Counted from the stretch's first letter, positions 1 to 64,000 are shown. The stretch is DNA of 64,000 bases from Octopus sinensis (GCF_006345805.1 NW_021833426.1:47194-111193), one strand, 5' to 3'. Notes: a model not told the origin generated them from the sequence alone. Program-made: numbers and translations.

Positions 1-1000
1 CACACAGATACACACACACACACACAAACACACACAAACACACACATAAACACAAAAAAGCACACCCACACACACACACAACAACAAACACAAACACACC
101 ACAACCACACACACAAACACACGCACAAACGCGCAAAAAACACAGATGCATTAATTCAACGCCACAACACACAAAAACACATACCACACGCATACACACC
201 GCTTGCACCACCCCACGCAAACACACGCATACACACACGCATACACACACGCACACACACACGCATACACACACGCTTACACACACGCATACACACACGC
301 ATACACACACGCATACACACACGCATACACACACGCATACACACACGCACACACACACGCATACACACACGCTTACACACACGCATACACACACGCATAC
401 ACACACGCATACACACACGCATACACACACGCATACACACACGCTTACACACACGCTTACACACACGCATACACACACGCATACACACACGCATACACAC
501 ACGCATACACACACGCATACACACACGCTTACACACACGCATACACACACGCTTACACACACGCATACACACACGCTTATACACACACGCATACACACAA
601 CAACTAACACACACGCATACACACACACGCATACACACCGCATACACACACGCACGCTACACACACGCATACACAACACAACACGCTTACACACATACAT
701 ACAACACCCGCATACACACACCATACACACACGCATACACACACCATACACACACGCATACACACACGCTTACACACACGCATACACACACGCATACACA
801 CACACACATACACAGACATACACACACATACATACACACACGCATACACACAGATACACACACGCTTACACACACGCATACACACGCATACACACACAGA
901 TACACACACGCATACACACACAGATACACACACGCATACACACACGCATACACGCATTCTTTCCTTCACGCACACACATACACTCTCTCACACACACACA
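1..1000. repeat. (CA)n-derived micro/minisatellite, ~12-bp unit ACACACACGCAT
   Basis: Directly visible tandem units; explains the VCMR/HAYT ORFs. Confidence 0.95.
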
Positions 1001-1184
1001 GACATTGTTTCTCTCTTCCTTCACTCTCCCTCTCTAACTCCGAAACTGATCTCAAAATAACTTCTCCCCCTCCCTCTCCTTCCACACTTAGGCGAATAAA
1101 GAAAGATGACTCTTACTCTGGAGAGAAAACTAGTCTACCTGAAATAATGCTCTCTCTCTCTCCTATGACAGACAGATGTACTAT

Positions 1185-1470
1185 ACAGAAGAAAATGGGG
1201 ATCTTTTCGGTTTGAACGGCAGTTTTTTCTAGCGGTGTCATATGAAATTGTCAACCATAATTATGACCCTAGTATCGATCTATTGCATTTCAATCTGTTT
1301 TAGGGTTAAGGTTGGTTAGGGTTAGGGGAAGGGTATCTTTTTTTCTTCACAGATGTAAATAAACCCAATCTGTTTCTTAAACGAGGGACATATTCATACG
1401 GCACAGAATGTTTTCACCTCAAATAGACGTCATTGATTAGTTGAAATTGCAGAAATTGAAGAAAAAAAAA
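1185..1470. mobile_element. Unclassified interspersed-repeat-like segment with internal TTAGGG-like tract
   Basis: ttagggttaaggttggttagggttagggg near 1300-1328; resembles non-autonomous Helentron-type repeats; single copy in window. Confidence 0.3.
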
Positions 1471-1489
1471 TATCTTACAGACTTACTTT

Positions 1490-1646
1490 ACTTTTACTAG
1501 TTTCAGTCATTTGACTGCGGCCATGCTGGAGCACCGCCTTTAGTCGAGCAAATCGACCCCGGGACTTATTCTTTGTAAGCCCAGTACTTATTCTATCGGT
1601 CTCTTTTGCCGAACCGCTAAGTGACAGGGACATAAACACACCAGCA
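1490..1646 (-). mobile_element. SINE family A, 3' fragment
   Basis: tttcagtcatttgactgcggccatgctggagcaccgcc motif recurs many times in the window. Confidence 0.85.
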
Positions 1647-1828
1647 TCTTCCTCCCCTTCATCTTCCTCCCCTTCACCTTCTTCCTCCTCTTCATCTCCT
1701 TCCCCTTCTTCTTCTTCTTCTTCCTCCTCTTCTTCTCCTTCTTCTTCTTCTCCTCCTCCCTCTCCTTCCTCTTCTTCTTCTTCCTCCTCTTCATCTTCGT
1801 CTTCATCTTCTTCCTCCTCCTCCTCCTC
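1647..1828. repeat. (TCT/TCC)n trinucleotide tract
   Basis: Visible; source of the poly-E and poly-K ORFs. Confidence 0.9.
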
Positions 1829-1912
1829 GGCACTGCTACTACCATTCAACATCTCACAGCAAACCGTTCTAACCTTTCTCTAAAGATTTAAGCTATTGCA
1901 GATCCCCACAAT

Positions 1913-2515
1913 AGGCGTAGTGGTTATGAGCCACGGGCTACTAACCCCAAGATTCCGAGTTCAGTTCCAAGCAGTGTCCTGAACACTAACAATAACAATA
2001 ATAATAATAATATCGAAAAATACTTTAGGAATGAGAACCCAGGTTCTAAATTTCCCCAAGACACCTGAAGAAGGCTGAAGGGTATTATTTCTTTATTGCC
2101 CACAAGGGGCTAAACACAGAGGGGATAAACAAGGACAGACAAAGGGATTAAGTCGAGTACATCGACCCCAGTGCGTAATTGGCACTTAATTTATCGACCC
2201 CGAAAGGATGAAAGGCAAAGTCGACCTCGGCGGAATTTGAACTCAGAACGTAACGGCAGACGAAATACCGCTAAGTATTTCGACCGGCGTGCTAACGATT
2301 CTGCCAGCTTGCCGCCTTAAAATATACTTTAGGAAAAAAAAAATACTTTAGGAATGAGAACCCAGGTTCGAAATTTCCCCAAGACACCTGATGAAGGCTT
2401 GAGGGTATATCAGCTGAAACATTGTGTTAACAACAAACAAGATGAGGACAAATATCCGTCGAATGTAAATAATGTAAATAATGTACATAATTCCTCGTCT
2501 CTTAAATATAGAATG
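1913..2515 (+). mobile_element. tRNA-headed element with hammerhead-like motif, interrupted by a family C SINE
   Basis: A-box-like ggcgtagtggtta and B-box-like gagttcagttcc; (AAT)n; acac-CTGATGA-aggct..agct-GAAA-catt-gtgt at 2384-2427. Confidence 0.55.
2085..2318 (-). mobile_element. SINE family C (Nin-domain-like)
   Basis: atcgaccccgaaaggatgaaaggcaaagtcgacctcggcggaatttgaactc motif, many copies in window. Confidence 0.85.
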
Positions 2516-3142
2516 TATTGTAGATCCTCTTTAAGTAATACTAGATGTGAGTTGGACAAAAGAACTGGGGTTAGAATTAAGTGTCAGAATTAGAATATCG
2601 AGTATGTGGAGGGGTTTAGAACTGATTTTCAGCCATTTTTTGCCCGTGGATCTCTCTGATCCTTATTTTATTCAGGGGTTGGCCGTCATAGCTATTTAAT
2701 GTTTAAAAAATCTTGTTATACTTTTATAATTAAATATTAGGGATTATATTTTATTGTTGTATTTAGGAATGGTCATTTCGCCAGTTTAGCTAATAAAAAC
2801 ACACGCACTATATATTTGGTGTTACTTTGCTTCAGTGTTATTCATTTTTTACATTAATCTTAATCTTATTTCGGCCAATTTTCTTCGTCACACTCCTGTG
2901 ACCGCATCAGTGGTTTGCTTTCTTCTTCTTTCTTATTTGTGTGTCTCTCCTTACTACCCATCAAGCCTTTTGTATATCTATTGTATGTGTCTCTTCATTT
3001 GCGCATGCGTATATCTCTATGTGATTGTATTCTAAAAAATGCTTAATTATGTGTATTGTAGATCAGCTGGAACTTTCGTCGTCGTAACCGACGGGGTGCC
3101 AGTAAATAGGTTAGAGACATAACTAGGCATCGATACTTTTTT

Positions 3143-3356
3143 TTACCTGTTTCAGTCATTCGACTGCGGCCATGCTGGAGCACCACCTTTATAGTCGAGC
3201 AAATCGACCCCAGGACTTATTCTTTGGAAGCCTGGTACTTATTCTATCGGTCTCCTTTGCCGAACCGCCAAGTTACGGGGACGTAAACACACCAGCATCG
3301 GTTGTCAAGTGATGTGGGGGGGACAAACACGACACGCAAATACACACACACACACA

Positions 3357-3402
<46 letters not shown>

Positions 3403-3590
3403 ATATATATATATATATATATATAGCGATTTTTTTCCTCTCTCTTCCCTTCTCTGGATCTTTCCTTCTCCTATGTTTCCGACGAAGAGCTCCGCTCGAA
3501 ACGTAACCCTTCTTCTTTCTTGAGCGTCCAATAATACTATATTTGTTCCACGTCCTCGCGTTGTTGTGTTTTTGGTGCTTTGGTTTTGAT

Positions 3591-3626
<36 letters not shown>

Positions 3627-3800
3627 TACATATATATATATATATATATACACGACGGGCTTCTTTCAGTTTCGTCTAACAAATCCACTCACAAGGCTTT
3701 GATCGACCCGAGATGACACTTGCCCAAAGTGCCACGCAGTGGGACTGAACCCAGAACCATATGGTTGGTTAGCAAGCTACTTACCACACAGCCACTCCTA
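3143..3800 (-). mobile_element. SINE family A, full length, with insertion in its internal microsatellite
   Basis: Head (accacacagccactcc) and tail both present. Confidence 0.85.
3425..3595 (+). mobile_element. Short (TA)n-embedded element with minimal hammerhead-like motif
   Basis: gttt-CCGACGA-agagc tcc gctc-GAAA-cgta; copies at 13750-13940(-) and 35660-35862(+). Confidence 0.7.
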
Positions 3801-4026
3801 AGTCTTGAACTTAGCAAACGCGGAAAATGTCTTTATAACCAGCTCATTGCACAAATATTTTAAAAGCAAAATCCTATCTGGACCGCTGTTGAAAACCACT
3901 GGTTTAGAACAAAGCTATTAATTCTGCCGTGAAATTTGGTGGGATATATACGGATTAGCTTTTTAGAATTAACGCGTTCTGGTTTCGTTACAACCATTAA
4001 ATGGATCTCCATTAATCTCGACAATG

Positions 4027-4440
4027 AGGCGCAGGAGTAGCTGTGTGGTAAGTAACTTGCTTACGAACCACATGGTTCCGGGTTCAGTCCCACAGCGTGG
4101 CACCTTGGGCAAGTGTCTTCTACTATAGCCTCGGGCCGACCAAAGCCTTGTGAGTGGATTTGGTAGACGGAAACTGAAAGAAGCCCGTCGTATATATGTA
4201 TATATATATATATGTGTGTGTGTATGTGTGTGTGTGTGTGTATGTGTGTGTGTTTGTCCCTCCAACATCGCTTGATAACCGATGCTGGTGTGTTTACGTC
4301 CCCGTAACTTAGCGGTTCGGCAAAAGTGACCGATAGAATAAGTACTAGGCTTACAAAGAATAAGTCCTGGTGTCGATTTGCTCGGCTAAATGCAGTGCTC
4401 CAGCATGGCCACGGTCAAATGACTGAAGCAAGCAAAAGAG
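4027..4440 (+). mobile_element. SINE family A (tRNA-like head, CORE-like ccttgggcaagt, internal TA/GT microsatellite)
   Basis: Full-length copy with A/B-box-like motifs. Confidence 0.9.
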
Positions 4441-4719
4441 TAACAGAGTAATGATTATCCCACTTGTTCGATCAAGTGAAATGGCTGCGCATTGAATTAG
4501 CGTGTAAGCGGCTGGCCGAGTATTCCATAGACATGACGTAATACTCAAACCAAATCTCAGGTCGAATCCGTCCGATGTGTTTCGACATAGTTTCTGTCTC
4601 CTTGATTTATTTCAAATGTCCTTATGTCGAACCGAGCAAATGGTAACAGACGCTCGGCCACAGGGCCACGCAAAGACATCACGCTAATAACTTTGTGATT
4701 AACAAGCGGAATTTTTAAC

Positions 4720-5190
4720 GTAGGAGTGGCTGTGTGGTAAGTAGCTTGCTCACCAACCACATGGTAGCGGGTTCAGTCCCGCTGCGTGGCTTCTTGGGCA
4801 AGTGCCTCCTACTGTAGCCTCGTGTCGACCAAAGCCTTGTGAGTGGATGTGGTAGACGGAGACTGAAAGAAGCCCATCGTATATATGTATATGTATATAT
4901 ATGTGTGTTTGTGTGTCTGTGTCTGTCCCCCCAACATCGCTTGACAACCGATGCTGGTGTGTTTACGTCCCCGTAACCTAGCGGTTCGGCAAAAGAGAAT
5001 AAGTACTAACAAATCCACTCACAAGGGTTTGGTCGGCCTGAGACTATAGTAGAAGACACTTGCCCAAGGTGCCATTGAACCCGGAATAAGTACTAGGCTT
5101 ACAAATAATAAGTCCCGGGGTCGATTTGCTCGACTATAAAGGCGGTGCTCCAGCATGGCCGCAGTCAAATGACTGAAACAAGTAAAAGAT
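4720..5190 (+). mobile_element. SINE family A with a short internal inverted segment
   Basis: Same family; 5008-5085 is an inverted piece of the head region. Confidence 0.8.
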
Positions 5191-5859
5191 AGTAAAAGAG
5201 CAACCACTTCCCTGTCATGTTTGCGTCCGGTTTTGTATTCGGCTACAGTGAGGGCATCGTAGTTAGGGTATTCGGCTCGCAATCATATAAGGTCGTGAGT
5301 TCGATTCCTGACGGCGCGTTTTGTCCTTGAGCATGACACTTTAAGTTCACGTTACTCCTGTTCATTCAGCTGGTAAAAATGAGTTGTGCTTGTACTTCAA
5401 AAGGGAGAAGCCTTGTCACATTCTGTGTCACGCTGAATCTCCTTGAGAATTACGTTAAGGCTACGCGTGTGTCTGCGGAGTGCTCAGCCGCTTGCATGCT
5501 AATTTTTACAAGCAGGCTGTTCCGTTGATCGGATCAGCTGGAACCTTCGTCGTCGTAACCGACGGGGTGCCGCTAATTAGGTTACAGACGTTACGCTGCA
5601 TCGATAGTCAACACGTTGAACTGCTCCGATCAATTTTGCAAGCAAATACGGAAAAGATTTCTTTATTTACTCTCACATTAACATTTTTTTTTTTACAAGC
5701 GGTTCTCTTTTCACTTAACTGTAATGTTTTAAAGTTCCACTGAAGTAAAATTTGACTCGGAAATATTGATTTCAAATTTTGGCACAAGGCCAGCATTTTC
5801 GAGGGAAGGTTTTCCAAAGTGGGTGGTATTGGAAAGTTCCAAGGGAACGTTGAAGAAAA

Positions 5860-7001
5860 GTAGGGCGATAATGGGAGAGCGATTCATGTAAAATGTGGAG
5901 CGATAATGAGGGGGGGAGAGATTGATGTAAAAAGTGAAACGATAATGGGGTATCGATTCGTGTAAAATGTGGGGCGATAATGGTGAATGATTCGTGTAAA
6001 AAGTGGGACGATAATGGTGGAGCGATTCGTGTAAAATTTGGGACGATAATTACGGAGCGATTCGTGTAAAATGTGGGACGATAACTAGGGAGCGATTCGT
6101 GTAAAAAGTGGGACGATAATTGGGGAGCGATTCGTGCAAAATGTAGGACGATAACTAGGGAGCGATTCGTGTGAAAAGTGGGACGATAATGGGGGAGCGA
6201 TTCGTGTAAAATGTGGGACGATAATGGGGGAGAGATTCGTGTAAAATGTGGGACGATAATGGGGGAGCGATTCATGTAAAATGTGGGACGATAATGGGTG
6301 AGCAATTCGTGTAAAATGTGGGTCGATAATTAGGGAGCGATTCGTGTAAAAAGTGGGACCATAATGGGGGAGCGATTCGTGTAAAATGTGGGACGATAAT
6401 GGGGGGAGCGATTCGTGTAAAATGTAGGACGGTAATTGGGGAGAGATTCGTGTAAAATGTGGGACGATAATGGGGAGTGATTCGTGTAAAATGTGGGACG
6501 ATAATGGGAGAGCGATTCGTGTAAAATGTGGGACGATAATGGGAGAGCGATTCGTGTAAAAAGTGGGACGATAATGGGAGAGCGATTCGTGTAAAAAGTG
6601 GGACGATAATGGGAGAGCGATTCGTGTAAAATGTGGGACGATAATGGAGGAGCGATTCGTGTAAAAAGTGGGACGATAATGGGAGAGCGATTCGTGTAAA
6701 ATGTGGGACGATAATGGTGAATGATTCGTGTAAACTGTGGTGCGATGATGGTGGAGCGATTCATGTAAAGTGTGGGACGAAATTGGGGGAGCGATTCATG
6801 TAAAATGAGGGAGTGATTCGTGTAAAATGTGGGACGATAATGGGGGAGGGATTCATGTAAAATGTGGGACGATAATTAGGGAGCGATTCGTGTAAAAAGT
6901 GGGACGATAATGGGGGAGCGATTCATGTAAAATGTGGGACGATAATGAGGGAGAGATTCGTGTAAAAAGTGGGACGATAATGGGTGAGCGATTCATGTAA
7001 A
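5860..7001. repeat. Minisatellite, ~37-38 bp unit GCGATTCGTGTAAAATGTGGGACGATAATGGGGGA
   Basis: About 30 contiguous tandem units with no unique spacers. Confidence 0.95.
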
Positions 7002-7896
7002 AGCAACAAAATAATGGGTTCATTAGGTTAAATTTTATTTGCGAAATACTGTTGTTTTGAATTTGCTTCAGAAAGAAGTCTATGTTTGTGGTGGTTAACT
7101 GGTGGTGGGGCGCAAGGAGTGTGGGGTGGGTGTGAATGGGACAGCAGCCCGAAAAAAGTTTGGGAACTACTTGGTTAAGTCGATTACATCGATCCCACTG
7201 AAAAATGATGAAAGGCAAAGTCGACCCCGGCAGTATTTGAACTCAGCGGCATTTCGTCCGTCTTCCCGTTCTAAGCATTTTGCTCGGCGTGCTAGCGATT
7301 CAATTTGCCTCAGTAATATTATCGGTCAGAGGAAGGCGGCAAGCTGGCAGAAACGTTAGCACACCGGGCGAAATCCTTAGCTGTATTTCATCTGTCTTTA
7401 CGTTCTGACTTCAAATTCCACCGAGGTCGACTTTGTTTTCGTGCTTTTGGGGTCGATGAATTAAGTACGAGTTGCGTACATCGGTCGATTTAATATTCCC
7501 CCAAATTTCGGGCCTTGTGCCTAGAGTCGAAAAGAATAATTTGCAGTTTGGTCTCATGATCCGGAGTTCTTTTTTTGCTTTTAGATTTTGTTTCGTCTTG
7601 TTTTATCCTGTCAGTTTTTTTTTTTTCCTCGCTTGTAAAAGCTCGTGGTCTAGTGTTTAGGGTGTTGTATTCATGATCGCCAGGTTATAGGCTTCATTCC
7701 CGGACTGGGCGGCGTGTTGTATTCTGGAGCAAAACATCATTTCACGTTCTGTTAGTGCTATGTGGGGGACCGGCATGCCAATGAGTATATCCAACGTTTC
7801 CATCTGCATGTTGCAAAGGAAAAGTGGTTGAAGTAGGAATTGCACTCCGACTGACCTATAGGTTGGCGCGTTGGCGCCTGAGTGGCGGAGAGGTGT

Positions 7897-7929
<33 letters not shown>

Positions 7930-8074
7930 GTTTATTGTAGTATAGGCAGCAGGGGAATTGCCACTCAACATTTCAGAGGTTCGAATAGATGGGAATCAGA
8001 AAGAAACTGTAGTTAGCAAGAGAAAAGATTTTGTGTTAAAGAAAAAAGTCAGGAACTGGGTTAAAGAGGAAAAG

Positions 8075-9438
8075 AGAAAGATGACCAGATGAAGAGAAAG
8101 ATGACCAGATGAAGGGAAAGATGACCAGATGAAGAGAAAGATGACCAGATGAAGGGAAAGATGACCAGATGAAGGGAAAGATGACCAGATGAAGAGAAAG
8201 ATGACCAGATGAAGAGAAAGATGACCAGATGAAGGGAAAGATGACCAGATGAAGAGAAAGATGACCAGATGAAGGGAAGATGACCAGCTGAAAGAGAAAG
8301 ATAACCAGATGAAGAGACAGATAATCAGATGAAGAGAGAAAGAGAGACCAGATGAAGAGAACAGTAACCAGATGACGAGACAGATGACCAGATGAAGAGA
8401 CAGATGACCAGATGAAGAGACAGATGACCAGATGAAGAGACAGATGACCAGATGAAGAGACAGATGACCAGATGAAGAGACAGATGACCAGATGAAGAGA
8501 CAGATGACCAGATGAAGAGACAGATGACTAGATGAAGAGAAAGATAACCAGATGACGAGAAAGATAACCAGATGAAGAGAAAGATGACCAGATGAAGAGA
8601 AAGATGACCAGATGAAGAGAAAGATGACCAGATGAAGAGAAAGATGACCAGATGAAGAGAAAGATGACCAGATGAAGAGAAAGATGACCAGATGAAGAGA
8701 CAGATGACCAGATGAAGAGACAGATGACTAGATGAAGAGAAAGATAACAGATGACGAGAAAGATAACCAGATGAGAGAAAGATGACCAGATGAAGAGAAA
8801 GATGACCAGATGAAGAGAAAGATGACCAGATGAAGAGAAAGATGACCAGATGAAGAGAAAGATGACCAGATGAAGAGAAAGATGACCAGATGAAGAGACA
8901 GATGACCAGATGAAGAGACAGATGACCAGATGAAGAGAAAGATGACCAGATGAAGAGAAAGATGACCAGATGAAGAGACAGATGACCAGATGAAGAGAAA
9001 GATGACCAGATGAAGAGACAGATGACCAGATGAGGAAAGATGACCGGATGAAGAGAAAGATGACCGGATGAAGAGACAGATGACTAGATGAAGAGAAAGA
9101 TGACCAGATGAAGAGAAAGATGACCAGATGAAGAGAAAGCTAACCAGATGAAGAGAAAGATGACCAGATGAAGAGAAAGATGACCAGATGAAGAGAAAGA
9201 TAACCAGATGAAGAGACAGATAACCAGATGAAGAGAAAGATGACCAGAGGAAGAGAAAGATGACCAGATGAAGAGAAAGATGACCAGATGAAGAGAAAGA
9301 TGACCAGATGAAGAGAAAGATGACCAGATGAAGAGAAAGATAACCAGATGAAGAGACAGATAACCAGATGAAGAGAAAGATGACCAGAGGAAGAGAAAGA
9401 TGACCAGATGAAGAGAAAGATGACCAGATGAAGAGAAA
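8075..9438. repeat. Minisatellite, 20-bp unit ATGACCAGATGAAGAGAAAG
   Basis: Highly homogeneous tandem array. Confidence 0.97.
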
Positions 9439-9751
9439 AAGTGGAAGAGAGAGTTGAGTTAGGAAGGATGTTGTTGGAACCAAGTTCAAAGACCAACTGC
9501 AAAATACAAAACGACCTGTAGATTGCGCTCGTCAGAGATGAAATCTATTTATCACCGTATTGAATATAAACAGAGCGATAACCAACTATTGGGCACTAAC
9601 AATCTACGGATTGCCGTAAAGATGTCGTTTTTCTGATGCGTTTCTCACTTCAGAATCTGGTCTAGGAGGTCTGGAAGTGCTTAGAATATCGTATATATTG
9701 TATTTATTTATATATATATATGTGTGTGTGTGTGTAAATATATGTGTATGT

Positions 9752-10088
9752 TGAAACCCCCTTCGGTCATGACTGACCGTGGGATTGCACCTAGAAAGTT
9801 CCCATCCTAGGCACAAGCCCGGGCAATGTTGTTTATGGAAGACCAGCTGTCGCCCATGCATACCGGCCTCTCCTCTCCATGCCACCAATGTTATCCAAGG
9901 GAAAGGCAAAGGGGCCGACACAGCTTGGCACCAGTGACGTCGCAACTCATTTCTACAGCTGAGTGAACTGGAGCATCGTGAAATAAAGTGTTTTGCTCAA
10001 GAACACAACCCGCAGCCCGGTCCGGGATTTGAGCTCACAACCTCACGATCGTAAGCGCAACGCTCTAACCACTGAGCTATACGCCTTC
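9752..10088 (-). mobile_element. SINE family D
   Basis: Shared with 44440-44667, 52530-52720 and 57530-57800; tRNA-like head on minus strand. Confidence 0.8.
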
Positions 10089-10549
10089 ATATATGTGCAT
10101 GTATGCATATATACATATATGTAGGCGCAGGAGTGGCTGTGTGGTAAGTAGCTTGCTAACCAACCACATGGTTCCGGGTTCAGTCCCACTGCATGGCATC
10201 TTGGGCAAATGTCTTCTGCTATAGCCCCGGGCTGACCAATACCATGTGAGTGTAGGTGTATATAATGAACTTGTTTTCCTTCATGAAGTACAACACATGT
10301 AATACCTGCCTGTAAGATTTATTTTTTAAGAGATAAATAAAAGATCTCTGGATATAAATCTTACCACGTTTTTCTTTCCTGCTCTAGACAGCCGCAAAGA
10401 CTGTTCGCATTACATGTTGCATGTACATACTACATGTTACAACATGTGAGATGGACTACATTACTATACACCACATGTACTCGACTTCGAATGAATGGCT
10501 CTGATTGTTAACATTTGCAGGCGCTGCTCAAGTATAATCTATATAACTT

Positions 10550-10738
10550 GCGCGCGCGCGCACACACACACACATACACACACATACACCACACACACAC
10601 ACACACACACTCACATAGATACTTACAAATACATACATACACACATGTGTGTATGTGTGTGTATACAAATACTTTATGTATATACAAAAATACATTTTAT
10701 ATATACGTACATTATATGTGTATATATATATATGATAC

Positions 10739-10772
<34 letters not shown>

Positions 10773-11450
10773 ATACATATATGTGTGTGTGTATATCTCT
10801 ATTTATAATATATATATATGATATATGTGTGTGTGTGTATATATATATAATATGTTTATATATATATATATATGTGTGTGTGTGGTGTGTGTGGTGTGTG
10901 TGTGTGTACATATATATTAAAATATATGTATATATATATATATATGTGTGTGTGTATATACATAAATCATATATATATACATATATTTTATATATATATA
11001 TATATATAAAATATATGTATATATATATGATATGTGTATACACACACACACCACACACAACACATATATATACACACATACACATGTATGTTATGTATGT
11101 ACTAACAAACAAACGGACACACAATCACCAACCCAAAAGCCACCCCACCATTCGAGACAGCACGAACACAATACAGAGAAACTAATCTGATTGGATGATT
11201 TCATGATGCATATTGCTGGTGGTGGTGATGATGATTGTGATGTTGATCGTGACGGTGGCGGTTTATGATGACGGCGGTGGTGTAATGGCGGTGAAGTGGG
11301 AATGACGGCCATTGTGTGTGTACATACATACATATGTGTATGTATATGTGTGTGTATATATATATGTGCATATGTGTGTATATATATATATGTGCATATA
11401 TGTGTGTGTATATATATGTATGTATGTGTGTGTGTATATATGTATGTATG

Positions 11451-11513
<63 letters not shown>

Positions 11514-11674
11514 TACACACACACACACGAGTGAGTAATTTTTCTTTATTGTGAAATGTTTATACTTAATGTTTATATATGAATAGATTCTCACACATAT
11601 CTAACGAAACACATTAAATATACATAAACATTGAATATAGTGTACGTACACACAGATACACATATATATATACA

Positions 11675-11711
<37 letters not shown>

Positions 11712-12291
11712 CCACGTTTATGTGTGAGCATATATATGTGTATATAAATGAAATAACATACATTTTATATACATGCATACATAAATAGATATGTGCACCT
11801 CTCTCTCTATATATACATACATGCGTATATAAAGCTGTGTTTGTGTAAGTACATACACATTTGTCTATACATGTATGTATATGCATGTGCGTCTGTGTAC
11901 GCACGTACAGGCACATGCTTATATCTACTCGTATGTACACACTCACATACAAAAAGAATACACACAAATATAAATTTGAATTCTTTTTATTGCGTTTTAT
12001 CATGAATGAAAGCAAACTCTCTCCACATCGTCTCTTTCCATTCCCATCCACGCTCACACACAAACATATATATAAATACACACACACGTTTTACACACAC
12101 ACACACATGGAATAAACGCACAAATATAGTTATTATTCTTTAGTAATAATAGTTTTGTCAGCGACTTCTAAGTTTCTACCTGATTAGCCTTCACCAAGGA
12201 AGGCTTAAGGAGGCCGAAACTTTGAAGTTACTATCAACACTCTTCTTGTTAAAGAGTAATATATATATATTATATATATATATATATATTA

Positions 12292-12338
<47 letters not shown>

Positions 12339-12371
12339 ATATATACTATATATATATATATTATATATATA

Positions 12372-12402
<31 letters not shown>

Positions 12403-12420
12403 GATAATATATATATATAG
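10550..12420. repeat. Compound TA/CA/TATG microsatellite region
   Basis: Visible low complexity. Confidence 0.85.
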
Positions 12421-12710
12421 TGGAGGCGCAATGGCCCAGTGGTTAGGGTAGCGGACTCGCGGTCGTAGGATCGCGGTTTCGATTCCCAGACCGGGCGTTG
12501 TGTGTGTTTATTGAGCGAAAACACCTAAAAGCTCCACGAGGCTCCGGCAGGGGGTGGTGATCCCTGCTGTACTCCTTCACCACTCTTTCTCTCACTCTTT
12601 CTTCTGTTGGCCTGCTCGCTTAGCCAGCGGGGCTGGCGTCATTCGAAGGCTAAAACAATACCAGCGATGTGTAGCAACATCTGATGGTCTGGTCGGTGAC
12701 GTGATCACCT
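12421..12710 (+). mobile_element. SINE family B (tRNA-derived head ggaggcgcaatggcccagtggttaggg)
   Basis: A box tggcccagtgg, B box ggtttcgattccc; multiple copies. Confidence 0.88.
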
Positions 12711-12914
12711 GATATATATATATTATATATATATATATATATAAAATAATTCCTGGGTTTATGTCAAAACTTGAAAGAATATTTAGTACTCCACGCCATC
12801 AAAACTTTTTGAGGATTATTTGATTTTTCTCTCCTGTTAGTACAATTCGAAACAACTTGGCATCACATTCCCTTTCAAATTATTCTTATGAGACTAATGG
12901 ATTAATCTTTCATT

Positions 12915-13130
12915 CATTTACTTGTTTCAGTCATTTGACTGTGGCCATGCTGGAGCACCGCCTTTTTAGTCGAGCAAATCGACCCCAGAACTTATTCTTT
13001 GTAAGCCTAGTACTTATTCTATCGGTCTCTTTTGCCGGACCACTAAGTAACGGGGACGTAAACACACCAGCATCGGTTGTCAAGCGATGTTGGGGGAGGA
13101 GAGGCAAACACAACACACAAACATGCACAT

Positions 13131-13166
<36 letters not shown>

Positions 13167-13270
13167 CGACGGGCTTCTTTCAGTTTCCGTCTTCCACTCA
13201 CAAGGCTTTGGTCGTCTCGAAGCTATAGTAGAAGACACTTGCCCAAGGTGCCACGCAGTGGGACTGAACC
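12915..13270 (-). mobile_element. SINE family A, flanked by a ~160 bp direct duplication
   Basis: 12752-12908 repeated at 13272-13437. Confidence 0.85.
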
Positions 13271-13578
13271 TGCTGGGTTTATGTCAAAAATTGAAAGAAT
13301 ATTTAGTACTCCACGATATCAAAACTTTTTGAGGATTATTTGATTTTTCTGTCCTGTTAGTATTCCGAACAATTCGAAACAACTTGGTATCACATTCCCT
13401 TTCAAATTATTCTTATGAGACTAATGAATTAATCTCTGACATTATTCTCAATCGACGGCTCAAGTCTAATCATGTTAATGTTTTCTGTCGCTGGTCTGAA
13501 CCAGTAGAGTTCGATCAAACTTGGTATTCTCCTTGTGTCAGTTTTTTGCTTCATAGTTTTATCTGAAAATATTGGTTA

Positions 13579-13941
13579 TAGGCATAGGAGTGGCTGCGTG
13601 GTAAGTAACTTGCTTACCAACCACATGGTTCCTGGTTCAGTCCCACTGCGTGGTACCTTGGGTAAGTGTCTTCTACTATAGCCTCGGGCTATAGTAGAGT
13701 GGATTTGGCAGACGGAAACTGAAAGAAGCCCGTCGTATATATATATATAGGTAATCCAAACATGAAAACACAAAGAGAAAACAACAACGCGAGGACGTGG
13801 AACAAATATAGTATTATTGGACGCTCAGGAAGGAAGGGATGAAGGAGGGCTTAACGTTTCGAGCGGAGCTCTTCGTCGGGAACATAGGAGAAGGGAAGAC
13901 ACAGGAAAAAAAACATCGCAACGGTACACACGCGGTCACTA

Positions 13942-13990
<49 letters not shown>

Positions 13991-14215
13991 GTTATGTATG
14001 TATGTGTGTGTATATGTTTGTGTGTCTGTGTTCCCCCTCCCGCCCAACATCGCTTGACAACCGACGCTGGTGTGTTTACGTCCCCGTTACCTAGCGGTTC
14101 GGCAAAAGAGACCGATAGAATAAGCACTAAGCTTACAAAGAATAAGTCCTGGTGTCGATTTGCTCGACTAAAAGGCAGTGCTCCAGCATGGCCACAATCA
14201 AATGCCCTGAAACAA
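13579..14215 (+). mobile_element. SINE family A carrying a minus-strand hammerhead element (13750-13940) in its TA tract
   Basis: Head and tail present; insert is the reverse complement of the 3425-3595 family. Confidence 0.85.
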
Positions 14216-15204
14216 AGAGTAAGGAGTAAAGAGAGAGAGAGTTTCAAGGGCAGCAATTTTGTGGGGGATGCTTCAAGTCGTTTACATCGACCCCCAGTGC
14301 ATCCCACCCCCACCCCACAAAGGATGAACGGTAAATTTGACCTCTGTGGAATTTGAACCCGGAACGCAAAAAAAGAAAACCGACGAAATTGCCTCTAAGC
14401 ATTTTGCCTAACGATTCTGCCAGCTCGCCGCCTTTTCATCTTGAAATATTAAATTTATTCTAATAATTGCAAAAATTTCTAAACATCACCGGAATAACCA
14501 ATGTTAACTGTCACGATTTAACTGTCTTGCTAGAAGTGCTCTTATTACTTCCAGACAACTGCTCCTATCCCCTCACTTATTCTCGCCTTCCTGTCGCTAC
14601 CTAATAGGGTTGTTTTTATTATTCTTTCCAATATAGTCTTCTTCACTTATATATTTCCTTGACTTTTCTGTCTGCCGACGAAGCAGCAAAAGATAATTAG
14701 ATATTTACAATTTGACAGAAAATTTAATAAGTCGTGGAAGCTAAGATATTTTGACAGTAAATCTTATTATTTGTGTATTTAATTTAATGAAAACGTACAG
14801 TATTTATTTTAGTTTAAATTATTGAGAAGGGGTTTATTTATAATAAGAGATGTTCAAATGTTTCAAATTGGCTAAAAACCAACATTATTAAATGTGAAAT
14901 GTGTTCTTTTTCAGTATTAGACATACACTTGTTACCTTATTAAAACATACATCCTCAACACACATACACAGTTATCACATAAGAGAGATAGGAATGTGAG
15001 CGACAGATTCATATGTCGAGTCATCCAGTCACATCAAAATTGATAGCCGTCATCCACCACACATTCGCACATCTATGAAATACTTGAAGGTTCACAGATA
15101 ACTTCGATTTTCAAAGCCATTATTTTTTCTAATTCCGCACACGTACAAGCTTTTAGCGGACAGTTGTACTTTTATCAACAAACGACGGAGATCCTGTCAC
15201 TATC

Positions 15205-15815
15205 ACCTCGCCCTCGCCTCTTTCTCTCCCTCGCCTCTCTCTCTCCCCCTCGCCTCTCTCTCTCCCCCTCGCCTCTCTCTCTCCCCCTCGCCTCTCTCTC
15301 CCCCTCGCTTCTCGCTTACCCTCGCCTCTCTCTCCCTCGCCTCTTTCTCTGCCTCGCCTCTTTCTCTCTCTCGCCTCTTTCTCTCCCTCACCTCTCTCTC
15401 TCCCTCACCTCTCTTTCTCGTCTCTCTCTCCCTCGCCTCTCTCTCCCTCGCCTCTCTCTCCCTCGCCTCCCTCTCCATCGCCTCTCTCTCCCTCGCCTCT
15501 CTCTCCCCTCGCCTTTCTCTCCCTCGCCTCTTCTCTCCCTCGTCTCTTTCTCTGCCTCGCCTCTTTCTCTCCCTCACCTCTCTCTCTCCCTCACCTCTCT
15601 TTCTCGCCTCTCTCTCTCCCTCGTCTCTCTCTCCCTCGCCTCTCTCTCTCTCTCTCCCTCGTCTCTCTCTCTCTCCCCTCGCCTTTCTCTCTCCCCCTCG
15701 CCTCTCTCTCTCCCTCGTCTCTCTCTCTCTCCCTCGTCTCTCTCTCTCTCCCTCGTCTCTCTCTCCTCCTCGCCTCTCTCTCGCTTCTCTCTCACCCTCA
15801 CTTCTCTCTCTCTTT
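15205..15815. repeat. CT-rich degenerate repeat (CCCTCGCCTCTCTCT)
   Basis: Visible; source of the Leu/Ser/Pro and Arg/Glu ORFs. Confidence 0.92.
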
Positions 15816-15855
15816 TCTTTATCTCTCTATGTATCTACTTATATGTGTGTGTGTG

Positions 15856-15886
<31 letters not shown>

Positions 15887-16546
15887 TCGTGTGCACGTGG
15901 ATTAGAAAACAGTTCGATTCCTGAGGAGGCAGTTGGTTTGTGTCCTTAAGCAGACCACTTAACCTCAACATCGGGTATCTGCCTTTCTCTTAACGGTTGT
16001 TTATCCTAGATATTCTGCTGGGTTAAGGGTGGCAGACCCAAGAAGGGGTCTTTATCAGCCCGGGACAACACAGGCGCCCAAACTAATTAGCGAAAGCATA
16101 TTTACTACGGTTAATTATTTCCTTTTTGGTTTTGATTTGCGTCTAGCCACCTTAATTATTTCATAATTTTCAGATTACCATTTCGCGGAATGAGCCACCG
16201 AGTCCAATGGTAAATTCTATAAATACTGAAAAGTGAAATTTCAGCTTCACCATCCGCGATGGAGTAAGCATTATTGATGAGCATTAATTTTCATGCGAAA
16301 TTGGCATACCAATCTAATGACCGCGCTTGCGGTGGGGCGGTTGTCCCCCTTGTCAGTTCGTAGAACATGTGCTTATGTGGCTAAATAGTCTTTCATTCTT
16401 ATTTCTATCAACGCTGGTGCTCTCTGCATATTAGCGATGGTGAATTATTTTCTTCTTAGCTTCGAATTGCGTCTAGTAACTTTTGTTATTCACATACCTG
16501 TCTTCGTCTTTTGTTTTTCTATAAATTTCAACATATGTGTGTGTGT

Positions 16547-16583
<37 letters not shown>

Positions 16584-17309
16584 GGTCTGTCTGTCTGTCA
16601 GTCTGTCTGTGTGTTTCCACAAGAACGTTTAAATAAAGAAACTCTTTTCATTGAAAAATACAGAACACGTCTTAATATGCACACATAACCAACTTTTATC
16701 TTTTTACATATTTCAATTCACGATTAGATCACTGGACATATGGAAGCACTCCATCGGTTACAATCGAAACCGCGATCCTACGACCGCAAGTCCGCTGCCC
16801 TAACCACTGGGCCATTGCGCCTCCACCACTGGACATAAATCCCCTCACCAAACAAGTTTAAATCACGGGACATAAATCCCCTCACCAAACAAGTTTTTCG
16901 AAACCATTTTTCTTTTGTCTGCATATATATTCCCCTCCTCTTACCGAAAGCTGAACAGTTATCTCCCTTGCCCACAACAATAACAATAATAACGCTAACC
17001 AATTACCTCCCCTTATTTTTCTACTTGTGCAGTCATTCAATCGTAAATATCACACACAACATGAACAAAATTTCTTAAGAAAATACATATTCAAATAAGT
17101 AAACCATAGTATCATGAATAGCGAAAGCGAAACCGGTCGATATATTAAAAATTATATTAAAACTATGTAAAGTGTGTGTATTTTCCTTTTTTAATGTCTT
17201 ATATATATATATATATATATATATAGGAATTTTGACTGACAACTGATGAAGGGCAGGAGAATTTTATTTCAAATGGAGAGAACCGCTCAGGTCTAATAAT
17301 CTGTTTTTC

Positions 17310-17340
<31 letters not shown>

Positions 17341-17679
17341 GGCGAGGTCATTTACTTATGAATGAAGGAACATCTAAAATAATACTTCCATATAACTAAT
17401 TTTTGTTCTAATTTTGGGTGTCGTAGTAGCAGCAGGTATCGTCATTTCGTTCTTATTGAAGCTTATCAATACAACGCAACCTGGGATCGTGAAACTAGGT
17501 GGCCTATGTTCATTTAAAACATTTAGGAACTATGTACGTGGAATTCCTTATTTTTTCTTTTCAGTGGAGAAAAAGTGTGACGAGATGGAGGCAAGGCAAC
17601 GAAGACCTCGACCAGTCAATCGGATGCTGTTACACATCCTGGTCACAGTGCGCTTTGCTGTCTTTCAATGTCATACATA

Positions 17680-17910
17680 TTTCTTTATTACCCACAAGGG
17701 GCTAAACATAGAGGGGACAAACAAGGACAGGCATAGGTATTAAGTCGATTACATCGGCCCCAGTGCGGAACTGGTACTTAATTTATCGACCCCGAAAGGA
17801 TGAAAGGCAAAGTCGACCTCGGCGGAATTTGAACTCAGAACGTAACGACAGACGAAATACCGCTTAGCATTTCACCCGGCATGCTAGCATTTCTGCCAGC
17901 TCGCCGCCTT
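17680..17910 (-). mobile_element. SINE family C
   Basis: Near-identical to 2085-2318 and 20733-20962. Confidence 0.88.
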
Positions 17911-18285
17911 TGAATGTCATACAATTGGCAAAGCGATCAAAGGTGGGGGGGGGGGGCTGCAGCAACGTGAAGTGAATTTTTTTTTTTACTCAAGATCACA
18001 ACGCATCGCCCGGTCCGGTCTGGGTATTGAAGCCACGATCTAGCGATCGTGAGTGCAACAGCCTAACCACCAGGTCACGCACATTCGCGTGTACTCATGT
18101 GCACTCGCACGCGCGCGCACACGCGTACACACGCACTGATATGTACGTGTATGTATGTGTAATTTTTTTTTTTTTCGTTATTATCGACAGAAGTAACATT
18201 GATTCAGAATAGCATTCTGTATATCTTAATGTGGATGTACTGCAGAAGGCCACAACACTGCAGTAGACGTCTTTAGAAAGCATCT

Positions 18286-18682
18286 CTTTTACTTGTTTCA
18301 GTCATTTGATTGTGGCCATGCTGGAGCACCGCCTTTAGTCGAGTAAAATCGACCCAGGACTTATTCTTTGTAAGCCTAGTACTTATTCTATCTTTTGTCT
18401 CTTTTGCCGAACCGCTAAGTAACGGGGGCGTAAACACGCCAGCATCGGTTGTCAAGTGATGTTGGGGGCACAACACAGACACACAAACATACACACACAC
18501 ATATGTATGTATATGCATATATACGACGGGCTTCTTTCAGTTTCCGTCTACCAAATCCACTCACAAGGCTTTGGTCGGCCCGAGGCTATAGTAGAAGACA
18601 TTTGTCCAAGGCGCCACGTAGAGGGACTGGACCCAGAACCATGTGGTTCGGTAAGCAAGCTACTTACCACACAGCCACTCCT
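18286..18682 (-). mobile_element. SINE family A
   Basis: Full-length family match. Confidence 0.88.
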
Positions 18683-19545
18683 ACGCGTATAGCGCTAAAA
18701 AGTGAAGAAGCATAACAGTAGCAAGCGAAAAGTGTTCAGCAACGACAGTGGAATTGCTAAATCCGCATTTCTGCGTCCTTGCGCATCGTCAGTAGCAAGT
18801 ACCCACCATCAACTGCATGTTTAGACAAATTTCATTTCTACTGAAAAGCATTGATTATCAAATCACTGGTGTCGCAAACAGTTCTTTCTTTCTCATCTCT
18901 CATTCTCTCACACTTTCTTACTGACACCACACACATATGTGTTTGTATGTATCTATGTGTGTGCGCGTATGTATGTATATTTATATGTATATGAAAGAGA
19001 GAGAGAGAGGGGGCGATATACTGAAGTTTTCTAGAAAGGGAAGAGTAACAGGCCTGACTCAGACAATCGATGATAATATAGGCTTATGTGTTAATTGATA
19101 CGATGACCTATAGAGGTGTTACACTTCTTTCGAGGTCAACAACTATCAGGTGACCAGGCGTCAGCCGATAAATACTTTCTCTAGTAACAGAATAAAATTA
19201 TGGGGGGGGGAAGGAACGAGACAACAACATGAATCTTCTTTGCGTCGGTTGAACTCTGCTAAGTACCAGAAAGCGAGGGGAGTTAGGCAAATTCAGACTT
19301 AACGGATAACAGTTAGTGCGCATCACATTCTAGAAGAGGCAGTCAATTAAATAGAAGTTAATTGGATAGACATTATGTACAGTTATAAAAATGTATCACG
19401 TGGCCATCTCGATAGATGAAAGAATCAATGTAACAGCTAATTTAGTTGAAACACCCAAGCACACGACGATTGTTACCAGCGATATGTTTGTGTATATACT
19501 AAATGTGTATATATATATATTTTAATGTATGCATGTATGTATGTA

Positions 19546-19549
<4 letters not shown>

Positions 19550-19586
<37 letters not shown>

Positions 19587-20031
19587 CAAACAATGATATA
19601 TATATATATATATATATACAAACAATGATATATAATATATATATATATATACAAACAATGAATATATATATATATATATACAAACAATGATATATATATA
19701 TATATATATACAAACAATGATATAATATATATATATATACAAACAATGATATATATATATACACATACAATGATATATATATATATATACACCCATACAA
19801 TGATATATATATATTATATATATACACAACATACAATGATATATATATATATATACACACATACAATGATATATATATATATATATACCACATACAATGA
19901 TATATTATATATATACACACATACAATGATATATATATATATATATACACACATACAATGATATATATATATACACACACATACATGATATATATATATA
20001 TATATATATACACGCACGCACACACACACAA

Positions 20032-20080
<49 letters not shown>
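19550..20080. repeat. (TA)n array punctuated by ACAATG units
   Basis: Repeated tatacaaacaatgata units. Confidence 0.9.
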
Positions 20081-20081
<1 letters not shown>

Positions 20082-20732
20082 CACATATGCAAAATGTATT
20101 TTTTAATGTGTAACTACACACACATAAATATAAAAAAACACAATGCGCGCGCGCGTGTGTGTGTGGAGAAGGGGAGAGAGAGACTGAAGACAGAAAAAGA
20201 CACATATATGCGTTGGAATGAAAGTTCACTCCTACATTGTGTAGCATTTGTATTTGCAGATGATGAATTGGAAATTCAAGCGTATATAACTTGGAGTTTT
20301 ATAGGCGCCAAAACACGTGTCCAATTTATCGAACGTATGTCATGGATGAAGCGCTAGCAGCTTGCGGTTTAATAGTCTGTTCGTTATTGGCCATTAGTAT
20401 GCTTGGTTGTCTGTTGGTCGAGACGTGTCACATGGTAGGAATTGTTGTTGCAAGTTGCTGGTGTAAGAAGATATTATGGGGCGCTATTAGATACCAAAGG
20501 CACCGGTAAAACATAAGGGAAGAAACCCGATGAAGGTTAACTTTTGTTATCAAGGGAGTCTACATTCTGTTCCCGGTCAGTCTATTGAAATTGACCTTAA
20601 AGATACTCGCCTGTGCCAGTAATTGAAAAAACCACCACAGATTTTTTGTTGAGGAATATTACAGGCTATTTCATGATATTCAATTTTTCTGACAGACATA
20701 GCATACAATTACGTTATTCACTACATTATACA

Positions 20733-20962
20733 TTTCTTTACTACCCACATGGGGCTAAACATAGAAGGGACAAACAAGGACAGACAAACGGATCAAGTCG
20801 ATTACATCGACCCCAGTGCGTAACTGGTACTTAATTTATCGACCCCCGAAAGGATGAAAGGCAAAGTCGACCTCGGCGGAATTTGAACTCAGAACGCAGC
20901 GGTGGACGAAATACCACAAAGCATTTCGCCCAGCGCGCTAACGTTTCTGCCAGCTCGCCGCC
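20733..20962 (-). mobile_element. SINE family C
   Basis: Family match. Confidence 0.88.
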
Positions 20963-21184
20963 TCTCTATTCACTACATTATAGGTGAGCGCTGTTGACAA
21001 TGGAATGGCCATATTTTTTTTTTCAAGTTTTCAGATAAAACGGGGCAGTAAAGTGGAGTTTAACCTGTTCCTAGCCCAGTAGTAAACTCCATATAGTTTG
21101 CTCTACGGTTGTGGGAAGAAAGATGATTTTGCACAGTGGGTAAGTTATCTTGATTTAAGGAGTGTTTGCTGGGTTTGTACGTGG

Positions 21185-21570
21185 TGGAAGCACTCCGTCG
21201 GTTACGACGATGAGGGCTCCGGTTGATCCCATCAACGGAACAGCCTGCTCGTGAAATTAACGTGTAAGTGGCTGAGCACTCCACAGATACGTGTACCCTT
21301 AATGTAGTTCTCGGGGATATTCAGCGTGACACAGAGAGTGACAAGGCTGACCCTTTGAAATACAGGTACAACAGAAACAGAAAGTAAGAGTGAGAGAAAG
21401 TTGTGGTGAAAGAGTACAGCAGGGATCACCACCATCCCCTGCCGGAGCCTCATGGAGCTTTTAGGTGTTTTCGCTCAATAAACACTCACAACGCCCGGTC
21501 TGGGAATCGAAACTGCGATCCTATGACTGCGAGTCCGCTACCCTAACCACTGGGCCATTGCGCCTCCACT
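21185..21570 (-). mobile_element. SINE family B, long form, with probable target-site duplication
   Basis: ctgggtttgtacgt occurs on both sides (~21169-21182 and ~21569-21582). Confidence 0.88.
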
Positions 21571-21599
21571 GGGTTTGTACGTAGAGCCTGCGTAAATAA

Positions 21600-22380
21600 A
21601 TGCTTCCGGTTGTAGCCTGTGATGCTAGAAGCAGAATTGTTTACACGGCAATTATTAACTTTGTTGCTGGAGAGTTTAGGATATCTGTGTTTACCTGGAA
21701 AGGGGTGCCTTCATAGAAACAGGTAATCTCTGGTAACATTTGCTGTGTCATCTAAATTAAGGATGAAAGATGAACTAGATTATTTTCTTCTTCCCGTACA
21801 ATGGCTAATGGATTTTCTTTTTCATATCAACTAAATTATTATTAAGAGACTTGGAAATTCTTTTGCTTATACCTGTTACCTGGTTCTTAATTGTAGCTGG
21901 GGGAATTATTATGGGCATACATACAGTTTCCTCGTCTAGTTTCTTTAAGAGTTGTGCTTAACTATCTTTGCGTCTAACCTCATATTTAGGAAATTAATCA
22001 TCGTTTAGTTGATAGTATTGAATATAATAAAGCCTACTACATCCTATTATATCAAGAAGAAACCTTGTTTCTCTCAGAAAGAAATCTATGAGGGTCAGTT
22101 TCAACAGATTGACTGTGAAAAAACTGCCAGAGAAAATTGCTCAATAAATCCATTTACATCATTTAGTTGATAGTATTGAATATAATAAAGCCTACTACAT
22201 CCTATTATATCAAGAAGAAACCTTGTTTCTCTCAGCAAGAAATCTATGAGGGTCAGTTTCAACAGATTGACTGTGAAAAAACTGCTAGAGAAAATTGCTC
22301 AATAAATTCATTTACTAACCAATGTTAATCTGGGCTGATTTGCTTCCCTTACATTCTCTGAGCACTCTGGTGTTACATCA
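21600..22380 (-). pseudogene. Possible highly decayed Penelope-like RT/thumb fragment
   Basis: Minus-strand translation PPATIKNQVTGISKRISK resembles HPPNIIESLVK..SLRISK of the intact element; many stops. Confidence 0.35.
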
Positions 22381-24232
22381 GCAGCTTGCAATAATTTCCA
22401 CGATGTAACCCGTTTCGATCGATGAGGAATCCATGCGAACGATCTGCCTTTCAAGTTGCATGCGGCTAAAACTTCCCCCATGGCGTACATCTGATTCGTT
22501 AAAACAAGTCAGGCGCCAATGAAACTTCATGAACCGGTCATCAACCGTTCCTTTACATATGTTTAGTATGATTGTGCTTGGCTCCATACCCATGCACATA
22601 TAAATACATGGACACAAATCTTTATGCGCGTACACATATGCACAAACAGGTGTGTACATGCATATACACATACAAATGCATAACATATACAGCGTATATA
22701 AAATAGTTAAATAACTGAGTGTATGCTTAGGTATGTATAAAAAGTAATGAATTTCTTTTCCCCTCGTGTGCTTATGTCTATATATATACATTAAATATGA
22801 TGTAAAAAGAATGAATGGAATATGAAGTGCATTAGCATAGCATGTTTAAGAAAAACATGTTTCTTTATGTTATTTTCTCACATCTCCTATCTATATTTAA
22901 TGTATATATATATATATATATATAATATATATATATATAATATATATAATATTATATATATATACATAGCAATACACCTATTTAACTATCTAAATATCCG
23001 TCTGTTCCTATGTCTCTTCCCTCTCTCCTCAATCTTTCTCTCTTACCTCCCCTCTCTCCTCTCTCTCCTTGTGTGTGTACGTATATATCTAGAGATACAC
23101 ATACATGTGTGTGTGTATATATACATAAATACATACATATACACATACACACTCACACATACACACTCACACATACATGTGTGTGTGTGGCGCACACGCA
23201 CACAGACACTAATGCAGAGTTTGAAGCTGGCTAAAAGCTTGCTATAAATCACATTTGTTCATTGAAATGAATACGAAATAGCTCAGTTATTGCATTACGC
23301 AGACAGTTTATAATGTTGTCTATAAAATGTTTGTATTTTTCAACAAATTTTCAAGGGAAAAACTTGAGTTGATAATTGTAAATTTATTGTTCGGTGCGGC
23401 TGCCGACAGAAGACACCAGAAAACATCCGGCTGCAATAGCGGTCCTTTTATAGGATTAGGGCATAAAATGGCTGCTCTTGTAACTTGGTGTCGTCTGCTG
23501 TTGTCGTCTGGTTGTCTGCTGTCAGCTGTAAATTTATGTTTCCTCTACTTGTTCATCCAATTTTCTTGGAATAGCAGTCTATACTTCGTTTTCTTAGAAT
23601 AGAGTACTTCGAATAACATAGTTCTGGGCTCCCTGTACATAGGGAAAATATAGAATACTTTATCGTACAGGCCTACTCGATCAGAGCCGATAGGAGGTAA
23701 ACAACAACAGCAACCGGCCATTATATTGTAGATAACTAAATAAATTATTCCACTGGCTAAACTGTTAAAAAATCTGTCAGAGACGTGACTGATCGATTTA
23801 TTCGACACCAGTATATGACAGATATTTTTGTTTTACTTCGTAATAAATTAAAAAATGCAAATTATTTAGTCCGGTAATTTAGTAATATTATAGTGTGCAT
23901 CGCTGTTCAAGCGGTTCTCCATCTCTTTGTTGGTGACAGTAGGTTAAAATGAACATTTATAAAATAAAAAAAAAACGTCTCTTGCGTATGCAGAAATAAC
24001 ATTTGACTTTATTTTTGAAATTCAGTACATATCTTCTATGCAGCTCAGTTTCATCACCCTCCATTTATATATGTGCGCGTGCGGTCGTGTGTGTATGTGT
24101 GTGCACGCATCTATGTATGTATGTATGTATATACGTATGTATATATGTAAGCAACTTATAAATAAGGGCAAAAGAAAAAATTTCTATGCCAAACATGTCG
24201 GAAAATTTTATCCTATATTAGATATATATGTA

Positions 24233-24264
<32 letters not shown>

Positions 24265-24684
24265 GGTATATATAGATATATATATTTATAGAAGTAAAAG
24301 GGATTTTAAATATTCATGCAGATATCAATAAATCATTCACTTTTAAACGGACTTTGTTAAATATAGCCAACAATCAGATACCAATAAATGCAAGTAAAAT
24401 AAACATCCAAACAATGTAATTCATCATGTATGATAGGTTAATCCAAATATTGTTTAGAAGAATTTCAAGAAATTCGGCGTAAAAGACAACAAAAATAAGA
24501 ATGGACAAAAGCACGTATTTAATTGGTGATTAAACCAAACAATACCAAGGATCGTTTCTGTTTTGTGAACATATTTAGATACTAAAAATATCAGTCAAAT
24601 TGATATATCTGTGTATATATGCTTAGACAACATTATCAGAGCATATCCAAAATTGGTTAAGTTCAAAGTGAACTAAGAACTAGT

Positions 24685-25143
24685 CTGTTGTCTGCCTGTC
24701 TATCTGCTTGTCTATCTGCCTGTCTATCTGCCTGTCTATCTGCTTGTCTATCTGCATGTCTATCTGCATGTCTATCTGCCTGTCTATCTGCCTGCCTGTC
24801 TGTCTGCCAGTCTGTCTGCCTGTCTATCTGCTTGTCTATCTGCTTGTCTATCTGCTTGTCTATCTGCTTGTCTATCTGCTTGTCTATCTGCTTGTCTATC
24901 TGCTTGTCTATCTGCTTGTCTATCTGCCTGCCAGTCTGCCTGCCAGTCTGTCTGCCAGTCTGTCTGCCTGTCTATCTACCTGTCTATCTGCCTGTCTGTC
25001 TGCCTGTCTGTCTGCCTGTCTGTCTGCCTGTCTGTCTGCCTGTCTGTTTGCCTGTCTGCCTGTATGTCTGCTTGTCTGTCTGCCTGTCTGTCTGCCTATC
25101 TATCTACCTATCTATCTACCTATCTATCTACCTATCTATCTGC
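24685..25143. repeat. (CTAT/CTGT/CTGC)n tetranucleotide-derived array
   Basis: Visible. Confidence 0.93.
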
Positions 25144-25454
25144 CTAGAAATTTGTAAAGAAAACGCGAAACCGGTTATTTCTCCAAAAACAATGTCACTA
25201 TGGACAATATTTTATATTTTCCTAACATGACGATTTTAATATATTTTTAACCATATATGTAGTTTTTAATTCTATTTTGTTATATATATATATATATATA
25301 TATGATATTAATGGAAAAGGAAAGTAGAGCCAAGGAAGGACGAGCATTTCAGGTCATTTAGAATACTTAATTAAAGGTGAATGGAAAAGTAAAAGTAACT
25401 CATTTCTTACAGCTGTTTCTGGGATATCCCAGATGATGGGATAACATCTCCGAA

Positions 25455-26255
25455 TATTTCGCCACTTTCCGGCAATCTCCGGTGATTTCGGCGATTTCCG
25501 ATAATTTCCTGCAATTTTCGGCAATTCCTGTCGATTTCGGCAAGTTCCGGCAATTTTCGCCGATTTCGGGATTTCGGCGATTTCGGCAAGTTCCGGCAAT
25601 TTTCGCCGATTTTGTGAATTTCCGGCAATTTTCGGCAACTTCGGCGATTTTCGGCAATTTCCGGCAATCTCCGAAGATTTCGGCGCATTCCGGCAATTTC
25701 CGGATATTTCGGAAATTTCCGGTTATCTCCGGCGATTTCAGAATTTCCGGTGATTTCCAGTAATTTCGGCAATTTCCGGCGATTTCAGCAATTTCCGGCA
25801 GTTTCCTGTGTTTTCTGGTAGTTTCTGGCGGTGTCGGCGATTTCCGGTATTTTCCGTGCTGTCTCCGGCAATTTCCGGTAATCTCGGGCTGTTTCCGGCA
25901 ATCTCTAACTGGCTCTGGCAATCTCCGGCTATTTCCGGCAATCTCGGGCTGTCTCCGGCAATCTTGGTCTATTTCCGGCAATCAAGCGCTGTCTCCGGCA
26001 ATTTCGGTCTGTCTCCGGCAATCTCGGTCTGTCTCCGGCAATCTCGGTCTGTCTCCGGCAATCTCGGTCTGTCTCCGGCAATCTGGGGCTATTTCCGGCA
26101 ATCTGGGGCTATTTCCGGCAATCTCGGGCTGTCTCCGGCAATCTCGAGCTGTCTCCGGCAATCTCGAGCTGTCTCCGGCAATCTCGAGCAGTCTCCGGCA
26201 ATCTCGAGCTGTCTCCGGCAATCTCGGGCTGTCTCCGGCAATCTCCGTCTATCTC
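25455..26255. repeat. CpG-rich satellite (9-10 bp TTTCCGGCAA units, then 20-bp TCTCCGGCAATCTCGGGCTG units)
   Basis: Visible; same family at 48030-49995. Confidence 0.92.
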
Positions 26256-27286
26256 CGTTGTTCTTCCATTTTCTTTTTTGTATATATATATATATTTAAG
26301 GAACAATATATATTTTTTTGAGCTACTATACACACATATATTTATGATATATATATATGCATTATAGTCAGTGGACTCCGGCCATATTGGATCACCAGCC
26401 TGAAGGATTTAGTTGAACAAATTATTTTAAAATCTGGAACTTATTGTATCGTGTTCTATCGAACCACTAAGTTATGACGACCTAAAGAATTCAACGGCAG
26501 TTGTCAATCGGTAGTCGGGACAAACAACAACGCACATATTTTTACGTACACACACACATATACTTATATATGACAGGCTTCTTTCAGCTTTCGCCTACCA
26601 AATCTACTCACAAGACTTTGGTCTGCCCGAGGATATAGAAGGCGTCTATCCAGGTGTCACGCAGCGGGACAGAACAAAAGACCAACGTGGTTATAATTTA
26701 AACGAGAATGAGCAACAGGAAATATCTAGGCAGCCAATGGCGTCGTGTATTTGAACAACAGAGAGATAAAGGTGTATGAAATACTATACAGCATAAACCC
26801 TTGATTTATTGAAAATATTTCCGCTTCCAGATATTGTAAAAGAATCGCATGAAAGCGATCGGGACCAACTCCAAATGAGAAGGGGAAAATAATCAGAAGA
26901 GTTAAGGATTTACCGAAACTAACTTGCCATTTAGGGAGAGACAAGGACGACTATAGGCATGTTTCTACATCAGTGGGCGTCATCAGTACAACAGCTTTCC
27001 TATCTCGTCTCTAACACACGCTAGACACTTAGATACAGAAAGACTGACACACACAGAGACAGATAAGTAGATATATGGATAATTATAAGCACGGAATAGT
27101 TCGTCAGACATGGAAGTATCAGTTAAAATTCATTAATTAGATCTAGTAACCCGGAAAATATATACGCGTCTCGTATTTACAAATCTCAAAATGGATTTCA
27201 AGTACGTTTGTTTTACGGCCAGCTGATCAACTTTGAATATCAACCTTATTCACATGACTGAGTAACTATATAATCATATGACCGTG

Positions 27287-27353
<67 letters not shown>

Positions 27354-27989
27354 CATATATATATGTATACATGCATATATTTATATATTATTTATATATA
27401 TATATATATAATATACATACATAATATGTGTGTATATATATCTTTTTCTTGTTTCATCAGACTGCGGCCATACTGGGGCACCGCCTTGAAGAATTGTTAG
27501 TCGAATGATTCGACTCGCACCTTGCGCAAGTGTCTTCTATTTAAGCCTCGGAGCGACCAAAGCCTTGTGAGTGGATTTAATAGCGGAAACTGAAAGAAGC
27601 CCTCGTACTTATTCTATCAGTGCCTGGTACTTATTCTATCGGTTTCTTTTAGTCGAACCGTTAGGTGACAGGGGACGTAGACAAACCAACATCGGTTGTC
27701 AAGCGTTAGTGGTGGGCAACACGAGCAGAACCCCCCCCACACACACACACATACATGTATATGTATGTATATAATGTGGTGCTCGAACATGACCTCAGAT
27801 TCTGGCTGAAACTCGTGAAAGGAAAATAAAAGAAAATACGACGGGTTTCATTCAGTTTCCGTCAACCAAATCCAGCCATAAGGCTTTGGTCAGCCCGGGG
27901 CTATACTGGAAGGCACTTGCCCCAGATGCCGAAACCATGTGGTTGGGAAGCAAACTTTGAGCCACACAGCTACGCATGCGCTTATATAT

Positions 27990-28143
27990 AGTGGCTGTGT
28001 GGTAAGTAGCTTGCTAACCAACCACATGGTTGCGGGTTCAGTCCCACTGCGTGGCATCTTGGGCAAGTGTCTTCTGCTATAGCCCCGGGCTGACCAATGT
28101 CTTGTGAGTAGATTTGGTAGAAGGAACTGAAAGAAGCCTGTCG
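27990..28143 (+). mobile_element. SINE family A 5' half (3' half at 35430-35620), split by the Penelope-like insertion
   Basis: Head ends at the TA tract; the tail resumes after the TA tract at 35415. Confidence 0.8.
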
Positions 28144-28145
28144 TA

Positions 28146-28176
<31 letters not shown>

Positions 28177-28216
28177 TATTATACTAAAAAGGAAGACAAC
28201 AACAAGAATGGATAGT

Positions 28217-28307
28217 TTTTAGTACGATCGTTTCATACAAGGACAGGTTTTATTAAAAGTTGCAAAGATTACAGCATATAAACGAGTCCCGTACTCATCA
28301 GCTAAAA
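28217..28307 (-). ncRNA. Type I hammerhead ribozyme (inverted pLTR copy)
   Basis: Reverse complement of 30628-30718. Confidence 0.8.
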
Positions 28308-29724
28308 TACATGTAAGTTCTCTAGACATCCTAGTGTTGAGGCTATACTCATGAAGTAATGTAGATAATTAAACAGATTTCTAAAGTTCATTAAAGTTCC
28401 TTAAAGATGATGTATAGTCTTATCACAGAATTTTAAAAAAGTTTTGATAGCATCACAGAGAAGGTGACCTAATCCATATGAATTCCATAGATATGATGAG
28501 GGATTATATACTCACAGAAGACAAATTTATCCATTGTTATTAGCATTACAGAGAGGGTGAATTAATCCTTTGTATATATGCACAGATTCCAAAGGTGTAG
28601 ATGTAAATTTCCAGAGAAATGGAATGAATTTCATATTCACAGGCGATAAATTTTACAATGGTTGAAGCACAATGAGGTAGGTACCAATCCTTGTTATTGA
28701 TTAGGTGTTTGCCATATTAATCACTTACTACTGCTATTCACAAGAGGCTGTAGCTATTTAACTCTTAAAGGTTGAAGGGCTTACTAGATCGGCCAAGAAT
28801 AGAGAAGGGAATAGAAGAAAGAGAGAAAAAATAGAAAATAATGGAGGAGGGAGCAAAAAAGGGGGGAAAAGGGGGACTAAAAGAGACGAGAAAAGGAAAC
28901 AGAGAATAAGAAGAAGAAAAGAAGAAAGAGAAAAGAGAAAGAAATAGGAAAGAAGAGGGAAAAAAGAAAAAGAGAAAGAGGGTTCTAGTTATACAGAGAG
29001 CTAGTAGACTGTAAGTCTGGTTTTTATCACAGGCATCTAAGAGCTGGAGGGGACTATTATTCTTTGACCAGTAAACCGTTAATTTATTGCTGTTGAAATC
29101 AGCTATGAGTTTAAAGAGAATCTAAAGAGATAACACAGTCAGGGGTTAAGGGGTCAGATGCTAAAATCACCAGAAAATACATTAGGAAAATCTAAGTATA
29201 ATCTTCTCAAAAAGTCATTAAAAATAACTTATTTAATTTATTCATTTATTGTCTTAAGGAGTTGTCGTTATTATTCATACATTGACCGACTACAGGTCAA
29301 TCTTATAAGATCATTTACAAGTGTTAGGGGATTGTCTATCCTAATGAAGATAATCATATTATCACCGAGGGAATAGCCTTATTTATTTAATTATGAAATA
29401 GAATTATGGGGCTACAGTAACTAATTATAATTTATTAGAGTTATGCTATTTAAATTAGATTAAGTTAGGAATTAAAATTAAATATTACAATTAAGATTTA
29501 AAATTAAGAATTTAAAAAATTGCGAGTTTGAAATTAAATAAAGCCTCAATTAAGTCGAATAAGTACTATTTCATTTCCCTGTTCTCAAAAAACTGATGTG
29601 ATATAAGGAAAAAGATAAAGATAACTGTAATGTGAGAACTCTTAGTTATCTACTTAAAGCAGTGCTATACTAGTAGAAATCAAGCTATATCTATCTATCT
29701 AGTTGTGATATTCCAATCATTTAA

Positions 29725-30581
29725 AATATTTTAAAGTCTTCAATTTAGCGTGGACACAACTTGACCTAGTTCGATATGGTTATTCAATAAGTTTCTATGT
29801 TTACTATGCTTTAGAATTTCGTACGTCTCCATGGAGCATAGTTGACAACCAACCCTACTATTTTATACGGAATTGCTCTCCTAACTATTTCCCAATTAAG
29901 GGTATAATTTTTGTTATTTTTTTGAGTTCCCAGATTTTGTTTGAAAGTGTGGTGGTACCAGCTTTATGACGTAATTTAAAAGTCGAGATGTGATTTCTAA
30001 CTCTGGCTAAAAAATTAATTGTACAGCCAATGTAAAAAATTTGTTATTCTCCGTGGATATGGTACATTTATAGATTACATTATTTTCCCTACATAGACCA
30101 GGTGCCGGCATTTTGATTTTATTCTACACTTACACACAGGAGGAACAACTTCAGGCCTTGGATTATTCCTGGGTAGATGTTTAAGGTTCCTATTATTTTG
30201 ATTATCATTTCTATAGTTGGTACTGATATCTAAAGTATTGTTATTATTTATTGATCCTTCCGTTTCATCATTTAGGTGTAAAGTCCTACCAGATTTCTTA
30301 TATATTCGTAATGTTATTATTATTGTTAGTCTTTTTATCCAACTGTATATTATTGTTATAGATATCACTGTATTTTCATTCTCCTTATTTTCTCCATTAG
30401 CCTTATTTCTATTATTTCTATTATTAACAATATTACTTCTATTAATATCGGCATTGTTATTATTACTATTAATGTTAATGTTATTAGTCATTCTGTGGTT
30501 ACTAATTTCACCTATGTTTTGATAGTTCCTATTGCTGTTTTTATTGTTGGTAGTATTATTGTTATTGCTATTGGTATTCAT
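29725..30581 (-). pseudogene. Inverted partial copy of Penelope ORF 3' end (Asn-rich linker + GIY-YIG)
   Basis: ORF 30075-30581 has the same N-terminal sequence as 32886-33101 and continues to CKCRIKSKC. Confidence 0.88.
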
Positions 30582-30627
30582 TCTGATATTATTATTTTAG
30601 TATTTTTAGTATATTATTATATTAGTA

Positions 30628-30718
30628 TTTTAGCTGATGAGTACGGGACTCGTTTATATGCTGTAATCTTTGCAACTTTTAATAAAACCTGTCCTTGTAT
30701 GAAACGATCGTACTAAAA
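30628..30718 (+). ncRNA. Type I hammerhead ribozyme in 5' pLTR
   Basis: Stem I ttttag/ctaaaa; core CTGATGA..GAAA; stem II gtacgggac/gtccttgtat; palindromic stem III ACGATCGT; GUA cleavage triplet. Confidence 0.85.
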
Positions 30719-30919
30719 ACCTATCCATTCTTGTTGCTTCTTTCTCGCTTATAATCACCCACATTACTGTATTGTTAAATCAGTATTGTTTTTTTTTTGT
30801 GCATCTAAGTTAGGTACCATATTCAAGTAAATTTTTTAAATTAACTTGATCTTTTGCTCTCTTTGAATATATTCCATACAGTCTGTATGTTTTTTCTGGT
30901 ACTTAATTTCTCAACAAGA

Positions 30920-33753
30920 ATGGAAAAAGTCAACATTAAGTTCTCCCCTAAAGACATCCCCTTACATAGTATAGATGAATATAATTGGCTTCTCATTCAT
31001 AGGATTACCGATTTCATTAGAAGAATCAGGTGGAAAACGTACCATTTTGATGTCAAACAGAAGAAGAAACCTCAGGAAATGAATACCGAAAAGAATTTTA
31101 GAAAGAATTTTTAAAAGTAGAAAAAGCCCACCTCAGAACCCATTCCTGGAGAACTTTGAGAAAGACTTGCTGAATCTTATAGATGATATTAGCTTCAATG
31201 AACACCCGTTAAGGTATAACCCTCACCTTAGACACCTTAGGAACTTTATTCAGTCAACCCGTGCAAACATGGAATCCTAGTACCAGCAGATAAAACGGGT
31301 AATATGTATAGAGTTGATTACGATATTTATAGCAAATTAATTAGGAAAGAACTAACTCCAAATATAAAATTACAACTAAGAACAATTTGAAAAAAGTAAA
31401 CATGGAAATGAAAGAGATCATGGAGAAACTAAATTTAACAGATAGAACGGAGCCACTTAAACCCTGTGAGCCCAGGATCAACCTTAAAGACCACAAAAAG
31501 GACTTCTTGGATAACCCTTCAGTAAGGCTGATCTGTCCAACTAAGTCGGACATTGGCCGACTTAGTAAATCTATCCTGGATACTGTTCTACCCCCAAATA
31601 ACCCCTCTTCTCCCCTTAAACCTATGGCTAAGTACCGACGACGAGTTCTAAAATGGTTTAACTCTCTAACTAATACTAGTAGTCTGTCCTTTATTCAGTT
31701 CGATATTAATAGTTATTACTCTAGCATTTCCCCTATCTTACTCAACAAATCACTAATATTTGCCATGAATCGCTCCCTCATAACTAGAGAAGAAATCAAT
31801 ATTGTGCTACTAGCTAGGAAGACATTTATTGAATTTGAAGATAAATTATGGACTAGAGCAGATACACCAAATTTTTTTGATATACCAATGGGTTCCAGTG
31901 ATTCGGCTGAGGTAACCAACCTAGTAGGCGCATATCTATTAAAATGCATAAGCAAGGATATCCCAGAAATACAGGGGGGTCTATATAGAGATGATGCTCT
32001 GTTTGTTATCCCTAGTAATAATAAATCTGTTATAGAAAGGATTAGAAAGAAAATTAATAAGTTCTTTAAGGATTTCAACCTCAGTATAACGTATGAACCG
32101 GGCACTAAAATAGCTAATTTCCTAGATATTACCCTAGACCTTAACTCCAAGCTACATTACCCATTTAGAAAGGAAGGCGAAGTCACGAATTACGTAAATA
32201 AATTATCAAATCATCCCCCAAATATAATAGAATCTTTAGTAAAAATATTTCATTAAGAATTTCAAAATTATCATCCAATAAGGATATATTTTAACTCCAT
32301 TCTGAGCATTATAATGCGGCGTTAACTAAGGCTGGATACAACCAAAAGATTACATTCGTTGATAGGGAGAACTCACGTATTCCTAATAATGAAGTTATCA
32401 GTAATCAAGTAAGCAGCAAAAAGACCAAACCCGAATAAAAGTAGAATTAAATTAACGGTAAACGCTAATCTAGAGTACAGGCCAACAATTCAAATAGAAG
32501 CATTGACCAGAACATAGGTAACTCGGATAAGATTGAAGTAGATAAACCTAAGATGCACACAAATAAAAATAAAAATAATGGTTAATAAATACATAACTCC
32601 GGTGAGATGAATAGTAGTAATTCTACGAACCCTAAATTTTATAAAAAGATATATTATGGCTGAATATTCCTTTCAACTGTGCGATAACAATCGGATATAC
32701 AGAACAAATTCAAAGTAATTCTGGAAAAAAATTTCCCTATCTCTCATAGATATCATAGAATTATTTCTAGGAAAACAGTTAGGATTTCTTATTCACCCTC
32801 CCAAATATGTCCACTTTAATAGCTAAAATTAATAATAACAACATTAAACTAGCCAGGAAAGATAGAAATAAAATAATATATCAGAATGAATACCAATAGC
32901 AATAACAATAATACTACCAACAATAAAAACAGCAATAGGAACTATCAAAACATAGGTGAAATTAGTAACCACAGAATGACTAATAACATTAACATTAATA
33001 GTAATAATAACAATGCCGATATTAATAGAAGTAATATTGTTAATAATAGAAATAATAGAAATAAGGCTAATGGAGAAAATAAGAGAATGAAATATCAGTG
33101 ATATCTATAACAATAATATACAGTTGGATAAAAAGACTAACAATAATAATAACATTACGAATAATATAAGAAATCTTGGTAGGACTTTACACCTAAATGA
33201 TAAACGGAAGGATCAATAAATAATAACAATACTTTAGATATCAGTACCAACTATAGAAATGATAATCAAAATAATAGGAACTTAAACATCTACCCAGGAA
33301 TAATCCAAGGCCTGAAGTTGTTCCTCCTGTGTGTAAGTGTAGAATAAAATCAAAATGCCCGGCACCTGGTCTATGTAGGGAAAATAATGTAATCTATAAA
33401 TGTACCATATCCACGGAGAATAACAAATATTTTTACATTGGCTGTACAATTAATTTTTTAGCCAGAGTTAGAAATCACATCTCGACTTTTAAATTACGTC
33501 ATAAAGCTGGTACCACCACACTTTCAACAAAATCTGGGAACTCAAAAATAATAACAAAAATTATACCCTTAATTGGGAAATAGTTAGGAGAGCAATTCCG
33601 TATAAAAATAGTAGGGTTGGTTGTCAACTATGCTCCATGGAGACGTACGAAATTCTAAAGCATAGTAAACATAGAAACTTATTGAATAACCATATCGAAC
33701 TAGGTCAAGTTTGTGTCCACGCTAAATTGAAGACTTTAAAATATTTTAAATGA
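30920..33753 (+). pseudogene. Penelope-like reverse transcriptase/GIY-YIG endonuclease ORF, frameshifted as assembled
   Basis: KDIP..FIRRIRWK, PADKT, LKDHK..RLICPTKSDIG, QFDINSYY, PMGSSDSAEV, LYRDD, NFLDITLDL, SNHPP; then CKC..KCP..C, VIYKC..YIGCT..R..NH, CQLC..E. Confidence 0.92.
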
Positions 33754-35178
33754 TTGGAATATTCACAACTAGATAGATAGATATAGCTTGATTTCTACTA
33801 GTATAGCACTGCTTTAAGTAGATAACTAAGAGTTCTCACATTACAGTTATCTTTATCTTTTTCCTTATATCTACATCAGTTTTTTGAGAACAGGGAAATG
33901 AATAGTACTTATTCGCTACTTAATTGAGGCTTTATTTAATTTCAAACTCGCAATTTTTTAAATTCTTAATTTTAAATCTTAATTGTAATATTTAATTTTA
34001 ATTCCTAACTTAATCTAATTTAATAGCATAACTCTAATAAATTATAATTAGTTACTGTAGCCCCATAATTCTATTTCATAATTAAATAAATAAGGCTATT
34101 CCCTCGGTGATAATATGATTATCTTCATTAGGATAGACAATCCCCTAACACCTTGTAAATGATCTTATAAGATTTGACCTGTAGTCGGTCAATGTATGAA
34201 TAATAACGACAACTCCTTAAGACAATAAAATGAATAAATTAAATAAGTAAATTTTTAATGACTTTTTGAGAAGATTATACTTAGATTTTCCTAATGTATT
34301 TTCTGGTGATTTTAGCATCTGACCCCTTAACCCCTGACTGTGTTATCTCTTTAGATTCTCTTTAAACTCATAGCTGATTTCAACAGCAATAAATTAACGG
34401 TTTACTGGTCAAAGAATAATATTCCCCTCCAGCTCTTAGATGCCTGTTGATAAAAACCAGACTTACAGTCTACTAGCTCTTCTGTATAACGAAACCCTCT
34501 TCTTCTTTTTCTTTTTTCCCTTCTTTCCCTATTTCTTTCTCTTTCTCTTTCTTCTTTTTCTTCTTCTTATTCTCTGTTTCCTTTTCTCGTCTCTTTTAGT
34601 CCCCCTTTCCCCCCCTTTTTTGCTCCCTCCTCCATTATTTTCTCTTTTTTCTCTCTTTTTTCTCTCTTTTCTTCTATTCCCTTCTCTATTCTTGGCCGAT
34701 CTAGTAAGCCCTTCAACCTTTAAGAGTTAAATAGCTACAGCCTCTTGTGAATAGCAGTAATGTGATTAATATGGCAAACACCTAATCATATAACAAGGAT
34801 TGGTACCTACCTCATTGTGTTCAACCATTGTAAAATTTATCGCCTGTGAATATGAAATTCATCTCCATTTCTCTGGAAATTTACATCTACACCTTTGGAA
34901 TCTGTGCATATATACAAAGGATTAATTCACCCTCTCTGTAATGCTAATAACATGGATAATTTGTCTTCTGTGAGTATAATAATCCCTCATCATATCTATG
35001 GAAATTCATATGGATTAGGTCACCTTCTCTGTGATGCTATCAAAACTTTTTTAAATTCTGTGATAAGACTAACATCATCTTTAAGGAACTTTAATGAACT
35101 TTAGAAATCTGTTTAATTATCTACATTACTTCATGAGTATAGCCTCAAACACTAGGATGTCTAGAGAACTTACATGTA

Positions 35179-35267
35179 TTTTAGCTGATGAGTACGGGAC
35201 TCGTTTATATGCTGTAATCTTTGCAACTTTTAATAAAACCTGTTTGTATGAAACGATCGTACTAAAA
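35179..35267 (+). ncRNA. Type I hammerhead ribozyme in 3' pLTR
   Basis: Same fold as 30628-30718. Confidence 0.82.
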
Positions 35268-35659
35268 ACCTATCCATTCTTGTTGCTTCTTTCTCGCTTA
35301 TAATCACCCACATTACTGTATTGTTAAATCAGTATTGTTTTTTTTGGTGCATCTAAGTTAGGTACCATATTCAAGTAAATTTTTTAAATTAACTTGAATC
35401 TTTATTGCTCTTTGTATATATATAATATATATATGTGTGTGTTTGTCCCCCTAGCATTGCTTGACAACCGATGCTGGTGGTTTTCGTCCCCGTCACTTAG
35501 CGCTCGGCAAAGAGACCGATAGAATAAGTACTGGGCTACAAAGAATAGTCCCGGGGTCGATTTGCTCGACTAAAGGCAGTGCTCCAGCATGGCCGCAGTC
35601 AAATGACTGAAACATAAAGATTAAAAGAGAGTATATATATATATATATATATATATATA

Positions 35660-35862
35660 GGTTGTGACCGCGTGTGTACCGTTGGCGAATTTTTTCCCCT
35701 GCCTTCCCTTCTCTGGATCTTTCCTTCTCCTATGTTTCCGACGAAGAGCTCCGCTCGAAACGTTAAACCTTCCTTCTTTCCTTCCTTCCTGAGCGTCCAA
35801 TAATACTATATTTGTTCCACGTCCTCGCGTTGTGTTTTTTTGTACTTTCATCTTTGGATTAA
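35660..35862 (+). mobile_element. Short (TA)n-embedded element with minimal hammerhead-like motif
   Basis: gttt-CCGACGA-agagc tcc gctc-GAAA-cgtt-aaac at 35734-35768. Confidence 0.72.
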
Positions 35863-35884
35863 CTATATATATATATATATAAAT

Positions 35885-36313
35885 CCTTAAATCCTTAAAA
35901 TGTTTTAGCCCGAAGGCCGCGGCTGCTGGGCACCACCGCTGAATGAGCTACACTAATATGTGAATCCACCTCTGATACGTGGCACTTGATCAACAGGGAG
36001 TTCGATGCTGCTGCCCGCATCTGCGTCTCCTGTCGTGAGGTAGTTCATCTGGGACTCCCGACAAGAAGAGATCCAGTTTAGTTTTAAAGAAACCCACATC
36101 CACACCATGCAAGTCTCTCAGGCATTTAGGGAGGATGTTAAAGAGCTGTGGTCCTCTGAAACCCAAGCTGTTGCAGTATCTAGTCGTGTATTTTGATGGT
36201 GATGTTGGAATCTTTGGCACCATGCAGTGACGCCCCGTTCTGCGGTTGGGGTAACTTTGAATGCCAAAGTTTGGGACAAGACCCTCCAGGATTTTCCAGA
36301 TGTATATTACCGC

Positions 36314-36315
<2 letters not shown>
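35885..36315 (-). mobile_element. CR1/L2-group LINE 3' fragment (ORF2 C-terminus + 3' UTR)
   Basis: [37 protein letters not shown] is typical of the post-RT C-terminus of this group. Confidence 0.8.
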
Positions 36316-36350
<35 letters not shown>

Positions 36351-37080
36351 ATATTATACATACAGATACATACAAATATGTATATATACACACATATACA
36401 AATATGTATATACACACAAATACAAATATGTATATATACACATATATACAAATATGTATATGCACACATAGACACGCATATATATATATACATATATACA
36501 CACACACACATACTCATATATTATATAGCCTCCAAACATTCAAAAGATTCTTCAAATACAATTCCTGGAATAGAAATGTACATACGGTCACGTGTCCATA
36601 CAACACGTGACACAGACGTAGGTATGGGCATAACGATCGTACATTTATGAGTGTACAGAATACACAAGTATACCATAACATGAGTGGGCATATATATCTC
36701 TCACATGAACCTATATACGCATACATACATACACGCACGCACACACACACACACACACACATGCACACAAACAAACACGCGTGTATATACATACATCTCT
36801 TATCGTTTATCTATTACTTGTTTCAGTCTTTAGACTGCGGCCATGTTGGAGCACCACCTTGAACATTTGTTTTAGTCAAATGAATCGCCCTCAGTACTTA
36901 CACACACACACACACACACAAACATGCACGCATGCATGCACACTCATTCATATATTCATTAATTCCAGCAGCATCCGGTATCGATTTTGTGAAGAATTTG
37001 AATAAATTTCAAGGTAAAACAATACATGCACATGCGGTATATACACTCATATACACGCACGTACACATACTAATATATAT

Positions 37081-37113
<33 letters not shown>

Positions 37114-37327
37114 TTACCACACAACATATATAGATACACGCATATTTAGGTACGAGACTACAACAACCATACACACACGCAAGAAACTGTCTGGTATGTT
37201 AGGACTACATATATACACACACATGCTCAGACACGTGTGTAACCTCGTATAGGGTCTGTAAAGATGGAGTTCGATTAGTAGATCGGTCCAGGGCTCGGAG
37301 AGCTAAGATGAGGTCGATGATGATCTT

Positions 37328-37453
37328 GCAGGCTTCGATCTATAAAAAAAGAAAAACAAGCAAAGAAACAAACACTCAGACTCTAGGATTTTGAGAAGAG
37401 CCCTACTTTCACTTTGTCGGAGGACCTGCACACAAGTGTTCATTGTACATGTT

Positions 37454-37493
<40 letters not shown>

Positions 37494-37632
37494 GCTTCGA
37501 TCTATAAAAAAGAAAAACAAGCAAAGAAACAAACACTCAGACCCTAGGATTTTGAGCGGGGCCCTACTTTCACTTTGTCGGAGGACCTGCACACAAATGT
37601 TTAGTGTACATGTTACGTGTGTGTGTGTGTGT
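37328..37632. repeat. Tandem duplication, ~160 bp unit ending in (GT)n
   Basis: aggcttcgatctataaaaa..gtacatgttacgtgtg occurs twice. Confidence 0.9.
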
Positions 37633-37878
37633 TACAGCCATGCACACATTCACTCTTACACATTGGTTTATATAAGCATACACATACATATTGGTTTCAA
37701 ATTTTAGCACAAGGCCAGCAAGTTCGGTGGGTGGGGTGGATAAGTCGATTACATCGACCCAGTGCATAACTGGTACTTATTTTATCGACGCCGAAAGGAT
37801 GAAAGGTAAAGTCGAATTTGAACAGGGAACGAAACACACACACACAGGGTCTGTAAAAGATGGGAGTTCGATTTAGAT

Positions 37879-37919
<41 letters not shown>

Positions 37920-37944
37920 ATACACACACACACATTCTTAATGC

Positions 37945-38325
37945 TTTTATTTCAGCCATTTGACTGCGGCCATGCTGGAGCCACCACCTTTAGTCGAACA
38001 AGTCGACCACAGGACTTATTCTTTATAAGCCTAGAACTTATCCTATCGGGGTCTTTTCTCGAACCGCTAGGTTACGGGGACGTAAACACACCAACATCGG
38101 TTGTGAAGTGATGGTGGGAGATAAACACAAACACACACACACAAATATACACGCACATATATACGACGTGCTTTTTTCAATTTCCGTCTACCAAATCCAC
38201 ACACAAGGTTTCAGTCGGCCCGAGGCTATAGTAGACTATATTTGCCCAAGATGCCACGTAGGGGGATTGACCCCAGAACCGTGTGGTTGGTAAGCAAGCT
38301 TCTTACCACACAGCCACACTACGCC
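37945..38325 (-). mobile_element. SINE family A
   Basis: Family match. Confidence 0.82.
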
Positions 38326-38335
38326 TGTGTGTGTG

Positions 38336-38361
<26 letters not shown>

Positions 38362-38370
<9 letters not shown>

Positions 38371-39139
38371 TATGTTTTATTGTGTATGTTTATGTATAGG
38401 TATCGATGAATATACCTGTGTGCTTGGATGCAAGTTTGTTAATGTAGAAGCGAATGTACGATTGTATATAATTATAAGTATGCCCATATATAGGCACAGG
38501 CTTGGTCGCGTGGATAGGAAGCTGGCTTCGCAACCACGTGGTTTCAGGTTCGATACTAACTGGGCGACGCTATGAGCAATAAGCCCCGGATTGACCAATG
38601 CGTTCTGAGTGAATTCACAGACTGAAACTGCGGAAACCCGTGTGTGTGTTCGTTTTCTTTCCCCCACACCGGCTCCGGCCTGTAAAAAATTAGAATGGAA
38701 AGAAATAACAGGATTAGTGCCAACCTCAAAAATAAGTAAAGGGTTTCATCGAATAGACTGGCCCCAGTACTTATTTTTGAGGTTGGCACTAATCCTGTTA
38801 TTTCTTTCCATTCTAATTTTTTACAGGCCGGAGCCGGTGTGGGGGAAAGAAAGAAACACACACACGGGTTTCCGCAGTTTCAGTCTGTGAATTCACTCAG
38901 AACGCATTGGTCAATCCGGGGCTTATTGCTCATAGCGTCGCCCGTTAGTATCGAACCTGAAACCACGTGGTTGCGAAGCCAGCTTCCTATCCACGCGACC
39001 AAGCCTGTGCCTATATGGGCATACTTATAATTATATACAATCGTACATTCGCTTCTACATTAACAAACTTGCATCCAAGCACACAGGTATATTCATCGAT
39101 ACCTATACATAAACATACACAATAAACCTAAACAATATA
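38362..39139. repeat. Near-perfect inverted repeat, ~375 bp arms, ~29 bp spacer
   Basis: 38362-38738 is the reverse complement of 38768-39139. Confidence 0.95.
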
Positions 39140-40284
39140 TATATATATATATATATTACACCAACACCTAGTGTCAATAATACACGCTATATATTTGTTT
39201 CTTTATTACATCGACCCCAGTGCGTAACTGGTACTTAATTTATCGACCCCGAAGGATGAAAGGCAAAGTCGACCTCGGCGGAATTTGAACTCACAACGTA
39301 ACGGCAGACGAAATACCGCTACGCACTTCGCCCGGCGTGCTAACGTTTCTGCCAGCTCGCCGCCTTAATACACGCTATATATCGCGTATATCATATATAC
39401 CGACCGACATATAGACGCATATAAAAAGCCCATGCGTATATCTATACGCATTGACAAATATCGTCCTAACGTATAGTGAATATATACACACTCAGTTACA
39501 CACACACACACGTGCGCACATAGAAATATTTATATTTACGAATACATACACATAAGCATACAGAAAGAAACATATACAATTCAAATACATATACACACCA
39601 ATACATATACACTCCGCACTTGTTGAGCTCAATTCCTCCGAGCTCAGCTTTTCCTTTCACCCTTCTTTTGAGGGGCCGATAAATAGAGTACGAGTTTGAG
39701 TACTGAGATCATCTAATCGATAACCCCACCAATCTATCCCCCTAAATTACTCGCCTTGTCCCCAAAAATTCGAAGAATTACACACACACACTCACACACA
39801 CACATATTTACCTACGTACACAAAAAACCGCATGGAGATTAATACATAAGCCTGCAAACACCTCATCGGGTGTAGAGAATTATACCACACACATTATATA
39901 CACATAGAAAATAATGGAATGTGAGAGACCAACCTTGTAATAGAATTATATATTATATTTCCTTATGTAAAATATGACAATGGTTTAGTACACAGTTGGT
40001 CGCGTTGGACCACCCTTAGTTCTGTTCCAACACTGGTCACTGGGCTTCTGTCTACTGGCTGTGTTTACACATCAATACTTGACTTTCTGTGTGTGTGTGT
40101 GTGTGTGTGTGTAGACATCAATTCTAAGTGATTGTGTGTGTGTGTGTCTGTGTGCGTGCGTTTATGTGTACATACAAACTTGGAATTATATATACATGAA
40201 CGGATTTTCATACACACATATGCACACAAATACTAATGTGTCGCACACATTCAAACGCACGCGTGTACATTCATACCCGCCCTT

Positions 40285-41500
40285 ATATATATAGATATAT
40301 AGATATGTGTGTTGTGTGTGTATATATATATGTGCGTCTATATATATATATGTATGTGTGTATATATGTGTTTGTATGTGTGTGTATATATGTATGTGCG
40401 TGCATATATATGTATGTATGTATGTGTGTGCATATATATATATGTATGTATGTGTGTGCATATATATATGTATGTATGTGTGTGCATATATATATGTATG
40501 TATGTGTGTGCATATATATATGTATGTATGTGTGTGCATATATATATATGTATGTATGTGTGCATATATATATATGTATGTATGTGTGTGTATATATATA
40601 TGTATGTATATGTAGGTTTATATATACATATGTATGTATGTATGTGTGTGTACATATATATATATGTATGTATGTATGTGTATATATATATATGTATGTA
40701 TTGTGTATATATATATGTATGTATGTGTATATATATATGTATGTATGTGTATTATATATATGTATGTATGTGTATATATAATATATGTATGTATGTTTAT
40801 ATTATATATGTATGTATGTGTAATATATATGTAATGTATGTATGTGTATATATATATGTATGTATGTATGTGTATATATATATGTATGTATGTATGTGTA
40901 TATGTATATATAAATATGTATGAGTATGTATGTATGTGTATATATATAGATGTATGTATGTATGTCTGTATGTATGTGTATATATATATGTTATGTATGT
41001 TGATTTTTGTGTGTTTATATATATGTATGTATGTATGTATGTGTGTGTATATAGATATGTATGTATGTATGTATGTGTGTATATATATATATGTATGTAT
41101 GTATGTATGTGTGTATATATATATATGTATGTATGTATGTATCTGTGTATATATATATATATGTATGCATGTATGTATGTGTCTATATATATATATATAT
41201 GTATGTATGTATGTATCTGTGTATATATATGTATGTGTGTATATATGCATGTATGTGTGTATATATATATATATGCATGTATGCGTGCATATATATGTAT
41301 GCGTGTATATATATATATATATATGCGTGTGTGTGTGTGTATGTATATATATGTATGTGTGTATGTATGTATGTGTATATATGTATATATATTGTGTGTG
41401 TATATATTGTATGTATGTGTATATATATATATGTGTGTGTGTATGGCCAATATATATATATATCTATATAATATATATAATATATATATAGAGGTTCTGC
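40285..41500. repeat. (TATG/TA/TG)n compound microsatellite
   Basis: Visible. Confidence 0.95.
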
Positions 41501-41809
41501 ATATCTATATCTATACATCTATATCTATAATTATATCTTTATATGTAATATGTGTGTAAGTATATGTATATGTATGTATGCGTATCTATATGTGCGTGTG
41601 TGTATGTATGTATTTATGTATGTATATGTGTACGTGTGTGTACGTGCGTGTATGGGCGTGTATGCACACATACACAATCCCATCCGAAGCTACACATCGA
41701 ACTCCCTCAGTCATTAAACCTTGAGCACAAAGCTTAAGTGGTGCAGCCCCAGCATGACCACAGCTATATAAATGAAACCAATGGAAGTGTGGTGTGTTGG
41801 TGTGTGTTG

Positions 41810-41842
<33 letters not shown>

Positions 41843-41847
41843 CGTGT

Positions 41848-41892
<45 letters not shown>

Positions 41893-42239
41893 CGGCCCAT
41901 TCATATGCACAGACTATCACTAACTACGTATTACTAGTTCTACAACTATAAATTAGTTTACATAGACACATCTTACCCCCACCCGCACACCTACACACAT
42001 ACGCAGTCTTCCAAAATCAACAGATCCTTATATAACCTGCCAATAATTGTTGCTACCTCCACAGTCGTGCAGAGGCCAGTCCAGGGCAAAATTCTGAGCA
42101 GACTGTCAACTTTTGATATGATAAACGTCTATCAACTCTACCCAAAATATAACTGATAATGTTTGAATTCCGCAAAACACACACATACGTGAGTGTGTGT
42201 TTGTTACATATAGCTTATATACTCTTTACTCTTTTACTC

Positions 42240-42635
42240 TTTGACTTGTTTCAGTCATTTGACTGCGGCCATGCTGGAGCACCGCCTTTAATCGAGCAAC
42301 TCGACCCCGGGACTTATTCTTTTGTAAGCCCAGTACTTATTCTATCGGTCTCTTTTGCCCGAACCGCTAATAACGGGGACATAAACACACAGCATCGGTT
42401 GTCCAGCAATGCTAGGGGGACAAACACACACACAGCACACACACTATATATATTATATATATATATACATATACATATATACGACAGGCTTCTTTCAGTT
42501 TCCTCCGTCTACTAAATCCACCACAAGGCATTGGTCGGCCCGGGCTATAGCAGAAGAGACCCTTGCCCAGATGCGACGCAGTTGGGACTGAACCCGGAAC
42601 CATGTGGTTGGTTAGCAAGCTACTTACCACACAGC
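42240..42635 (-). mobile_element. SINE family A
   Basis: Family match. Confidence 0.85.
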
Positions 42636-43406
42636 CTATATATATATATATAATATACGTTACAACAAAATTCTATATCCTGGATATAGTTACCCAAGGT
42701 TCGCATCCATAAGCCTTGTAGACAGCTCTCCAGACTCTATATAAAGACAACTTTTACGTCTTTATATAGTCTGACTAGCCGTCCACAAGGCTTTGAGTTC
42801 GTAGATGTGAAACCTTTGGGAACTCCATGTCCAAGATATAAAATCATGTTGTAACAATTACTTACTATTTGCCTATTCTTTATGTGTGTGCTTCTTTCTG
42901 ATATGTATGTATTTTTAAAAATTAACTATATATATATATATGAACAGATCGCTAGCCACTACACATTCTTTAGTTTCTCTCCTTGTTTCTTTCTGTGTTC
43001 CTTTTCTGTGGAAGAGCGTAGGTTCGAAACTCAAAGGCTTTTTCACTCCCCTAGCGTTATACTACATCTGTTTGTTGTCTACAACACCAGTCTTTTGTTT
43101 TTTTTGTGAATTCTCCCGATATATATATATGATATTATATTATAACATTTAACAATAAAACATATGCATACATACATACATACATGTACATACCTACATC
43201 TATATGTATATATACATGCATATATATATAAATTGAGATAGCAGGACACCACCAATAAATGTAGAACACAACGAGAAACGAAAGCATAAAACACAACAAG
43301 GAAACGGACTTTTTTTAACAACGAAAAAAACAGAGTTCAAGACAAACAATACAAGGAATATTCCCCCTTCATCAGCTGCCCCTGGTTCGACTCAATGCGT
43401 GTTTCG

Positions 43407-43438
<32 letters not shown>

Positions 43439-43439
43439 A

Positions 43440-43880
43440 ACAAGTAAATAAGTAGAAATCGAACTGGCGTGTGTGTTTAAATAATGGGGCATTAAAAGAG
43501 GATGACTCTCTCGAGACACAATAAAATATGCTTCAGTACATGGATTTACACAGAGAATCTAGCAAACCACATACAAAACCTCTCTGTCTGTATATCTACC
43601 CCCTTTATAATGTTAGCAATTAACATGGAAAGAAGTATATGTATTGATGGAAAACCTCTATGAATGGCTGATGATTGCTCAACATTTTAAAACTGATGTA
43701 ATTCTTACAATGTTTAATAAAATGATGTAGCGAGAAACGATCGTACCAAATTACCGAAGATATTCTTGTTGCTTACTTTGACTATAATCACCCCATGGAT
43801 TTATATGGATAATACCGTACAAAATTCTGGTGTATCTGACTTAAGTACCATATTCATTTGAATCTAAATTTTGTTGAACT
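43440..43880 (+). mobile_element. Solo 3' end/pLTR of a related Penelope-like family
   Basis: Shares attcttgttgctt, tataatcaccc and gtaccatattca blocks with the pLTR at 30625-30865; TA-flanked. Confidence 0.75.
43665..43748 (+). ncRNA. Type I hammerhead ribozyme
   Basis: tgg-CTGATGA-ttgct...agcga-GAAA-CGATCG-TA-cca. Confidence 0.75.
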
Positions 43881-43911
43881 TATATATATATATATATTAC
43901 TCACATTTACT

Positions 43912-44295
43912 TTTTTTACTTGTTTCAGTCATTTGACTGCGGCCATGCTGGAGCACCACTTTGATCGAGCAACTCGACCCGGGACTTATTCTTTTGTAAG
44001 CCCAGTACTTATTCTATCGGTCTCTTGCCGAACCGCTAAGTAACGGGACCTAAACACACCAGCATCGGTTTTCAAGCAATGCTAGGGGACAAACACAGAC
44101 ACACAACACACACGCATATATATATACATATATACCTGGCTTCTTCAGTTTCCATCTACCAAATCCACTCACAAGGCTTTGGTCGGCCCGAGGCTATAGT
44201 AGAAGACACTTACCCAAGGTGCCACACAGTGGGACTGAACCCGGAACTATGTGGTTGGTAAACAAGCTACTTACCACACAGCCACTCCTGCGCCC
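43912..44295 (-). mobile_element. SINE family A
   Basis: Family match. Confidence 0.85.
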
Positions 44296-45141
44296 ATAAT
44301 TTATATATATAAATCATAATTATGATTTCAGATGGACTTATAAACAATTAGAATTTACTGCTTAGTTTGAACACTTTTATGTAAATCGGTTATACACAAA
44401 GCCCCTCTTAACATTTTCTTATCATTGTTAGAGATTCTATACCGGCCTCCCCTCTCCACGCCACCAGTGTTATCCAAGGGAAAGGCAAAGGCCGATACAG
44501 CTTGGCATCTGTGACATCGCAACTCATTTCTACAGCTGAGTGAACTGGAGCATCGTAAAATAAAGTGTCTTGCTCAAGAACTCAACACGCAGCCCGGTCC
44601 GCGATTCGAACTCACAACCTCACGATCGTAAGCTCGACGCTCTAACCACTGAGCCATGCGCCTTCACGGTGTTGAGCATAATAAGTCTATTAAATAGTAG
44701 AGGACTCTTCACCACCGTTAGCAACGATACCTGAACTCGTTAACTCAACCAATATCATCTACATTCAGTTTACTGAGCACAAAAATGAAACGCTATTGAA
44801 TAACGTTGAATCTGTCGCTAACTGCAGAAGGAAAAGCTTTTTCTACGAGTCAGAGATCTTTTATTTGTTTGCTTAAAACTTTAGTATAAAAAGAAATGTG
44901 GAGCTACCTGCCAAGAATTAAATACAATAGACATGGCTAGCAACATTAAATTCCGTCAGCTTTCTGGAACAAACTTAACTGATATTAAGAATATTAATAG
45001 ACGCAAAAGTTTTATTTTGTTTGAGGGGATAAAACAAAAAATCTTTACGAATTAGAAATAAGATACGTATAAACAGCTTCTAACCAAGTGTATCACCATA
45101 ATGCATTAAGAATCTATCTTACATACGTGTAGTAATAATAT

Positions 45142-45530
45142 GGAGGCGCAATGGCCCAGTGGTTAGGGCAGCGGACTCGCGGTCATAGGATCGCGGTTTC
45201 GATTCCCAGACCGGGCGTTGTGAGTGTTTATTGAGCGAAAACGCCTAAAACTCTACGAGACTCCGGCAGGGGATGGTGGTGATCCCTGCTGTAACTCTTT
45301 CACACACACAACTTTCTCTCACTCTTACTTCCTGTTTCTGTTGTACCTGTATTTCAAAGGGCCGGCCTTGTCACTCTCTGTGTCACGCTGAATATCCCCG
45401 AGAACTACGTTAAGGGTACACGTGTCTGTGGAGTGCTCAGGCACTTACACATTAATTTCACGAGCAGGCTGTTCCGGTTGATTCGGATCAACCGGAACCC
45501 TCGTCGTTGTAACCGACGGAGTGCTTCCCC
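45142..45530 (+). mobile_element. SINE family B, long form, with target-site duplication
   Basis: tagtaataatat on both sides. Confidence 0.9.
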
Positions 45531-45739
45531 TAGTAATAATATAAAAATGGGACAACAAACTTATAACTCGCAAACTTGAATTAGACAATAGATTAGACTG
45601 TTTAGCGAAACACAAAGTTTATATAACACTCGAAGACCATAAAGAGAATTTTATTCTAACCAAAAAAAAAAAAAATGCTGTTTAATCAATCCTGCTAAAA
45701 GTGAAACCGGATTCAGTAACGAATACACTTAAATAATAT

Positions 45740-46445
45740 GGAAGCACTCCGTCGGTTACGACGATGAGGGTTCCGCTTGATCCGATCAACGGAACAGCCT
45801 GCTCGTGAAATTAACGTGCAAGTGGCTGAGCACTCCACAGACACGTGTACCCTTAACGTAGTTCTCGGGGGAGATTCAGCGTGACACAAAGAGTGACAAG
45901 GCCGGCCCTTTGAAATACAGGTACAACAGAAACAGGAGGTAAGAGTGGAGAGAAAGTTGTGGTGAAGAGTACAGCAGGGATCACCACCATCCCCTGCCGG
46001 AGTCTCGTAGAGCTTTTAGGTGTTTTCGCTCAATAAACACTCACAACGTATAGAGTATATGCAGTAATGTAACAAATGTCTGAAAGCGAACAATGTATGA
46101 GTCAGATACATGCTTGTGTGTGTATGGAGGGGAGAAAATCAGGTGTAGTGTTGGCGAATCTCAGGAAGCATGGAAGTTTTGAAGGATGCAGTGCTCCGAC
46201 AACTAACAACTGATGCCCGCAGTTTGTTCCATGCTTCAGCAACTCTCAGCGTGAAAAAATGTTTCCTAAAGTCATGGGAGCTGTGCTGTTTTCTGACTTT
46301 GTAAATATGTCCACGGGTGTTAACGGGTGGAGTTTGAAAAGGTGCTCAGAGTTATTGTTTGTAAGATGGTTGAAATCCAAATCCCGGTCTGGGAATCGAA
46401 ACCACGATCCTACGACCGCGAGTCCGCTGCCATTGCGCATCCACC
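45740..46445 (-). mobile_element. SINE family B interrupted by an inverted CR1 fragment
   Basis: SINE breaks at cacaacg| (46048) and resumes at |cccggtctggg (46383); flanks share cacttaaataatat. Confidence 0.85.
46048..46384 (-). mobile_element. CR1-type LINE 3' fragment, inverted copy
   Basis: Reverse complement of ~46697-47037. Confidence 0.85.
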
Positions 46446-46696
46446 ACTTAAATAATATTAAGTATAAAATTAGGAGAGCAGCAATCTTCCGTTAATGGAG
46501 TAATAGCAGTACCGTTATTAGCTGGGTTTTAGATCAACAATAATAGTGTGTTCGCATTCATTATATTATACAGGCTCAAATTTTAATCTTAGATCTTTAC
46601 TGACCAGTGCTCTAGATTTTTCCAAGACCTATGATACTATAAACGTCAGATATTTTTATGCATGTCTTTAAAACTTTACTGTTCGGTAAAAACTGG

Positions 46697-47102
46697 TTGG
46701 ATTTGGATTTCAACCATCTTACAAACAATAACTCTGAGCACCTTTTCAAACTCCACCCGTCTAACACCCGTGGACATATTTACAAAGTCAGAAAACAGCA
46801 CAGCTCCCATGACTTTAGGAAACATTTTTTCACGCTGAGAGTTGCTGAAGCATGGAACAAACTGCCGGCATCAGTTGTTAGTTGTCGGAGCACTGCATCC
46901 TTCAAAACTTCCATGCTTCCTGAGATTCGCCAACACTACACCTGATTTTCTCCCCTCCATACACACACAAGCATGTATCTGACTCATACATTGTTCGCTT
47001 TCCAGACATTTGTACATTACTGCATATACTCTATACGCACTTCCTAACAAGTTGTGGTGCACCTGAGCACTGTATACAATAATTTCATTATTATTATTAT
47101 TA
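46697..47102 (+). mobile_element. CR1-type LINE 3' end with (ATT)n tail
   Basis: TRGHIYKV..RKHFFTLRVAEAWNKLP..VV..FK is the typical CR1 ORF2 C-terminus. Confidence 0.88.
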
Positions 47103-48029
47103 TATAAAAAAAACGCAAGCCCGACAGTTTGTCGAACAACATTTTGCGATTCTGTATAACCTAGATTCACTTTAAAATAAATTCAGATTACAGATATAAG
47201 CCTCTGTAGTGACAATAGGTTGGCCCTTTCATAGCACGTCAGTAATCACGTATTCAACCAGCGTAAGAAAGAATTCATAAACCCCTTTAATAATTCTGAT
47301 CAGAAGATAATTATAACCACTAACTTAAGCACAGATAATTCCTGAAATGTCATAATCAACCTAACGACAGAGAAGTATTATCCATACAGCATACTGAACG
47401 GAAAGTTCTCGTACGATAATATAGATTGCAGTCATGTCCGACCAGAGTTTTTAAAAACCTAATCATTTTGACATTGACTGAAAACGTTAACATGTTCTCT
47501 AATAAAGAACTATTTGTCATAGCTGGACCTTATGAAATTAATTCTGCAGAACGTAGTAAGCATAATGATAGGGTAAATGTATCTCTGCCCCTTGACATAT
47601 TTAACCTTCTGTCTACCAATGGGTCCAATGGAACCATTTCAGTTTTTTTTCAGCTGCTTTTTCCTATTGTTTATATTATTTGAATCTGCTGATTTCTCGT
47701 GATTGTTATTTTTACTTGACACTTTTATTTGTCAAATGGGAAATTTTCCGTTTGCTTATAAAAGCTAGAAAATTTCACTTTATACATTAATTACCGTATG
47801 GGTCCATTGGACCCTCGGATTAAATTCAGACAATAATCTTGTCAGTCTAAACAGAATAAAAGCAGTATCAAATATTATTTTAGATATTTATCAGATAAAA
47901 TAGATGGAATTGTATTCAATTATTTGCTGAATTTATTAAAAAATAGGAAAAATTATGAAAACGTTCCTGTAAATTTGTGATATTGCATCACCCTCAATCT
48001 GCTAGGCTATAGGGTGATGCAATATTTCT

Positions 48030-48517
48030 ACGTGATCGGCAATTTCCAGCGATTTCGGCGATTCCGGCAATTTCCAGCGATTTCCGGCAATTTCCCCCAA
48101 AATTTCCGGCGATTTCGGCAATCTCCGGCGACTTCGGCAATTTCCGGTGATTCCGGCGATTTTCGGGAAATTTCTGCAATTCCCGGTGATTTCAGCAATT
48201 CCGGCGATTTCGGCAATTTCCGGCGATTCCGGCAATTTCCGGCGACTTCGACAATTTCCGGCGATGTCAGTAATTCCCGGTAATTTGCTGATATTTCGGC
48301 GATCTCCGGTGATTTCGGCACTTTCCGGTGATCTCCGGCGATTTCGGGCAATTTCCGGGCTGTCTCCGGCAATCACGGGCTATTTCCGGCAATCTCGGGC
48401 TGTATCCGACAATCTCGGGCTGTATCCGACAATCTCGAGCTATTTCCGGCAATCTCGAGCTGTCTCCGGCAATCTCGGGCCTGTCTCCGGCAATCTATGT
48501 TGTTCTTCCATTTTATT

Positions 48518-48557
<40 letters not shown>

Positions 48558-48609
48558 CATATATAAGGAACAATGTATATTTTTGAGCTACTATACACAC
48601 ACATATTTA

Positions 48610-48648
<39 letters not shown>

Positions 48649-49995
48649 TTATAGTCAGTGGACTCTGACCATGCTGGATCACCAACTGGAAGGATTTAAT
48701 TGAACAAGTTATTTTAAAATCTGGAACTTATCGTATCGTGTTCTTCTATTGTTCTATCATGTTCTTCTATTATGGTGACGTAAGGAATTCAACGACAATT
48801 GTCAATCGGTAGTAGGGACAAACAATTGTCAGCAATTTCCGGCAATCTCGGGCTCTTTCCGGCAATCTCGGGCTCTTTCCGGCAATCTCGGGCTCTTTCC
48901 GGCAATCTCGGGCTCTTTCCGGCAATCTCGGGCTATTTCCAGCAATCTCGGGCTATTTCCAGCAATCTCGGGCTGTCCCCGGCAATCTCGGGCTATTTCC
49001 AGCAATCTCGGGCTGTCTCCGACAATCTCGGGCTATTTCCGGCAATCTCGGACGGTCTCTGGTAATCTCGGGCTATCTCCGAAAATCTCGGGCTATTTCC
49101 GGTAATCTCGGACTGTCTCGGGTAATCTCGGGCTGAAATCGCCGGAAATTGCCGAAAACGCCGGAAATTGCCGAAAACGCCGGAAATTGCCGGAAATCAC
49201 CGAAAATTGTCGGAAATCAACGGAATTGCCGGAAATTACCGGAAATTGCCGAAATCACCGGAGATTGCAGGAAATCAATGGAATTGCCGGAAATTGGCGG
49301 AGATTGACCAAAATTGCCGAAATCGCCGGAGATTACCGGAAATCGCCGAAATTGCCGGAGATTGCCTGAAATTGCCGGGGATTGACGGAAATTGCCGAAT
49401 TCGCCGGAGATTAGCGGAAACCGCCGAAATCGCCGGAGATTGTCGGAATCGCTGAAAATTGTCGGAAATGAACGGAATTGTCGGAAATTGCCGGAAATCG
49501 CCGAATTCGCCGGAGACTGACGAAAATTGCCGGAGATTACCGGAAATTGTCGAAATCACCGGAGATTGCCTGAAATTGCCGAAATAGCCGGAGATTGACG
49601 GAAATTGCTGAAATCGCCGGAGAATACCGGAATTTGCCGAAATCACCGGAGATTGACGGCAATTGCCGAAACCACCGGAAATTGCCGAAACCACCGGAGA
49701 TTACCGGAAATTGCCGAAATCACCGGAGATTGCCGGAAATTGCCGTAATCGCCGGGGATTGACGGAAATTGCCGAATTCGTCGGAGAATACCGGAATTCG
49801 CCGAAATCGGTTGAGATTGTCGGAAATCGCCGGAGATGGCCGGAAATCGCCGGAGAATGCAGGAAATCGCCGAAATCACCGGAGATTGCAGGAAATCGCC
49901 GAGATCGCCGGAGATTGCCGGAAATCGCCGAGATCGCCGGAGATTGCCGAAAATCGCCGAGATCGCTGGTGATTGCCGGAGATCGGCGGAGGTTT
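48030..49995. repeat. CpG-rich CCGG satellite blocks (48030-48495, 48830-49135, reversed 49136-49995)
   Basis: Visible; orientation switches at ~49135. Confidence 0.92.
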
Positions 49996-50191
49996 CCGGA
50001 CACTTTATATATATGTATATATACATATATATACTACACACAAACAATTTAAGAAACACAGTATATAAATTTATGAGCTAGCATTTTTTTAACACGTCTA
50101 GTCCCTTCACGCAATTCACAGGTTCTGCCCACGTGGCATATGGAGTACATTTTTTGTTTATCTTACCCACACAGAACAGTTCAAGATATAT

Positions 50192-50244
<53 letters not shown>

Positions 50245-50428
50245 ATATAATAACACATACACACATATATATCTATACACACACACACACACATATACAT
50301 TTGAGGACTATAAGGGTTTAGTTCACTGCTGATCTAAACCAATAGGTAGGCAGCGTAATTGCTATAATTAGTCGTCCGTTGGGGCTGGAGCTAGGGATCC
50401 GTAACAGGCTTCCGAGCCATCAGGTATA

Positions 50429-50830
50429 AATGGAAAAGGAAAACAAAGCCAAGGAAGGACGAGTATCTCAGGTCATTTAGAATATTTAATTAAAGTAAGG
50501 TGAATCAAACATGGACAAGTACAAGTAACTAATGTCTTACAGCTGTTTCTGGGATATCCCAGGTGATGGTTCAACATCTCCATACACTGAGTATTCCGAC
50601 ATCCGAGACAAAGTATGTATGCAGGAAAATTCCAGACAGGGAATTCTCAATCTGGAACTTTCCTGCATCCGTACGTTGTCTCCAATGTCGGAATACCCAG
50701 TGTATGGAGATGTCATCCCATCATCAGCTGTAAGAAATTAGTTACTTCTACTTTTCCATTCACCTTTAATTAAGTATTCTAAATGACCTGAAATGCTCGT
50801 CCTTCCTTGGCTCTACTTTCCTTTTCCATT
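50429..50830. repeat. Imperfect fold-back palindrome (~400 bp)
   Basis: aatggaaaaggaaa..gccaaggaaggacgag pairs with ctcgtccttccttggc..ttccttttccatt; centre ~50640. Confidence 0.88.
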
Positions 50831-50833
50831 AAT

Positions 50834-50892
<59 letters not shown>

Positions 50893-51284
50893 AAATAGAA
50901 TTAAAAACTACCGAACGTTTGTATTATATGGTTAAAAATATATTAAAATCGTCATGTTAGGAAAATATTATAAAATATTGTGCATAGTGACATTGTTTTT
51001 GGAGAAATAACCGGTTTCGCATTTTCTTTACAAATTTCTAGGCAGATAGACAAACAGATAGACAGACTAGTTCTTAGTTCACTTTGAACTTAACCAATTT
51101 TGGATTGCTCTGATAATGTTGTCTAAGCATATATTTACGGATATATAAATTTCACTGATATTTTCTGTATCTAAATATGTTCACGCAACAGAAACGATCC
51201 TTGGTATTGTATGGTGTAATCATATTACATCATCATTCAGGAGGGTATATGTATGTGGAAGAGCAATATCTGCCTTTAGTCTGC

Positions 51285-51865
51285 TATCAAGTTTCAGTCG
51301 AGCTTTCCTAGACTTGAAAACTTAAGTGAATACCAAATATCGTAAAGCTTATTGGAATTAGATGAAGAATGGGAAGAAGACAGTAGTGATTCCTTCTATT
51401 GCTCTGAAGATGATGGTAAAAGTGATTGTGTGCTGGACAGTTTAGGTTCTGTGTCATCAGATGATGAAGATACTCAAAAAACAATTATCTACAAATCACC
51501 CTATTATGAATAAACAATGTTTCTAGAGACAGACAAGAAGTTTGGCATTCTAATCCTCTTACTCAAGCAGCAGTAAGAACTTCATCTTGCAATATTGTGC
51601 ACCAAGAATCTGGACCATCCTGTTTTGCTAAGAGGTCTTGTGATAGCATTGAAACATGTTTTACTATCTTTATGCGCCAGAATCTTCTTGAAGAAATTCG
51701 TAAATGGACAAATGCTGAAGGTCAGGTTGTTTACAAAGATACATGGAAAGAAATTGATCACTCTGAACTAAAGAAATTTATTGGACTCATTATTCTTGTA
51801 GGTGCTTATAAATCTAAACATGAAAATATCTATGTTATGGGGTCAAGAAGATGGCCGCTCAATAT
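51285..51865 (+). pseudogene. piggyBac-type transposase N-terminal fragment
   Basis: Acidic N-terminus then SRDRQEVW..NIV..SGP..F..LLEEIRKWTNAEG..WKEID..ELKKFIGLIILVG.YKS; frameshifted; truncated before the DDD core. Confidence 0.82.
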
Positions 51866-52223
51866 TCGTCGTCGTAACCGACGGAGTGCCAATTGATTGA
51901 TAAACCCCAGATTGAAGTAAGCATGGAGTTAAAAGGCTTTCTTGGAATACTTGAAGGCTGTTGTTCAGTGTGGCTGCTGCCCAATGTCTGGAACCAACGA
52001 AAGAGGAGAAAATGTTCACATTGTGGAAATACAACAACTTAACATTTTCTTCCCTTAAAATGCTCAAGATGGCAGAACTAAATATGAGATGAAACAAATC
52101 TAAGATTTCCGATTCCCTAAATCTGTGTATTACTTCATATCTCATTCACAGACATCAATGATATCTCTGTGCCTTTGTAACTCTGTATCGCTGTATCATT
52201 GATATCACCTTATCTCAGAGTCT

Positions 52224-52520
52224 GTGGAGGCGCAATAACCCAGTGGTTAGGGCAGCGGACTCGCGGTCGTAGGATCGCAGTTTCGATTCCCGACCGGGCA
52301 TTGTGAGCATTGAGCAAAAAACATCTAAAGCTCCACGGGGCTCAGGCAGGGGTGGTGGTGAACCCTGCTGTACTCTCTTACCACAACTTTCTCTCACTCT
52401 TTTGTTTCTGTTGTGCCTGTGTATTTCAAAGGTCCAGCCTTGTCACACTCTGTGTCACGCTGAATCTCTCCGAGAACTACGTTCAGGATACACGCCTGTG
52501 AAGTGCTCAGCCACTTGCTC
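52224..52520 (+). mobile_element. SINE family B followed by a family D 3' part (52530-52720)
   Basis: Family matches. Confidence 0.8.
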
Positions 52521-52734
52521 GTTAATAAATGAGCTGCGACGTCATGGTGCCAATCTGTATCGGCCCCTTTGCTTTTCCCTTGGATAACATTGGTGGAGTG
52601 GAGAGGGGGAGGTCGGTATGCATGGGCGACCGCTGGTCTTCCGTAAACAACCTGCCCAGATTTGTGCCTCGGAGGGTAACTTTCTAGGTGCATCCCATAG
52701 TCATTCATGACCGAAGGAGGTCACAATCTCTGAG

Positions 52735-53110
52735 TCTATGTATCACTGTATCTCTGCAGTTCATTATGTCGTTGGGTCATGGTGTCTGAGTATCACTGTA
52801 TCTCCGTATATCACTCTGACTTTTTATCACTGATATCTTTGTATCACTGTGTTAGTGTTAGTGTTATCACTGTGTTTCTGTATCACTATATAACTGTATC
52901 ACTGATATCACAACCATGTCAATACACCTCTGAAATATTTATAACACTGATATCTCTGTGCCACTGTATCTACATATGAACTGTATCACTGATATCTCTA
53001 CACCTTTATGTTTCTATATCACTGTATCGCTTTATTTCTGAGTTATTGTATCATTGTATCGCTTATATCTACTAATATCTCTGTATCCCTGATATCTCTG
53101 TGTTTCTGCG
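52735..53110. repeat. Degenerate ~10-bp repeat TATCACTG(A/T)
   Basis: Repeated tatcactgta/tatctctg units, also at 52150-52222. Confidence 0.75.
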
Positions 53111-53424
53111 TATCTCTCATCATCCTTTCATACATACACACATACACACGCAGATGCGCATACAGGCAAAACACACATGACCATGAAATACGAAATTGAG
53201 AAAACAATTATGCAAAAAAAGGTAGAGTAGATGAAAGAAAGAGGAGAGTGTTGTTTTAGGCAATTAGTACAGTTAATTAGTTTGTTAATAAATGATTGAG
53301 GTGGGGGAGAAAATTGAAGTGTGGTATCTCAATCATAACGGTCCCTGCACTAATTTCACTTCATTAATGCCCTTAATGAAATAATGACCACCACAACATC
53401 GTATTTTGTCTCTATATGTACCTA

Positions 53425-53464
<40 letters not shown>

Positions 53465-53633
53465 ATATATATATATAGTGTGTGTGGTGTGTGTGGGTGT
53501 GTGTGTGTGCCGAATCTATCTATGAATATGTGTATGAGAGAGAGAGGGGCAAAGACAGGGAAAGACGGACAGAGAAAGAGAACTGAAAGACAAATAAAGC
53601 AAGGAGAGAGACGGACAAAGAAAGGGAGTGACT

Positions 53634-53669
<36 letters not shown>

Positions 53670-53889
53670 AACAGACAGACAGAGAGGGAGAGAGAGAGAG
53701 AGGTGATTATTAGTTTTATTATTAATTCATGGCTGACGACAGGAAGTGTCCTCAGTCATCATCGTTCAATTAGTTTATTTTCAATATGTTGCAATCTGGC
53801 AGTAACACTACTAATACTACAACCAATACATCATAGATAGAGCCTATACTGCCAGTAATACTACCACCACTACTCAGACATATTCTAAT

Positions 53890-54095
53890 GTTGATTTCGA
53901 AGTTTGTCACAAGGCCAGCAATTTCGGGGAAGGGAGCAAATCGATTACATCGACCTCAGTGCGTAACTGGTACTTAATTTATCGACCCCGAAAGCATAAA
54001 AGGTAAAGCCGACCTCGGCGGAATTTGAACTCAGAACGTAAAGACGAACGAAATAGCGCTAAGTATTTAGCCCGGCGTTGTAACAATTCTGCCAG
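53890..54095 (-). mobile_element. SINE family C
   Basis: Family match. Confidence 0.82.
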
Positions 54096-55660
54096 CACAC
54101 CCGTCTACTAATACTACTACTAATACATGGCCACTACCATCACCACAACCACCACCACCATCTCCAACACAATCATCGCCATTACTATCACCAACACCGT
54201 CACTACCGTCATCTCCTACACAATCAGCCCCCCCGCCCATCATCATCACCTAAACATTCACCGCTACCACTACCACCACCATCGTTGCTGTCGCCGCAAC
54301 CCCCACCGCCGTCGCCGCCTCCTGCACCACCACCATCACCACCAAGAGGAGTACTTTCAGGTCAGATTCTATGGACAATTTCCAAAAGTCTGGCATTGTT
54401 ACGGGTGATTTGTCTGTTTGCGATGTATTGTACAAATATGGCTGTGAGTTGGACTCCGCCAGCAACGAAATCTGTTCGAAACTGTCCGACATGCATCTGT
54501 TGAGTGTTGTTGGTGCGCTGCCGATTTGCGGGCTTATGCCGGACAGCGAGTATCACGTAACAGATAACTCTGATTGGCACGAAGGCCGAACTTGCACCTT
54601 TCTTTGGTGAGGAATTACAGGTGTTCTTCCTCTGTTTGAAGTTATGTGGTGGACACGGTTGCAAAGTCTAATGACGAAGCTGTATACAAGCCCTCATCGG
54701 CTTCTTTGGGTAACCATAGAGGGAGAGAATGAGGATAAAAAGAGAAGCACTGCCCTCAGTAAATTTTATGAAACGATAGTAAGAATGGTGGAATTGATAT
54801 CAGTTGATGAGTCTATATTATGTGTTTGTAGATTGGTGAGAAGAACTGGGGGTCGATATTGATCTTTGGTCTGTCAGAGTAATTTACAACCATGTCTTGC
54901 AAACAACTTGCACATGCAAGTGCTACCAGTCAAAAGCTCCGTATACCGGAAGCCAGCAAGTGTATGGGGTCATCAGGAGAGAATGCGCGCCGTTTCGGGG
55001 CCTACCTCTCGACGGCATCAATGCGCACCGGCTCCACTCACTGATATGAGGCCCCGCTTGCTAGATCAGCTGGTTATGAAGTTAAACTCAATATCCTTCT
55101 AGCCATCGCTCATCGTCTCTTTTTAACCAAATCCAGTGGCTAGCCTTCTCCACTGTAGATTGGATATCAGTCATGGTGGTATTGACTCATTATATAGACT
55201 TATTAACTGATATTAATTCCACCATGATGAAGGAATATCCATAATATCCCAGAAAGAGGTGTAAAACTACCTTTCACTTTATAAATGTCCTGAAAATTCC
55301 ACACAGTGTTGGCTTTGTCGTTTCATTTTATTTAACACACACACACACAGACACACAAACAACATATTCACACTTATATATATATATATATATATCTATA
55401 TATATGTAGGTCCCGGGTTGAGTCGGGGTTAACCACAGTAAATAAGGTACTCAATACATAGCAGAGTAAATTAATTTATTTTATAGAAGGAGCTTCTACA
55501 GGAAGCTAGGTGACAAGAGTAGTTTTGGCAAATGCCAAAACTACTTTGTCACCTAGCTTCCTGATGATTTCTTTTGAATGAAACAGTTCTAGTCCTGTAG
55601 AAGCTCCTTCTATAAAATAAATATATATATATATATATATATATTATCTATTATATATAT

Positions 55661-55694
<34 letters not shown>

Positions 55695-55890
55695 ATATAC
55701 ACGACGGGCTTCTTTAGTTTCCGTCTACCAAATCCACTCACAAGGCTTCGGTCGGCCCGAGGTTATAGTAGAAGACACTTGCCCAAGGTACCACACAGTG
55801 GGACTGAACCCGGAACCATGTGGTTGAGAAGCAAGCTCCTTACCACACAGCCACGCCTGAGCCTATGTGTGTGTGTGTGTATGTGTTTGT

Positions 55891-55944
<54 letters not shown>

Positions 55945-56769
55945 CTTTTGGTACGTTGAAAATGTTAAATCTTGAAGCAGATAATGCTATAGATATAGCG
56001 GTGTAAATATCAGGTTAAAAAAAAACATACAAGTTTTTTTTCCATTTATAATTTTATTTACTTCCAGTTTCATCGTTATATAAAAATTATTTCATAACAT
56101 GAAGTTTCTGTATTTGTATGGCATTAATGATATATATATATATATCTTTGTGTGGGATTTACAAACATTTAATGCATTGCTACGCACGTTTCCGTATTCC
56201 TGGGATGTTTACAGTGCGGTCCATAGTATCTGTGGACATCGGGTCGATCATCTTCATGGATTCATCTCTTCAGGCGGTATAACATTAGTGGATGTACAAA
56301 GTGAGGACAGAATGGCAGTTCTACCTCTCTTTCCAACATCTTCCTTTCCTCCCCACCAAATTCACACAGAAATATCCACACAACTCGGTCAACCTTCATA
56401 CCGGTCAAAAAGGATATGCATTCCTCTGTTGTACATCCATTAATGTTATATCGCCTGAAGAAATGAATCCATGAAGATAACCAACCCGGTGCCCACGGAT
56501 ACCACGGACTGCACAATAAGCATTGCAGTAATACGGACTTTTGGTCTTAAAAGACATGCAATTCGTAAAAACGCGCGTAACGATGCAGTAAATGTTTATA
56601 AATTCCATTCAAGGATTTTTGTTATTATTACTATAGTTATCTTACACTATATCGGTACAGCTCGATGCAACCACCACAAAAACTGGTTCACCAGTCAGCA
56701 CCATTAGACTGTGGCCAGCATAATAGAATAGGAGCTGTATTTGCATATTCAAAACGTTTCTCATAAACG

Positions 56770-56806
<37 letters not shown>

Positions 56807-56864
56807 TATATATCAGAAATATTAAATTTCTAAATCTCTCATACATATGTACGGTGGTGGGGCG

Positions 56865-57100
56865 ATAGAATGGTTGTATACTGTCAATCTAACGTGAACG
56901 TGAGAGTAGGTGGTTACACCACCGCTGTTTAGCCCTAGAAGCATCGACGCTTCCTGCTGGCTTCGACACATTTTTCCTGTGTCCTTATATACATATACGA
57001 ATGTGTCGAAGCCAGCAGGAAGCGTCGATGTTTCCTAGGGCTAAACAGCGGTGATGTAACCCTCTACTGTCACGTTCACGTTAGATTGACAGTATACAAC

Positions 57101-57108
<8 letters not shown>
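56865..57108. repeat. Fold-back palindrome (~105 bp arms)
   Basis: agaatggttgtatactgtcaatctaacgtgaacgtga pairs with tcacgttcacgttagattgacagtatacaaccattct. Confidence 0.92.
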
Positions 57109-57131
<23 letters not shown>

Positions 57132-57146
57132 CTACTACTACTACTA

Positions 57147-57530
57147 CTAGCAGTATCGCCCGGCGTTGCTCGGGTATGTTTCGACCCTTTAGAATTGGAA
57201 TTTTTGAAAAGTAAAAGTTTTGCATTATGTAGCTTGTTATTCTCTTTAAGTGAACATTTTTCTGGTCGAAATACACCGAAAAATGGCGACACAGCAGTCA
57301 AAAATTCGTAAAAAATAGGGATTTTCATAGAAAAAAAAAGCACCTTTTCGATGTAAATAATTTTTGGTGTTAACATGGTCCGATTTGAATTTTATCTTCT
57401 ACGGAAGAAAGAGCAAGCCTTCTTCTATCATACTCTCAATTTTGGTCAATTTGCGCCGCAGGGTCTCGGAGGAGATAGTGTTAGTTGAAGGCTACCAAAC
57501 CTGGCATACACAGACAACTTCAACTTATAT
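57147..57530 (-). mobile_element. Non-autonomous Helitron-like element
   Basis: Minus strand ends with hairpin cccgagcaacgccggg, a short spacer and CTAG|T, the canonical Helitron 3' terminus; 5' TC end not seen. Confidence 0.6.
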
Positions 57531-57800
57531 CGGAGACCCCCTTCGGTCACGACACAGACCATGGGATTGCACCTAGAAAGTTACCCTCCTAGACACAAGT
57601 CTGGGCGAGGTTGTTTATGGAAGACCAGCAGTAGCCCATGCATACCGGCCTTCCCTCTCTACGCCACCAGTGTTATCCAAAGGAAAGACAAAGGTCGATA
57701 CAGCTTGGCACCAGTGACGTCGCAACTCATTTCTTACAGCTGAGTGAACTGGAGCAACGTGAAATAAAGTGCCTTGCTCAAGAACACAACACGCAGCCCG
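57530..57800 (-). mobile_element. SINE family D
   Basis: Matches 9752-10020. Confidence 0.82.
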
Positions 57801-57813
57801 ATATATATATATA

Positions 57814-57853
<40 letters not shown>

Positions 57854-58423
57854 AGGGTTTATTGTATTTGGGAGGGTCATTTTGTAATTGAAAACACACA
57901 TACTAGTTATATTTCACTTCTTCTTAATCAACAAGTTAACTAGTTAACAAATGAACTAATCAATTGCTTGATTAACCAGTCAATCAATCAATCAGTTGGT
58001 TTTTCGGAGTTTTTTTTTTTTGTCATCCTGCCTTTAAACAAGGTTTCTTGTTTTTTGTCATTACATTTATACTTTTTGGCGTCTGTGTATGTGAGATAGA
58101 GAGTATGTGATGGCTAATGTGTGGACTTACATGAGTCTTGTTAGAGTCTGTTGTATTTGGTATGGTTTGGTCAGTGTGTCTATGAGGAGATTCTGTCGGA
58201 ATTATGTTGGACGTGTTCACAAATTTGCGTTGGAAGTGTATAGAAACTGAGGTATATTCCATCTCTGTTTTTTTTTTTCTTTTGCCATCCAGCTTATATA
58301 TGCGGCCGACTAAGGACCGATCGAACGAAAACCGGTTCTGCAATCTCTGCTATCTCACTGATAAACCCACACGTATACACGCATACATATAAATACACTC
58401 GCACACACACACACACACACACA

Positions 58424-58458
<35 letters not shown>

Positions 58459-58506
58459 GGGTGCGCGAGCATATATGTATATATCTACATACATACATAC
58501 ATACAA

Positions 58507-58539
<33 letters not shown>

Positions 58540-58559
58540 AATATATATATATATATACT

Positions 58560-58604
<45 letters not shown>

Positions 58605-58742
58605 GTTTGTGTGTGCATGTATTTATATTTGTATATATACACACAGTGTTTTTGTTGTCGGTTGCAAACATGTGTTTGTGTATACACATAACTATTGATT
58701 GTTTTGTCTATTTGTTTGTATATACACACCCACACAAATGCG

Positions 58743-58781
<39 letters not shown>

Positions 58782-60841
58782 CCACTCAACACACATACAT
58801 ACACATATACACACACACACACACACTTATACACAGCTCAACAGCATGTAGCTGCGTGCATACAAAGACTCACAAATACACACGCACACACAAACATCCA
58901 TGCAAACACCAGTAACAAATGTTATTGGAAGATGTTAATTTAAAGATGCTGTGCTGGCACCGTTTCAAAACTCTTCGGTAAATATCAATTCTTCTTTAAA
59001 AAAAAGCATAGTGTAGTCATTGTGCAGTGTTGGCAGCAGACGACCGCCATATTTGATATGTATGACGTCATTAGTACATGCAGCGTTCTCTCTTTAAGAA
59101 ATCATTTATTGCTCTGTTGAACGCAGTAGAGTGCTTCACATGAACCTTGAAACTGTATAGTATTGTTTCGGCTGCTGCTGCTGCTTCTGTTGTTGTTTTG
59201 GTTGCTGCTGCTGCTGCTATTGTTGTTGTTGTTACTGCAGGTAAAGTCGGCGGCGGTGGTGGTGGTGGTGGCGTTGGAGGAGATAGTGATGTGCCTTTGT
59301 AGCGATGTCGATTTTGATAGCGGATGATGTATCTGAGATGTGGCTGTTGTCACATTTATGATTATCGTGCAGCGGTGGCACTGTTAGGCCATTGTTGATC
59401 TTTGGCGATATGACTTGTTATTGTATTGTTGTCGGTTGAGTATTTTTTAGATATTCTGGGAGACGATGGTAGCAATGGTCTCACAGGGAACGCGGTGGTA
59501 ATGGTGAAGATGTCAAAGCTATTTGTCTTGTTCTTGTTTTAGCGACTAGTCAAGATATGAAACCCATCAGATCCCAGCCAAAATAACCTGGAGATTACTG
59601 CTGTTTTAGCTACATTAATCCAAACCATTTTCATAGCTTAAATATTTCGCTAAAGTCACTGGAGGCCAGATATGTTAAAACCCAACCAATGCAGTCACTG
59701 TATCTTTCTCTAAGATTATAAGGTCGTGATCCAGCTTGAATTCCTTCTCTGTCCTCAAATGGTGGACTCGTGACGTAAACGACATATGAAGGTTCTGCAG
59801 TTCATTGCTGAATAACCTGCGCATACAATTTGTTTACTGTGATCAAATGTTTCTGCTCATTCACCTCCATCAAATCAGCATCACCTGCGCAGGTGCACGG
59901 GGTGCTAGACTTCAGGTGTCCAAAATGATGCCAGATCCCCGTCTTCATATGCAACATAATAGTACTGCGACTACGTGGTTACTGGTTCAGACCTGCTGCG
60001 CGGCACCTTGGGCAAGTGTCGTCTGCTATGTCCAAATAACAAAGTGTTTTGTCCAAGAAACAACGCACCAACCGGTCCGTGAACCAAAACTACGATCTTG
60101 CGATCGGGAGTGCTGCATCTTGACCATTAGGTCGTTTAGTTCTCCGGGCAGCTGGATTTGAACTCAGAATGTAGAGAGACGAAAGATATATACCATAAAA
60201 GCATTTCTACCCAAAGCGTCGACCATTCTGCCTCTCTCCCACCCACAGATTAACGTGAAATGAAGTGTTTTTACTCGAGGGCTCAACGCGCCAACCGGTC
60301 CGGGAATCGAACCATGATCTTGCAGTCGAGAGTGCAACACCTCTATCCACTTGACCACGCGCCTTTACACACACACACAAATTCATACACATGCACCCGC
60401 AAACACACACACGTGTGTGTCTGTGTGTGTGTGTGTTAGACACTTCGTGGTCGAGACACTCCTAGACACAACTGCAATAACATTATGTGTAGTAGGAGTT
60501 GCAATTCGTGCGAGTTTCACATGGTGACTTCTTTCTGATGTCGACTTCAATAACAAACGAGAAACGGCTGAGATAATTGATTCAAAAGAATTTGAGAATA
60601 TAGCTAAAAAAAAAAAATGAAGCTTATGTCTGTAATCTAAAATGTTGTCGTTCAGTCCTAGGTTATCCTGACAGACAACAACTACGATAAAACGTGTTCA
60701 AGTCACAACCAGAACTTGTCTATTTGCTTTGACGTGCCGAAGGTTTAATGGAAAAATATCGCTGTAGGAAAGGTAATCCGAAGGCCGTTCTTGTCCTTTC
60801 CGGCGCCTTTCCGGTTCTACACTTATTACGTAATCCCAATA

Positions 60842-61810
60842 TAATCCTTTCTACTATAGGTACAAGGACTGAAATTTGGGGGAAGGGGGCCAGTCGATTA
60901 CATCGACCCAGTGTTTCACTGGTACTTAATTTATCGACCCCGAAAAGATGAAAGGCAAAGTCGACCCCGTCGGAATTCGAACTCAGAACGTAGCGACGGG
61001 CGAAATACCGCAAAGTATTTCGCCTGGTGTGCTAACAGTTCTGCCAGTTCGCCGCCTTGTCATCTCAATATAATAGAAAACAAAACAAGAACTTGGCACA
61101 TTCTTAAGGCCACAGAGCTCAACATGGGTGTGGTTTTATAATATGTAACAGATAATCCTTTCTACTGGAGGCACAAGGCCTCAAATTTGTGGGGAGGGAA
61201 AAAGTCGATTAGATCGACCCCAGTGCTTTACTTGTACTTAATTTATCGACCCCGAAAAGATGAAAGGTAAAAACGACCCCGGCGGAATTCGAACTCAGAA
61301 CGTAGCGACGGGCGAAATACCGCTAAGTATTTTGTCCGGTGTGCTAACAATTCTGCCTGCTCGCCGTCTTCATATGCAACATAATAGTACTGCGACTACG
61401 TGGTTACTGGTTCAGACCTGCTGAGCGGCACCTTGGTCAAGTGTCGTCTGCTATGTAGCTCCGGGGCTAGCCAATGCCGTCTGCTTGAATTTGGTGGACG
61501 GAATCGGTGGAAGTCCTTTGTGTGTTCTGAGTTCGAATTCCGCCGGGGTCGACTTTGCTTTACATCCTTTCGGGGTCGATAAATTAAGTACAAGTAAAGC
61601 ACTGGGGTCGATGTAATCGACTTGTCCCCCGACCTATAAATTTAAGGCCTTGTACCTCTAGTAGAAAGGATTATCTATGCTACATACTATAAATCCATGC
61701 CCAAGTTGATCTCTGTGGTCTTAAGAATGTGCCATGTTTTTGTTTTGTTTTCTATTATATTGAGATTAGAAGGCGGCGATCTGGCAGAATTGTTAGCACA
61801 CCGGGCGAAA
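60842..61810. mobile_element. Cluster of family C SINEs with a local inverted duplication
   Basis: Copies at 60842-61057(-), 61153-61370(-), 61525-61672(+). Confidence 0.8.
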
Positions 61811-62119
61811 GACAAGCAAACGATAACCGATAAGATACGTGTGTGTGAGTATGTGTGTGTGTATGTATGCGTGTGTGTTTAATATATTAAATCAGTTCTT
61901 TAGCTCTATAAAACTATATCGACTTAATTTAAGGGATCAATTGATTAATATGTCGTTAAACTCCAGCGTGTTATTACTTCAGTTCGATAGCCAAAGCAGC
62001 AACGAGTTTGCATTGAGTCAAGAATTGGTGAAAAACGAACGCCGCGAACAAAAGAACACGGAAAATAAAGAGCCAAATGATAGCTTAACACTTCATCAAA
62101 TACATATACGTAGATACAG

Positions 62120-62164
<45 letters not shown>

Positions 62165-62227
62165 TATGATACATACATATAGGCATAGAGAAATATATAT
62201 ATACACATATGATATAAAATGATAATA

Positions 62228-62278
<51 letters not shown>

Positions 62279-62290
62279 TATATATGAAAT

Positions 62291-62578
62291 GTTTTGAATG
62301 GTACAGCAATGCACTATAATATTTAAAAAAAAGGGATTATATACTTGTCATTTAGTTATCCATAGTCCGATGATATTTCGGAATACAATTCCTTCTTTAG
62401 ATTCTCTTGGATGGAGTCGCTGCTATAATTGGTTTATAACCGATTATAGCAGCGACTCCATCTAAGAATATCTGAAGACGGAATTGTATTCCGAAATATC
62501 ATGGGACTATGGATAACTAAATGACAGGTTTATAGTCCATTTTTTTATATTATAGTGCATTGTTGTACCACTCAAAAC
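62291..62578. repeat. Fold-back palindrome (~140 bp arms, minimal loop)
   Basis: Centre gctgctataattggtttataaccgattatagcagc. Confidence 0.92.
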
Positions 62579-62639
62579 TTTTTATTCTTTACAAACAATA
62601 CACAATGCTTCAAGCGAACTACAATACTCTTATATATAT

Positions 62640-62683
<44 letters not shown>

Positions 62684-62831
62684 ACAAGAAAACAAAACAA
62701 GAAGACATGTATAAACAACAGGTGTACCTTGTTTAACACTCGGGAAGGTGAGAAAGTCTTTTACGTTTCGAGCCTACGCTCTTCAACGGAAAGGAACACC
62801 AGGAAATATATATTTATTTATTCAGGATTGT

Positions 62832-63190
62832 GGAGGCGCAATGGCCCAGTGGTTAGGGCAGCGGTCTCGCGGTCGTAAGTTTGCGGTTTATTGAACGAAA
62901 ACACCTAAAATCTCAACGAGGCCACGGCAGGGGGTGGTGGCAAGCCCTGCTGTACTCTTTCACCACAACTTCCTCTCACCCTTTATTTCTGTTTTTGTTG
63001 TACCTGCATTTAAAAGGGCCAATCTTGTCACACTCTGCGTCACGCTGAATCTCCCTTGAGAACTACGTTAAGGGTACACGTGTCTGTGGAGTGCTCAGCC
63101 ACTTGCACGTTAATTTCACGAGCAGGCTGTTCCGTTGATCAGATAATCAGATCAACTGGAACCCACGTCGTCGTAATCGACGAAGTGCCA
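62832..63190 (+). mobile_element. SINE family B
   Basis: Family match. Confidence 0.83.
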
Positions 63191-63378
63191 CGATATTCAG
63201 AAATCGACACCAGGACTTATCCTTTGTATGCTCAGTACTTATTCTATCGGTCGATTTTGCCGAACCGCTACGTTACAGAGACATATACGCACCAGCATCA
63301 GTTGTAAAGCGATGGCTGGGAGACAAAAAGAGACACGCACGCGGGCACACACACACACACGGGCACACACACACACAC

Positions 63379-63419
<41 letters not shown>

Positions 63420-63584
63420 GGCGGGCTTCTTTCGGTTTCCGTCTACCAATCCACTCACAAGGCTTTGGTCGGCCCGGGGCTACAGCAGAAGAGACTTGCT
63501 CTAGGGGCCATGCAATGGGACTGTACCGAGAACCATGAGGTTGGGAAGCAAGCTTCTTACCATACAGCCATGTATGTGTGTGTG

Positions 63585-63895
63585 AAGGCGCAATGGCCCA
63601 ATGGTTAGGGCAGAGAACTCGCGGTCGTAGGATCGCGGTTTCGATTCCCAGATCGGGCGTTGTGAGTGTTTATTGTGCGAAAACACCTAAAATCTCCACG
63701 AGGCTCCGGCAGTGGGTAGTGGCGATCCCTGCTGTACTCTTTCGCCACAACTTTCTCTCACTCTTTCTTCTGTTGGCCTGCTCGCTTAGCCAGTTGGGTG
63801 GCGTCATTTGAAGGCTAAAAACAATGCGAAGCGCATTGTGACCAGCGATGTGTAGCAACATTTGATAGCCTGGTCGGTCACGGTGATCACGGTGA
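63585..63895 (+). mobile_element. SINE family B, short-tail form
   Basis: Matches 12421-12710. Confidence 0.83.
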
Positions 63896-64000
63896 TATAT
63901 ATATATATACTTTATTTAAAGCAGCAGCAGAAAATTCAACAAAACGTGTTACTCTGAGTTTCCCGTTGCCGTTCTTCGGACAGTTTTTGCTAGAAGTATT

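What the first reader, a model, noticed from the sequence alone, without database searches (positions are those of the whole stretch)
28198..35413. Young Naiad-like Penelope element with a 2.4 kb inverted arm and three hammerheads
Seen layout: inverted 3' half, AT-rich filler (30590-30625), pLTR, ORF, 1.4 kb 3' UTR, pLTR. The arms differ mostly by 1-bp indels. The inverted arm keeps a frame open (168 aa) where the forward copy breaks (71 aa), which suggests the frameshifts are consensus errors and the element may be intact. Known: PLEs form tandem or inverted pLTR structures; DKT in place of DKG and a CxC..C linker are Naiad features as I recall them from Craig et al. 2021. Inference: a recently active family whose read-through transcript would fold into kb-long dsRNA bounded by ribozymes.
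Basis: partly seen in the sequence, partly recalled or inferred. Interest (0 to 1): 0.72.

Follow-up and report, generated by a model that had tools for sequence, protein, structure and literature searches.

The report
Young oversized Hydra-type Penelope retrotransposon
This is one copy of a young jumping-gene family (Hydra-type Penelope, not Naiad) in what is likely an octopus genome; its back-to-back layout is a known one, but all 60 two-armed copies examined pair one long with one short end, which likely records how the enzyme copies both arms from one source RNA.

Summary
The layout is real. The Naiad label is wrong. Craig et al. 2021 give DKT, RWK, CxCX5C, a C-terminal GIY-YIG, a hammerhead and (TA)n targeting to Hydra; Naiad has an N-terminal nuclease and DKA. 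All Hydra motifs are present. The family is young (median 0.44% substitutions) with 749 exact 3'-end matches. It encodes 947 aa, stop-free in one genomic copy. This copy's 23 indels against 3 substitutions are probably assembly errors. It is about twice the usual Hydra length, with Asn-rich inserts, a 1.4 kb 3' UTR, a 119-nt tail and a hammerhead with a 60-nt stem II holding a conserved AATAAA. Mechanism: 60 of 60 two-armed insertions pair a long with a short 3' end; the arms share source variants; 40 of 65 short ends carry a junction-only G. This favours two target-primed starts on one uncleaved or circular template. 'dsRNA bounded by ribozymes' is unsupported: no A>G excess, and the antisense arm would mask the ribozymes. 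The scan noted long stems and paired ends before on other octopus DNA.

The parts
27983..28176 (.). Left part of the SINE-like host repeat, ending in the (TA)n target tract
   Evidence: matches 42646-42448 and other copies in the window; 'SINE-like' is my label from recall
28177..28199 (-). Atypical short-end junction of the inverted arm: about 23 nt of rearranged sequence instead of the usual CTCGC(G/T)TATA end
28200..30589 (-). Inverted, 5'-truncated arm (end of ORF, 3' UTR, hammerhead); ends near the short 3' site
   Evidence: 97.1% to 32869-35294
28215..28309 (-). Hammerhead motif 3, on the opposite strand from the other two
30590..30624 (.). AT-rich filler at the head-to-head junction; holds a 13-nt direct copy of the left target flank and an 11-nt inverted copy of the left junction
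   Evidence: read directly from the sequence
30625..30872 (+). 5' pLTR: more-than-unit-length copy of the 3' end
30626..30720 (+). Hammerhead 1 (type I): predicted cut after 30712, 60-nt stem II with a sub-hairpin, palindromic stem III, AATAAA at 30681-30686
30873..30919 (+). 5' UTR
   Evidence: family ORF starts at query position 297
30920..33753 (+). Single ORF, broken in this copy by 23 small indels. Family ORF is 947 aa: RWK, DKT, telomerase-like RT with YRDD, thumb, two Asn-rich inserts, C-terminal GIY-YIG
32370..32630 (+). Asn-rich insert 1 (aa 484-573, 24% Asn, predicted disordered); coordinates approximate
32870..33325 (+). Asn-rich insert 2 (aa 653-805, 39% Asn, predicted disordered); coordinates approximate
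33330..33753 (+). CxCX5C linker and GIY-YIG endonuclease (VIY..YIG, no CCHH, CxxC, CxH)
33754..35175 (+). 1.4 kb 3' UTR; longest frame in the family majority sequence is 73 codons
35176..35421 (+). 3' pLTR with hammerhead 2 (predicted cut after 35261; AATAAA 35232-35237)
35298..35302 (+). Short 3' end site of the family (inferred reverse-transcription start 1, TTATA, 41 nt past the ribozyme cut)
35303..35421 (+). 119-nt tail, ending at the long 3' end site (inferred start 2, AATATAT in internal copies, 160 nt past the cut)
35422..35637 (.). (TA)n and right part of the interrupted host repeat
   Evidence: matches 42463-42216

Best explanation
This is a single two-armed insertion of a young Penelope-like retrotransposon family with the Hydra motifs, sitting in a TA tract, and both arms were likely copied in one event by two target-primed reverse transcriptions started at two fixed sites 119 nt apart on one source RNA. 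Shown: the layout; the Hydra motifs; the 947-aa family ORF; youth; (TA)n targets; the pairing of one long with one short end; shared source variants in both arms; cDNAs longer than one unit. Inferred: (1) the GIY-YIG nicks both strands of the palindromic (TA)n target; (2) each 3'-OH pairs with a short UA-rich patch (UAUA at 35299-35302, AUAUAU at the long site) and primes; (3) the template is an uncleaved read-through RNA or a hammerhead-made circle; (4) the two cDNAs stop at variable points and are joined head to head, mostly by short overlaps or filler. The frameshifts in this copy are probably consensus errors of the assembly. Odds by step: Hydra about 0.93; errors about 0.8; dual priming from one source about 0.65.
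For: Motifs: RWK 37, DKT 124, YRDD 355, CKCRIKSKC 808, VIY 827/YIG 842, CQLC 905, CVH 935; no DKA or DKG, against definitions in PMC8557442. Fold: best matches are TERT; residues 800-947 hit a cluster with GIY-YIG on 33% of members. ORF: stop-free 947-aa frame in L005 and in the majority sequence of both subfamilies; pN/pS 0.19 in RT, 0.25 in EN. Ends: 60 of 60 head-to-head insertions in 71 loci are long+short; 11 of 11 among the 13 new loci found with a query that stops before both ends; 9 of 10 opposed pairs in sister families, the tenth undetermined. Priming scars: G before TATA in 40 of 65 terminal short ends vs 0 of 82 read-through copies, in all four main haplotype groups; 39 long ends read G-TATATA where 23 internal copies read G-AATATA. 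One source: arms share segregating variants 124 vs 8 within insertions, 3,213 vs 23,366 between; 12 of 60 pairs stop within 30 nt of the same 5' point (permutation mean 1.6, maximum 8 in 20,000). Template: 22 of 22 full-unit arms run past the upstream ribozyme site; no 5' end lies within 12 nt of the cut. Errors: 23 indels vs 3 substitutions in this ORF; indel and substitution rates uncorrelated over 51 arms; 76 gap openings vs 19 mismatches where this contig overlaps C18; short-read contigs of 4 of 4 runs lack the three frameshifts in the 841 bp laid. In vitro precedent for two starts and both strands nicked and extended: PMC11167929.
Against: No tree with named Hydra, Naiad, Neptune or Poseidon references was built; the tree has no outgroup and puts this lineage on a long branch. 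In the one purified PLE, start sites did not differ between strands and had no homology to the target, so the strict pairing has no biochemical precedent. Shared variants also fit two RNAs from one locus, fold-back copying or gene conversion. 11 of 71 loci have a single arm only. This copy's own short end is atypical. 8 of its 23 ORF indels recur in other copies. The laid contigs come from a multicopy family and partly other haplotypes, so they do not test this allele, and no listed contig bridges the 30590-30624 filler (tables cut). Most of the 60 loci were picked by queries that favour long ends.
Confidence: 0.72

Rival explanations
1. Fold-back: one cDNA snaps back and copies itself (self-priming, proposed on an antisense template in PMC3846280), and the endonuclease trims one end to make the tail.
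For: 12 of 60 pairs are near-perfect palindromes; 42 of 130 insertion-private variants are in both arms; proposal seen in passages of PMC3846280; PMC8557442 attributes the tail to endonuclease resolution.
Against: In 16 of 60 the short arm reaches further 5' than the long arm and in 32 the reverse; a self-copy cannot exceed its template, and a short-ended cDNA cannot supply the tail. Both ends carry junction-only bases next to the target.
Confidence: 0.15
2. This copy is truly decayed: the frameshifts are real mutations.
For: 8 of 23 ORF indels recur in other copies; no read set was resolved to this allele.
Against: Only 3 substitutions in 2.8 kb; the same 4:1 excess of gaps appears in flanking DNA shared with C18; indel load varies 0.6-19 per kb independently of divergence.
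Confidence: 0.15
3. The inverted arm at this locus is a long-read or assembly artefact.
For: Small contig of about 1% indel error; atypical left junction; no listed contig bridges the filler; the C18 scaffold breaks at a gap before reaching the site.
Against: The arms are not a palindrome (2.27 kb between them) and have different 3' ends, like the other 59; the host repeat continues on both sides; 34 of the 65 loci behind the first 100 listed pattern matches are head-to-head, none tail-to-tail (my count).
Confidence: 0.06
4. One reading: a Naiad element whose read-through RNA is a functional ribozyme-bounded dsRNA.
For: (TA)n targeting and inverted structure are shared with Naiads; a 2.4-kb duplex is possible on read-through.
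Against: C-terminal endonuclease, DKT, no DKA, no CCHH, canonical hammerhead; no A>G excess in new copies; antisense pairing outcompetes the ribozyme fold.
Confidence: 0.03

Closest known systems
Hydra clade of Penelope-like elements, incl. Hydra-1_Obim (Craig et al. 2021, PMC8557442; main text parts 1-5 of 10 and supplement parts 1, 2, 7 read)
   Same: C-terminal GIY-YIG without CCHH, RWK, DKT, CxCX5C, CxxC, CxH, canonical hammerhead, (TA)n target; the N-terminal part resembles the printed start of Hydra-1_Obim by eye.
   Different: 4.55 kb unit and 947 aa vs 2.1-2.7 kb for complete families and 709 aa for Hydra-1_Obim; two Asn-rich inserts; 1.4 kb 3' UTR; stem II 36-60 nt vs 10-24 nt in File S2; 119-nt tail vs 30-40; a separate long-branched lineage.
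Naiad clade (same paper)
   Same: pLTRs, inverted 5' copy, tail, (TA)n preference.
   Different: Naiad has an N-terminal endonuclease with CCHH, CxC, DKA, IFD and no canonical hammerhead.
PAc / Poseidon of Anolis (Frangieh et al. 2024, PMC11167929; parts 1-2 of 4 read)
   Same: Two internal starts that bound the tail; AT-rich target; both strands nicked and extended; ribozyme cleavage not needed.
   Different: There the starts lie in the ORF, lack homology to the target and do not differ by strand. Here they lie upstream of the ORF, both offer UA microhomology, and are paired one long, one short.
Adineta vaga Penelope families (Arkhipova et al. 2013, PMC3846280; 10 passages read)
   Same: Asn-rich in-frame inserts, long spacer before the 3' pLTR, tail on one inverted pLTR, palindromic junctions.
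   Different: Other clade, few copies, 31-bp tail; self-priming proposed.
Dimer-dependent PLE hammerheads (Cervera and de la Pena 2014, PMC4209133; parts 1-2 of 4 read)
   Same: Type I, short palindromic stem III, extra base before stem II; circular template proposed for more-than-unit copies.
   Different: Stem II there is 6-8 bp; no poly(A)-type hexamer inside it is described in the parts read.

Membership tests
Hydra PLE | Single ORF, RT then C-terminal GIY-YIG | tested here: met
Hydra PLE | RWK motif; DKG modified to DKT | tested here: met
   RWK 37, DKT 124
Hydra PLE | CxCX5C linker; CxxC and CxH flanking the catalytic E and N | tested here: met
   aa 808, 905, 935; conserved in alignment A1
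Hydra PLE | No CCHH in the endonuclease; no Naiad CxC | tested here: met
   one Cys only between VIY and YIG; no CxC before the RT (read from P0001)
Hydra PLE | No insertion in fingers domain | tested here: inconclusive
   no extra block relative to 19 homologues, but no canonical reference was aligned
Hydra PLE | Canonical hammerhead in the pLTR | tested here: met
   core invariant; 92.7% of cells paired, 8 of 19 pairs with two-sided change; cleavage untested
Hydra PLE | (TA)n insertion preference | tested here: met
   TA tracts follow nearly all outer ends listed
Hydra PLE | RT phylogeny groups with named Hydra references | not tested
   published reference proteins were not usable as input; one search used unnamed homologues and own-genome families, no outgroup
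Hydra PLE | 'Generally short, <3 kb' (descriptive in the paper, not diagnostic) | tested here: not met
   4.55 kb unit; hence filed as an enlarged variant
Naiad PLE | N-terminal GIY-YIG endonuclease with CCHH | tested here: not met
Naiad PLE | DKA motif and CxC motif | tested here: not met
Naiad PLE | Lack of a canonical hammerhead | tested here: not met
Penelope/Poseidon, Neptune, Nematis | DKG and CCHH (plus CX2-5CxxC in Neptune and Nematis) | tested here: not met

The most novel reading that the evidence does not exclude
This Hydra lineage uses one asymmetric protein dimer on one RNA to prime both target strands at two fixed, ordered sites, which explains the inverted arm and one-sided tail of Penelope elements in general. 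Its long hammerhead stem II carries a poly(A) signal, so the same RNA segment would switch between a terminated mRNA and the read-through or circular template. AATAAA/ATTAAA lies 16-26 nt before the cut in 20 of 21 lineage motifs, with a U/GU-rich tract behind it.
Probability: 0.25. Interest if true: 0.7.

Novelty: new variant of a known kind. Interest (0 to 1): 0.42.

Why it matters
How Penelope-like elements make their inverted arms and one-sided tail is still open; only one element has been purified. This family gives a sharp genomic record (60 of 60 paired ends, a junction-only base, shared source variants) together with an intact protein, a simple (TA)n target and two known start sites, so the models can be told apart in vitro. 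It also shows that Hydra elements reach twice the published length, are missed by the Pfam and Rfam copies held here, and have recently placed hundreds of inverted repeats in a genome of a lineage known for heavy RNA editing (recalled). The locus itself is an ordinary, error-ridden copy.

Tried and rejected
Rfam: no match at gathering score in the window, four chance hits by E-value. Pfam: nothing meaningful for P0001 or 19 homologues; PDB by sequence: nothing. Free folding of single hammerheads gave z-scores of -0.4 to -1.1, so support rests on covariation. Editing signature in copies: none (in the older subfamily T>C exceeded A>G). Expression: no RNA holder listed. A 5' UTR intron, suggested by splice-like motifs at 30828 and 30914-30919: no joints in three runs guessed to be RNA and one DNA run; contigs only, so undecided. 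Empty target site: the overlapping C18 scaffold stops at a 100-N gap opposite window 36675. Truncation hot spot at the ribozyme cut: none. Second ORF in the 3' UTR: none over 73 codons. Short-type Hydra families of this genome gave no hammerhead under my strict pattern, not followed up. The tree is the quick version. Dropped before counts: L077 (same insertion and flanks as L065) and L093 (no hit). In one search, 1 of 22 motifs (L176:1173) was set aside as unrelated. Literature: six searches showed no paper on this family, on strict end pairing or on a poly(A) signal in a PLE hammerhead; subscription journals are not covered. PMC13282606 (passages) does not name Hydra or Naiad; its supplement was not read. 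bioRxiv 10.64898/2026.07.22.740005: part 1 of 5 read. PMC6765202: passages only.

Full report
Observation. The inverted arm 28190-30599 matches 32869-35294 at 97.1%, with 45 indel events and 10 substitutions; the pLTRs 30625-30872 and 35176-35421 match at 96%. Three hammerhead motifs are present, two on + and one on -. The whole 7.2-kb unit interrupts one host repeat at its TA tract. The 168-aa frame in the arm is open only through three cancelling 1-bp gaps. The host is likely an octopus: a 68%-identical N-terminus is labelled Octopus sinensis.

Clade. PMC8557442 defines Naiad by an N-terminal GIY-YIG with CCHH, CxC, DKA and no canonical hammerhead. It defines Hydra by a C-terminal endonuclease without CCHH, RWK, DKT, CxCX5C, CxxC, CxH, a canonical hammerhead and (TA)n targets. 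The family protein has every Hydra motif and neither DKA nor DKG. The fold (mean pLDDT 75.5) matches TERT best. Residues 800-947 hit a cluster with GIY-YIG on 33% of members. By eye the N-terminus resembles Hydra-1_Obim, but that family is 2,507 bp and 709 aa with another hammerhead. A quick tree without outgroup sets this lineage apart from short-type families of the same genome. Placement with named references was not tested.

Age and intactness. The genome holds at least 24 long copies at 91-98% besides fragments and 749 exact matches to a 33-mer of the 3' end. L005 has a stop-free 947-aa frame; it is cut a few bases into the ORF at its inverted junction. The majority sequences of both subfamilies give 947 aa, aligned without a gap, with pN/pS 0.19 in the RT and 0.25 in the endonuclease. 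Over 51 arms of the young subfamily the median divergence is 0.44% substitutions and 0.61% indels, uncorrelated. This copy's ORF has 3 substitutions and 23 indels, 15 of them private. Flanking DNA shared with C18 shows 76 gap openings against 19 mismatches in 6.8 kb. Short-read contigs of 4 of 4 runs differ from the window at the three frameshifts in the 841 bp laid (31102, 31260, 31353). Errors are the best reading, but no reads were resolved to this allele.

What differs from published Hydra. The unit is 4.55 kb. Two Asn-rich, predicted disordered inserts add about 240 aa, and the 3' UTR is 1.4 kb; both kinds of feature are known from rotifer Penelopes. The hammerhead has a 60-nt stem II against 10-24 nt in the published table. 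Across 13 sequences from sister families, stems I, II and a terminal sub-hairpin covary: 92.7% of cells paired, 0 of 500 shuffles as high, slid controls 25-51%; the sequences are related, so this is not a probability. In 20 of 21 lineage motifs an AATAAA or ATTAAA lies 16-26 nt before the predicted cut. Chance per shuffled sequence is 0.008-0.098, but the motifs are homologous and the hexamer is predicted mostly paired, so it may be structural only.

Mechanism. Of 71 loci, 60 are head-to-head and 11 have single arms only. All 60 pair an end at window 35421 with an end at 35302 (tolerance 10 nt). Most loci came from queries that favour long ends; among 13 new loci from a query that stops before both ends, 11 of 11 two-armed ones were again long+short. 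Sister families, down to about 65% RT identity, show the same in 9 of 10 opposed pairs. Either arm can be the full-length one. Junction bases point to fresh priming: 40 of 65 short ends have a G that 0 of 82 read-through copies have, whatever the haplotype. Long ends mostly replace the template A by a target-like T (39 vs 5, noisy pattern). The arms of one insertion share source variants (124 concordant, 8 discordant; 12% concordance between insertions). In 12 of 60 both arms stop at the same 5' point, against 1.6 expected. Middle junctions show 1-8 nt overlaps in 32, longer overlaps in 5, blunt joins in 6 and filler in 17 (no null computed). All 22 full-unit arms run through the upstream ribozyme site, one for 1.75 units, and no 5' end falls at the cut. 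I infer that both strands of the (TA)n target are nicked, that each primes at one of two UA-rich sites on an uncleaved or circular template, and that the cDNAs are joined head to head. PMC11167929 showed two internal starts bounding the tail and extension of both strands in vitro, but no strand difference and no target homology. Fold-back explains the palindromic cases but not arms that exceed each other in both directions (32 and 16 of 60).

The dsRNA idea. A read-through transcript could form a 2.4-kb stem with a 2.27-kb loop. It would not be bounded by working ribozymes: only two motifs share a strand, and the antisense pLTR would pair with them far more strongly than they fold. New copies carry no A>G excess, which speaks only to RNAs that were reinserted. 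No call shows transcription of this locus.

Earlier notes of this scan (unchecked AI notes, read after my analysis) report long stem II hammerheads in octopus Hydra ends and two fixed ends in a non-coding repeat. A look-up by protein sequence found nothing. This report adds the autonomous element, the counts and the junction scars.

Verdict. A new, enlarged variant of a known clade in a known insertion layout; the Naiad label is wrong. Interest 0.42, for the testable record of the insertion mechanism.

Noticed in passing
window 43577-43890: 3' end of a sister family with the same long-stem hammerhead and its own short and long ends (37 and about 135 nt past the cut); many of the 40 best copies begin at the same point of the query.
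   Followed up: partly
window 36675-53977 vs G000:C18:46.760-46.777 Mb: The window's contig overlaps C18 up to a 100-N gap, at 96-99% identity with mostly gaps: an unmerged overlap or second haplotype.
   Followed up: yes
P0025: A public gene model joins about 200 aa of a Hydra-type N-terminus (68% identical) to ankyrin repeats and a RING domain; likely an annotation chimera, exaptation not excluded.
   Followed up: no
L192, L193, L194, L195-L197, L198: Sister families with open frames of 842-1,124 aa stop to stop and 10-18% Asn: the lineage has several recently active, enlarged families.
   Followed up: partly
L220-L244: Short-type Hydra families (717-728 aa frames) are also intact in this genome; L236 and L239 resemble Hydra-1_Obim by eye.
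   Followed up: partly
L065 and L077 (C27); L026; four C29 copies: Identical insertions with identical flanks occur more than once: segmental or assembly duplications.
   Followed up: no
L005:1495: The copy with the stop-free frame gets its first Met from the inverted junction and lacks a 5' pLTR, so it has no evident promoter.
   Followed up: no
window 30880-30919; L176, L192, L208: The 5' UTR keeps GTATG..CTTAA(C/T)..CAACAAG before the start codon across families; splice-like, no spliced contig seen.
   Followed up: partly
window 30618-30849: Summed contig depth over the pLTR is over 100 times that of the 5' ORF in a DNA run: 3'-end stubs of the lineage appear far more abundant; not a copy number.
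   Followed up: no
window 46047-47037: Another inverted repeat, 276-nt arms at 97%, 439 nt apart.
   Followed up: no
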